Shown here in pieces: positions 1 to 29,281 of a stretch of DNA of 29,281 bases. Made by a program: the position numbers and the translations under genes. The first letter of the stretch is position 1. Every line of letters begins with the position of its first letter. The notes beneath the pieces are model-generated. The model was not told the origin of the DNA. It worked only from the letters and a program-made list of their open reading frames with translations, and did no database searches. The DNA is taken from the sequence record DRR723986_13540; one strand, given 5' to 3'.

Positions 1-2
1 CC

Positions 3-194
3 GCAATTATGGTGGGCGTTAAAGATCACTCACCGCAATTTTTAAAATACTTAGACAGTATTACTCTGAATTTAGGATTAGAAATTGAAATAACGGATAA
101 AATTGAGTTTGATAACTCTATTCGCGTAAAACTAAAAGACTCAAACGAGCACCAACTTTCTCAACTAGTTGCCCAAAATATTATTGTAAAGTAA
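3..194 (+). CDS. C-terminal FeoA/SH3-like domain of a DtxR/MntR-family metal-dependent regulator (5'-truncated)
   Basis: Frame is open to the window edge; VGVKDHSPQFLKYLDS...GLEIEITDKIEFDNSI...LSQLVAQNIIV resembles Bacteroidota DtxR C-termini. Confidence 0.75.
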   Translation, partial: AIMVGVKDHSPQFLKYLDSITLNLGLEIEITDKIEFDNSIRVKLKDSNEHQLSQLVAQNIIVK

Positions 195-315
195 TTTCCT
201 TTATAGAATATTTAAATTTTCTTAGCAGCAATCTTTTAATCCAAGTTTCCTAGAATAAACTAGTACTTGGCATGTAATCTTATTTCCCTCTCTCGTTTCT
301 GAGTAGAATTTATTT

Positions 316-333
316 CACCCAAGATGCACCCAA
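316..333 (+). promoter_or_regulatory. Direct repeat CACCCAA x2 with 11-bp periodicity upstream of the HTH operon; possible protein-binding site
   Basis: cacccaa at 316-322 and 327-333. Confidence 0.35.
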
Positions 334-394
334 CTTGGCAAAAACTCAAATCAAACTGCCGCAATTTTGTCCAGAACATTAAAAACAAAATGAT

Positions 395-700
395 ATGGCA
401 ACAAACATTATTACCCCAGATGATTTAGAACAGTTCAAATGGGAACTACTTGCGGACATTAAAGAGTACCTGGATAAAAAAGTAGGAACAACGCCCGCAC
501 AAAAAGAAGAAGATTGGATCAAATCTCATCAGGTCCAAAGGTTACTTGGAATTTCTCCAGGCACATTACAAAACCTTAGAGTGAATGGCACTATCCCCTA
601 TTCAAAAGTTGGAGGAGTACTCTTCTATAAGAAGGCCGATATCCAGCACATCTTGGAACAAAATATGAGAAACAGTGATCAATCAATTAACAACCATTAA
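395..700 (+). CDS. HTH_17/excisionase-like DNA-binding protein
   Basis: WIKSHQVQRLLGISPGTLQNLRVNGTIPYSKVGGVLFY is the typical Bacteroidota mobile-element winged HTH. Confidence 0.9.
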   Translation: MATNIITPDDLEQFKWELLADIKEYLDKKVGTTPAQKEEDWIKSHQVQRLLGISPGTLQNLRVNGTIPYSKVGGVLFYKKADIQHILEQNMRNSDQSINNH

Positions 701-712
701 ATCAAAAATATT

Positions 713-967
713 ATGTCAAAACACTGCAGAATTAAACCCATTGAAACTCAAAACAATGTTATGAACATTAGAACAGAATGGATGAATGGATTAGAGGTAA
801 GCCACGCCTTAGGAATGAGCTACAAAACACTTTTACGTTTGCGCAAAAGTGGAGCTCTTCCATACAGTAAGGTCAATGGAAAAATCTATTTTAAAAGAGA
901 GGATATAGACAAATTGCTGGCTAACAGCTACCGCCAGTTTTACTGTCAATGTTGTAATAAAAAATAA
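713..967 (+). CDS. Second HTH_17/excisionase-like protein (start may be ATG 761); short Cys-rich tail CQCC
   Basis: WMNGLEVSHALGMSYKTLLRLRKSGALPYSKVNGKIYF. Confidence 0.85.
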   Translation: MSKHCRIKPIETQNNVMNIRTEWMNGLEVSHALGMSYKTLLRLRKSGALPYSKVNGKIYFKREDIDKLLANSYRQFYCQCCNKK

Positions 968-977
968 AGAATCTATT

Positions 978-1008
978 CCCCCTTTGGAGGGGGGGCGTTA
1001 GGGGGAGG
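978..1008. repeat. G/C-run hairpin (CCCCCT-ttgg-AGGGGG) followed by a second G-run; REP-like palindrome
   Basis: ccccctttggagggggggcgttagggggagg, between the HTH gene and the initiator gene. Confidence 0.5.
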
Positions 1009-1015
1009 ATATTCA

Positions 1016-1690
1016 GTGAAACAAACCGTAAATTACATAAAACACCTTGAATCATGGGCGGATAGAATCTGTTGTGATGACCGGCTAACGCCTCATCACA
1101 TCAGTCTGTACTATGCAATGTTTCACCAATGGAATTTAGCCAAATTCAAAAATCCGATATCCATTTGCAGGTCCGAGCTAATGCTCGCCTGCAAAATAGG
1201 GTCGGCCAACACTTATACAAAGTGTTTAAAACAGTTAGATATTTGGGGATATATTGAATACAAACCATCCTATAATCCAGCAAGAGGCAGCCTTGTGAAC
1301 CTGTACAATTTTGATCATAGTACTAGTAAAGGTAGTGATAAGGGTACTGATAAAGGTGCTGTAATAGCAGTGCGACCTTCATTAAACAGTATAAACAATA
1401 AAAACATTAAAACAGATAAAACAAGTAAGGTGAAAAACAAGTTTTCACCACCCTCCCTTGATGAAGTAAAAGAGTTTTTTCTTGATTTAAAAAGTACGGT
1501 AAGTGAAGCAGAAAATTTCCACAATTATTTTGAATCCAATGGCTGGTTAGTAGGTGGTAAAGCAAAAATGAAAAACTGGCAAGCTGCTGCACGAAATTGG
1601 ATTAAGAGATCCGGGAACTTCAATAAAAGCTCAACAGCGAAGGAAAGACTTCACACAAATGATGATAAAGAATATGCAACGCCTTTGTAA
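1016..1690 (+). CDS. Phage-type replication initiator / replisome-organiser-like protein
   Basis: N-terminal winged helix (HISLYYAMFHQWN...LDIWGYIEYKPS), repeat-containing linker, C-terminal FSPPSLDEV...FHNYFESNGW..G..KMKNWQAAARNW domain; directly upstream of a loader-like ATPase. Confidence 0.75.
   Translation: MKQTVNYIKHLESWADRICCDDRLTPHHISLYYAMFHQWNLAKFKNPISICRSELMLACKIGSANTYTKCLKQLDIWGYIEYKPSYNPARGSLVNLYNFDHSTSKGSDKGTDKGAVIAVRPSLNSINNKNIKTDKTSKVKNKFSPPSLDEVKEFFLDLKSTVSEAENFHNYFESNGWLVGGKAKMKNWQAAARNWIKRSGNFNKSSTAKERLHTNDDKEYATPL
1309..1440. other. Putative replication origin inside the initiator gene (12-bp iterons + A-rich tract)
   Basis: tactagtaaagg/tagtgataaggg/tactgataaagg/tgctgtaatagc at 1321-1368; A-rich stretch about 1381-1440. 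Confidence 0.55.
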
Positions 1691-1691
1691 A

Positions 1692-2339
1692 ATGAAAGAA
1701 ACCGTCAAGCCAAAAATAGAATGCCCGTATAGTATCGTGAATAATTATCGTCTCTATGATTTTAAAAAATCATGGGCTTATCTTGAATTTTTAGGTCGCG
1801 AAAAATTCGGCCCAAAATTCAAATTACAAAATGGTGATCGCGAAATCATTTACAAGTTATTCATCTACTTTATTGGTGATGAAGAAAATTGCAAACGGCA
1901 TGGACTGGAATTAGAAAAGGGCATTTTATTAAATGGTCCAGTTGGTTGTGGTAAAACATCATTAATGCATTTGATGAAAAAGTTTGCTCATCCAAATTTG
2001 TACGCGATTAAATCAACCAGAGAAATTGCTGCAGAATTCAATCAATTTGGTTATTCAGTAATTCTGAAATATGGTAAAACGCCAAAACGCATTTACTGCT
2101 TTGATGATTTAGGAGTAGAAAACAACATGAAGTATTTCGGTACAGAGTGCAACACCATTTCAGAAATACTCCTGCAGCGTTATGACTTAAATTTAATTGA
2201 TGGCACAGTAACTCACGCAACCACCAACCTCAACGCATCTGAATTAGAAGAGCTGTATGGCAACAGAGTAAGATCAAGAATGCGGGAACTCTTCAATCTC
2301 ATCTCATTCGATCGCTATGTAGGTGACAAGCGCCAATGA
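1692..2339 (+). CDS. P-loop ATPase, DnaC/IstB-like helicase-loader family (ATG 1692 preferred over 1659)
   Basis: Walker A GPVGCGKT, Walker B YCFDDLG, HATTNL, YGNRVRSRMRELFN. Confidence 0.85.
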   Translation: MKETVKPKIECPYSIVNNYRLYDFKKSWAYLEFLGREKFGPKFKLQNGDREIIYKLFIYFIGDEENCKRHGLELEKGILLNGPVGCGKTSLMHLMKKFAHPNLYAIKSTREIAAEFNQFGYSVILKYGKTPKRIYCFDDLGVENNMKYFGTECNTISEILLQRYDLNLIDGTVTHATTNLNASELEELYGNRVRSRMRELFNLISFDRYVGDKRQ

Positions 2340-2542
2340 GATTGAATAATCATGAGCGCATTTGAAGAATGGACAAAAGCGAATAGTTGTTCAATTTAAT
2401 TTCTTTTGATAGAAATGTAGATGATAAACGGAGGTAAATAAATGCCAAAATAATTAGCAAATATTTTCTTGAAATGTCTATCTTCCAAGCTTTCAGTAAC
2501 AAGTTGAATTGTTAACCCAAAACAGCTCTAAAGCTAAAGAAT

Positions 2543-3409
2543 ATGAAATTTGTTTCAACCTCAGCTCTCGCAAAGGAGAGAGATATTGATTCCAAAGAAT
2601 TATTTACGACCTTGAAAGAAAAAGGTTGGATTTACAAAAAAGATAATCAATGGCACTTGTCTAAAGAAGGAAGATTAGCCGGTGGTGATACTAAGTACAA
2701 TCCAAAATATGGTGAGTATGTTGTTTGGCCAATTGATTTAAATATTGAACAAAAAGTTGATTCACAATCCATGCTCAATGCTACTAAAATTGGTGAGCAT
2801 TTTAACATATCCAACAAAAAGGTAAATCTTTATTTATCGGATTTAGGATGGATAAGTAAAGAAAGGGGGGGGTGGGAACTTTCTAAAGCTGGAAAAAAGA
2901 ATGGAGGTCATCAAATGGAAGCTAAAAATGGCACTCCATATGCGCTTTGGGAAGAGTCGATCTTAAGCAATGTCCACTTCAAAAGAACAATTGATATCGG
3001 GGAAGGAAATTATGAAGAAGAAAAGGTTGAGACTAGCGAGAGTGAACAGTTTGATGATTTTCGAAAAAAATACCCTGCAGAAAAAAGAACTTCTGATGGC
3101 CATTATGTGAGAAGTAGAGCAGAACTTTTAATAGATAATTTCTTTTATAGAAACGGTATTGTTCACGCTTATGAAAAGAAGGTGAATATTGATGAGCCTA
3201 TGTATTGTGATTTTTATCTTCCTGAAAAGAAAATATATGTAGAATACTGGGGCTTAGAGGAAAATGCAGCATATGCAGAAAGAAAAAAAAGGAAACTTGA
3301 ATTGTATGCTAAATATGACATTAAATTGATAGAATTAAAAGATTCCGACCTTGAGAATCTGGATGAGATATTAGAAGCAAAACTTCGCAGATTAGGAATT
3401 ACAGTTTAG
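2543..3409 (+). CDS. Two antirepressor-like winged-helix repeats fused to a C-terminal PD-(D/E)xK-type nuclease domain
   Basis: Repeated STSALAK..L.EKGWI / NATKIGE..LSDLGWI units; RTSDGHYVRSRAELLIDNFF...YE...YCDFYLP...YVEYWG. Confidence 0.7.
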   Translation: MKFVSTSALAKERDIDSKELFTTLKEKGWIYKKDNQWHLSKEGRLAGGDTKYNPKYGEYVVWPIDLNIEQKVDSQSMLNATKIGEHFNISNKKVNLYLSDLGWISKERGGWELSKAGKKNGGHQMEAKNGTPYALWEESILSNVHFKRTIDIGEGNYEEEKVETSESEQFDDFRKKYPAEKRTSDGHYVRSRAELLIDNFFYRNGIVHAYEKKVNIDEPMYCDFYLPEKKIYVEYWGLEENAAYAERKKRKLELYAKYDIKLIELKDSDLENLDEILEAKLRRLGITV

Positions 3410-3414
3410 AATTT

Positions 3415-6216
3415 ATGAGTAGTTATAATAAATACCCAAGAGGATCAGAATGGAGAAGATGGGACTTACATATACATACTCCAGAAACTAATAAAAACGA
3501 TAATTTCGTAGGTAGCTCTCCTCAAGAAAAATGGGAGAAATATGTTACTGATATTAATTCCTACTCTGATGATATTGCGGTTGTAGGTATAACGGATTAT
3601 TTTTCAAGTAAAAATTACTTTCAATTCAAACAATTGATCGCTGAAGGTAAAATCACTAAAAAATTTAAGCTAGTATTACCAAATGTTGAGTTAAGAATTT
3701 CTCCTGTAACAGGTTCATCTACACCAATCAATATTCATTGTTTGTTTAATCCAAAAATAGACAATGAACTCAATGATAGATTTTTTGCTAAACTCAAATT
3801 CAATTATTCTGGCAGCGATTATTCCGCAACAGAAAGCGAGTTGATTAGGTTAGGAAAAACGTATGAGAATAACGATTCTCTCTCTGATTCTATTGCTTAT
3901 AGTAAAGGTGTAAATCAGTACGTAATTGAATTCGGATCTTTACAAGAATTATTTAACAAAGATTCAGACCTCAGAGAAAACACCATAATTGTAGTGTCGA
4001 ATAGTAGTTCAGATGGTGCTTCTGGGTTAAGTCATTCTGAATTGTTTGATGGAACGACTTCCCAACTAGATGCTACGAGAAGAAGTATATATCAACTAAC
4101 AGATGCAATATTTTCAGCAAGACCCAAAGATAGGTTGTATTTTATAGGTGAAGGTCCAGATACGATTGAAACTGTTATCAGAAAATGTGGTGGTTTGAAA
4201 CCGTGCTTTCATGGTTGTGATGCTCACTCAAATGATAGGATTTTTAATCCTGATGAAAATCGTTATTGCTGGATTAAATCAGACCCAACTTTTGAAGGTT
4301 TAAAGCAGGTTTTGTACGAGCCTGTAGATCGCGTATTTATTGGTGAAAATTATCCAGATGAAAAAGTGCTATATCAGGTTATAGATAGTGTGAAGTTCGA
4401 AGACTCGGAATTTCAAACCACTGAAATCGTTTTAAATTCGAATTTCACTGCAATAATTGGAGGTAAGTCAACAGGGAAGTCTCTGTTGCTAAAAAATATA
4501 GCAAAAACTATTGATCCAGTTGAATATAGTCGCAGAATTGAAGCAGCGAGCTTAATTGAAAAGAGAGATATTGATGGTATGGTTGTCAAATGGAAGGATG
4601 GCCAAATCAATAACCTTGGATCTGGCTCTGATGTTGAAAAAAGAATTATTTACATTCCACAATCCTATCTGAATCGAGTCGTAGATGTAGATAAAAGTAA
4701 TTCAGACATTGATAATATTATCAAGGATATTCTCTTACAAGATTCTCAATTTCAAGAATGGTATGATGCGTTGAAATTGACAGAAAGACAAATGGGCTTC
4801 AAAATCGACACATTGATATCTTCAATGTTTGAAGCTCTAAGTTCATTTTATACTTCTTCAAACGATTTGAAAAAAATTGGAGATGAGAAGGGCGTTAAAA
4901 GTCAAATTTCTAAAATCAATGGTGAAATAAAATTGATACAAGCAAAATTGAAGTTGACACCAGAAGAAATTAGTCTATTCGAAAAGAAAGTTGAATTGAT
5001 GTCAAAGATGAAACTTAAAATTGATAACTATTCGAAAGATATCAGTGTTCTTCAAGTTGCAGCGGACATAAGAATAAAGCTCTATGATCCATTAACACAT
5101 GAATTAAAAAATGAAGATTATAATCAGAAACTTCGGGATTTAGCAAAAGCCAAAGCTCAAGTTTTTTCTTTGGATTGGCAATCTGAAATTAAACAGCTAA
5201 TTGAACAGTATCAAAAAGAAATTGAGGAGGTTAAACAAAATTTGGTTAAAGAGGAGAAAGGAATTTTTGAGCTCAAACAGAAAATAGAAAGTCAAAAAAG
5301 TATTCAAGAGAAGTATAAAGCTCTAAAAGTTGAGAAAGAAAAAGAACAAAAACTTGAACAGTATAAAAAGGCCAAAGAAGAGCAGAAGAAAATTGTTAAG
5401 GATTGTGTGAACGAATTGATTGAATTGATAGGTAATTTTTACACGATTTATCTAGAAGCGAAGGACAAAATAAATAAGGATGGTTTTGATGATGAGCTCA
5501 AATTTGATATTGAAACCATTTTTTCGAGAAAACAATTTCAAGAAAATTTTGAAAGAGCTTTTTTTGATGGAAGGTCAATGAGAAGTGAAGAGTATGATTT
5601 TATCACAGAAATCAGTTTTGTAAATAAGGAAGATTTTAAAGAAAAAATAAAAAAAATCATATACGCTATTTTGAATGATAAACTTCCTGTTAAAGAAGGT
5701 TTCAGTAAAAAGGATATTATCTCGAGTCTAATAAAAAATTGGTTTTACCATAAATTTAAGGTCGAATACTACGGAGATCAGTTAAATGATATGTCCCCTG
5801 GTAAAAAATCATTTGTTTTGTTGAGGCTATTGATAGATTTGGATAATAGTAAGTGCCCTATTTTAATTGATCAACCGGAAGATGATCTTGATAATCGGTC
5901 CATTTATTATGAAGTTGTCAAATTTTTAAGAAGTAAAAAGAGTGAGCGCCAAATAATTATCGCTACACACAATCCTAATTTAGTTTTAGGTGCAGATTCA
6001 GAGCTAATTATAGTTGCTAATCAAGAGGGAAAAGATTCAAAGAACTTGAGTTCTAAGTTTGAATATATATCAGGAAGCATTGAGCATAGTTTTAGAGACG
6101 GTTCGGTGCCTGAAACTCTATATAAACAAGGAGTGCAAGAACATATATGTGATATCCTTGAAGGTGGAAGGGAAGCTTTTATCAAACGAAAAAACAAATA
6201 TCAGTTCAAAGGGTAG
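3415..6216 (+). CDS. Ppl/TrlF-like PHP phosphoesterase-SMC/ABC ATPase fusion, probable anti-phage protein
   Basis: PHP motifs GSEWRRWDLHIHTP, GITDY, NVEL, NIH, GCDAH, WIKSDPTFEGL; Walker A GGKSTGKS; coiled coil; signature MSPGKK; Walker B/D-loop LIDQPEDDLDN; H-loop ATHNPN. Confidence 0.88.
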   Translation: MSSYNKYPRGSEWRRWDLHIHTPETNKNDNFVGSSPQEKWEKYVTDINSYSDDIAVVGITDYFSSKNYFQFKQLIAEGKITKKFKLVLPNVELRISPVTGSSTPINIHCLFNPKIDNELNDRFFAKLKFNYSGSDYSATESELIRLGKTYENNDSLSDSIAYSKGVNQYVIEFGSLQELFNKDSDLRENTIIVVSNSSSDGASGLSHSELFDGTTSQLDATRRSIYQLTDAIFSARPKDRLYFIGEGPDTIETVIRKCGGLKPCFHGCDAHSNDRIFNPDENRYCWIKSDPTFEGLKQVLYEPVDRVFIGENYPDEKVLYQVIDSVKFEDSEFQTTEIVLNSNFTAIIGGKSTGKSLLLKNIAKTIDPVEYSRRIEAASLIEKRDIDGMVVKWKDGQINNLGSGSDVEKRIIYIPQSYLNRVVDVDKSNSDIDNIIKDILLQDSQFQEWYDALKLTERQMGFKIDTLISSMFEALSSFYTSSNDLKKIGDEKGVKSQISKINGEIKLIQAKLKLTPEEISLFEKKVELMSKMKLKIDNYSKDISVLQVAADIRIKLYDPLTHELKNEDYNQKLRDLAKAKAQVFSLDWQSEIKQLIEQYQKEIEEVKQNLVKEEKGIFELKQKIESQKSIQEKYKALKVEKEKEQKLEQYKKAKEEQKKIVKDCVNELIELIGNFYTIYLEAKDKINKDGFDDELKFDIETIFSRKQFQENFERAFFDGRSMRSEEYDFITEISFVNKEDFKEKIKKIIYAILNDKLPVKEGFSKKDIISSLIKNWFYHKFKVEYYGDQLNDMSPGKKSFVLLRLLIDLDNSKCPILIDQPEDDLDNRSIYYEVVKFLRSKKSERQIIIATHNPNLVLGADSELIIVANQEGKDSKNLSSKFEYISGSIEHSFRDGSVPETLYKQGVQEHICDILEGGREAFIKRKNKYQFKG

Positions 6217-6240
6217 GATTAGATTCAAATTATAAAAGAC

Positions 6241-6840
6241 AGGTTATAAGGTGTTCGTCAATCACTGCATTTTGTTTCGCAAACCATAATCAAAAGGGTG
6301 TATAAACTCATTTCATTCGCCCTTGTGCTTAATGCTTTGCTTCACACATTCCGTTCAATCCTCACCCGGTGCTGTACTGCTCCCGAAATAGTATTTGTAA
6401 GGTTTTGAGAAAACAAAACCCACAAAAACATATTCGGGATCACCGCACCTTAATATTTGTGCTCGCCTGCGGGTCGCTGCGGGCTATTCGGGCTGCTGCG
6501 CCATGCTGGCTTGCCTGAAAAGTCACAGTTTTAGAATCCAATTTGTCAGTAAGCTGCGCAAGATTTGCTTAGCACACTTCTCAAACCCACACAAGTATAG
6601 CTCCTTCAATCACCTTCATTTCTTTGCGGCTCATTCAGTTGCAAAACTTGTCTTTCCCCAGCTGCGTCAAAAACTCCGCCAGCCCTGCCCCGAAGGTTCG
6701 GGGTTGGTGCCACAACATTCATTCTTCATGTTACTCATGTCACCACCCTTGCTCCACTCGCAGGGCGCCTACGCTAAAGCTTCAGCGCCAGCGTACGGCT
6801 CGCGCACACAGGCCAACCCTCGCTCAAGGCTGTATAACCT
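6241..6840. ncRNA. Candidate large structured non-coding RNA or ssDNA element (600 bp)
   Basis: About 49% GC by hand count in AT-rich surroundings; ends aggttata/tataacct are complementary; at least 7 internal stems; no credible ORF. Confidence 0.5.
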
Positions 6841-6871
6841 TTGGACAATAAATTGAATTGAAGTACTTTTG
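6840..6871 (+). promoter_or_regulatory. Bacteroidota housekeeping promoter TTTG-N20-TAnnTTTG for merTP
   Basis: tttg 6840-6843, tacttttg 6864-6871, ATG at 6877. Confidence 0.6.
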
Positions 6872-6876
6872 TAGTA

Positions 6877-7464
6877 ATGGCGAACAAGGAAAATAAAGGG
6901 TTATTGGGCTTAGGCATCTTAACTGCTGTTGCTTCTTCTTTGTGTTGTATTACACCTGTTTTAGCAATGTTGGCTGGGTCAAGTGGAATGGCATCTAGCT
7001 TTTCTTGGATTGAACCAGCCCGACCATATTTGATTGCATCCACATTTCTGGTGCTTGGGTTGGCTTGGTGGCTAAAACTAAGGCCAGTTAAAACAGATGA
7101 CTGTGGATGTGAAGTACCGCAGAAATCTTCTTTCTTTCAATCTAAGAAGTTTTTATTGATAGTTACAATACTTGCGCTTGTAATGACAGCTTTTCCTTAC
7201 TATTCACATATATTCTATTCTTCTAATCAAACTGTTGAGGTAGCTGATGAGAATTTGGAACGAACGACCATTATGATTGAGGGCATGACTTGTGATGCTT
7301 GTCAAAAACATGTTGATCATGCCATTTTAGAATTAAAAGGAATTAGTTCAGTTGAAACATCATACGAACTTGGGCAAACTACTGTAAAGTTTGATAAGTC
7401 TCAAACGACACATAAGGATATAGTAGCAGCAATTAATAGTACAGGTTACAATGCAGTCGAGTAA
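6877..7464 (+). CDS. merTP: Mercuric transport protein MerT-MerP(HMA) fusion
   Basis: ASSLCCITP in TM1, WIEPARPY, DCGC loop, C-terminal HMA GMTCDAC. Confidence 0.9.
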   Translation: MANKENKGLLGLGILTAVASSLCCITPVLAMLAGSSGMASSFSWIEPARPYLIASTFLVLGLAWWLKLRPVKTDDCGCEVPQKSSFFQSKKFLLIVTILALVMTAFPYYSHIFYSSNQTVEVADENLERTTIMIEGMTCDACQKHVDHAILELKGISSVETSYELGQTTVKFDKSQTTHKDIVAAINSTGYNAVE

Positions 7465-7684
7465 AGAAACCATATTAGAATCAAAGATCACTTGTCCTGA
7501 ATGTGGTTATTCAAAAGTTGAGACCATGCCTACAGATGCGTGTTCTTGGTTTTATGAATGTGAAAATTGTCACAAGGTACTCAAGCCTCTTGAAGGTGAT
7601 TGTTGTGTTTACTGTAGTTATGGAACAGTTCCTTGTCCTCCAATTCAAGAGTCAGGTTCATGTTCGTCTTCTTGTTGCTCTTAA
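7451..7684 (+). CDS. GDCCVxC domain-containing Cys-rich protein
   Basis: ITCPECG...MPTDAC..FYECENC...LKPLEGDCCVYCSYGTVPCPPIQ; overlaps the merTP stop. Confidence 0.9.
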   Translation: MQSSKETILESKITCPECGYSKVETMPTDACSWFYECENCHKVLKPLEGDCCVYCSYGTVPCPPIQESGSCSSSCCS

Positions 7685-7731
7685 TATCAGCCAGTGCAAT
7701 TCCGCACTTTGTTAATTATAGTTTTCATAGC

Positions 7732-7835
7732 AGGTTTTATGGATGTCGTGCGTCCTCTTCCAGGAGGATCATCAAAAAAGTAAAAGGATAACCCACCAGC
7801 TCCACGCAGTCCATAATCCTTTCACTTTTTAGATG
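7732..7835. other. Second structured non-coding element with crossing stems
   Basis: ttatgga(7737-7743)/tccataa(7810-7816); tcctc/gagga hairpin 7753-7768; catc-aaaaagt-aaaggat(7770-7789)/atccttt-acttttt-gatg(7816-7835). Confidence 0.4.
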
Positions 7836-7851
7836 TTGTTGTACAGAACGC

Positions 7852-7888
7852 AAAAAAGGGATACCAACTTGATATCCCTTTCATTTTT
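7852..7888. terminator. Intrinsic terminator between convergent operons, probably bidirectional
   Basis: aaagggata(7855-7863)/tatcccttt(7873-7881) flanked by A- and T-rich tracts. Confidence 0.7.
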
Positions 7889-7907
7889 GAATGAGTCTAC
7901 ACCCACT

Positions 7908-8123
7908 TTAATGCTCTTTTGAGCGGTTAAACAATTTGTTTTTAAGCTTCTTCCAAGCCCATTTACACAGTTGAGTAATTACAAAACTGGCAATTGCTCC
8001 AACAGCTCCCAGTACAATTGTCCTAGTGATATCTGTTGTTTCCAAATTGGGAAGAATTGCCAGTAGTGTTCCACCGATTGTTCCAGCAACTGTATCATTT
8101 TCTATGTGATGCAATCCTGCCAT
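7908..8123 (-). CDS. Small membrane protein (holin-like or coat-protein-like)
   Basis: 71 aa; hydrophobic segments GTIGGTLLAIL and IVLGAVGAIASFVITQL; strongly basic C-terminus. Confidence 0.7.
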   Translation of the reverse strand: MAGLHHIENDTVAGTIGGTLLAILPNLETTDITRTIVLGAVGAIASFVITQLCKWAWKKLKNKLFNRSKEH

Positions 8124-8132
8124 ACAATTAGA

Positions 8133-8384
8133 TTACTCTTCACAATCAGCATCATCTGCCATTGCCGCTTGACTCATTGCTGTAGCCACAGTTCCGCCTA
8201 CAATTAAGTATCCACCAATGGTAGAAACTAATGCGGGCAGTGCAATTGGTGCAGCAACAATAGTTGTTCCTGCAGCTGCTACAACTAAGCCAATGATGCG
8301 CAACTTCTTAAAGAATGGCGGAGTTTCAACTCCACATCTCTTGAAGTAAGATTTCAATTTGTCTTTAAATCGTTCTTTCTTCAT
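8133..8384 (-). CDS. Small two-TM membrane protein (holin-like)
   Basis: Basic N-terminus, ETPPFFKKLRIIGL, Ala/Gly-rich hydrophobic hairpin; 8-9 bp from its neighbours. Confidence 0.7.
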   Translation of the reverse strand: MKKERFKDKLKSYFKRCGVETPPFFKKLRIIGLVVAAAGTTIVAAPIALPALVSTIGGYLIVGGTVATAMSQAAMADDADCEE

Positions 8385-8392
8385 ACTTAAGA

Positions 8393-9142
8393 TTATTGTA
8401 CATCAACAATAGCTAACGCATTGAATGCTCCATTTTTGAGTGTGTATTGATCACCATTCACTTCTTGGTAAAATTCAACCATCAATAGGTATAAATCTGT
8501 TCCAGATCCTGCAGGTGTTCCAGCTGGAGTCAATAGAACGTTCGTTGAGGTCGCATCAATCGGAAGATTGACAGCATTACTCTCTTGAAGGTCGTAATCA
8601 CCAGTTGCAAAATCAACTTTCACCCAACCACCTCTCAAAGTGATGTGAGTTGCTCCTGGTGCATTGTTTAAATCATTGACCGGAATCAAGTTATTTAAAG
8701 TGATTACACCAGTACCCAAATCGACTATGTAAGGATTGAATAAAATAGAACCCAAAATCGCTTTGTCATTCATATTGAAGTTTTTCAAAAGTGCCTTTGC
8801 TGACGCACCGGCAATTGCAACTCCAACATTTCTTTCTCCTCTAACACTTGTTGTGTCCAAATTTTTAATTTGAGACATCAACTTTGTCATTCTAGAAGTC
8901 ACACGATTATCAGAAGCATTCTGCATCATGGTACGAATTGCATCTCTAAGTAATTTCCCAGATTTGGCAGAACCACCAAATTCAGAACCGTTTTCTCTCG
9001 TTCTCACGAAAGCGGGATCTTTTTTGATACGCTCTCCATCAACTCCGCCTTTTTCACGGGCTAAGTATCCGTCCTTACTTTTGTAGAAGGATAAATCTCC
9101 GATTTTCCCTTCCAATTTGATTATGCCTTTCTGTCTTGCCAT
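8393..9142 (-). CDS. Bacteroidota mobile-element protein of unknown function (starts MARQKGIIKLEGKIG), 249 aa
   Basis: ATG at 9142 preferred over 9187; basic N-terminal half, beta-rich C-terminal half (FYQEVNGDQYTLKNG). Confidence 0.8.
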   Translation of the reverse strand: MARQKGIIKLEGKIGDLSFYKSKDGYLAREKGGVDGERIKKDPAFVRTRENGSEFGGSAKSGKLLRDAIRTMMQNASDNRVTSRMTKLMSQIKNLDTTSVRGERNVGVAIAGASAKALLKNFNMNDKAILGSILFNPYIVDLGTGVITLNNLIPVNDLNNAPGATHITLRGGWVKVDFATGDYDLQESNAVNLPIDATSTNVLLTPAGTPAGSGTDLYLLMVEFYQEVNGDQYTLKNGAFNALAIVDVQ

Positions 9143-9396
9143 AATATTTGTTGTTGTTAGTTTTAGGTCCTTCACCTGGTTGACCATTTCACCAGTTTAT
9201 GTGCCATAGCTTGCTCGAGTTAATTAATTGCAAAGGCACACGCGCAAAGCAAATATTCACAAATGGCAACAGGAGTCAAAATCTTGGCTTCCGCTTCATA
9301 AACTATCTGCCGTTTTGTGTTAAAATGACCTATTGAAAAGGGTAGATGAAGTATTAATTTTGTATTGAACGAGTATAGAAAGTGTATAGATAAAGT

Positions 9397-9585
9397 ATGA
9401 AGAGAGTTGTGATATATCCAAAAGACATTATGATCATCACCGGTAAGAGTGAAAGATACTCTCGTTACCTCATCCAACGCATCAAGAAGCATTTAAAGAA
9501 AGAACATTACCAAGTTGTTTCCATTTCAGAGTTCTGCGCTTATATGGGCTTAGATGAAGCATCAATATCAGCTTGTATTCTTTGA
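9397..9585 (+). CDS. Small HTH-like DNA-binding protein divergent from the three-gene module
   Basis: IYPKDIMIITGKSERYSRYLIQRIK...VSISEFCAYMGL. Confidence 0.75.
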   Translation: MKRVVIYPKDIMIITGKSERYSRYLIQRIKKHLKKEHYQVVSISEFCAYMGLDEASISACIL

Positions 9586-9744
9586 TGCAATTTGTTGCTA
9601 AATGATATATGAATCAGTATCTTTAGTGTCATACGTTCTTTAAATCACAACAACTAAAAACAAGATTTCTGCAAGCAAATTAGCAAGCAGTATTTTCAAA
9701 TTAAGATAACAACCTCATTAAGAGCATAATATAATTGGCGCGGT

Positions 9745-9763
9745 AATCCTGCCGAGGTCACCA
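9745..9763 (+). other. Attachment site (attR): isolated copy of a tRNA 3' end, likely tRNA-Arg(ACG)
   Basis: aatcctgccgaggtcacca = part of T-loop, T-stem 3' strand, acceptor strand, CCA; upstream sequence cannot form the rest of a tRNA. Isotype assigned from recalled Bacteroidota tRNA-Arg ends. Confidence 0.8.
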
Positions 9764-9770
9764 AGAAAGC

Positions 9771-9806
9771 AAAACTCCTTCAGAGAATCTGAGGGAGTTT
9801 TTGTTT
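9771..9806 (+). terminator. Intrinsic terminator, probably the original tRNA terminator
   Basis: aaactccttcaga-gaa-tctgagggagttt followed by a T-tract. Confidence 0.85.
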
Positions 9807-9856
9807 GTTCAAAGACGTAATGAATTTATTTAATTGAGAATTTGAACAAACAAAAA
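9798..9856. repeat. Perfect 16-bp inverted repeat with 27-bp spacer
   Basis: tttttgtttgttcaaa (9798-9813) / tttgaacaaacaaaaa (9841-9856). Confidence 0.7.
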
Positions 9857-9894
9857 CCAAAATTGAAAATTTTGAGTTTTGCTTTCGGAATTCG

Positions 9895-9979
9895 GAGCTC
9901 AAAGGAACTTAAATCCTCGAAACGGATTTCCCTCAGCTACGCACCAATATTGCCAAAAACTGTATTTAACATGATTAAA
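9895..9979 (+). repeat. Intergenic repeat family A, copy 1
   Basis: gagctcaaaggaactt-aaatcctcgaaacggatttccctcagctacgcaccaatattg... matches 12303-12400. Confidence 0.85.
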
Positions 9980-10456
9980 ATTCTCGTTCCAATTGTATTA
10001 CTACTGAGCCTGAACATCTGCGCACAAGCTCCAGTTAATGTCTGGAAACATAAACCTGCAGTGGGATCCGTTTATACTTTTCAAGGATTTCAATACTGTG
10101 CTGGATACAGAGCTATACAAAATATCAATCTGAAATCTGAAGGCTATGGTTTCAGCCATTCAATAACTGCACTGGTACATTATACGCATAGCCGTAAGCT
10201 CATTGGACTCAGTGTTGAGTATGGTCACGCAATTGAGGGAATGGTCGGTGGACGGATGAAACTAGACTATCATGGCAACTCCCAAGGGACTCGTTTCAGT
10301 TGTACTCCTGCTATTAGCATTGGATACTTAGAAAGAATTCATTTTTCATTTGGGTATCGCCTTTATTTTCATGATCACTGGGCTCCGAATCCAGAAAAGC
10401 CAGTTTGGGGGCTACCTGAAGTAGCTGTAGCTTTCGTCATCCCTCCGAATAAATAG
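9971..10456 (+). CDS. Hypothetical exported protein, possibly a small outer-membrane beta-barrel (start ATG 9971)
   Basis: Signal peptide MIKILVPIVLLLSLNICAQ; amphipathic beta-strand pattern; the upstream ORF extension runs through repeat DNA. Confidence 0.6.
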   Translation: MIKILVPIVLLLSLNICAQAPVNVWKHKPAVGSVYTFQGFQYCAGYRAIQNINLKSEGYGFSHSITALVHYTHSRKLIGLSVEYGHAIEGMVGGRMKLDYHGNSQGTRFSCTPAISIGYLERIHFSFGYRLYFHDHWAPNPEKPVWGLPEVAVAFVIPPNK

Positions 10457-10458
10457 CA

Positions 10459-10472
10459 CAGCTACTGCGGAG
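10459..10472 (+). repeat. REP-like family B, half copy
   Basis: cagctactgcggag immediately after the stop codon. Confidence 0.6.
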
Positions 10473-10672
10473 AAAATTTGATGAATTTTGCTCAAGGAAT
10501 TCAAATGATCATGAACAGATTCAACATTTGCGAATTGCACAAATTATTATCTTTTGTTGTGAATTTCAATTCTCAATATGCGCCTGGCAACTATAATTTT
10601 GTTTTAAACAATAAAAGTAGATCATAGGGCTAAGACTTTTATAGCTTTGTTCTGCTTTTGAAAACTGAACAA

Positions 10673-11695
10673 ATGAAATCGCCCCAAACGGTAAAAACAG
10701 AACAAGAGAAGACTTGGATGGAAATTGTGAAAGATTACAATAAATCTGACGCAAAAAAAAGCTGGTGGCAAGTTGCCAATTCATTTATCCCCTATTTTGG
10801 ACTTTGGGTATTGATGTATTACTCCTTGGCATGGTCATATTGGATCACTTTAGGCCTTTCTATTATAGCAGCTGGTTTTTTGCTTAGAATTTTCATCATT
10901 TTTCATGACTGCGGTCATGGATCATTTTTCAAATCTCAAAAATTAGCCAGAGTTGTTGGTATTATTGCTGCCGGATTTATTTTTACTCCTTATCATAAAT
11001 GGCATATGGATCATAAAATCCATCACAGCACCATGGGGAATTTAGATAATAAAGGAGTTGGAGATGTACGAACATTCACCATTGAAGAATACCGACAATT
11101 TACTCCGATTCAAAAATTGTTGTATCGAATTTACAGACATCCAATTACTCTTTTTATTGTAGGCCCTCTCCTACTCTTTTTAGTGATCTTCAGATGGCCA
11201 CCTGCCTCAAGGAGTTTGAAAGAAAAAGTTTACACACATATTACAAGTGTTGTTTTGGCGCTGGCCGTTTATCTCATGCACTTATGGATAGGCATCATAC
11301 CTTTTATTATGATTCAGCTGCCAATTCTATTTGTGGCGGCAGGTCATGGAGCCTGGTTATTTTATGTGCAACATCAATATGAAGATGTACAATGGAGAAG
11401 ACAAAAAGATTGGGACTATAAGGAAATGGCCTTTGAGGGAAGTTCTTATTTGAAACTTCCGAGAATTTTACAATGGTTTACGGGTAATGTTGGATTTCAC
11501 CAAATTCATCACCTTAGCCCGAGAATGCCTAATTATAATCTTGAAAAGTGTTATAATGAAAACGAATCTATGCAAGCGGACACACCAATTACATGGCTAA
11601 AAGCCCTGAAATGCATTAAATACAGACTATGGGATGAAGAGCGTAGTCGACTGGTTAGCTTTAGAGATTTAAAACGAGAAGGTATCCCGTATTAA
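10673..11695 (+). CDS. des: Membrane fatty acid desaturase, Bacillus Des-like (ATG 10673 or TTG 10658)
   Basis: His boxes HDCGH, HKIHH, HQIHH; WLFYVQHQYE; GSSYLKLP..LQWFTGNVGFH. Confidence 0.92.
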   Translation: MKSPQTVKTEQEKTWMEIVKDYNKSDAKKSWWQVANSFIPYFGLWVLMYYSLAWSYWITLGLSIIAAGFLLRIFIIFHDCGHGSFFKSQKLARVVGIIAAGFIFTPYHKWHMDHKIHHSTMGNLDNKGVGDVRTFTIEEYRQFTPIQKLLYRIYRHPITLFIVGPLLLFLVIFRWPPASRSLKEKVYTHITSVVLALAVYLMHLWIGIIPFIMIQLPILFVAAGHGAWLFYVQHQYEDVQWRRQKDWDYKEMAFEGSSYLKLPRILQWFTGNVGFHQIHHLSPRMPNYNLEKCYNENESMQADTPITWLKALKCIKYRLWDEERSRLVSFRDLKREGIPY

Positions 11696-11699
11696 AATT
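11616..11699 (+). repeat. 84-bp direct repeat, copy 1 (functional 3' end of des)
   Basis: 78/84 identical to 14688-14771 by hand alignment. Confidence 0.95.
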
Positions 11700-11776
11700 T
11701 AAAGCAGATTAGCTACTTCTGAGTAGAGCTCAAAGGAACAACAGAGTTTATCCATAGTACTCTTACAAAGCTTTTA

Positions 11777-11806
11777 CCGCAGCAGCTCAGCTACTGCGGA
11801 GCAAGG
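11777..11806. repeat. REP-like palindrome family B
   Basis: ccgcagcagct-c-agctactgcgg-agcaagg. Confidence 0.75.
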
Positions 11807-11877
11807 ATTAGTCAAGCTTTGGTAAAGAATATCTTGATTTTAAGCAAAGTTCTATGTTATGCTTAGTTTTTCAAAGC

Positions 11878-12225
11878 TCATTTTCCAAACACCTCTTCCT
11901 TCTCTTTTTCGCTTAGATACGATCGTCTGTTTTTCGTTACATCATACAAACTTGATAATTCAGGATGATCTTTTATTCGGGAAGAAATACAGCTATATAA
12001 TTTATCAATCTGATCTTGACTAACATATCTATTCCAAATCAATCTTTCAGCATATTTTTTTATCAATTCGATATCGTCCGAGTTCTCCACTTTTAAAAAT
12101 TTGTTCCAGTCTGTGATGATATTTTCTCTAGCCTTCTTCCTATTTCTCCAGAAAATCACTTGAGTGATAATCAAAAACGGAAAGAAAATAATCAATAAAA
12201 ACTTTAAGATTTGAGCAAATTCCAT
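11878..12225 (-). CDS. Hypothetical protein with N-terminal TM anchor
   Basis: 115 aa; hydrophobic N-terminus followed by basic WRNRKK. Confidence 0.65.
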   Translation of the reverse strand: MEFAQILKFLLIIFFPFLIITQVIFWRNRKKARENIITDWNKFLKVENSDDIELIKKYAERLIWNRYVSQDQIDKLYSCISSRIKDHPELSSLYDVTKNRRSYLSEKEKEEVFGK

Positions 12226-12267
12226 AATTGCGACTAGCGTAAATGCTAAGTTATGTATTTTTAGATG

Positions 12268-12400
12268 CCGCTCCCGAAATTTTTCAGGAGTGGGTAAGGT
12301 CTGAGTTCAAAGGATCTTGAGCGCAGCGAAAAATCCTAGAAACGGATTTCCCTCAGCTACGTACCAATATTGACATAAAAATGTATTTGACATGAATAAA
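12268..12400 (+). repeat. Intergenic repeat family A, copy 2 (fuller copy with hairpins)
   Basis: ccgctcc/ggagtgg hairpin, then ggtctgagttcaaaggatcttgagcgcagcgaaaaatcctagaaacggatttccctcagctac. Confidence 0.85.
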
Positions 12401-12437
12401 TAATGACAATCAGATTCAAAAACCAAAATTGAAAATT

Positions 12438-13082
12438 CTATTTCATATTCAAATAATGAGATCTTGTAGTCCCATCTAACTTTTCAATGGCGTATCTCAA
12501 TGTAATTCGGGCCATAGAGGCGGCATACTTATCAAGGAATTCTTTTAATTTATTTTCATCTCGTTTGCCCGCTTCGCGGATCCAACTCCCAACTGCTGTT
12601 TGTACGTCTTTATCTGAATCATGGACCAAAAGCTCGGCTATTCGAAAGGTATCGTCAATTTGATCCTGCCGTATAAAAAAGTAAGTGGCTACAATAGCTG
12701 TTCGTCTTTCTAATGGGTTGTTTGATTTGGCCATTTTATAGAGAGGATCTCTCGATTTATCAAATAAGTATCCACCCACCACATAGGGTGCAGCTCTATC
12801 TACCAATCCCCAATTATCTATGTATTCATGATTGTTTACATAAGCATGATATACTTCCTCTTTTTCGGCTGCAGAAGTTTTTTTATTCCGAGCCTTCCAA
12901 TCAAGAATGGCAATTGCCCCCATTCGGTAATCTTGATTTTCATCCTTCAATAACCTAATGACCTCAGATACAGGTGTAAATTGAAACTCCTTGGCCAAAG
13001 CAAATAGTTCTCTTTTAGGAATGGCACCCGAATACTCGAGACCAATCATATTTAGGGTGTCTTTAAATTCCTTAGCTGTCAT
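12438..13082 (-). CDS. DNA alkylation repair protein (AlkD-like HEAT repeat)
   Basis: IDNWGLVDRAAP, RRTAIVAT, VQTAVGSWIREAGKRD, MARITLRYAIEK. Confidence 0.88.
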   Translation of the reverse strand: MTAKEFKDTLNMIGLEYSGAIPKRELFALAKEFQFTPVSEVIRLLKDENQDYRMGAIAILDWKARNKKTSAAEKEEVYHAYVNNHEYIDNWGLVDRAAPYVVGGYLFDKSRDPLYKMAKSNNPLERRTAIVATYFFIRQDQIDDTFRIAELLVHDSDKDVQTAVGSWIREAGKRDENKLKEFLDKYAASMARITLRYAIEKLDGTTRSHYLNMK

Positions 13083-13109
13083 GTTGTTTTTAAGTTATGC
13101 TTAGAACAA

Positions 13110-13514
13110 TCAGTTTTCTTTAAACCAATTGACTATTGCTGGCATATCTCTTTCAAAACCACCCGGAATATAAAAGTTCAGTATACCACATCTATCATTT
13201 GTTCTGTTGGCAAAATCGTGGATGGTATTAGCAGGAATTCTTAAAAATGCTCCTTTTTCAACATCTATCCATTTTTCTCCAACAAGAATGGACGTGGTTC
13301 CTTCTATTCCATAAAATACTTCGACATTGTTTTCATGCTTATGTGGCCCAGGTCCCTCAGAGTTTGGTTCTAAAAACCATTCTGAAATGCTGAATTTCTC
13401 TGCAGTTTCGTTTTCATCCGCTTTGAACACTGCTTTCATTGTTCCGCAATCGTAAATTCTTCCTTCTCCAGCTTGAAGGAGAAGTTCGTCTGTTTCGTTT
13501 TGGTCGTGCTTCAT
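13110..13514 (-). CDS. Cupin domain protein
   Basis: GPGPHKHE...EVFYGIEG...GAFLRIPANTIHDFAN. Confidence 0.9.
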   Translation of the reverse strand: MKHDQNETDELLLQAGEGRIYDCGTMKAVFKADENETAEKFSISEWFLEPNSEGPGPHKHENNVEVFYGIEGTTSILVGEKWIDVEKGAFLRIPANTIHDFANRTNDRCGILNFYIPGGFERDMPAIVNWFKEN

Positions 13515-13595
13515 CTTTTCAGAATTAAATATGTTAAAATAACATTTTAGACCGAGTGAATACTTTATGAATGAATTTTATGTGCTCTATTTTTT

Positions 13596-13625
13596 CCGAA
13601 GCAGCTCAGCTACTGCAGAGCATGG
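13596..13625. repeat. REP-like palindrome family B (degenerate)
   Basis: ccgaagcagctcagctactgcagagcatgg, just beyond the stop of the T9SS gene. Confidence 0.7.
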
Positions 13626-13630
13626 TAAAT

Positions 13631-14569
13631 CTATTCTATAATCAATTTTTCTGTCCTAAAAGAATTTTCTGACTGAATAGCACCAAAGTAAATACCTGGT
13701 TCAAATTGTTCAATATTGAATTGATTGATTCCAGAATTTAAGACCCATTTTTTTATCAATTGTCCTGATAAATCATAAATAATAAAAATAGAACCATCAT
13801 TCTGTGAATATTCTACATTAATACTATTTGATGACGGATTAGGATAAATGTTTATCTTTTCTTGATCATTCGTCTCGAAACTAGCTGTACTTGGAACATG
13901 AACACATTCCTCACCAGAAGGGTTATAGCTTGGAAAAGAATCGTCTTCATAACATCTAAATTTTAAAAATCGTTGAAGAAATGTGGTTTGTGATGTGCAG
14001 GTGACAGGATGAGGAAACAATCTGAGTGGAATACTATCCGGCATGAAACCAAATTTTTCAACAAATACACCTTCAAGCGCATATGGAGAGTCTCCCACTG
14101 GCTCTAACGTAATAGTTCTGAAACTTGCAGAATTGATCACAATTGAACCGGTGTCTATTACTTCGACATACGAGGTATCTACGCAAGAAGCGCTAGCACT
14201 ATAAATTGTGTCTGCAACCATCCACTGATCTCCTATGTTGGATCCAAAATTATAAAGTGTGAAAAACTTATTATTAAACCAATAAAACACCGTATCTCCG
14301 CTTACATAGGTATATTTTGAAGGGAAATTTTGTGGACCATTGGTTGTCCAGTTAGTTCCGTCAAAATACCATTCGGTTCTCTCAACCTCAATTTTTTGAC
14401 ACAACTGTCCTTGAATTGTTGTGTCCTCATTGTAAGAATATTTTAGGCTTCCTTGATTCGAAAAGTAATCATGAATTTCATAATTCCAAATTGCATTAGA
14501 ATCAATCCAAACCTGAGCATTGGCGGATGTTAAAATAAAGAGTAAGGATACGCTTAGAAAAAGTTTCAT
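13631..14569 (-). CDS. Secreted protein with T9SS type A C-terminal sorting domain
   Basis: Signal peptide; INIYPNPS...IYDLSGQLI...PGIYF...KLIIE. Confidence 0.9.
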   Translation of the reverse strand: MKLFLSVSLLFILTSANAQVWIDSNAIWNYEIHDYFSNQGSLKYSYNEDTTIQGQLCQKIEVERTEWYFDGTNWTTNGPQNFPSKYTYVSGDTVFYWFNNKFFTLYNFGSNIGDQWMVADTIYSASASCVDTSYVEVIDTGSIVINSASFRTITLEPVGDSPYALEGVFVEKFGFMPDSIPLRLFPHPVTCTSQTTFLQRFLKFRCYEDDSFPSYNPSGEECVHVPSTASFETNDQEKINIYPNPSSNSINVEYSQNDGSIFIIYDLSGQLIKKWVLNSGINQFNIEQFEPGIYFGAIQSENSFRTEKLIIE

Positions 14570-14687
14570 TTATATAAGTTTTAGGTTAATGCTAATTTAG
14601 GTCTTTCTTTGAAATAATACATCTTAAAGGCTTAAAACCCATGATTCATTTATCTGGATGTCTGGAATTGGTTGTAAAGAGAAAACT

Positions 14688-14771
14688 TTAAATATAGACT
14701 GTGAGATGAAGAGCGTAGTCGACTGGTTAGTTTTAGAGATTTAAAACGAGACGGCATCCCGTATTAAAATT
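14688..14771 (+). pseudogene. 84-bp direct repeat, copy 2: orphaned 3' end of a des allele
   Basis: Reads KYRL*DEERSRLVSFRDLKRDGIPY* versus KYRLWDEERSRLVSFRDLKREGIPY*. Confidence 0.9.
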
Positions 14772-14823
14772 GAAAATTCAGTCTCTAAATTGGCTATCAC
14801 AATCAGAATCAGTAGATTTGGAT

Positions 14824-17553
14824 ATGCTCAAATACCTGGGAATATTTTTCGTGTTGATCATCCAAAATGGATACAGTCAGGACTATTTAGACAAGGAAGT
14901 ATATCTAGTTGACTCAATTGATTATGAATTGATTACACCAGAATATAAGCAGCTACTCAATTACTATATCCAATATCATCACGATACGGATGATGAAGTA
15001 TACAAGATCAGCGTGATTCACGAAATTGTTAGGAATTGCTGGGATTTTAATATTTGGCCAAAGTATAATGAGTGGGTGTATAACAAAGCAACTGAAAAGT
15101 TAAGCGAAGATTTATCAGATTCTTTGCGCAACATTTATGGTTTGTTCAAAGCAGGATCAGTTTATTATAGAGGTTGGGGACATTATTACAACACCAATTA
15201 CGATTTGTCAAGAGCCACCTTTGAACAAAGTCGCGATTTATATCTTGAATATGGTGATTCTGCAGGCGCAGCAAGCTCCATTGACAATATAGGCTCAGTC
15301 TACAGCACCCAAGGCGAAATGTCAAAAGCCTTAGAATATCATGTTGAAGGATTAAAAATTAGAGAGCGGCTTCAAGATACTTTGGGCCTTGGAGCATCCT
15401 ATAATGCAATTGGAATCATTCACATGACGCATGGAGATTACAACCGTGCCATTGCTGACTTTGAAAAAGCAATTGGTTTTCATACGCATGTTCAATGGTG
15501 GTCTGGTTTATCGAACGAATACAGTAATCTTGGGGCACTAGAATCAAAACTCGGGCATCATGATGTCGCTTTAGAATATCACCTGGAAAGTTATCGTATT
15601 AAAGAACATCTCGGAGACAAACAAGGCATGGGTATATCATTGACCAACATTGCCAGCATCTCATTGCTTAATGGAGATACCGCCACCGCAATTGAATATC
15701 AAAACTATGCCCTAGAGCTTTCAAAAGAATTGGGTGACAATAGAGGAATTGCAGGCTCACTAAATCAATTGGGGTTTATCCACCTTTTAAAAGATGAGTA
15801 CACAGAAGGATTCGAGCTTTTGAAACAATCTTTAACAATCAGTAACGAAATTGGATCGCAACTTGACAAAAGAAATGCCTTAGTCAGCTTGCTTAAAGGT
15901 TACTTATGGAAAGGAGATTTTAAAGAGGCTGAAAAGTATTTGCAAGAACTTGTGGAGATGAGAAAAAGGGACATTAAAACCAATTTCGCCATTTTATCGG
16001 AACAAGAAAAATCCATGTACTTTAAAACAATGGCTGAAGAGTATGACAATTTATACGCTTATGGCAATTTGACTTATGCTTCTAACCCAGCAATCACGAC
16101 TACCCTTTATGACAATACCCTCATGTTAAAAGGATTGTTGTTGAAATCATCAACTGCAATGCGTGAAGCAATACTTACAAGTAAAGAACCGGATTTAATT
16201 GATCAATATCATGAATGGATAGCCATCAAAGTTCAAATAGCTGATGCCTACGCAAAAGGATTTGATTCAGATAGTCTGGAAAAAGCTGCAAATGTTTTAG
16301 AAGCAAGTCTGGTGAAAAAATCTGCCGCATTTGACGATTTCTATATTGGGGATCCAACATCTTGGGAGGACATTAAAAACAAGCTAGAGAAAAATGAGAC
16401 GGCCATAGAATTCATTCGTTTTCCAAAAGATTTGATGAATGAAGATTCTGAAGTTATTTATGCTGCACTTACCATCCAGGCTGACTCAAAACAACCTAAA
16501 TTAATTCAACTGTGCACAGAAAAAGATCTTGAAAAAGTTCTTGGAAAAATCACATCAACTAGTATCAGTCATGTTAATGAAGTTTATTCAAACAATGCTT
16601 TAACCGAATTGATTTGGAATCCACTCAAAACTGAACTTCAAGGAATGGACAGAGTTTTCTTCTCTCCTGTTGGATTACTTCACAAGATTGCTTTTTCAGC
16701 GATAAGAACTGGTGAAACCGGGCTAGTACGTGATCAGCTAGAATTGGTGCAATTAAACAGTACAGAGCAAATGCTATCTGATAACAAGGTACAAATCAAT
16801 GATAATACCGTTGCCTCTTTATTTGGTGGTGTTAAGTACAATACCGACTCTTCTGAACATGTTATTTGGAATTATTTACCTGGAACATTGGCCGAAATCG
16901 ACTCAATCAAATCAACTATTGATGCTAAAGTAACAGTGAATTATCTCAATGGACTTGACGCGACAGAGGAACGGTTTAAACAGTTAGCAGAGGAAAGCAC
17001 CATACTGCACATTGCATCACATGGCTTCTTTTATCCTGACCCTGAATTGGTTAGACAAGAAACACAAGTAGAGTTGGATCAAGATGAGCTGGCATTTAGA
17101 GGCGGATCATCAAATTATGGGATTTGGAATTTTGTAAACAATGAGAATCCACTAATGCGATCAGGAATTGCTCTGGCTGCTGCAAATGACGCTTGGCAAC
17201 GAAATGCCTTTTCTGAGGGAGAAGATGGTGTATTATCAGCTCAGGAGGTATCCAATCTAAATATGACAACAACAGATCTGGTGGTGTTATCTGCATGTGA
17301 AACAGGATTAGGAGATATTCGTGGATCTGAAGGAGTTTATGGCTTACAACGAGCTTTCAAAATGGCTGGGGTAAACTACTTAATCATGAGTTTATGGCAA
17401 GTACCGGACAAAGAAACTGCCGAATTTATGACCCTATTCTATCAGCATTTGGTTGAAAGTAAGGATGTACGAATTGCCTTTAACAAAACACAATCGGTTT
17501 TGAGCGCACTTTATGAACCGTATTATTGGGCCGCGTTTATCTTGGTTGAGTAA
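14824..17553 (+). CDS. Exported TPR + CHAT (caspase-like) protease; start probably ATG 14824
   Basis: Signal peptide MLKYLGIFFVLIIQNGYSQ; TPRs (NIGSVY..QG...KALEYH); catalytic ILHIASHGFF and VVLSACETGLG; SLWQVPD; PYYWAAF. Confidence 0.92.
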   Translation: MLKYLGIFFVLIIQNGYSQDYLDKEVYLVDSIDYELITPEYKQLLNYYIQYHHDTDDEVYKISVIHEIVRNCWDFNIWPKYNEWVYNKATEKLSEDLSDSLRNIYGLFKAGSVYYRGWGHYYNTNYDLSRATFEQSRDLYLEYGDSAGAASSIDNIGSVYSTQGEMSKALEYHVEGLKIRERLQDTLGLGASYNAIGIIHMTHGDYNRAIADFEKAIGFHTHVQWWSGLSNEYSNLGALESKLGHHDVALEYHLESYRIKEHLGDKQGMGISLTNIASISLLNGDTATAIEYQNYALELSKELGDNRGIAGSLNQLGFIHLLKDEYTEGFELLKQSLTISNEIGSQLDKRNALVSLLKGYLWKGDFKEAEKYLQELVEMRKRDIKTNFAILSEQEKSMYFKTMAEEYDNLYAYGNLTYASNPAITTTLYDNTLMLKGLLLKSSTAMREAILTSKEPDLIDQYHEWIAIKVQIADAYAKGFDSDSLEKAANVLEASLVKKSAAFDDFYIGDPTSWEDIKNKLEKNETAIEFIRFPKDLMNEDSEVIYAALTIQADSKQPKLIQLCTEKDLEKVLGKITSTSISHVNEVYSNNALTELIWNPLKTELQGMDRVFFSPVGLLHKIAFSAIRTGETGLVRDQLELVQLNSTEQMLSDNKVQINDNTVASLFGGVKYNTDSSEHVIWNYLPGTLAEIDSIKSTIDAKVTVNYLNGLDATEERFKQLAEESTILHIASHGFFYPDPELVRQETQVELDQDELAFRGGSSNYGIWNFVNNENPLMRSGIALAAANDAWQRNAFSEGEDGVLSAQEVSNLNMTTTDLVVLSACETGLGDIRGSEGVYGLQRAFKMAGVNYLIMSLWQVPDKETAEFMTLFYQHLVESKDVRIAFNKTQSVLSALYEPYYWAAFILVE

Positions 17554-17559
17554 TCTTTT

Positions 17560-18057
17560 CTAAAGAGCGGCTAAAGCCGCATCATAATCTGGCTCATCAA
17601 CTGTCTCCGAAACTTGCTCAGAGTGAACCACCTTTCCTGTATTATCAATCACTATGATGCATCTAGAATTTAAGCCAGCCAATGGACCATCTAAGATCTC
17701 TAATTGATAATCTTTTCCGAATTGACCTGTTTTAAAGTCAGATAACATGATCACATTTTCTATCCCTTCTGCCCCACAAAATCTATTTTGAGCAAATGGT
17801 AAATCACGAGAGATGCACAAAACTTTTGTCGATCCTATACTTGCCGCTTTTTCGTTGAATTTACGAACTGATGTTGCGCAGGTTCCTGTATCAATACTTG
17901 GAAAAATATTTAAAATCAATTGCTGCCCTTTAAAATCTGAAAGAGTTTTTGTAGACAAATCTGTTGCTACTAATTCAAAGTTTTTAGCCTGTTCACCTGT
18001 CTTTGGAATTTCGCCCAATGTGTTAACAGGGTTTCCTTTTAATGTAATTTTTGCCAT
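17560..18057 (-). CDS. tpx: Thiol peroxidase (atypical 2-Cys peroxiredoxin)
   Basis: LNIFPSIDTGTCATSVRKFN, ISRDLPFAQNRFCGAEG, EPDYDAALAAL. Confidence 0.97.
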   Translation of the reverse strand: MAKITLKGNPVNTLGEIPKTGEQAKNFELVATDLSTKTLSDFKGQQLILNIFPSIDTGTCATSVRKFNEKAASIGSTKVLCISRDLPFAQNRFCGAEGIENVIMLSDFKTGQFGKDYQLEILDGPLAGLNSRCIIVIDNTGKVVHSEQVSETVDEPDYDAALAAL

Positions 18058-18089
18058 AGTTCGATTTTATAGAATCTAAGTTAGTTTTA

Positions 18090-21023
18090 TTAAATGATTA
18101 AGCCGGTACCCCAATTTTTAAACAGTTTTGAGCCTGTATCTCGATATGCTTGTGCCTTGACTTCATCTTTTCTATCCTCGTAAAGATCTGCTAAAAACCA
18201 ATTCGCAATAGCAGCATTTTGATAAAATTCTTGTTCATTAGCATCAGCGATTGCTTTTTTCAAAAAGTCAATTGCGGCCTCTGCATCATTTTTTCTATAA
18301 GCATTTAAACCTTGAAGAATGTACAGTTTATGGAGATAATTCTCAGGACAATAATCTGACCATTTTACGAATTTTTTAATAATCCGATTGATTCCTCCAG
18401 ACCTATTGATGTTGGATTTCTGATTTTTAATTAGCGTTAATCCTTTATAAAAATAATATTCTGTTTGAATGTACAGACCAGTCAGAGATTGAACGATATT
18501 ATCTACATCTGATAGTTTCTCCATGGCATCTTCCCATCTGGATTCTAAACAAGTTCGTTGAAGGTCCAACACGAGATTCACTGACAGTGTAAATTTATAC
18601 TCAGTTTTTTCAAGAATGGATTCTACTTCGTTCTTGACGGTATCTTCTACCTCATTCCCTTGAAGTCGTTTAATGTGATACATGAACATGACTTGAAAAT
18701 CTCTATAATCAATCATTTTTAGATCCTCGCACCAAACTGCATTTTGCATGGCCTGGTTATACACGTCATGTAGATTTTTCCCCACTAATAACAAGGTAAG
18801 TGATTCGTTTACGGTTGGCTCAGAAGCTCCTAAAAAATCACCTTGTTCATAGCCATTTTCAGTGGCAAGTTGATAATATTCTAACGTTGACCTAAGTGGC
18901 ATTTTATATGCTAAATAGATGGCTTTTCCGAAAAAATATCTTGCCGATTGAACATTATATTTATCTGCTAGTCGGCCGCCGATTTCACTATACTCGTAAG
19001 CGGTTTTAAAATTCCCGATTCCAGCACCAGTGATTATTCCGTAAGCCATAAAGCCTGAATATGATTCGGGATTAATCCCTTTTTTCAAAGTAATTTGCAT
19101 CAATTTCAGTGCTAAAACTCCGTTGAGTTCAGGATTCAAGTAATAAGCTGAACGGAACATCCATAAGATAACACTACAGGTAATTTCTGCTTCAGGATCT
19201 GACATTTTAGGCAAATTATAAATATCATCAAATGATTTATTGCCCAACATCAGTTTGGTTCGAGCCAGCTCTTTTACAACCGTGAGTTTATTTGCTTTAT
19301 CAGAAACATTTATTCCTAGTTGCTGTAAAGCCAAAATTCCATTACTCAAGGCGGCAGATAATTCACCAAACTGTGTGTCTAGCATAATTTTGGCCAACCT
19401 CAGTTTGATTTGATCAGCTTTATTACAACGTGCTAAACCTTGAGCATATAACTTATTGGCCAGTGATTCAACATTACACAATCTGGCGATTTGATACCCT
19501 TCAATTCGAATGGTCGCCGCTAGATGATATGCTGTTGACCAGTTATGATGCATATTGCTATCAAGGGCCTGGTGCAAATACCCCAAGGCCAGATCGAAGG
19601 ACGCGGATAATTTAGCCTTTTGAACAGCCTGTAAATTCACTTCTGCATGCTGTATTTTCAATTCAAAAGGACTGTCATCAGTAATGCATTCATTTAAGTG
19701 ATAAGCGCAGTCGAAAACGTATTTATAGTTTAAACCCAATGCAGAATTGCTTAAATAATAATCAGCAATTTTATAATGCAATTTAGATCTTAACTTTTCG
19801 CTCATAGAATCATGCACAGTTTCCTGTACCAAATCATGCTTAAATTTATAGTTTGTTAAATCAGATAAATCTTTCGAATCCTCTAATTGCATAGGAAGTA
19901 GGAAGCCGTTATCTACGGCTACTCGGTAGCTATTCTGCAAATCTTCTTTACTTTCACCAATAATTTGCGCAATGAATGGCACATTAAATTCAGACCCAAA
20001 ACATGCACCAATTTGAATATTGAGCCTATCTTTTTCGCTCATTTGCTCAAGCTTGTTTCGCAACATTCTTGGCATTACATCTTCAATTGAAACGTCAATA
20101 TTTTCGAAATCACCCCATGACCAGGAATTCGTTTTATCCAAATAAACTATCTCATTTGCCCTACTTAATTTGCGTAAATATTCATTGAGAATGTAAGGGT
20201 TTCCCTCACATTTTGAGTACAGAATATCTTCTAATCGCTCAAAGTCTGAATTAGAATTTTTAAACAATTCTTTTAATAAAGCACTGACTTCCTTTTTAGG
20301 TAATCCGGTAAGGACCACCTTAATTTCTTCTATGGTTGAATCAATCGAGAGCCCATTAAAATGATCACTCGGTCTATTAGAAATCACTACCAATAATCCA
20401 TTTAATCGCTTTTCAATTAGTAAACGAATAATTTCTAGCGAATCCTTATCAGCCCATTGTAAATCATCTATATGTAATACAACATTGTGCTCTACCTTTT
20501 CAACTAAAAACGCAATGAAATTTAAAACAGTCCGGTTGAACTTATTTCTGAGTGATACCGGCGAAACTGTTTCGTTTCCTAATTGTGGATTAACTTGAAT
20601 GGTTTCAAGTAATGAGGGGATGAATCGGTGAATTTCTGTCAGTTGGGACTCAAACTTTTCTAAAAAATCATTTTTCCATTCTGTCTGGTTGCTTCCAGAC
20701 AGGGTAAATTGAAAATTCACTAATCCCTCGCAAATTTGACGCAATCCTAAGTAAGGTACCCCTTGTTTAAATTGCTCATACTTCCCCGTATAAAACTGGA
20801 AATCCTTATATTTTTTAAAAAACGACCTAGCGAAATACGATTTCCCTATTCCAGCTGGACCTTCGAATCGCACTAATAAATTCTCTCCAGAAATCGCCTT
20901 TTCAACAGTTTCATGCAGTATTTCCTGCTCCTGTTCTCTACCGTAAATGCGATTTGGAAAGAGCAATTCTGGATTTCCAGTTGGAGCACCTTTGTATTGT
21001 GATATTGTAGATATTTCTTCCAT
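18090..21023 (-). CDS. STAND-class (AAA_16-like) ATPase with helical/TPR-like sensor region; lacks kinase and output domains
   Basis: IYGREQE, Walker A GPAGIGKS, GKYEQFKQGVPY, Walker B HIDDLQWAD, EGNPY, YKFKHDLVQE, CPENYLHK, terminal WG. Confidence 0.85.
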   Translation of the reverse strand: MEEISTISQYKGAPTGNPELLFPNRIYGREQEQEILHETVEKAISGENLLVRFEGPAGIGKSYFARSFFKKYKDFQFYTGKYEQFKQGVPYLGLRQICEGLVNFQFTLSGSNQTEWKNDFLEKFESQLTEIHRFIPSLLETIQVNPQLGNETVSPVSLRNKFNRTVLNFIAFLVEKVEHNVVLHIDDLQWADKDSLEIIRLLIEKRLNGLLVVISNRPSDHFNGLSIDSTIEEIKVVLTGLPKKEVSALLKELFKNSNSDFERLEDILYSKCEGNPYILNEYLRKLSRANEIVYLDKTNSWSWGDFENIDVSIEDVMPRMLRNKLEQMSEKDRLNIQIGACFGSEFNVPFIAQIIGESKEDLQNSYRVAVDNGFLLPMQLEDSKDLSDLTNYKFKHDLVQETVHDSMSEKLRSKLHYKIADYYLSNSALGLNYKYVFDCAYHLNECITDDSPFELKIQHAEVNLQAVQKAKLSASFDLALGYLHQALDSNMHHNWSTAYHLAATIRIEGYQIARLCNVESLANKLYAQGLARCNKADQIKLRLAKIMLDTQFGELSAALSNGILALQQLGINVSDKANKLTVVKELARTKLMLGNKSFDDIYNLPKMSDPEAEITCSVILWMFRSAYYLNPELNGVLALKLMQITLKKGINPESYSGFMAYGIITGAGIGNFKTAYEYSEIGGRLADKYNVQSARYFFGKAIYLAYKMPLRSTLEYYQLATENGYEQGDFLGASEPTVNESLTLLLVGKNLHDVYNQAMQNAVWCEDLKMIDYRDFQVMFMYHIKRLQGNEVEDTVKNEVESILEKTEYKFTLSVNLVLDLQRTCLESRWEDAMEKLSDVDNIVQSLTGLYIQTEYYFYKGLTLIKNQKSNINRSGGINRIIKKFVKWSDYCPENYLHKLYILQGLNAYRKNDAEAAIDFLKKAIADANEQEFYQNAAIANWFLADLYEDRKDEVKAQAYRDTGSKLFKNWGTGLII

Positions 21024-21721
21024 TAATTATTAAATCCTTCAGGTGCAGGGCCTGCAACCCATGATTTTCCTTGCCTAGAATATAATAGATAAAGATAGAT
21101 TATATCTAGAAAAAATACGACTCCTCCAATAATGTGAACAAATGAATTAGGTGGGTCGAAACTAAAATAAACAATTGTATAAGCGAGTGTTCCCAAGCAT
21201 TTACACCACCCCATTATTTTAGAGAATTTTTTGAATCTAAATTGTCTTAAAAACAAAGAAATAAACAATAAAGAGATCACCACATTTGAGATGTAAGCTG
21301 ATTGACTCCCCCATTTATGGTCAAATCCAGATGCAATAAAAGAGGAATAAAGAGAAGCAAATATCCCAATTCCTATTAAACAAATTGGAATGAAATATTG
21401 TTTAATCTCAGGTATTTCAATTTGTTTTCTTCCGTACTTAAAGAGTCCAATAAGTATAAAAATATCAAGAAGAAACCATGCTCGATAACTCCAAATGAAC
21501 AATTCTCCTAGATTTATGGAATCATAAAATAAAAACCCCCAAACAAATTCCCAGGCAATATTTCCCAACACACAAATCCAAGGCATTTCGACATATTTGT
21601 CCTTCACAATAGACCTTATTATTAGGGCATAAAGCGTTATCCAAAATAGCCATCCAATTGCCGTTACCGTTAGTTCGTAAGGCGTAAATTGCTCTAAGTT
21701 TATCCAATAGTTTGATGCCAT
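21023..21721 (-). CDS. Pyr4/PaxB-like integral membrane terpene cyclase homologue
   Basis: 232 aa, about 7 TM segments; W...Y...I.R, MP..C...NIAWEF, WFLLD, W.CKCLGT and C-terminal FLDIIY motifs. Confidence 0.72.
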   Translation of the reverse strand: MASNYWINLEQFTPYELTVTAIGWLFWITLYALIIRSIVKDKYVEMPWICVLGNIAWEFVWGFLFYDSINLGELFIWSYRAWFLLDIFILIGLFKYGRKQIEIPEIKQYFIPICLIGIGIFASLYSSFIASGFDHKWGSQSAYISNVVISLLFISLFLRQFRFKKFSKIMGWCKCLGTLAYTIVYFSFDPPNSFVHIIGGVVFFLDIIYLYLLYSRQGKSWVAGPAPEGFNN

Positions 21722-21724
21722 AAG

Positions 21725-22876
21725 TTAATCTTCTAAATTCCAGTCTCTTCTTAAACTAGGTGGAATGTAAAACTTCACCTTTTTATCATTATTAAAATGG
21801 TTGAGCATGTGTTGCAAAAGATATTTTTTCACGTGCTCAGCTATTTTTTCAATCACCTTGTGCGATTCCGTAAATTCATCCACCGAATCAAACACAACTC
21901 CAACCAATTTTGGAATCATTTTATCAAATAAATTCAAATGGGAATCTAAATGTAGGATTTCAGCAATTTGATCACCAATCATATGACGGATTATTGCTTC
22001 GGGAGCCGCATCAAACAGATGTCCTGGCATCATATCCGCCATAAACTTGCATACTGCTTGCGTTAATTCGGTTCCTTCTTTTGAAGGTTCCATTTGATTC
22101 TTTAAAATAGATTCACCGAGATGCAATCCATCTTGGAATTTTTCAGGGTTCAATTCGTCTTTAAGGCCCATAATGTGCCCTATAACTCTCCAAGAATGAT
22201 AATACCCTTGTTTTTCTTCATCTGAAAGTTGAATATTTAAAACTTCAAGACCTTGAATGGTAAGAGAAGAGAAAGATTGTAAAGTTCCTGCTAAATCTTG
22301 TTGATTGATTGGTGCTCCATAAACTTCTTCTTGCCAATGGTGTTTTCTTAAATAATATCTTATTGCAGCATGAATCAACCTAACTTTTTGAGCCGTTTCA
22401 ATTCCCTTACCTTTTGGCTCCAAACCTCCTTCGCTATTCACATTAATTACAAACTGTGCCGTTTCCATTAATCGTCTGGTAAATACTTTTAACGAACCGT
22501 TCTGTTCAGTTAACCTACCTGTTGCATAAAGCACTTTTGCACCGTTGGCACACGCATATGCTTCTGGTAAAGATTTGGTGAGTAAACAAAGAGATATCTC
22601 TGGGCCATATTGTGAAAAGACTTTTTGACCAATTCTAACTTGATTCACATCAATCCAATCAGGCAATTTCGCCGATTCTTGAAAATAATTTTTCACAACC
22701 TCAGGAAAATCAATTTCTGAAATTTCATCATTTTCTCTCAACTGAGAAAACAGTTGATTTATGCCTTCAGTATTACCTGAAGAAATAATATCAGCAACAA
22801 CCTGATCGGCTAACGGATCAGACTCATGTCTTACTGAATTGAATTCTTCAGGGGTCCAATTTTTTAAAGTGGGCAT
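21725..22876 (-). CDS. Lcp/MpaB-like (DUF2236) haem oxygenase family protein, no signal peptide
   Basis: DPLAD, LPDWID, SLPEAYA, VLYATGRL, RRLMETAQF, KVRLIHAAIRYYL, GAPINQQDLAGT, WRVIGHIMG. Confidence 0.88.
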   Translation of the reverse strand: MPTLKNWTPEEFNSVRHESDPLADQVVADIISSGNTEGINQLFSQLRENDEISEIDFPEVVKNYFQESAKLPDWIDVNQVRIGQKVFSQYGPEISLCLLTKSLPEAYACANGAKVLYATGRLTEQNGSLKVFTRRLMETAQFVINVNSEGGLEPKGKGIETAQKVRLIHAAIRYYLRKHHWQEEVYGAPINQQDLAGTLQSFSSLTIQGLEVLNIQLSDEEKQGYYHSWRVIGHIMGLKDELNPEKFQDGLHLGESILKNQMEPSKEGTELTQAVCKFMADMMPGHLFDAAPEAIIRHMIGDQIAEILHLDSHLNLFDKMIPKLVGVVFDSVDEFTESHKVIEKIAEHVKKYLLQHMLNHFNNDKKVKFYIPPSLRRDWNLED

Positions 22877-23049
22877 TTCTTAGGGTTTACACTGCTTAAT
22901 ATAGCTATTTTATTTTGTGACATCCCGTATTTGAAACTAAAAATCTCGCTGTTGAATATTAAATTACTGACATTCAGCGCATCAAAATAAGTCATGATTA
23001 AAGTAGGATGGAATAATTTTTAGCTTTACATTTAGTCTAAAATCAAGTT

Positions 23050-23568
23050 ATGAAAACAATCTGTATTCTGTTAACCGGATTCATTTCAATGACTGCTTTT
23101 GCAGATTCTGGAAAATTGAAGACCTATACATCTAATGATTGGGATTACTGGGAAATCAATTTAGGGGGTGTATCAGGAAAGATTAAAACTTACACCTCAG
23201 AGGACTGGGACAGCTGGGAATATTCATTCAATGGCTCATCTGGAAGAATTAAAACCTATTCTTCAAATGATTGGGACTACTGGGAGATTGGTAGTTTAAA
23301 ACTCAAAACTTACAGTTCAAATGATTGGGATTATTGGGAGGTATCTGGTGGTACAAATATGAAAATTAAAACTTATACATCTGAAGATTGGGATTACTGG
23401 GAAGTTTCAGGCGCCGCAAGTGCGAAAATCAAAACGTATACTTCAGAAGATTGGGATTATTGGGAAGTAAGTGGGAGTTTTTCTTCGTTAAGCACGGAAG
23501 CTAAAATGGCTATGGTTTTCGTTCCAATTTTCACCAGCGCAATTCACGTTAGAAATATCAATAAATAA
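23050..23568 (+). CDS. Exported protein built from six K(I/L)KTY(T/S)S(N/E)DWDxWE repeats
   Basis: Signal peptide ending AFA; six repeats visible in the translation; hydrophobic C-terminal helix. Confidence 0.85.
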   Translation: MKTICILLTGFISMTAFADSGKLKTYTSNDWDYWEINLGGVSGKIKTYTSEDWDSWEYSFNGSSGRIKTYSSNDWDYWEIGSLKLKTYSSNDWDYWEVSGGTNMKIKTYTSEDWDYWEVSGAASAKIKTYTSEDWDYWEVSGSFSSLSTEAKMAMVFVPIFTSAIHVRNINK

Positions 23569-23858
23569 TGGTTTTTATATATAGAGGCGCTGGATTGATG
23601 GTGCCAATAATCTTATTCATTAGTTGTTGGATTGTCAGTTACTGGTTTGAAGACACGCGATTAGGCAATCCGGATTATATGGGATGGTCAATGTTTTGGG
23701 CGGGAATTCCAATATTAATCGTTGGAGGTTTATTGGCCGCTTCAAATTTAGAAGATGCTGAAACAGGAGAAAAGCCTGAAAAAACCTATTGTGATTTATT
23801 TTTTATCCCTGCTTGGATTTGGGGGTTATTCTTTATCATTTTCGGTTTATATCTTTAA
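23568..23858 (+). CDS. Small multi-pass membrane protein, translationally coupled to the repeat protein
   Basis: TAATG overlap; three hydrophobic segments. Confidence 0.65.
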   Translation: MVFIYRGAGLMVPIILFISCWIVSYWFEDTRLGNPDYMGWSMFWAGIPILIVGGLLAASNLEDAETGEKPEKTYCDLFFIPAWIWGLFFIIFGLYL

Positions 23859-23859
23859 A

Positions 23860-24285
23860 TTAGCCTGCTGCCAACTCTGAACGATTTGCCAGCCAGCGAA
23901 ACGCTTCTTCATCAGAATTAACCAGCTTTAACTGGAAAGGTGAAGAATCATAAGCCTTCATATATTTCACCATAAGTTTGGCCATCCAACTGCTGTTTTT
24001 AACTGCCATCATGCGAATGTGAGGGCCGAGTTCATTATTTAAAAATTCTCGTTGTTCTCTATTTAAGATTACGCCTAGCGAATTATCCAGGTAGAATTCC
24101 ACTTTATTACTCTGAATGAGATCTTTAATTATTTCAAACGAATCTCTTAATTTTTGAATACTTGGAACAGTATTTTTCGCTCTTGCAATCAATAAGGTAT
24201 CTCTGATTTTAAGAGAATACATTTCTGTTTCGATCATGATTACCCCTGTGTACTTGTGGACAATCATTTTATTTATCACGGTCAT
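23860..24285 (-). CDS. Hypothetical protein, possibly SpoIIAA/STAS-like fold
   Basis: FYLD...LNREQREF...MAV...P.FQLKLVNSDEEAFRWL pattern. Confidence 0.55.
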   Translation of the reverse strand: MTVINKMIVHKYTGVIMIETEMYSLKIRDTLLIARAKNTVPSIQKLRDSFEIIKDLIQSNKVEFYLDNSLGVILNREQREFLNNELGPHIRMMAVKNSSWMAKLMVKYMKAYDSSPFQLKLVNSDEEAFRWLANRSELAAG

Positions 24286-24434
24286 GCTTGTTGTTTTGCA
24301 AGCAATTTACTCTATGATAGTAGGGTAATTATTTTGAATTTACCGAACGCTTAACTTAGCATTTTCTAAAGTTCTAATAACCAATAAGAACGTTGGGTAC
24401 GGAATAATCCACGTTAATAAGTGGTGATATTGCG

Positions 24435-24707
24435 TTAGTGTATTTTGGCTGTCAAACCTCTTTCGTTAAGCGCTTGTCTCATTGGTCTTAACTTTTTAAA
24501 TTCTCCTTCTTTGACTGCACATTTACCATTATAATGAACTATCCAAGTACACTGTTCAGCCTGGATGGTTTCGTGCTTACATACCTTGATTAAGGCATCT
24601 ATCACCGTATCAAAAGTGTTGACATCATCATTATACAATATCAAGCTTCTACTTTTCTCTGTATCGGTTTTATGATCTACCTTCTCTAATACTTCAGTTT
24701 CAGTCAT
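24435..24707 (-). CDS. clpS: ATP-dependent Clp protease adaptor ClpS (start probably ATG 24707)
   Basis: LILYNDDVNTFDTVI...HETIQAEQCTWIVHYNGKCAVKEG. Confidence 0.95.
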   Translation of the reverse strand: MTETEVLEKVDHKTDTEKSRSLILYNDDVNTFDTVIDALIKVCKHETIQAEQCTWIVHYNGKCAVKEGEFKKLRPMRQALNERGLTAKIH

Positions 24708-24717
24708 AACCCTCAAT

Positions 24718-27700
24718 TTAATCAATTCCTAATACTTTTTTTGCCTTATCAAGACTCATTGGATCGTATTTATGGAAAGCCTTTATTTCTGCATCCACAA
24801 AACCTTCACCTATTAATCTAGCCTTAATTGCTTCGGCTTCTTCGTAAGAATACGTGTTTTCTGAGAAGAAAATCAACTCTTCATCAAAAGTTTCTTCTCG
24901 TAAAATATTTTCTTCAGGGTTTTCAAACAATAATGCAGTAAACTCTGCCGGAATTTCTTTATAGAATCTTCCTACCTCGACATGGAAATATATTGCGTCT
25001 TTGTTATATAAATAGGGATCCGCATCCACTCCTTCATGGTGCTCGTACTTCGTTAATTTCCCAATAGGTTCCCCATTCGCAATTTTTTCGGCTTGTAACA
25101 TAGGAATTGCATCATATTGATAGTAAGATACAATCTCCATATCTTCAAAACCTAACTCACCAAACTCTCTCAGTTTTTCTTCAATATCATCTAATGATTT
25201 CAATTTAGTTGATAGCAAGTAAGTAGTTCCTTCAACATCCTCTTCCGTTTCTAAAAGGTCTTCTGTTTGTAAAAGGATTGTTGCGTATTCACCAGGAATT
25301 TCTTCTTTGTATCTACCCATTAAAACTCTATAGTAAACGCCATCTGCAAAATACTCTTCTTCATTCTCAACAACTTCTTCTTTTTTCAGAGAAACCACCT
25401 CAGCATCTTTGAAACCTTTTGATTTCAATTCCTCCATTCTGTCTTCAGCTCCAGCTTTCGACTCATAGGTTCCTACAAAGTACAATACATTATCTTCAAT
25501 ATCTGAAACTGAAAGAATCCCTTCGTTTTGATTGTTTAATAGCAAGTCAGTAAACTCTACTGGCACTCTTCCATTAAAGTATCCTAAATTAATTCTATAA
25601 GGAGGGCCATTATCCCCATCAGCCTGATCAGAAAGTAATCCTTTATCTTCTTGATTGTCTGTTGTATCAACATTCGTGGTATCCGTATTTGTGGTGTCTA
25701 CATTTGTAGTATCAGTATTTGTGGTATCTGTATTCGTTGTATCCACAGTTGTGGTATCAGTATTATCATTGTTTGCACTGTTATCTGAGTTTGCAAAATT
25801 TGCATCTTTATTTGAAGCAGAATTAAACAATACATCTTCACCAAATTGCGACAATAACTCATTTGCTTCAGCAATTGTAATACGCTCTCCATTAAAGTAA
25901 GCCGTTACAAATGCATCTTGTACTCCTATTTGTACAGTTTCATTTTTTCGAGTTGTCGCTGCAGGCACACTGGTGTACATACCTGTAGAATATCTGATAT
26001 TTCCGTTCGGTAATTTTTGGCTATTTAATGGCTGAATATTAAACAGAACTGCTGGTCTTACTGGTTTGGTGTAAACCCCAATTTGCACGGTAAAGAATAG
26101 TCCCTTTACAATTTCAACTTGATTTGCCTCAGCTGCACCTGGTACATTTGTGTAGTAAGAAACCAAATTCTCTTCTTGTTCATTGTTAGGTTGGATAGTT
26201 CCACCATTATTGTCGTTAGTTCCGTTATTATCCGTTGTATTGTTGTTCGTAGTGTTATTGTCAGTTGTGTTATTATTTGTTCCGTTATTGTCAGTAGTAT
26301 TGTTATTAGTACCGTTATTATCAGTGGTATTATTGGCTCCGTTGTTATCAGTGGAATTGTTATTGGTGCCATTATTGTTGGTACCGTTATTCGTAAAGTT
26401 TTCATCTGTTACGGTTCCTTCACACTCAATTCTGCCCGCTTCTATTTCTCTTGCTTCGCTGATGGTAATTCTTTCTCCATTACAGTAGGCAACAACGAAG
26501 GCATCTCCATAACCAATTCCCCTGATTTGACCTCTTGCATCATTGGCAGTAGCTTCTTTAGTGAAATAACCAGCCATATAACGCGTCACACCGTTTCCTA
26601 ATTTTTGACCCGATACCGGTGCAAACTCTTTGAAATAATCTTGTGGCAATGGTTTTCTAAAAGCTCCCACTTGCACTTTATATACTAATCCGCTTGTTTT
26701 TTGATCAATCGGAATTTGTTTATCATCACCATAAATTGGATCATCAGTTCGTCTGAAAATATCTGTAGCTAGGACCGTTGGAGCAACGTAATCAGCCGCA
26801 AGTGAATCTTGATTTTGGAATGATTTTTCTCTTGGATCAACATTGTTATCTGCCAAGGCAATCATATCATCCTTTACTTTATCTCCAGCTCTATCTAATA
26901 CGTCATTGGCTTTCTTTAAATCTTGAACCGCCTCATCTTTCAATGATTTCTGAAGCGCTCTTAACGAATCAATTTTTGCTTGATCAGCTTGCACTCCAGG
27001 ATCTTCAGCAACCACTTTATCCACAGCACCACCATCCTGATAACTTACTACAGCGGCTTTTATTTTACGTTTTTGACTGCTTTTGATTTCTTCAATTTGA
27101 TCTTCAATATCATTGGCTTTTTTGAGATTCTCATTGGCAGATTTATTGGCTTCGTAAAATTCTTTATACTCATCTGAAGTTGCAATTTCTTCGGTTGTTT
27201 CATTATCTGGGTTAGATGCCGATTTATTAATTGTTACTGCAACAATTTCATCTTCTTGCTCTTTAATTTTACCGGCATCAGAGCGAATATCATTTGCTTC
27301 AACTCTTAGATCCTCGGCCTTTTTATCCAACTCATCTGCTTCAACAAGTATAGCTTCTTTGTACTTCTTTTTAACCGTATTAGCGCTGTCTCTTAATTCA
27401 TTGGCACGGTCAGTCAAACCATTGGCTTGAATATCCAAGTTATCTGCCTCTTTCAACATTTTAGTTGATTCTCTATCTTCTACATTCTCCGGCACCTCAA
27501 CAATTACTTTCTCTTGATTCTTATTGAAGTTATCTACCACTCTAGCAGTTTTGAACACTCTGTTTGCTTGTTCGGTTAAGTTTTTCGCCTCATTTTCTTT
27601 ATCTAAAGCCTCCGTTAAAATTTCATTTGATTTAATTGGATCTTTTTCTTTAGCCGCCTCATCTCTCAATTCATCAGCTTCAACCATTAGCACTTCTGCT

Positions 27701-29280
27701 TGCTTTAGTTTACGATTTGCCTCTTGAACTTCTTCGTCTTCAGGGTTATTGGCAGAAGCAATCACCTGATCAATTTGGCTGTCTTCTTTATCAGCTTGAT
27801 ACTCGGCATCATTGGCAATGGCCAAATCAGTAATTACTTGATTTTCAACTTTTGCAAGTTTTAATTTCCGCTTATCAATTTGCCCTTGAATTTTAGCTTT
27901 GTCTTTATCGTTATCTGCATTCGCTAATTGATTTTCGAGGTCAGCAATTTCAGTTTTTAGCTTTTGAATTTCTGTTAGGTTGCCAGCATTATCACTTAGA
28001 ACTTCTTTTGCTGCATCTGTTCCGAAATCATTTTCGTTTAAATCTTCAACTGACTTGTTATTACTAGAAAGGTCAGAGCTGCCTAAGTTTGCAAGACGCT
28101 CATTGTTCTCTGCAATTTCATTTCTTTTTAATTCTTTAAGCTCTTCTAACTTGTCTAATTCTTCAGTGATTACCTCTCCTAGTTCATCATTCTCTTCCCA
28201 CTCTTCTTGAAGGTCAGAGATTTTATTATCAATGGCCTTAATTAACTTCTCATGCAATTCATTCTCACCTTCTAATTTCGTTTTTTCGTCAATGGTTTCA
28301 TCTGATTGCAAAGCGGCCATATCCGATTCATAGTTTGGCATCAATGATCCAATTGTGATTTCAGGTCGGTTAGATCCTGAACTTGCTGCCAATAATTCTT
28401 CAGACTTTTGAATTTTATCTTGCGTATCAGACTTGATATTATTCAAGCTTTCAATTCGCTTATCAATTTTTTCAGAGGCTTCAGGGTTAGAAGATTTAAG
28501 TTGCTGTAACTGTTGAATTTCATTATCAATTTTAGATATCAATCGTTTATTCAAATTGATTTTATTTTGCTCTTTAGTGGCATCATCTTGCAATGCGATA
28601 TTGATGTTATCTAATTCATTAGCGTACTCAGGGAATACTTGTGCAATTGTTGCAGTCTCATCAATATCTAGAGGATCAACATTAGTGGTGTCTGGACCAG
28701 TTGTGTCGCCAGCATTTTGAACAAATTGTTCAGAAGTCAAGATTTCATTTTGCTTGGCAGTTCTGATGTTGCGCATTCCAGTTATCCTTTTTTCTATTTG
28801 GTCGGCTTTATCAGGATTTTCGCTTTTCAAATTGTTCAAACGATCAATTTCACTATCTACCTTCGCTATCAAACGCTTGTTCAAAGCAATCTTATCCTTT
28901 TCTTTTTGAACGGCATCATTACCGCTATTATTAATTGCCGCTAATTCATCTTCGTATTCAGGATAGATATCCTCAACTGCAACAATTTCACTTAAATCTT
29001 TTGGATCAACATTTGATGCTTCTACAGTTCCTCCTTGCTGCTCAATTAAGTCTTCTGATTTCGAAATTTTATTTTCAATATCCGTTCTAATTTTTCGGAT
29101 GTTTGAGATGCGTTTTTCAATTTTATCAGCAGCATCTGGATGGCTAGACTTTAACGATTCCAATCGGCTGATTTCTGAATCGATTTTTTGTAGCGCACTT
29201 TTGTTCACATTGATTTTCGCCTTTTCTCTTTCTACAATATCCGTTGTGCTGCCTTCAATGCTTGATATTTCATTTTCATA
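24718..29280 (-). CDS. Giant acidic coiled-coil protein with SPOR-like domains (5'-truncated, >1500 aa)
   Basis: Frame is open beyond 29208 to the window edge; ~100-aa helical repeats; YKVQVGAF...GYGDAFVVAY and FTVQIGVY...GVQDAFVTAY domains plus three degenerate C-terminal copies. Confidence 0.85.
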   Translation of the reverse strand, partial: YENEISSIEGSTTDIVEREKAKINVNKSALQKIDSEISRLESLKSSHPDAADKIEKRISNIRKIRTDIENKISKSEDLIEQQGGTVEASNVDPKDLSEIVAVEDIYPEYEDELAAINNSGNDAVQKEKDKIALNKRLIAKVDSEIDRLNNLKSENPDKADQIEKRITGMRNIRTAKQNEILTSEQFVQNAGDTTGPDTTNVDPLDIDETATIAQVFPEYANELDNINIALQDDATKEQNKINLNKRLISKIDNEIQQLQQLKSSNPEASEKIDKRIESLNNIKSDTQDKIQKSEELLAASSGSNRPEITIGSLMPNYESDMAALQSDETIDEKTKLEGENELHEKLIKAIDNKISDLQEEWEENDELGEVITEELDKLEELKELKRNEIAENNERLANLGSSDLSSNNKSVEDLNENDFGTDAAKEVLSDNAGNLTEIQKLKTEIADLENQLANADNDKDKAKIQGQIDKRKLKLAKVENQVITDLAIANDAEYQADKEDSQIDQVIASANNPEDEEVQEANRKLKQAEVLMVEADELRDEAAKEKDPIKSNEILTEALDKENEAKNLTEQANRVFKTARVVDNFNKNQEKVIVEVPENVEDRESTKMLKEADNLDIQANGLTDRANELRDSANTVKKKYKEAILVEADELDKKAEDLRVEANDIRSDAGKIKEQEDEIVAVTINKSASNPDNETTEEIATSDEYKEFYEANKSANENLKKANDIEDQIEEIKSSQKRKIKAAVVSYQDGGAVDKVVAEDPGVQADQAKIDSLRALQKSLKDEAVQDLKKANDVLDRAGDKVKDDMIALADNNVDPREKSFQNQDSLAADYVAPTVLATDIFRRTDDPIYGDDKQIPIDQKTSGLVYKVQVGAFRKPLPQDYFKEFAPVSGQKLGNGVTRYMAGYFTKEATANDARGQIRGIGYGDAFVVAYCNGERITISEAREIEAGRIECEGTVTDENFTNNGTNNNGTNNNSTDNNGANNTTDNNGTNNNTTDNNGTNNNTTDNNTTNNNTTDNNGTNDNNGGTIQPNNEQEENLVSYYTNVPGAAEANQVEIVKGLFFTVQIGVYTKPVRPAVLFNIQPLNSQKLPNGNIRYSTGMYTSVPAATTRKNETVQIGVQDAFVTAYFNGERITIAEANELLSQFGEDVLFNSASNKDANFANSDNSANNDNTDTTTVDTTNTDTTNTDTTNVDTTNTDTTNVDTTDNQEDKGLLSDQADGDNGPPYRINLGYFNGRVPVEFTDLLLNNQNEGILSVSDIEDNVLYFVGTYESKAGAEDRMEELKSKGFKDAEVVSLKKEEVVENEEEYFADGVYYRVLMGRYKEEIPGEYATILLQTEDLLETEEDVEGTTYLLSTKLKSLDDIEEKLREFGELGFEDMEIVSYYQYDAIPMLQAEKIANGEPIGKLTKYEHHEGVDADPYLYNKDAIYFHVEVGRFYKEIPAEFTALLFENPEENILREETFDEELIFFSENTYSYEEAEAIKARLIGEGFVDAEIKAFHKYDPMSLDKAKKVLGID
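25657..25758 (-). repeat. Coding 15-bp tandem repeat encoding (DTTNx) x7
   Basis: DTTTV DTTNT DTTNT DTTNV DTTNT DTTNV DTTD. Confidence 0.9.
26203..26395 (-). repeat. Coding low-complexity Asn/Thr/Gly repeat (NNTTDNNGTN-like units)
   Basis: TNNGTNNNGTNNNSTDNNGANNTTDNNGTNNNTTDNNGT...; synonymous variation between units. Confidence 0.9.
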
Positions 29281-29281
29281 T

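What the first reader, a model, noticed from the sequence alone, without database searches (positions are those of the whole stretch)
1..9763. Replicative tRNA-integrated element with a satellite-like layout and no visible conjugation or tailed-phage genes
Seen order: xis-like x2, initiator with iterons, loader-like ATPase, defence cargo, structured block, metal cargo, convergent three-gene module, small HTH, attR. Known: initiator + DnaC-like loader is a lambdoid-style replication module, and phage satellites often carry defence hotspots next to replication genes. Inference: possibly an uncharacterised Bacteroidota satellite or minimal virus-like element class. Caveat: the left part is outside the window and could hold a relaxase or other genes.
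Basis: partly seen in the sequence, partly recalled or inferred. Interest (0 to 1): 0.7.

Follow-up and report, generated by a model that had tools for sequence, protein, structure and literature searches.

The report
Replicating tRNA-integrated defence and metal island
This is the right-hand 9.7 kb of a mobile island inserted in a tRNA-Arg gene of a marine Bacteroidota bacterium; it belongs to a very large, apparently undescribed family that can probably cut itself out and copy itself, carries anti-phage and metal-resistance genes, and has no recognisable means of moving between cells.

Summary
Window 316-9761 is the right part of an element integrated in tRNA-Arg(ACG). The attR core is 17 nt, at 9745-9761.

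Their shared order is tRNA, integrase, RteC, HTH_17 Xis-like gene(s), a wHTH "initiator", an AAA+ "loader", variable cargo, then often a minus-strand module (249 aa plus two small membrane proteins) and a 62-aa HTH at the right end.

The initiator's C-terminal domain recurs in phage contigs, where it sits directly before DnaB, lambda-P or IstB/DnaC-like genes. This supports a phage-type replication module.

The cargo site after the loader holds recognised defence proteins in 24 of 44 relatives examined.

No relaxase, T4SS or phage structural gene was found in the window or in three relatives annotated from the tRNA or integrase to the right end. Five carrier genomes lack TraJ, VirB4 and relaxase altogether.

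Satellite status is not shown, and the transfer route is unknown. The 249-aa protein (pLDDT 93) has no known fold match. A roughly 620-nt GC-rich non-coding block has no Rfam family.

Verdict: a new variant of a known kind.

The parts
3..194 (+). C-terminal FeoA-type domain of a truncated gene (63 aa in the window). Probably left-hand cargo, possibly a metal regulator.
   Evidence: Pfam FeoA, E 3.5e-8. It lies left of the point (about 316) where homology to related elements begins.
316..394 (+). Conserved leader of the xis operon: probable promoter/operator, with an inverted repeat CCAAG-N9-CTTGG.
   Evidence: Nearly invariant in the window and L015-L018, while the sequence to the left is unrelated. 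The promoter function is inferred.
395..700 (+). Xis-like HTH_17 protein A (101 aa).
   Evidence: Pfam HTH_17, E 1.5e-10. PHROG 66 'excisionase and transcriptional regulator', E 1e-7. An xis-like gene is present in 77 of 80 related loci.
713..967 (+). Xis-like HTH_17 protein B (84 aa).
   Evidence: Pfam HTH_17, E 1.5e-10. TIGR01764 excisionase domain, E 6e-4, below its cut-off.
1016..1690 (+). Initiator-like (replisome-organiser-like) protein of 224 aa: N-terminal winged helix, disordered linker, C-terminal small helical domain.
   Evidence: The C-terminal domain recurs in phage contigs next to DnaB, lambda P or IstB-like genes.
1327..1424 (+). Candidate origin inside the initiator gene: 2.9 copies of a 12-nt unit, then an A-rich repeat.
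   Evidence: TRF. The linker-coding repeats have lineage-specific units in relatives. Origin function is inferred.
1659..2339 (+). Loader-like AAA+ ATPase. The ORF is 226 aa; the relatives' consensus suggests a start at 1692.
   Evidence: PHROG 50 'DnaC-like helicase loader', E 3e-12. Present in 78 of 80 loci directly after the initiator. Alignment A5.
2543..3409 (+). Defence cargo: PDC-S69 candidate defence protein (288 aa) with a PD-(D/E)xK-like C-terminus.
   Evidence: PADLOC PDC-S69, E 2.4e-105, full length.
3415..6216 (+). Defence cargo: TrlF-family, Ppl-like ATPase (933 aa).
   Evidence: NCBIfam NF045780, 584 bits against a cut-off of 350. PADLOC Ppl, E 2e-19.
6239..6860 (.). GC-rich conserved non-coding block with complementary ends and predicted extensive secondary structure. 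The strand is unresolved.
   Evidence: No Rfam match. Single-base indels between close relatives argue against coding.
6877..7464 (+). MerTP mercuric ion transport protein.
   Evidence: NCBIfam NF033556, 257 bits against a cut-off of 180. Pfam MerT and HMA.
7451..7684 (+). GDCCVxC-domain metal-binding protein.
   Evidence: NCBIfam NF041374, 105.7 bits against a cut-off of 40.
7908..8123 (-). p71: small protein with two hydrophobic segments and a basic C-terminus.
   Evidence: Sequence. Conserved in 17 of 80 loci, always after p83.
8133..8384 (-). p83: small protein with a basic N-terminus and two glycine/alanine-rich hydrophobic segments.
   Evidence: Sequence. Conserved in 24 of 80 loci.
8393..9142 (-). 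p249: conserved protein of unknown function, with an N-terminal small sheet, a helical part and a C-terminal Ig-like sandwich.
   Evidence: 2924 representative clusters at E<=0.001. AF2 pLDDT 93.4. No convincing PDB match.
9397..9585 (+). 62-aa small HTH-like protein at the right end.
   Evidence: Conserved in 16 of 80 loci and beside p249 in other elements. Atlas clusters of 344, 201 and 132 Bacteroidota members, with HTH leads only.
9745..9761 (+). attR core: 17 nt identical to the 3' end of tRNA-Arg(ACG).
   Evidence: Homology to L017 and L018 ends at 9761.
9763..9809 (+). Native tRNA terminator hairpin on the chromosomal side of attR.
   Evidence: Inverted repeat I14. The same context follows the intact tRNA in G003.

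Best explanation
Window 316-9761 is the right part of an integrative genomic island. The island can probably excise and then replicate as a circle, but it has no transfer machinery of its own. In the terms of the hitcher-element review, it is a 'hitcher'.

Shown here by homology and comparison:
1. It sits in the 3' end of tRNA-Arg(ACG), with a 17-nt core.
2. Relatives carry an IntDOT/NBU-type tyrosine integrase and RteC next to the tRNA.
3. The xis, initiator and loader genes form one conserved co-oriented block behind a conserved leader.
4. The site after the loader is a variable cargo hotspot. In this window it holds PDC-S69, a TrlF/Ppl-like ATPase and MerTP/GDCCVxC.

Inferred:
- RteC switches on the xis-initiator-loader operon, as RteC does for the excision operon of CTnDOT (recalled, and as cited in PMC6316836).
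- The HTH_17 proteins direct the integrase towards excision.
- The initiator binds short repeats inside its own gene, as lambda O does (recalled). Through the AAA+ loader it puts the host DnaB helicase on the circle, giving theta-type copying.
- The right-end module (p249, p83, p71, the 62-aa HTH and, in a subset of relatives, the GC-rich block) has an unknown role. My guess is that it serves transfer or establishment.
- Carrier genomes mostly lack any Bacteroidota conjugation system. I therefore lean towards spread by an infecting phage or by vesicles rather than by a resident conjugative element.
For: attR and site:
- The 17-nt core equals the tRNA-Arg(ACG) 3' end. 8 of 31 related genomes hold the 16-nt core.
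- G007 holds 4 copies of the core. One is at the tRNA, followed by integrase and RteC. The copy bounding the element's right end lies 33 kb away, and two further copies lie just beyond it.
- G001 matches the chromosome from window 9947 onward at 98-99%. The element's right arm matches at only 92-95% and the left arm not at all.

Family:
The best 80 were kept.
- Among those 80: loader in 78, xis-like in 77, RteC in 59, integrase in 43. The order is int, rteC, xis, init, load.
- A plus-strand tRNA lies upstream in 13 of 30 loci scanned.
- Tandem arrays occur in L047 and L061 and in L017.

Replication module:
- In IMG/VR, 78 of the 80 loci kept match only the C-terminal domain or are otherwise not family members.
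- That domain is fused to other N-terminal DNA-binding domains: DUF6291 in 4, DUF1376 in 2 (plus 1 weak) and HTH_36 in 2 of 17 proteins scanned.
- In 12 phage loci examined, the next gene or genes are DnaB, lambda P or IstB-like in 7 by Pfam. One more matches my loader HMM.
- The model shows a winged helix, a disordered linker and a helical domain.

Cargo hotspot:
- 28 of 44 loci have a PADLOC hit at E<=1e-10 among the first three ORFs after the loader. That is 24 of 44 after dropping 4 doubtful ones.

No transfer genes:
- Pfam and PHROG scans of the window and Pfam scans of L015, of L017+L108 (G007) and of L027 show no relaxase, T4SS, terminase or capsid family.
- TraJ, VirB4 (TIGR03783) and Relaxase (PF03432) each matched 0 of 5 carrier genomes that are 98-100% complete. 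The controls rang in Bacteroides thetaiotaomicron.
- In the phylum sample, 1 of 7 genomes with a full-length initiator has TraJ.
Against: - The window's own left part (attL, integrase, RteC) was never seen, because the assembly is not held.
- The initiator has no Pfam family and no PDB sequence match at E<=1. NCBI names its relatives 'transcriptional regulator'. Its winged helix ties equally with MarR, CRP and Fur regulators.
- The loader profile matches PDB chains only through the Walker A region of classic AAA proteins (Rix7, Cdc48, midasin), not DnaC or DnaI. The NCBIfam DnaC/DnaI-type models score 16-28 bits against cut-offs of 189-228.
- The 'iterons' are 2.9 copies that also encode a repeated peptide. 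They could be a protein-level feature.
- No excised circle, coverage excess or transcript was observed. No sequencing run holds more than 19% of the words, and all are contigs only.
- For L015 and L027, no repeat of 10 nt or more of the tRNA end was found within the fetched DNA.
- TraJ is rare in the whole sample (7 of 201), so its absence from carriers is weak evidence.
- About 100-aa homologues of the initiator's N-terminal domain lie 3.6-5.4 kb from traJ in four genomes. This ties that domain to conjugative elements.
Confidence: 0.55

Rival explanations
1. It is an integrative mobilizable element. After RteC-driven excision it is transferred by the mating apparatus of a CTnDOT-type conjugative element. 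It would use an oriT that mimics the helper's (possibly the GC-rich block or the right end) and the helper's relaxase.
For: - The backbone is CTnDOT-like: an Arm-DNA-bind_5 / SAM_5 integrase, RteC and HTH_17 genes in relatives.
- RteC-bearing heavy-metal islands of Mucilaginibacter are described as CTnDOT-like ICEs (PMC6316836; passages read).
- About 100-aa homologues of the initiator's N-terminal domain lie 3.6-5.4 kb from traJ in G053, G082, G225 and G189.
- A related element in G070 replaces the initiator and loader with a BT4734-like/DUF3987 protein. From recall, this type occurs on NBU-type elements.
Against: - No relaxase or MobC-like family was found in the window or in three relatives annotated from the tRNA or integrase to the right end.
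- 0 of 5 carrier genomes have TraJ, VirB4 or a PF03432 relaxase anywhere.
- Only 1 of 7 sampled genomes with a full-length initiator has TraJ.
- A resident helper is needed at the moment of transfer, yet it is mostly not there.
Confidence: 0.22
2. It is a phage satellite in the broad sense (PICI-, PICMI- or VEIME-like). An infecting or induced helper phage triggers excision and replication, and the circle or its concatemers are packaged in helper capsids.
For: - The replication module is of phage type.
- There is a defence hotspot beside it.
- There are no conjugation genes, and carriers lack T4SS.
- Marine virion-encapsidated integrative elements without capsid genes, some integrated in Flavobacteria, are described in PMC9618062 (passages read).
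Against: - No terS, capsid-size, scaffold or helper-sensing repressor gene was recognised.
- Initiator-to-p249 distances run from 17 to 59 kb, which is unlike size-constrained satellites.
- The right-end module is in 0 of 80 IMG/VR loci, and the loader in 4 of 80.
- The two full-length IMG/VR members show no phage genes in the 13-21 kb fetched.
- RteC-type control has not been linked to phage induction (recalled).
Confidence: 0.2
3. It is a decaying, immobile remnant of a larger conjugative element or prophage. The 'replication' genes are regulators and nothing moves any more.
For: - NCBI names the initiator family 'transcriptional regulator'.
- The window's integrase end is unseen.
- G078 holds a truncated initiator 1 kb from p249.
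- L027's integrase ORF is only 273 aa.
Against: - Core genes are intact and syntenic in 77-80 of 80 loci from many families.
- There are up to three copies per genome (G153).
- Tandem arrays occur at one att site.
- Cargo is entirely different between close relatives that share 80-90% identical arms.
- The element's arms diverge more (92-95%) than the flanking chromosome (98-99%) between the window and G001.
Confidence: 0.05

Closest known systems
CTnDOT-type integrative conjugative elements of Bacteroidota (integrase IntDOT, regulator RteC, excision proteins Xis2c/Xis2d)
   Same: Relatives carry an Arm-DNA-bind_5/SAM_5 tyrosine integrase and RteC, followed by HTH_17 Xis-like genes in one operon-like block. 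Heavy-metal cargo occurs on RteC-bearing elements, as reported for Mucilaginibacter (PMC6316836).
   Different: - There is no tra operon, relaxase or coupling protein.
- Integration is in a tRNA 3' end.
- From recall, the excision operon of CTnDOT ends in orf3 and exc. This family instead has an initiator-like protein and an AAA+ loader-like protein at that position.
NBU1/NBU2-type integrative mobilizable elements of Bacteroides
   Same: They are tRNA 3'-end integration elements of small size, with an integrase plus small accessory proteins and a replication/primase-like gene (recalled). The related element in G070 carries a DUF3987/BT4734-like protein.
   Different: No Mob relaxase or oriT was recognised. 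The replication module is of the phage organiser-plus-loader type, not primase-like.
Phage satellites and marine virion-encapsidated integrative mobile elements (PICI, PICMI, VEIMEs; PMC9618062)
   Same: They share an integrase, an AlpA/HTH_17-type regulator, their own replication module, defence cargo, no capsid genes (VEIMEs) and marine hosts that include Flavobacteria.
   Different: There is no evidence of encapsidation or helper dependence. No packaging or interference genes were found. The size is very variable. Control is RteC-type.
Lambdoid O/P-type (or DnaD/DnaI-type) phage replication modules
   Same: The initiator has two domains, a variable N-terminal DNA-binding domain and a conserved C-terminal domain, followed by a loader or helicase gene. 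Short repeats plus an A/T-rich tract lie in the linker-coding DNA.
   Different: No sequence membership in the lambda O, DnaD or DnaC families was shown. Only 2.9 repeat copies are present.
10K genomic island of Riemerella anatipestifer at tRNA-Arg (PMC6764341)
   Same: It is a Flavobacteriales island next to tRNA-Arg with an IntN1-like integrase. Circular excised forms were shown by PCR (Results section read).
   Different: Its 12 listed ORFs (Supplementary Table S1) include Fic and AntA/AntB-type proteins, but no initiator/loader pair is named. It has a 53-bp repeat, not a 17-nt core. It is probably a different family.

Membership tests
CTnDOT-type ICE | IntDOT-like tyrosine integrase at one end | tested here: inconclusive
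   It is not in the window. It is present next to the tRNA in the relatives L015, G007 (L108), G001 (L109) and L027, and in 43 of 80 loci within 10 kb.
CTnDOT-type ICE | RteC regulator | tested here: inconclusive
   It is not in the window. Pfam RteC gives E 1e-47 to 1e-57 in L015, L108, L109 and L027. It is present in 59 of 80 loci.
CTnDOT-type ICE | MPF_B tra operon (TraG/VirB4, TraJ and others) | tested here: not met
   No such family appears in the window or in three relatives annotated from the tRNA or integrase to the right end. TraJ and TIGR03783 each matched 0 of 5 carrier genomes.
CTnDOT-type ICE | Relaxase and coupling protein (mob) | tested here: not met
   There is no relaxase family in the window or in the relatives. 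PF03432 matched 0 of 5 carrier genomes. Other relaxase families were not searched genome-wide.
Integrative mobilizable element (NBU-like) | Own oriT, usually with its own relaxase | tested here: inconclusive
   No relaxase was found. An oriT cannot be recognised by sequence with these tools.
Integrative mobilizable element (NBU-like) | Transfer dependent on a conjugative helper | not testable with these tools
   The only indirect evidence is that helper markers are missing from 5 of 5 carriers and from 6 of 7 sampled carriers.
Phage satellite (PICI/P4/PLE/PICMI/VEIME) | Integrase plus its own replication module | tested here: met
   Relatives have an integrase. The initiator-like and loader-like genes are in a phage-type arrangement.
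Phage satellite (PICI/P4/PLE/PICMI/VEIME) | Genes that redirect helper packaging or capsid assembly, or a pac/cos site | tested here: inconclusive
   None was recognised by Pfam or PHROGs. VEIMEs also lack capsid genes. p249, p83 and p71 are of unknown function.
Phage satellite (PICI/P4/PLE/PICMI/VEIME) | Found encapsidated, or induced by a helper phage | not testable with these tools
   IMG/VR holds 2 full-length members among the 80 loci kept, without phage genes in the fetched parts. No raw-read runs are available.
DnaC/DnaI/IstB-type helicase loader | AAA+ domain matching the family models above threshold | tested here: inconclusive
   PHROG 50 gives E 3e-12 and PHROG 3277 gives E 1e-6. 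The NCBIfam models PRK06835, PRK08116 and DnaI score 16-28 bits against cut-offs of 189-228. No Pfam family was hit. PDB profile hits cover the Walker A region only.
Lambda O / DnaD-type replication initiator | Sequence membership in a curated initiator family | tested here: not met
   No Pfam or NCBIfam family was hit. PHROG 8102 gives E 5e-4 and PHROG 3992 gives E 1.8e-3 only. There is no PDB sequence match.
Lambda O / DnaD-type replication initiator | Gene context: directly followed by a helicase loader or replicative helicase | tested here: met
   A loader-like gene follows in 78 of 80 genome loci. In phage contigs, DnaB, lambda P or IstB-like genes follow in 7 of 12 by Pfam, plus 1 more by my HMM.
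Known structured RNA families (Rfam 15) | Covariance-model match for the block 6239-6860 | tested here: not met
   cmscan with E<=1 over window 1-12000 gave no hit in the block.

The most novel reading that the evidence does not exclude
The family is a self-sufficient, capsid-less transfer agent. After RteC-triggered excision and replication, the conserved right-end module would move the circle between cells in membrane vesicles or by some other route that needs neither a T4SS nor a helper phage. That module comprises p249 (a confidently folded protein with no known fold match), two small membrane proteins, a small HTH and, in one branch, a roughly 600-nt structured RNA. This would be a new kind of minimal virus-like or vesicle-borne mobile element in Bacteroidota.
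Probability: 0.07. Interest if true: 0.9.

Novelty: new variant of a known kind. Interest (0 to 1): 0.6.

Why it matters
Many genomic islands carry resistance or defence genes but have no visible way to move, and how they spread is a long-standing question. This family offers a testable case.

- It is very common in Bacteroidota.
- It has a clear modular build: a CTnDOT-like integration and control module, a phage-like replicon, a hotspot where defence systems and metal-resistance operons are exchanged, and a conserved right-end module of unknown function.
- It sits mostly in genomes without any conjugation system.

It therefore gives several practical handles:
- a marker set (initiator plus loader) for finding defence hotspots in marine and environmental Bacteroidota;
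- a candidate new protein fold;
- a candidate new structured non-coding element;
- a system in which to ask whether RteC-type control has been reused for non-conjugative spread.

Tried and rejected
- **Own genome.** It is not held, so attL, the integrase and RteC of this copy could not be read.
- **Sequencing runs.** 20 runs were listed. The best holds 0.19 of the words, all are Logan contigs, and no RNA holder is listed. Read laying was not used because contigs cannot show depth or junction reads.
- **Complex prediction.** The initiator C-terminal domain (residues 135-224) was tested against the loader. The result was no verdict: median score 0.46, with one control at 0.32.
- **p249.**
  - Foldseek against PDB gave a best E of 7.9e-3.
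  - VIA-align wide gave a best Z of 6.0, covering only the C-terminal Ig-like sandwich. The N-terminal half was not searched alone.
  - BFVD gave one uncharacterised virus protein at E 1e-4, TM 0.46.
  - A PDB sequence profile gave nothing at E<=1.
  - The Atlas gave only unnamed Bacteroidota clusters, with a DUF6266 lead at 0.75. hhalign against a DUF6266 protein that sits beside a p249 homologue in G205 gave probability 0.2.
  - My early idea that p249 is a jelly-roll capsid protein found no support.
- **Scan of viral contigs with the p249 alignment.** A narrower alignment (A3) was built but never used for a scan.
- **Covariance model of the block.** No CM search was done.
- **Strand of the block.** It is unresolved. 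RNAalifold on the plus strand gives 7 compensatory pairs of 117 and many G-U pairs in 6 sequences. Single-sequence folding favours the minus strand: z -3.97, with 0 of 20 shuffles as good, against z -2.14 and 1 of 20 for the plus strand. In 12 sequences only 2 of 24 predicted pairs covary.
- **The block as a universal core part.** Rejected. Its 25-nt invariant motif, at up to 2 mismatches, is in 1 of 201 sampled genomes (G001 only). Thirteen other sampled genomes hold p249.
- **Direct repeats of the tRNA end.** In 13 relatives with an upstream tRNA, no repeat was found at k=14 apart from the two adjacent tRNA-Lys genes of L076. For L015 and L027, none was found at k>=10.
- **Riemerella 10K island.** Its gene list does not match this family.
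- **Literature.** Five full-text searches found no description of this gene set. This covers only the held library. bioRxiv supplements and subscription journals were not seen.

Full report
**What is in the window**

On the plus strand:
- a truncated FeoA-domain ORF at 3-194;
- two HTH_17 genes at 395-700 and 713-967, each with Pfam E 1.5e-10 and PHROG 'excisionase' hits;
- a 224-aa protein at 1016-1690 without any Pfam family;
- an AAA+ protein at 1659-2339, with PHROG 50 'DnaC-like helicase loader' at E 3e-12;
- a PDC-S69 protein (PADLOC E 2.4e-105);
- a TrlF-family, Ppl-like ATPase (NCBIfam 584 bits against a cut-off of 350);
- a GC-rich stretch without a credible ORF at 6239-6860;
- MerTP and a GDCCVxC protein.

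On the minus strand are 264-, 83- and 71-aa genes. A 62-aa plus-strand gene follows.

ARAGORN finds no tRNA in the window. However, 9745-9761 is identical to the last 17 nt of tRNA-Arg(ACG) and is followed by a terminator hairpin.

**Boundaries**

- The window's assembly is not held.
- The nearest genome, G001, matches the window from 9947 onward at 98-99%. Inside 1-9765 it matches only 6239-6803 (92%) and 7700-9191 (95%), on other contigs.
- Homology of close relatives (L017, L018) to the window stops at 9761.
- The 16-nt core occurs in 8 of 31 related genomes. Wherever a tRNA was called, it is the 3' end of tRNA-Arg(ACG).
- G003 has a single copy with a similar terminator context, i.e. an empty site.
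- On the left, homology to relatives begins sharply at about 316, in an 80-nt nearly invariant leader before the first xis-like gene. What lies left of it differs in every relative.
- The FeoA ORF is therefore left-hand cargo, and the element runs off the window.

**The missing left end, seen in relatives**

- G007 (the genome of L017) has four copies of the core on one contig. One copy is at tRNA-Arg(ACG), followed by a 422-aa integrase (Arm-DNA-bind_5, SAM_5 and Phage_integrase domains) and RteC.
- About 22 kb of Cu/Ag/Hg efflux and oxidase genes follow. After them come xis x2, the initiator, the loader, a PLD protein, the GC-rich block, the three-gene module, the small HTH and attR. The whole element is 33 kb.
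- G001 also has tRNA-Arg(ACG), an integrase, RteC and a copper oxidase on a short contig.
- L015 has a 94% identical initiator. Its order is tRNA-Gln, integrase, RteC, ArsR, MerTP, GDCCVxC, xis x2, initiator, loader, a type IIG RM enzyme, a UvrD helicase, the block and the right module.
- In none of L015, L017+L108 or L027 did Pfam show a relaxase, T4SS, terminase or capsid family.
- For L015 and L027 I found no repeat of the tRNA end within the fetched DNA. Only G007 shows both ends.

**Size and make-up of the family**

- The initiator-like protein has 4039 relatives at E<=1e-3 among 4187 candidates. The few that are named are from Crocinitomicaceae, Fluviicola or Brumimicrobium and are called 'transcriptional regulator' or 'hypothetical'.
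544 of them encode a relative, and the best 80 were kept. They span Flavobacteriales, Cytophagales, Chitinophagales, Bacteroidales and others.
- With HMMs built from these loci, the counts among the 80 are: loader 78, xis-like 77, RteC 59, integrase 43, p264 23, p83 24, p71 17 and the 62-aa HTH 16. The counts for end genes are limited by the 10-kb flanks.
- The order is constant: (tRNA) int, rteC, xis, init, load, variable region, p71/p83/p264 on the opposite strand, HTH.
- A plus-strand tRNA (Gln, Lys, Arg, Asp, Leu, Ser and others) lies upstream in 13 of 30 loci scanned.
- L047 and L061 show the right end of one element abutting the integrase of the next. L017 has three tandem att cores. This fits repeated site-specific integration.

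**Is the 224-aa protein an initiator?**

Direct family evidence is weak. The indirect evidence is better.

- The AF2 model has an N-terminal winged helix (residues 1-100), a disordered linker (103-139) and a small helical C-terminal domain.
- The winged helix ties with ORC/Cdc6 winged helices, the primosomal protein DnaB (5wtn, Z 7.8), a RepA_N initiator (4pta, Z 7.5) and the DnaD N-domain (2vn2, Z 6.7). It ties equally with MarR, CRP and Fur regulators, so the fold does not discriminate.
Among the 80 kept, nearly all match only the C-terminal domain.
- There the domain is fused to other N-terminal DNA-binding domains: DUF6291 in 4, DUF1376 in 2 (plus 1 weak) and HTH_36 in 2 of 17 proteins scanned.
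- In 12 such phage loci, the following gene or genes are DnaB (L138, L150, L157, L184), lambda P plus DnaB (L140) or IstB/DnaC-like AAA+ (L129, L159). That is 7 of 12 by Pfam. L154 adds one more by my loader HMM.
- A variable origin-binding head, a conserved tail and a loader or helicase as the next gene is the build of phage replisome organisers.
- The linker-coding DNA has 2.9 copies of a 12-nt unit, followed by an A-rich repeat. Relatives have 12-nt-periodic repeats with different units at the same place. This resembles an origin inside the gene, as in lambda O (recalled). It also encodes a repeated peptide, and I did not test it statistically.

**The loader**

- It is an AAA+ protein whose only specific hits are PHROG 'DnaC-like' families.
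- The curated DnaC/DnaI models score far below their cut-offs.
- A PDB profile search matches only the Walker A region of classic AAA proteins.
- Its DDLG, TTN and RxRSRLxE motifs (alignment A5) look like the DnaC/IstB clade. That is recalled knowledge, not a test.

**Cargo hotspot**

- I took up to three ORFs of 100 aa or more, within 6 kb after the loader, in 44 loci. 58 loci were eligible. I dropped three near-duplicates and one locus by hand, and the rest fell to the residue cap.
- I scanned these ORFs against PADLOC at E<=1e-10.
- 28 of 44 loci had a hit. After setting aside four doubtful ones (a Csa3-like HTH, two partial subtilase matches and a PrimPol), 24 of 44 carry recognised defence proteins.
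- These include type I, II and IIG RM, AbiE (6 loci), Shedu, Lamassu LmuA, CARF effectors, SIR2-HerA (2), CBASS cyclases (2), Dnd/Pbe, SoFic (3), AbiL, TmtA and PDC candidates.
- Metal-resistance operons occupy the same site, or the site between RteC and xis, in the window, L015-L018 and G007.

**Transfer**

- No conjugation or virion gene was recognised.
- Five carrier genomes (G007, G043, G153, G177 and G217; 98-100% complete) have no match to CtnDOT_TraJ, to TIGR03783 (the VirB4-like TraG) or to Relaxase PF03432. The control genome Bacteroides thetaiotaomicron matched all three.
- In an even sample of 201 Bacteroidota genomes, TraJ is in 7, the initiator (E<=1e-10) in 17 and p249 in 14.
- Of the 7 genomes with a full-length initiator, only G125 has TraJ, and it lies on another contig.
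- Because TraJ is rare overall, this is suggestive only.
- Against my leaning: about 100-aa homologues of the initiator's N-terminal domain lie 3.6-5.4 kb from traJ in G053, G082, G225 and G189. That domain therefore has kin on conjugative elements.

**The right-end module**

- Relatives of the 264-aa ORF start at its residue 16, giving 249 aa. There are 2924 representative clusters at E<=0.001.
- The AF2 model is confident (pLDDT 93.4, pTM 0.85).
- No library gave a convincing match. Only the C-terminal sandwich resembles common Ig-like domains (best Z 6.0).
- p83 and p71 each have two hydrophobic, glycine/alanine-rich segments and a basic end.
- In the sampled genomes, p249 lies 17-59 kb from an initiator, in the expected mirror orientation, in 7 cases. 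It lies 1 kb from a truncated initiator in G078. Six strong p249 matches have no initiator nearby.
- One of these, in G070, belongs to an element with this order: tRNA-Asn, HTH, p249, copper efflux, a Piwi protein, a DUF3987/BT4734-like protein, HTH_17 and an integrase.
- The module is therefore shared among elements with different replication genes.
- It is absent from all 80 IMG/VR loci.
- Its role is unknown.

**The GC-rich block**

- It is conserved at 75-92% identity in G001 and L015-L018. Its ends are complementary (ACAGGTTATA ... TATAACCTGT). Single-base indels rule out coding.
- A profile finds partial copies in about 17 further loci, always in the same orientation and before the p71 gene.
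- Two motifs are invariant in the 12 sequences aligned and are predicted to pair.
- Covariation is modest: 7 of 117 pairs in 6 sequences and 2 of 24 in 12 sequences.
- The strand is unresolved, and Rfam has no match.
- The 25-nt motif is in only 1 of 201 sampled genomes, so the block belongs to one branch and not to the whole family.

**Literature and earlier notes**

- Five searches of the held library found related concepts:
  - CTnDOT-like metal islands (PMC6316836, passages read);
  - the Riemerella 10K island (PMC6764341, Results and Table S1 read);
  - marine VEIME satellites (PMC9618062, passages read);
  - 'hitcher' elements (PMC11389934, listing only).
- None describes this gene set.
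- Two earlier scan notes describe similar things in other genomes. One reports a tRNA-Arg defence island with 'a conserved unknown gene module and a probable new structured RNA' (e1-1262057). The other reports an int/RteC/Xis element with a rolling-circle Rep (e1-3941179).
- Both are AI notes and were used as leads only.

**Verdict**

The 'satellite' reading is not shown and not excluded. The best-supported description is an RteC-controlled, self-replicating integrative island of a very large undescribed Bacteroidota family. It has a defence and metal cargo hotspot, and its transfer route is unknown.

Noticed in passing
window 974-1010 (+): A G/C-rich hairpin between the second xis-like gene and the initiator gives a sub-threshold Rfam match to Whalefall-1 RNA: 22.4 bits against a gathering score of 37, E 0.043. 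It may be a terminator/attenuator, or kin of that orphan motif.
   Followed up: no
L004 (G001:C184) 1326-1700: Downstream of tRNA-Arg(TCT) in G001 the last ~20 nt of the tRNA are repeated twice more, each with its own terminator-like hairpin. These look like scars of earlier integrations at a second tRNA-Arg site. Window 9744-9906 matches this region at 76%.
   Followed up: partly
G053:C3:265683, G082:C12:211366, G225:C5:141728, G189:C1:240636: ORFs of about 100 aa, homologous to the N-terminal winged-helix domain of the initiator-like protein (E 1e-17 to 1e-25), lie 3.6-5.4 kb from CtnDOT_TraJ genes. This suggests that a tra-region DNA-binding protein shares ancestry with the island's initiator head.
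   Followed up: no
L195 (G205:C1) 17147-19994: Here a p249 homologue is flanked by a DUF6266 protein and followed by a weak DUF5675 match (E 7.5e-5, below the cut-off) and by p83, next to polysaccharide genes and without the island core. hhalign finds no relation between p249 and the DUF6266 protein.
   Followed up: partly
L019 2009-8790: Upstream of the xis-like gene this relative carries a DEAD/ResIII helicase and two reverse-transcriptase (RVT_1) proteins. Downstream of the right end there is a second, XerC-like integrase. This is possibly a retron or DRT-type defence cargo at the left cargo site.
   Followed up: no
L191 (G070:C1) 17599-19653: A Piwi-domain (prokaryotic Argonaute-like) protein sits among copper-efflux cargo. 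The element shares the p249/HTH end but uses a DUF3987/BT4734-like protein in place of the initiator and loader.
   Followed up: no
window 9842-11695: Right of attR the chromosome encodes a 204-aa ORF without a family and a fatty-acid desaturase (Pfam E 1.2e-32). G001's contig C86 begins at window 9947, so that assembly breaks beside the att site.
   Followed up: no

Follow-up and report, generated by a model that had tools for sequence, protein, structure and literature searches.

Gene content of the locus

The window, that is, the whole stretch of 29,281 nucleotides from record DRR723986_13540 that was analysed, contains a structured non-coding block of 603 nt at positions 6240-6842. Its likelier folded strand is the minus strand, and its limits are based on sharp-ended homologues and covariation. 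The backbone genes upstream of it lie on the plus strand (395-2339), where matches to Pfam, NCBIfam and PHROGs identify two HTH_17 genes, a DnaD-like gene (1016-1690) and a gene for a DnaC-like helicase loader (1659-2339). These are followed on the same strand by a first cargo region (2543-6216) with domain matches to an ANT/KilAC-domain protein and a TrlF-family AAA-like ATPase. Downstream of the block, a second plus-strand cargo region (6877-7684) encodes a MerT-HMA fusion and a GDCCVxC protein, also assigned by domain matches. A further backbone module, conserved beside the element, is found on the minus strand (7908-9492) and comprises p90 (9220-9492), p249 (8393-9142), p83 (8133-8384) and p71 (7908-8123). 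These two gene groups, HTH_17/DnaD-like/DnaC-like/cargo on one side and p249-p83-p71 on the other, converge on the element.

The backbone gene set and its order are kept in L031, L033, L034, L038, L200, L202, L203 and the plasmid locus L164. In other copies, the first cargo site holds RM, pAgo, Thoeris, AbiE or other systems, and the second HipA, CDF, a TonB-dependent receptor or nothing. Between the replication genes and the element lies cargo of variable length, from 0.3 kb to over 7 kb. The cargo genes upstream are mostly co-oriented and stop 1-70 nt short of the element; L033 has a divergent gene there instead. In the window, as in its close relatives, cargo genes directly adjoin the closing helix of the element on both sides. 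The backbone, element included, exists as a 25-kb circular plasmid in Marivirga. The element forms part of the backbone of a plasmid-like mobile island that carries defence and metal-resistance genes in Bacteroidota and can also sit in the chromosome. Scanning the island ORFs revealed no integrase, and neither a relaxase nor a rolling-circle Rep turned up among those scanned in the island of the window and 12 related loci. In the 25-kb plasmid, GC skew does not switch clearly at the element. The idea of a tRNA or tmRNA target site was rejected, as no tRNA was present in the window or in 10 of the 11 loci scanned with it (0 tRNAs in 11/12 sources).

None of p90, p249, p83 and p71 has a Pfam, NCBIfam or PHROG match; by sequence, p71 and p83 resemble small membrane proteins of two segments. 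The p249 protein (249 aa) has a disordered, basic N-terminus. Its predicted model (pLDDT 76.7) gave no Foldseek match at E <= 0.001 against PDB and BFVD, and its best VIA-align score (Z 5.0) was to generic Ig-like sandwich domains, a fold that does not imply a function. In the Atlas it falls only in unnamed clusters, the nearest named family being DUF6266 at 0.75. The association of the block with this gene, which the preliminary description had singled out for a co-occurrence test, was seen in 10 of the 11 genome loci having enough downstream sequence. The p249 gene also occurs where the element is not detectable (12 of 20 p249 loci); two profiles did not detect the element in any of the three loci examined on Fulvitalea plasmids, where the p249 gene is present.

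Composition, coding status and Rfam searches

The contrast first noticed between a GC-rich block and AT-rich flanks was measured as 48.6% GC (120 G and 176 C in the 609 nt around the element) versus about 30% in the flanks. In 300-nt windows, the GC fraction is 0.457-0.503 over 6300-6899, compared with 0.28-0.34 over 5250-6149 and 0.35-0.40 over 7050-7499.

Two ORFs run over the block and neither has a Pfam match. The ORF translations across it are of low complexity and can be aligned only within the blocks conserved as DNA. Open frames on the plus strand are long (median 0.63 of the element length) because this strand is pyrimidine-rich. They could suggest a decayed gene, but no frame is conserved and indel lengths do not keep to multiples of three (pairwise, 39 indel runs leave a remainder of 0, 99 of 1 and 38 of 2 when divided by three). 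A coding gene or pseudogene was discarded on these grounds and for want of a Pfam protein homologue.

The Rfam 15 models, which include ROOL, GOLLD, OLE, HEARO, group I and II introns, RNase P, tmRNA and 6S, gave no match at gathering score over the whole window, so that the first impression of a block without a named family stands for this release. With E values up to 10, only three miRNA hairpin models and RAGATH-18 appeared in 6100-7000, scoring 16.7-18.7 bits against gathering scores of 44.9-95. In 18 homologous loci (E up to 0.1), the sole match was Leu_leader at 208-271 of L103, which is outside the element, since the latter occupies 1461-2416 there. Full-text literature searches and passages of PMC11109978 yielded no account of the element, which does not by itself prove that it is unpublished.

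Distribution of the homologues

Flavobacteriales genomes, at least 120 metagenome contigs and the 25-kb circular Marivirga plasmid all contain homologues. Among 61 relatives, 15 match, seven of them with near-full copies at 75-92% identity that have sharp ends and unrelated flanks. The metagenome search used the near-invariant block at 6461-6495 as its pattern and matched at least 120 stretches, from marine, sediment, sludge and lake sources; the same block had no match in 2.9 million viral contigs. BLASTN of the block against plasmids returned nothing, and it was a profile search that brought out a divergent copy on plasmid p1 of a cultivated carrier, Marivirga sp. BKB1-2 (nhmmer E 4.8e-12), where it is located near 16.8-17.5 kb of NZ_CP129969.1. 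Lengths within the family span about 450-1200 nt (median near 730). Each genome has one to three full or divergent copies, each between a cargo region and the p71-p83-p249 module, and in the subfamily of the window conservation ends at the closing helix. The copy of L039 is split by a 502-aa ORF; this encodes an IS4-like DDE transposase and not a reverse transcriptase, and the idea of a group II intron was dropped for this reason. Isolated fragments of the first 70 nt of the element are present in G001 and G016.

Many copies have short direct-repeat-like motifs beside them. The words CGCAC or CCCACA (for example CCCACCGCAC) flank 25 of 47 copies upstream and 22 of 47 downstream, compared with 1/47 in each control. 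Such motifs, the stray fragments in G001 and G016, and inverted termini (caggttata and tataacct(t)) that covary as transposon ends could, are what a MITE, a non-autonomous transposon with terminal inverted repeats, might be expected to show. The preliminary description had named many copies with target-site duplications as the mark of such an element. Instead, there are one to three copies per genome, in the same place and orientation of the same island, and the flanks in the window (...ttataaaaga and ttggacaata...) contain no target-site duplication. Moreover, the flanking motif is the same CCCACCGCAC-like word across loci, unlike random locus-specific duplications, and the long-range internal covariation described below is unexpected for a MITE. 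This origin, like that from a decayed gene, is already largely refuted and is very improbable.

Covariation and parts of the element

The block is non-coding, conserved and intricately folded. Covariation was counted in an alignment of 40 full copies (A4) with 95 strand-symmetric base pairs, or 3670 cells, of which 91.4% are paired. Compensatory changes on both sides were observed for 44 of the 95 pairs (320 cells). Shuffles averaged 29.3 pairs and 98.4 cells with two-sided changes, and not one in 500 came up to the real alignment. With slid controls, the figures were 9-19 pairs and 22-57 cells with 37-46% paired, the excess over these controls being partly by construction because the counted structure was derived from the same sequences. 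The homologues and covariation on which the preliminary description had made a functional fold depend are both present. Similarly, RNA folding energies are lower than those of shuffled sequences (z-score -3.28 for the plus and -4.83 for the minus strand), with 0/20 shuffles folding as well on either strand.

The paired ends recognized at the outset, aggttata (6241-6248) and tataacct (6833-6840), belong to a covarying closing helix, P1, in which caggttataagg (6240-6251) pairs with ctgtataacctt (6830-6841). Its outermost C-G pair is lost in the window, where T replaces G. The core occurs in at least six complementary versions (TTATA/TATAA, TAAA/TTTA, AAAA/TTTT, TTAA/TTAA, TAAT/ATTA and AAATA/TATTT), and the outward extension of the helix also covaries. 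A pattern search found complementary ends in 48 of 67 copies with complete flanks; the window was missed by this pattern because of its terminal mismatch.

Several of the internal stems proposed from the single sequence could be mapped to helices of the alignment. The stem aagggtg/cgccctt (6294-6324) corresponds to helices 4-5, a hairpin CAAAAGGG...CCCTTGTG at 6293-6325 with 11 pairs, four of them changed on both sides, and 97% of cells paired. The long nested hairpin at 6368-6449 corresponds to helices 7-8 (13 pairs, nine two-sided), in which GGTGC/GCACC is exchanged for GCAGC/GCTGC and CTCCCGAA/TTCGGGA for CACCCC/GGGGTG. The domain closed by ACAAGT/ACTTGT (6591-6651) is helix 15, with eight pairs and three two-sided changes. 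The stem ccccga/tcgggg (6688-6703) is helix 18, both pairs of which covary; this short hairpin (6686-6705) reads CCCCGAAGGTTCGGGG in the window and C(T/C)GTAAAC(A/G)G in most copies. The proposed stem gctcgc/gcgggc falls within the near-invariant block GCTCGCCTGCGGGTCGCTGCGGGCTATTCGGGCTG (6461-6495), which is identical or nearly so in all copies aligned. A second block, CCACCCTTGCTCCACTCGCAG (6743-6763), is conserved in the aligned copies. RNAalifold predicts, for the minus strand alone, that it pairs with the invariant block, and the predicted pairs are the same throughout.

In addition, the alignment contains a long-range module formed by helices 12-13 (16 pairs, three two-sided, 91-100% of cells paired). 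Its 5' half in the plus-strand reading, GGGCTG..TCACAGTTTT (6490-6534), pairs with the 3' half CAAAAACTCCGCCAGCCC (6668-6685), as indicated by covariation in A4, and divergent family members have a second, permuted copy of it. Two segments are restricted to the copies of the window and G001. The first is a 27-nt insert at 6496-6522, which the other copies in alignments A1, A2 and A4 lack. The second is a short palindromic repeat-like insert at 6765-6803, which is not part of the family core because it is limited to these copies and has separate matches elsewhere (87-96% identity; four in G011, three in G041, two in G035 and two in G272). The stem ggcgc/gcgcc (6764-6789), first taken for a part of the structure, sits in this insert and is thus not a feature of the family. 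Finally, the repeated words TTCAT/CATTC are visible in the unpaired linkers of many copies, as had been seen in the window.

The folded strand

The preliminary description had favoured folding of the plus strand from its imperfect G-T pairs. The counts point the other way: over the 95 pairs and 40 copies, AC/CA cells, which are G-U on the minus strand, number 89 versus 37 GU/UG cells. The same excess is found when pairs (28 versus 15 of 95) or pair-by-cluster occurrences (53 versus 24) are counted, although the asymmetry is just about 2.2-2.4 to 1 and other mismatches (225 cells) outnumber either type of wobble. In helix 18, the CCG..CAG variants allow G-U pairing on the minus strand only. The minus-strand RNA also has a centroid (-204) close to its minimum free energy (-208), compared with -129 and -171 for the plus strand, and RNAalifold gives -233.2 for minus versus -215.3 for plus. 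The minimum free energy is lower on the minus strand in 40/40 copies, in part because of base composition. The minus strand is rich in G and A, and its loops are therefore purine-rich, as is typical of known structured RNAs. Given that one strand folds, we consider it fairly probable that the minus strand is the one that is read, which gives the element the orientation of p249.

The idea of a large ncRNA or a single-stranded DNA signal thus holds for a conserved fold of the single-stranded type with strong covariation and no Rfam family, but not for the plus-strand preference. With DNA parameters, z-scores were -2.41 (minus) and -2.97, and the centroids were poorly defined; the value for the minus strand as RNA is -4.83.

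Transcription and the site of convergence

No conserved promoter or terminator was found on either strand. Sigma-70-like sites number 3 versus 6.5 expected, an uninformative figure from a scan not tuned to Bacteroidota promoters. Inspection by eye showed no motif of the type TAnnTTTG, the Bacteroidota promoter consensus, in conserved positions. The sequencing runs listed as containing sequence from 5900-7200 number 22, all of them apparently sets of DNA contigs with no RNA run among them, and the best covers 0.33 of the sampled words. A terminator-like hairpin was scored inside the element on the plus strand (6623-6645), and in L029, L031 and L034 a terminator-like hairpin of the p71 operon lies about 120 nt before the element, which makes simple read-through from p249 doubtful.

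The plus-strand hairpin, the invariable location of the element at a point of convergence, and the usually co-oriented upstream cargo that ends 1-70 nt before it would fit a cis-acting insulator or processing structure where convergent units meet. The element would then be the untranslated plus-strand tail of a cargo operon, stabilizing or terminating transcripts without a trans function of its own. Such elaboration and conservation, including invariant 35-nt blocks, far exceed what termination needs. The strand evidence, moreover, points to minus, and in L033 the upstream gene is divergent. We regard this role as improbable.

A candidate large structured RNA

Taken together, the sequence comparisons suggest that the block is a gene for a large, multi-domain structured non-coding RNA, a candidate new class with a role in maintenance of the element, to which we assign a rough probability of 0.55. 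The folded molecule would be RNA rather than DNA. The RNA may be transcribed from a non-consensus promoter or through read-through, with trimming back to the closing helix afterwards, and it would act in the maintenance or replication of the plasmid-like element. One option is a protein-binding scaffold, for example for p249, which might be bound through the repeated purine-rich GAAUGA-type linkers and two conserved internal-loop modules; alternatively, the RNA could be a G-rich pre-primer or a replication regulator. The fuller proposal, that of an undescribed class of multi-domain large RNA (0.5-1.2 kb) that is an obligatory part of the backbone of a widespread family of plasmid-like integrative elements shuttling defence and metal-resistance cargo in Bacteroidota and works with the equally uncharacterized p249 in replication or maintenance as RNP scaffold, pre-primer or regulator, is tentative, somewhat short of even odds.

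A folded single-stranded DNA signal of the replicon would account for part of the same observations. It could be a site of single-strand initiation or primosome assembly, a single-strand origin or a piece of the origin, recognized when the strand is unwound or displaced and serving the DnaD-like and DnaC-like helicase-loading proteins of the element itself. These proteins are encoded in the backbone, a circular plasmid form exists, and the motif flanking about half of the copies could represent initiator-binding repeats. The scarcity of both wobble types, the failure to find a conserved promoter or terminator, and the halt of conservation at the closing helix in the window's subfamily are consistent with DNA as well. 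Single-strand initiation sites and single-strand origins measure about 70-400 nt, and a family of about 450-1200 nt with many domains and long-range helices is far above these sizes. Furthermore, neither a relaxase nor a rolling-circle Rep is among the island ORFs scanned, cargo of 0.3 to over 7 kb keeps the replication genes apart from the element, and the DNA-parameter z-scores (-2.41/-2.97) are less distinct from shuffles than that of the minus-strand RNA (-4.83). A DNA signal, the main alternative, is unlikely on this evidence, though less so than an insulator.

To our knowledge, only about a dozen classes of structured bacterial RNA longer than 500 nt have been described, and each of those we know of has revealed new biochemistry or is still an open problem. 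The element goes with a mobile backbone by which anti-phage systems (TrlF, RM, pAgo, Thoeris and AbiE) and mercury or metal resistance are spread among Bacteroidota. Whether RNA scaffold, primer or DNA signal, its role would show how a little-studied replicon family persists, and its function would offer a handle for vectors in Flavobacteriia and Cytophagia. Since the circular form has a cultivated, named carrier (Marivirga sp. BKB1-2, plasmid p1), this role is directly testable.

Comparison with known systems

MITEs are likewise non-coding, a few hundred bases long and bounded by inverted termini, whereas the element is low-copy, has a fixed context and extensive internal covariation, and in the window lacks a target-site duplication. 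Single-strand origins and primosome-assembly sites have in common with the element a strand-specific fold in a replicon with helicase-loading genes and do not need a promoter of their own. Unlike them, the element is several times larger and multi-domain, with no rolling-circle Rep or relaxase among the ORFs scanned.

The ColE1 RNA II pre-primer, a transcript of about 550 nt, is folded and hybridizes through its G-rich part to the origin template. Both it and the element are parts of a plasmid backbone, similar in length, with one strand strongly purine- and G-rich, and the fold of the element seems essential, judging by its conservation. In contrast to ColE1, the replicon of the element encodes its own DnaD-like and DnaC-like proteins, and no RNA I-like antisense partner, promoter or origin has been identified for the element.

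GOLLD and ROOL, which occur on prophages and other mobile DNA, are large structured RNAs whose function is not known. The element matches neither their models nor other Rfam 15 models, lies in plasmid-like islands of Bacteroidota and not in prophages (0 matches in 2.9 million viral contigs), and has no tRNA cluster near it (0 tRNAs in 11/12 sources). It nevertheless resembles both in its 0.5-1 kb size class, its many-domain fold backed by covariation, its carriage on mobile DNA and its unknown function, and, like them, it stands out as a GC-rich intergenic block.

Extent and composition of the element

In the window, the element occupies 6240-6842 as a discrete block. The inverted ends described from the sequence alone, aggttata at 6241-6248 and tataacct at 6833-6840, are both present. 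Its GC-rich character was likewise borne out, with 48.6% GC over 609 nt, or a GC of 0.46-0.50 against 0.28-0.34 on the left and 0.35-0.40 on the right. Folded as RNA, either strand scored better than 20/20 dinucleotide shuffles (z of -3.28 for the plus strand and -4.83 for the minus strand). Most of the stems listed in the preliminary description belong to helices conserved among relatives, with two exceptions. The gctcgc/gcgggc stem lies within an invariant block, with no variation by which to score its pairing, and the ggcgc/gcgcc stem (6764-6789) is inside a short palindromic insert (6765-6803) found only in the window copy and in that of genome G001. Separate copies of this insert occur in other genomes at 87-96% identity (four in G011, three in G041, and two each in G035 and G272), and it resembles a dispersed repeat of the small-hairpin kind.

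Matches to the block were found in 15 of the 61 relatives of the nearest genome; in seven places the match covers nearly the whole element, with 75-92% identity and unrelated flanks. A 20-mer search of one-genome-per-species contigs led to eight stretches, mostly labelled as Crocinitomicaceae or Flavobacteriales MAGs, and an invariant 25-mer matched at least 120 metagenome stretches, 80 loci of which were analyzed, and none of 2.9 million viral contigs. By BLASTN, 3 of 301 genomes in an even phylum-wide sample matched, one of them through the short insert alone. As profile searches and inspection turned up much more divergent copies, the family is undercounted by sequence searches. Copies measure about 450 to 1200 nt (median 729).

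Some copies are incomplete or interrupted. Isolated copies at G001:C42:6119-6187 and G016:C14:92799-92870 cover just the initial ~70 nt (89-91% identity). At locus L039 (8774-11400), the element is interrupted by an IS4-like DDE transposase gene (9256-10764), with ~65 nt of the element duplicated at both junctions. At locus L036, the copy is without the usual 3′ end, and a 90-nt tRNA-Phe(gaa) identified by ARAGORN (9649-9738) is found directly upstream on the opposite strand.

Covariation and the probable folding strand

The structure was taken as the pairs predicted by RNAalifold on both strands of an alignment of 40 copies and is thus defined through Watson-Crick complementarity alone. It comprises 95 pairs in 20 helices, and 91.4% of 3670 cells are paired, an excess that is partly there by construction because the structure was derived from the same sequences. 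Changes on both sides were observed at 44 of the 95 pairs (320 cells); shuffle controls gave means of 29.3 pairs and 98.4 cells and reached the observed values in 0/500 cases, and sliding the partners by 1-3 columns gave 9-19 pairs, 22-57 cells and 37-46% paired.

The closing helix, which is outside the 95 counted pairs, occurs in at least six complementary variants (TTATA/TATAA, TAAA/TTTA, AAAA/TTTT, TTAA/TTAA, TAAT/ATTA and AAATA/TATTT), and its outward extension adds more covarying pairs, for example ACG/CGT, AAG/CTT, GAG/CTC and AAT/ATT. Of the 67 copies whose flanks are complete, 48 gave exact complements in a pattern search; among those missed are the window copy, owing to a terminal mismatch, and copies with a 5′ motif outside the pattern. 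Among the long-range helices, GGGCTG..GTTTTT pairs with AAAAAC..CAGCCC, and divergent members carry a second, permuted copy of this module. The covarying closing helix and the long-range helices point to a predicted compact multi-domain fold.

The preliminary description favored folding of the plus strand, and here the evidence leans the other way. Over the 95 strand-symmetric pairs, AC/CA cells, which are G-U on the minus strand, number 89 versus 37 GU/UG cells; the corresponding counts are 28 versus 15 pairs and, with 20 clusters at 85% identity, 53 versus 24 pair-by-cluster occurrences. This asymmetry is moderate and not decisive. The minus strand also has the better z-score, with a centroid nearly equal to the MFE structure, and the lower RNAalifold energies (-233.2 vs -215.3, and -82.5 vs -78.1). 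It is G+A rich, so that loops and internal loops are purine-rich, and a conserved 4x4 loop reads G-A, C-G and G-U on this strand and as pyrimidine mismatches on the plus strand. The MFE is lower on the minus strand in 40/40 copies, which is largely a composition effect. The minus strand is probably the one that folds.

Known families and coding potential

No match at the gathering score was found with Rfam 15 in the whole window, the region of the element giving chance-level hairpin matches only, and none was found inside the elements of 18 homologous loci. The element passed none of the membership tests run, and no description of it was found in the part of the literature accessible to full-text search.

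The plus strand is C+T rich and therefore has few stop codons and long open frames (median 0.63 of the element length). The translations are of low complexity without a Pfam hit, and the indel runs do not keep to multiples of three, which speaks against a protein-coding reading: divided by three, 39 leave remainder 0, 99 remainder 1 and 38 remainder 2. That the element is a MITE or a decayed gene appears very improbable, even more so than its being a purely cis-acting tail or insulator.

Flanks and transcription signals

In the window subfamily, the closing helix marks the limit of conservation. Many other copies, about half of all, have a CCCACCGCAC-like word on either side of the helix at a distance of 4-25 nt, as in L048, L065, L098, L046, L053 and other loci; the window copy is without it. 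CGCAC or CCCACA is found within 30 nt upstream in 25/47 copies and within 40 nt downstream in 22/47, on both sides in 12, and in 1/47 in each control window. The CCCACCGCAC-like words may be repeats to which a protein binds, or they may be what is left of a site-specific junction. Some copies also have a ~100-nt partial duplicate of an internal hairpin upstream.

No conserved promoter was found on either strand around the element copies. In L029, L031 and L034, two conserved hairpins are found 3′ of the p71 gene, ~120-190 nt past the element's right end. One of them, ~120 nt before the element on that side, is terminator-like (AAAGGAT...ATCCTTT and then a T run). A tail or insulator acting purely in cis is improbable, less likely than an RNA or a single-stranded DNA structure. 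The lack of transcription signals, the iteron-like flanking words and the element's own helicase-loading genes keep a folded single-stranded DNA replication signal in contention, a reading that we regard as unlikely but less so than a tail or insulator.

The island and its plasmid form

Gene order in the island, the plasmid-like integrated backbone around the element, is identical in every genome locus with enough sequence. A ~164-aa gene on the opposite strand is followed by two HTH_17 (excisionase-like) genes, DnaD-like and DnaC-like genes, variable co-oriented cargo, the element and optional further cargo; from the other side, p71, p83, p249 and p90 (in the window at 7908-8123, 8133-8384, 8393-9142 and 9220-9492) converge onto the element. 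Among the island ORFs scanned, none was recognized as an integrase, a relaxase or a rolling-circle Rep. In L038, an RteC-family gene (17114-17956) adjoins the HTH_17 gene, a hint of some connection with the regulation of Bacteroidetes conjugative transposons.

In the window, the cargo that adjoins the element on its upstream side (2543-6216) is of defense type. One of its two products is an ANT/KilAC-domain protein, for which the HNH-like PHROG hits are weak; the other is a TrlF-family AAA-like ATPase of 933 aa (NCBIfam NF045780, E 8.2e-175). Other loci have an Eco57I-type RM with UvrD, AbiE, Thoeris, pAgo, a reverse transcriptase, PLD nucleases or a ubiquitin-like system here. Downstream (6877-7684), a MerT-HMA fusion gene starts 35 nt past the element and overlaps a GDCCVxC-domain gene, with no merA or regulator seen adjoining them; the same MerT-HMA gene is 3′ of the element in 4/80 metagenome loci, and HipA, or CDF with a TonB-dependent receptor, is found downstream at other loci. 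The L034 island is set between copper-oxidase genes and CzcCBA-like metal-efflux genes. Outside the island, the window encodes a TPR-CHAT protein (14770-17553), an AAA_16/TPR STAND-like protein (18090-21023) and a 1496-aa ORF without a Pfam hit (24718-29208).

Co-occurrence with p249, raised in the preliminary description, was upheld: the 249-aa ORF is at most 5 kb away in 10 of the 11 element loci with downstream sequence, the exception being L040, with DUF6266 and DUF6943 genes in its place. It is also in the 2-kb flank of 10/80 metagenome loci, in each case downstream of the element and on the other strand. For the reverse test, 20 p249 loci were taken from 51 listed places; G001, G045, the unpublished G434, places with lower scores and those at contig ends were set aside, and profiles found the element at six, one weakly, and inspection added two divergent copies (L208 and L214), giving 8/20. 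Homologues of p249 number 5679 database proteins at E <= 0.001 (the best 120 of the 5679 at 68-94% identity), and p249 is present in 34/301 class-sampled genomes, including G434. In its model (pLDDT 76.7), the N-terminus is basic and disordered over residues 1-33, and there are also a helical part and an Ig-like sandwich; a structure search gave no significant match. The p71 and p83 products look, from their sequences, like small two-segment membrane proteins; these three partners give no functional handle.

The same backbone is found on plasmid p1 of Marivirga sp. BKB1-2, a 25,320-bp circle with HTH_17 (54% identical), DnaD-like (42%) and fragmented DnaC-like genes, then cargo, and homologues of p71, p83 and p249 (44%) in the order kept. 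A GC-rich unannotated gap (GC 0.46-0.54 vs ~0.31 in the flanks) holds a divergent element copy (nhmmer E 4.8e-12). Either the window island thus corresponds to a plasmid-like replicon in integrated form, or the plasmid is the free form of the island. In Fulvitalea axinellae, seven plasmids of one strain (NZ_AP025317, AP025319, AP025321-AP025324 and AP025326) carry one p249 homologue each (36-41% identity). This gene is near rep in two of the three loci examined, one of them also near parAB, and the element was not detected at these three loci. Its position on pFA12, between a replication-initiation gene and parAB, suggests that p249 is a plasmid maintenance gene of unassigned kind.

Interpretation

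The best-fitting reading, at a probability of roughly 55%, is a large structured RNA. It agrees best with the element's size and many domains, with long-range helices that covary, with blocks that never vary and with loops rich in purines. We infer that the element would have a role in the maintenance or replication of the mobile element, possibly as a protein-binding scaffold or as a G-rich pre-primer or regulator. The element is widespread, large and well supported by covariation, it is tied to an unstudied replicon that spreads defense and metal-resistance genes, and a cultivated carrier makes testing possible. ColE1 RNA II and single-strand origins may serve as analogies for how it works. 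By kind, as large structured RNAs on mobile DNA, GOLLD and ROOL are the closest known; the element matches no Rfam family.

Follow-up and report, generated by a model that had tools for sequence, protein, structure and literature searches.

Three tightly coupled genes in a 29,281-nt stretch of DNA (sequence record DRR723986_13540, hereafter the window) belong to a hitherto undescribed module, spread over many bacterial phyla, that seems to supply cell signalling with an input derived from a lipid or dependent on oxygen. They encode a haem oxygenase-like protein, a seven-transmembrane (7-TM) protein of the Pyr4-type terpene cyclase family and a STAND ATPase (Table 1). The genes are coupled, their products are members of these families and keep residues of catalytic type, and coupling to signalling proteins, including fusions, recurs elsewhere. 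That the trio is a single operon for a signalling input module is a reading to which we give a probability of about one half; the version present in the window would be the effector-less STAND variant. Our literature searches returned no description of an oxygenase/cyclase-like/transducer module, in line with the original prediction, which knew of no system of such composition.

Table 1. Features of the locus, in window coordinates
Feature	Position	Strand	Size	Family or remark
Lcp/MpaB-family haem oxygenase-like ORF	22876..21725	minus	383 aa	PF09995
Pyr4-like 7-TM ORF	21721..21023	minus	232 aa	PF25129
AAA_16-TPR STAND ORF	21023..18090	minus	977 aa	PF13191
Tpx-type thiol peroxidase	17560..18057	minus		Redoxin, E 5.1e-32
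CHAT-TPR protein	14770-17553			near the module; Pfam scan
Upstream intergenic region	22877..23049	minus	173 bp	divergent gene starts at 23050

ORF coordinates and direct reading of the junctions bear out the expected minus-strand arrangement: TAA-CTT-ATG, a 3-bp spacer (21722-21724), separates the oxygenase and cyclase-like genes, and TAATG gives a 1-bp overlap at 21023 between the cyclase-like and STAND genes. The intergenic region upstream of the oxygenase gene is likely the operon promoter region and contains a weak sigma-70-like site (22935-22907, minus strand, 9 of 12 consensus matches), from a scan that returned 30 sites versus 22.4 expected from shuffles and whose scope leaves out Bacteroidota promoters. 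The Tpx-type peroxidase gene, on the operon strand and 32 bp downstream of the STAND gene, is possibly a fourth, weakly linked operon gene; of the related genomes compared, none but G001, which is near-identical, shares with the window its place beside the STAND gene, and it does not adjoin the module in loci L014-L016. A Pfam scan of the ORFs spanning 14770-24285 found no prenyltransferase or epoxidase, as anticipated, and the scanned flanks showed neither mobile-element nor defence-island genes.

All three predicted family assignments hold above the Pfam cut-offs. The oxygenase matches PF09995 (MPAB_Lcp_cat) with E 1.5e-21 and 77.9 bits (cut-off 23 bits), and a sequence search retrieves Lcp K30 (5O1L/5O1M, E 1e-19). 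Foldseek places the same structures first for its AF2 model (pLDDT 88.2), with a full-length match (E 4e-12, TM 0.73-0.77, 365-380 columns), followed by t-anethole oxygenase (8S1J). The RLIHAAIR motif, said from the outset to retain the haem-binding His, does contain His169, aligned with haem ligand His198 of Lcp K30. Other active-site equivalents are R135 (Lcp Arg164), T139 (Lcp Thr168), R166 (Lcp Arg195) and R173 (Lcp Arg202); H169, R135, R166 and R173 are each kept in 47/47 homologues and T139 in 35/47. The roles of His198, Arg164 and Thr168 are those described for Lcp in PMC5522427, which also gives the distal Lys167 as conserved in only 59% even among Lcps. Lys167 is replaced by Glu in the window protein, and Lcp Glu148 pairs with an Asn in an alignment stretch of low confidence. 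As far as can be read from the sequence, the N-terminus is unlike a signal peptide, whereas Lcp acts extracellularly (PMC5522427); the protein would therefore be a cytoplasmic haem oxygenase-like member of the family and not a rubber-degrading enzyme.

The 7-TM protein matches PF25129 (Pyr4-TMTC) with E 1.4e-16 and 61.4 bits (cut-off 27 bits) over profile positions 21-185 of 227, which upholds its Pyr4/PaxB-like assignment. Its AF2 model (pLDDT 95.1, pTM 0.90) has seven long helices, with an N-out/C-in topology predicted by the positive-inside rule. Acidic residues E58, D86 and D206 lie in predicted TM helices and D134 in a predicted short outer loop. Among 83 homologues, W57 is kept in 83, E58 in 82, D86 in 82, D134 in 83 and D206 in 81, so that the foretold WE glutamate (W57-E58) and C-terminal aspartate (D206) are present and near-invariant. 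For Pyr4 itself we assume the numbering Glu63/Asp218. A sequence search of the PDB finds no structure of the Pyr4 family, and the model is similar in fold to the KDEL receptor, SWEET and cystinosin (Z 13.1-8.7). In Pyr4-like cyclases an acidic residue serves as Brønsted acid (PMC13307353). According to the same source, a bacterial survey retained only 264 of 1107 candidates, those with terpenoid genes nearby, and loci like that of the window were therefore probably excluded by its filter.

In the STAND protein an AAA_16 NTPase (PF13191, E 1.6e-19, 71.5 bits, cut-off 32.6 bits) is followed by a long helical/TPR-type region, in which TPR_CHK1 scores just under threshold (25 bits, cut-off 27); TPR_MalT matches are seen in its relatives. 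Walker A residues G55/G58/G60/K61 and D192 are invariant across 10 homologues and D186 is kept in at least 90% of them. No effector domain was detected (no HTH, kinase or cyclase) and the ORF begins at the first start codon past an upstream stop, hence its description as output-less is correct. The TIGR03903 kinase/cyclase fusion protein profile covers residues 26-426 only. Relatives at the equivalent genomic position have a Pkinase-AAA_16-TPR(-GAF-cyclase) layout, homologues encoded next to the cyclase-like gene in other phyla have Pkinase, Guanylate_cyc or both, some of them together with GAF, and the closest relatives bear protein-kinase and nucleotidyl-cyclase domains. The window protein is a signalling STAND of the type of MalT and PknK, which we take to be suitable comparators.

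The three-gene arrangement is not due to chance, since it recurs in other genomes, as the original prediction called for. The trio is syntenic in 4/5 related genomes (G001, G006, G013 and G003); G014 differs in that a 6TM protein, a HisKA_2 kinase and a receiver come after its oxygenase-cyclase pair. Among relatives the module is patchy (6/41 genomes), and its coupling repeats across phyla. Of 80 loci taken from species-level genomes in several phyla, 79 have a cyclase ORF, and an isoprenoid-type oxidoreductase lies within ±3 genes of the cyclase-like gene in 72/79: PF09995 Lcp-like in 52 and a PF01593 HpnE/CrtI-like flavoprotein in 20. The latter is HpnE/zeta-carotene/phytoene-desaturase-like, scoring far below the cut-offs of those families. 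At least 60/79 loci have a signalling partner within ±3 genes (55 by labels and 5 by Pfam). Signalling genes make up 42/69 at +1, 19/58 at +2 and 3/415 more than 3 genes away under the same labelling, which took proteins of the module itself as seeds and is thus biased toward detection near it. Of 42 cyclase-to-signalling junctions, 38 do not exceed 20 bp and 28 are overlaps. Similarly, 77 metagenome loci repeat the pattern, with an oxidoreductase in 59/77 and signalling at +1 in 30/59 vs 8/95 far away. No recognised signalling neighbour was found in 19/79 genome and 39/77 metagenome loci, many on cut contigs.

Transducers beside the cyclase-like gene include HisKA and HisKA_2 kinases, SpoIIE, Guanylate_cyc, 7TMR-DISM and Pkinase-STAND proteins, that is, 6TM-histidine kinases, PP2C phosphatases, nucleotidyl cyclases, 7TMR-DISM receptors and STANDs with kinase or cyclase domains; the 6TM domain of the +1 proteins gives weak Pfam matches (MASE7, DUF6057). 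Among the top 150 representatives, 6 of 10 long forms carry the Pyr4-like domain fused to HK, GGDEF-EAL, Guanylate_cyc or PAS-REC. In these fusions it is N-terminal to the outputs, no other TM sensor domain is present, and E58, D86 and D206 are all kept. Such fusions point to a signalling input module as the conserved unit and suggest for the membrane protein a possible role as the receptor itself, beyond that of an enzyme acting before a receptor. The proposed tie to a STAND stands insofar as isoprenoid-type enzymes are coupled to signalling; the STAND is not the defining partner, being one of several interchangeable transducers.

For the signalling input module we infer a lipid conversion with its substrate and chemistry, as well as the way in which information flows and the output of the STAND, as follows. 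The soluble, cytoplasmic Lcp-like haem protein would use O2 to oxidise an isoprenoid-type lipid of the membrane at a C=C bond, and the oxidised lipid would enter a cavity of the 7-TM protein, lined by the membrane-buried acids E58, D86 and D206, to be protonated and probably cyclised there. An adjacent transducer would sense the compound so formed or the 7-TM protein in its liganded form. Most lineages have in this place a membrane-bound kinase, phosphatase or cyclase that brings a 6-TM input domain of its own; the window has a soluble AAA_16-TPR STAND that would have lost the effectors, protein kinase and cyclase, found in its relatives and may signal by ATP-dependent oligomerisation onto a putative partner. 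The physiological cue could be O2, oxidative state or lipid damage. Carotenoid or squalene as universal substrate was rejected, because G014 (99% complete) has the module with no SQS_PSY or squalene-hopene-cyclase match. Counting against a lipid mechanism are the lack of a recurrent prenyltransferase or polyprenyl synthase near module loci, the Lys167 and low-confidence Glu148 substitutions, the receptor/transporter-like cyclase fold, the loci without signalling neighbour and a STAND with no recognisable output.

A pure haem-sensor role of the Lcp-like protein is possible by analogy, because Lcp has a 3/3 globin fold similar to globin-coupled sensors and changes between 5- and 6-coordinate states (PMC5522427). 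The Lcp-like protein would then sense O2, NO or redox state, the flavoprotein would be a redox sensor elsewhere, and the 7-TM protein would be a receptor or anchor relaying conformational change, its acids binding a ligand or proton and catalysing no cyclisation. We consider this unlikely, though it would accommodate the 7-TM fusions, the likeness to receptors and transporters, the lack of recurrent biosynthetic neighbours and the sharing of one slot by two unrelated redox-cofactor proteins: Lcp residues for catalysis are kept beyond haem binding (R135, T139), the model best matches Lcp K30 and t-anethole oxygenase, the two alternative partners each belong specifically to an isoprenoid-acting family of enzymes and, of little weight, no oxygenase-signalling domain fusion was found.

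It is less probable still that the enzymes are the output, a small pathway whose own regulators control the making or degradation of an isoprenoid metabolite, for example an apocarotenoid, quinone derivative or terpenoid taken up by the cell. Both PF25129 and PF09995 are known from biosynthesis and catabolism (PMC13307353), one unrelated clade has the order cyclase, oxygenase, 1-Cys peroxiredoxin with no transducer, and some loci have TonB-dependent receptors beside the cyclase while two proteins look like fusions of both, a hint that a substrate is imported from outside. However, the outputs are receiver-only regulators, PP2C, cNMP cyclases, GGDEF-EAL and protein kinases rather than transcription factors, the N-terminal 7-TM domain of the fusions is an input-domain architecture, and precursor-supplying genes do not recur. 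An NLR-like, anti-phage reading, which takes up the defence option first suggested and would make the STAND the sensor and both enzymes membrane-damaging effectors, is hardly credible despite the frequency of STAND NTPases in defence, the nearby CHAT-TPR protein and the module's patchiness, as PADLOC gives no hit for the three window proteins, the STAND kin bear Pkinase, Guanylate_cyc and GAF and not nuclease, protease or TIR domains, most lineages have a two-component or PP2C partner, and the scanned flanks are free of genes of mobile elements and defence islands.

Compared with known systems, the oxygenase of the putative input module shares with Lcp K30 the family, the full-length fold, the proximal His and the four Arg/Thr equivalents, and it has fungal MpaB/MpaB' and t-anethole oxygenase as further PF09995 or structural kin. 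It differs from Lcp in having no evident signal peptide, in Glu for Lys167 and in being encoded beside a 7-TM protein and a transducer, not catabolic genes. Pyr4/XiaH/TylF-type cyclases resemble the membrane protein in family, size (~230 aa), seven predicted TM helices and the WE Glu and late Asp, consistent with the Brønsted-acid mechanism (PMC13307353). Unlike theirs, module loci lie outside terpenoid clusters, with no recurrent prenyltransferase, polyprenyl synthase, P450 or epoxidase, and the protein is coupled, in rare cases fused, to signal transduction. The STAND is akin to MalT, PknK and cyclase-ATPase-TPR proteins (AAA_16, intact Walker motifs, long helical/TPR region) and over residues 26-426 to TIGR03903 proteins, from all of which it differs by having no effector. 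In Myxococcus, CarF, plasmalogen, singlet oxygen and CarR make up a lipid-mediated photo-oxidative stress signalling route, analogous in using the oxidation state of a membrane lipid as stress signal, with unrelated protein families. Finally, the module resembles 7TMR-DISM and MASE modules in placing a multi-TM domain N-terminal to kinase, GGDEF-EAL and cyclase outputs, 7TMR-DISM receptors even filling the transducer slot in some loci, and globin-coupled sensors in the haem/globin fold of its partner (PMC5522427); in contrast to all of these, its input domain comes from a terpene cyclase family and is accompanied by a dedicated oxidoreductase gene.

In the window, ORF calling places the three genes head to tail on the minus strand, and the junctions read TAA-CTT-ATG between the Lcp-like oxygenase and Pyr4-like cyclase genes (a 3-bp spacer) and TAATG between the cyclase-like and STAND genes (a 1-bp overlap), exactly as originally predicted. 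The family calls made at that time for all three proteins likewise agree with Pfam (PF09995, PF25129 and PF13191). A promoter and terminator scan of the window returned site counts close to shuffle expectation. Contigs from the metatranscriptome run X3 cover parts of the oxygenase, STAND and tpx genes; among the pieces listed, none spans two neighbouring genes and the interior of the cyclase gene has no coverage, and as assembled contigs cannot demonstrate a transcript, co-transcription is not inferred from them.

Open reading frames of the module and its flanks in the window
Feature	Coordinates	Strand	Length	Remarks
Lcp-like oxygenase	22876-21725	-	383 aa	
Pyr4-like 7-TM protein	21721-21023	-	232 aa	
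STAND ATPase	21023-18090	-	977 aa	
Tpx-type peroxidase (tpx)	18057-17560	-		starts 32 bp past STAND
TPR-CHAT protein	14770-17553	+	927 aa	CHAT E 7e-54; convergent with tpx
Protein of KIKTYTSEDWDYWE-type repeats	23050-23568		172 aa	divergent from operon
Membrane protein	23568-23858		96 aa	divergent from operon
DUF7793-like protein	23860-24285			strand opposite to the 172-aa and 96-aa genes
ClpS-sized ORF	24435-24725			comes after the 1496-aa ORF; named from the look of the sequence
Long ORF	24718-29208	-	1496 aa	coiled-coil-like acidic stretches; Asn/Thr-rich low-complexity repeats

The flanks hold a few observations of their own. Adjacency of tpx to the module is limited to the window and the near-identical genome G001, so the peroxidase was rejected as a member of the system and is retained merely as a lead. 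Beside the oxygenase gene, the 172-aa, 96-aa and DUF7793-like genes are syntenic in the related genome G006 (78%, 73% and 37% identity). TPR/CHAT-like proteins follow the module in two Kapaibacterium loci (L091 and L092), a label perhaps due to TPR repeats alone.

The cyclase-like gene was detected in 6 of 41 related genomes. Recurrence of the trio, on which the original prediction had staked itself, is borne out: the same three-gene order is kept in G001, the nearest genome, whose proteins are ~99% identical to those of the window, and in G006, G013 and G003. In G006, G013 and G003 the oxygenase is 56-70% identical to that of the window and the cyclase 71-76%, the STAND protein only 31-46%. 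In a further genome, G014, the oxygenase (35% identity) and cyclase (39%) genes lead into genes for a 201-aa multi-TM protein, a HisKA_2 histidine kinase and a response regulator made of a receiver alone. It was because of this transducer swap that the survey was widened.

In species-level genomes, a profile scan picked out 80 loci, spread over Bacteroidota, Acidobacteriota, Gemmatimonadota, Fibrobacterota, Chloroflexota and, singly, other groups. ORFs were called with a caller of our own, and the proteins were labelled by phmmer and HMMs, with Pfam run on representatives and on pooled sets. A cyclase ORF was called in 79 of the 80 (L072 has none by our caller); L013, from the window's organism, and L092, on the same contig as L091, count in the 79-locus tallies but do not enter alignments A4 and A5. 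Within ±3 genes of the cyclase-like gene, 52/79 loci have a PF09995 oxygenase, 20/79 a ~580-aa PF01593 flavoprotein and 7/79 neither oxidoreductase. Pfam finds Amino_oxidase in 20 of 23 unlabelled upstream genes, and the flavoprotein comes nearest to the NCBIfam families HpnE, zeta-carotene desaturase and phytoene desaturase, scoring far below the cut-off of each.

Signalling partners lie within the same distance in 55/79 loci by our labels and, with five loci added by Pfam (L025, L028, L046, L047 and L089), in at least 60/79, many of the loci without one being cut contigs. Pooled Pfam results also place a protein-kinase domain in one upstream gene belonging to L052, L066 or L077. The partners are diverse: STAND proteins (16 loci by our labels and two, L025 and L089, added by Pfam), 6TM-HisKA kinases (9), 6TM-HisKA_2 kinases (8), which are closest to the stress kinase PhyK, 6TM-SpoIIE phosphatases (9), 6TM-nucleotidyl cyclases (3), 7TMR-DISM-SpoIIE proteins (3) and 7TMR-DISM hybrid kinases (2), the 6TM output labels coming from one Pfam-scanned representative per sequence cluster and the pooled tally. 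By a single labelling, seeded partly from the module's own proteins, signalling genes make up 42/69 of those immediately after the cyclase-like gene (+1), 19/58 at +2 and 3/415 beyond three genes. The cyclase-to-signalling junctions are tight, 38/42 being 20 bp or less and 28 overlapping.

A homologous N-terminal domain of ~190 aa with 5-6 TM helices is common to 33 of 56 same-strand +1 proteins. It matches MASE7 and DUF6057 weakly in Pfam and may be an undescribed membrane sensor domain; kinship with the cyclase was rejected, as no cyclase ORF matches the 6TM profile. The domain heads histidine kinases, SpoIIE phosphatases and nucleotidyl cyclases in both the genome-set and the metagenome loci (L019-L092 and L093-L172; e.g., L064:1775-3208, L040:9947-11305 and L074:10641-11906). 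Elsewhere in the survey, two cyclase-like paralogues stand in tandem (L031, L039, L050, L054, L055, L068, L107, L112, L113 and L130). The two copies fall in different deep clades of a quick IQ-TREE phylogeny (e.g., L055_1 and L055_2), pointing to an ancient duplication and, perhaps, to heteromers. Genes for TonB-dependent receptors recurrently adjoin the cyclase-like gene as well (L039:4398-6890; L117, L126 and L138).

A metagenome scan gave 80 further loci, 77 with a cyclase ORF (L143, L157 and L161 have none). An oxidoreductase lies within ±3 genes in 59/77 (37 Lcp-like, 22 flavoprotein), and a signalling partner is found in 38/77 of all loci and in 19/29 of those having at least two genes on each side; signalling genes account for 30/59 at +1 vs 8/95 more than three genes away. 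In L160-L169 the flavoprotein is paired with large Pkinase-STAND-cyclase proteins. One acidobacterial-type clade lacks a transducer and reads cyclase, oxygenase, 1-Cys peroxiredoxin, in 8/77 metagenome loci among the selected genes (L099, L101, L102, L104, L105, L108, L109 and L151). Further peroxiredoxin ORFs had been skipped by the gene picker in two metagenome (L121, L129) and three genome-set loci (L030, L038, L045), and the baseline among genes more than three positions away is 4/415 in the genome set and 0/95 in the metagenomes. These neighbours and the Tpx of the window possibly link the module to peroxide or lipid-hydroperoxide chemistry.

The 7-TM protein matches PF25129 (Pyr4-TMTC) with 61.4 bits (cut-off 27, E 1.4e-16) over profile positions 21-185 of 227 only. 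Its AF2 model (pLDDT 95.1, pTM 0.90) is a compact multi-TM bundle of seven long helices, with the N-terminus out and the C-terminus in by the positive-inside rule. According to PMC13307353, an acidic residue of Pyr4-like cyclases acts as a Brønsted acid. Residues E58, D86 and D206 of the window protein lie within predicted TM helices and D134 in a short outer loop. The Glu of the WE motif, noted in the original prediction, is nearly universal in 83 homologues (W57 83/83, E58 82/83), as are D86 (82/83) and D134 (83/83); we take E58 to be the presumed counterpart of Pyr4 Glu63, although look-ups of the literature turned up no printed numbering of the Pyr4 catalytic residues. The late Asp, D206, a candidate for the second essential Asp of these cyclases near the C-terminus, is kept in 81/83; the window's Pfam match stops at position 185, and the relatives P0039 and P0076 match the profile to positions 219-220. 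Searched with the profile of the family, the PDB gave no chain even at a threshold of E 10. The closest solved fold to the model is the KDEL receptor (Z 13.1 over 181 residues), followed by SWEET transporters (Z 11.4 and 11.3) and cystinosin (Z 9.5 and 8.7), all above unrelated soluble bundles (Z 8.3 and below); Foldseek alone gave at best only E 0.018. Among the best literature matches listed, we found no mention of a likeness between Pyr4-type proteins and SWEET or seven-transmembrane folds.

The gene does not sit in a terpenoid or meroterpenoid cluster of prenyltransferase and epoxidase/P450 genes. The absence of these usual neighbours, remarked on at the outset, extends to the 79 genome-set loci, where neither forms a recurrent cluster: neighbour clusters with at least five members within ±3 genes comprise only signalling proteins, PF09995 and PF01593.

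A word-based search for longer cyclase forms had returned none, a blank made uninformative by the exhaustive profile search of 1.84 billion representatives that then found them. This search gave 1369 relatives at E up to 1e-3, a count that takes in biosynthetic ones, 871 at 1e-10 and 176 at 1e-30. Among the best 150 there are ten long forms (623-921 aa) with the cyclase-like domain N-terminal, fused to HisKA-HATPase_c (three), GGDEF-EAL, Guanylate_cyc or PAS-REC (one each), a full Lcp-like oxygenase domain (one, E 1.5e-100 to our oxygenase profile) or TonB-dependent receptor domains (two); the tenth long form has no other Pfam domain. N54, W57, E58, D86 and D206 are kept in all ten. The 6TM-domain profile has no match in the fused forms, and no TM segment is predicted past ~residue 250 save a single one at 372 in P0147.

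Seven of the long forms (P0064, P0107, P0147, P0083, P0087, P0105 and P0076, the last labelled a PAS-domain protein by one source) share a conserved soluble linker of ~250 aa without a Pfam name, spanning ~residues 232-520 of P0064 in alignment A7, with N273, F276, W280, W304, E319, G320, G330 and R375 invariant. It joins the Pyr4-like domain to varied signalling outputs, and at L093:6782-8647 it occurs within a separate kinase gene after an oxygenase-cyclase pair; no copy was found in the window or the genome-set loci. A divergent Lcp domain was considered for the linker and rejected, hmmsearch and hhalign finding no similarity. Fused forms are rare, with 1-2 members per 90% cluster. Since the seven proteins are only 24-36% identical to the reference P0064, the linker-bearing architecture looks conserved, not a product of faulty gene calling. 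Artefacts could account for the lone oxygenase fusion and for both TonB-receptor fusions (P0039 and P0171), the latter because an inner-membrane 7-TM domain and an outer-membrane barrel in one chain are implausible.

The oxygenase matches PF09995 (MPAB_Lcp_cat) with 77.9 bits (cut-off 23, E 1.5e-21) and aligns to the rubber oxygenase Lcp K30 (5O1L/5O1M) at E 1e-19. Its AlphaFold (AF2) model (pLDDT 88.2) superposes on these structures from end to end (Foldseek E 4e-12, TM 0.73-0.77, 365-380 columns), with t-anethole oxygenase as the next structural match, so that the protein is predicted to have the Lcp fold, a globin core capped by helices at both termini. According to PMC5522427, His198 of Lcp K30 is the proximal haem ligand, Arg164 and Thr168 are crucial active-site residues, Arg195 and Arg202 have structural roles and Lys167, the distal ligand, is conserved in only 59% of Lcps. 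By alignment count these residues (His198, Arg164, Thr168, Arg195, Arg202 and Lys167) correspond to H169, R135, T139, R166, R173 and E138 of the window. Retention of the haem-ligand His, already claimed from the sequence, holds throughout: H169, R135, R166 and R173 are invariant in 47/47 homologues drawn from cyclase-linked loci, and T139 is Thr in 35, as in the window, and Val in the other 12. The distal Lys is replaced by E138, and the base Glu148 aligns with Asn in a low-confidence stretch. These differences bear on the label "Lcp K30-like" and leave PF09995 membership untouched, because Lys167 is itself so variable among Lcps.

Lcp K30 is secreted and acts on extracellular polyisoprene, whereas the N-terminus of the window oxygenase, judged by eye, does not look like a signal peptide; the window protein should therefore act inside the cell, with haem binding and C=C cleavage putative. 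No TM segment is predicted in same-slot oxygenase homologues. A word-based search for longer homologues, in which a globin-coupled-sensor-like haem domain would be joined to a transmitter, found none, a blank that, like the one for the cyclase, is uninformative or at best weak evidence. Complex prediction of oxygenase and cyclase (score 0.00, mark 0.34) counts neither for nor against their pairing.

As for the STAND protein, PF13191 (AAA_16) is matched with 71.5 bits (cut-off 32.6, E 1.6e-19), and the NCBIfam kinase/cyclase-STAND fusion family TIGR03903 aligns with the ATPase part only (residues 26-426). The Walker A and B motifs are intact: Walker A residues G55, G58, G60 and K61 and also D192 are invariant in 10 STAND homologues, at least 90% of which have D186 as well. 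An uncharacterised helical or TPR-type region makes up the C-terminal half: TPR_CHK1 scores 25 bits, below its cut-off of 27, and Atlas lists unnamed clusters first, TPR families appearing only from a score of 0.90 downwards. Neither Pfam nor NCBIfam finds an HTH, kinase or cyclase effector in it, in keeping with its description as output-less. By Pfam, an effector is present in six of the seven other STAND homologues scanned: Pkinase-AAA_16 in L017, the same followed C-terminally by GAF and Guanylate_cyc in L018 and L055, zinc ribbon-Guanylate_cyc-AAA_16-TPR in L021 and L059, and Pkinase-Guanylate_cyc-AAA_16-TPR in L050; the seventh, from L063 (988 aa), is effector-less as in the window. In a quick IQ-TREE phylogeny of 85 cyclase sequences, the five-row window clade (support 100) joins the L017/L018 clade at support 93, and a second effector-less clade (L056, L063 and L073) groups with L055 and L068. 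The tree placement thus marks the output-less form as a derived state within signalling STANDs.

The conserved unit is an isoprenoid-type oxidoreductase, a Pyr4-like 7-TM protein and an interchangeable signal transducer; nearly every kind of signalling output adjoins or is fused to the 7-TM domain. In the mechanism that we prefer, with a probability of about 50%, the oxidoreductase would, depending on O2 or redox state, oxidise an isoprenoid common in membranes, the 7-TM protein would bind the oxidised lipid and protonate or cyclise it, and the transducer, in the window the effector-less STAND, would read the product or the liganded state. The main rival, which we regard as unlikely, is a haem- or flavin-based sensor complex that makes no metabolite; the globin-sensor-like Lcp fold and the receptor-like 7-TM fold speak for it. 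A regulated metabolic pathway fits less well and is improbable: none of the transducer types is a transcription factor, and in fusions the input position can be taken by the 7-TM domain, for which reasons the enzymes are more likely input than regulated output. A defence role, suggested originally, is highly improbable, none of the three proteins matching any family of the PADLOC-DB 2.0 defence models at E up to 0.01.

As to the substrate of the preferred mechanism, the host genus has SQS_PSY and squalene-hopene/oxidosqualene-cyclase-type genes. In two of its genomes a squalene/phytoene-synthase gene lies ~10 kb from a ~760-aa squalene-hopene/oxidosqualene-cyclase gene (G003:C1:679506-690321; G006:C10:405438-416151), a pair that may be a hopanoid or sterol cluster. 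G014 carries the module while SQS_PSY and squalene-hopene-cyclase matches are both missing from it, which rules against carotenoid or squalene as universal substrate and argues for a more universal lipid (for example a quinone or polyprenol) or a non-isoprenoid substrate. As a lead only, the cue may be oxidative stress, to judge by the peroxiredoxin neighbours and by outputs of the PhyK-like and PP2C kinds.

A tentative wider reading, to which we give somewhat under even odds, is that Pyr4-like 7-TM proteins outside biosynthetic clusters form a new class of bacterial membrane receptors, possibly "catalytic receptors", which with a dedicated haem or flavin oxidoreductase convert membrane-isoprenoid oxidation into a signal. 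If so, lipid-based sensing of O2 or oxidative stress would feed two-component, PP2C partner-switching, cNMP, c-di-GMP, Ser/Thr-kinase and STAND outputs in phyla including Bacteroidota, Acidobacteriota, Gemmatimonadota and Fibrobacterota, and would bring with it a new sensor-domain family as well as a novel part for isoprenoid lipid oxidation in the physiology of bacteria. The natural adenylate cyclase and histidine kinase fusions, usable as reporters for the 7-TM ligand, offer an easy experimental handle.

Each of the parts belongs to a known family; the system, and a terpene-cyclase-family domain as signalling input, appear undescribed. Literature searches found nothing relevant on DUF2236 with terpene cyclase, histidine kinase, Lcp or MpaB, nor anything linking terpene cyclases with signalling. 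A 2026 survey of bacterial Pyr4-like cyclases kept only 264 of 1107 candidates, those with terpenoid genes nearby (PMC13307353). The wider reading, if true, would account for the majority of bacterial Pyr4-like genes passed over in natural-product mining for want of terpenoid neighbours. To our knowledge, no role other than biosynthesis or degradation has been described for Pyr4-type terpene cyclases and Lcp/MpaB oxygenases; here both seem to form the conserved entry stage of signalling pathways in bacteria.
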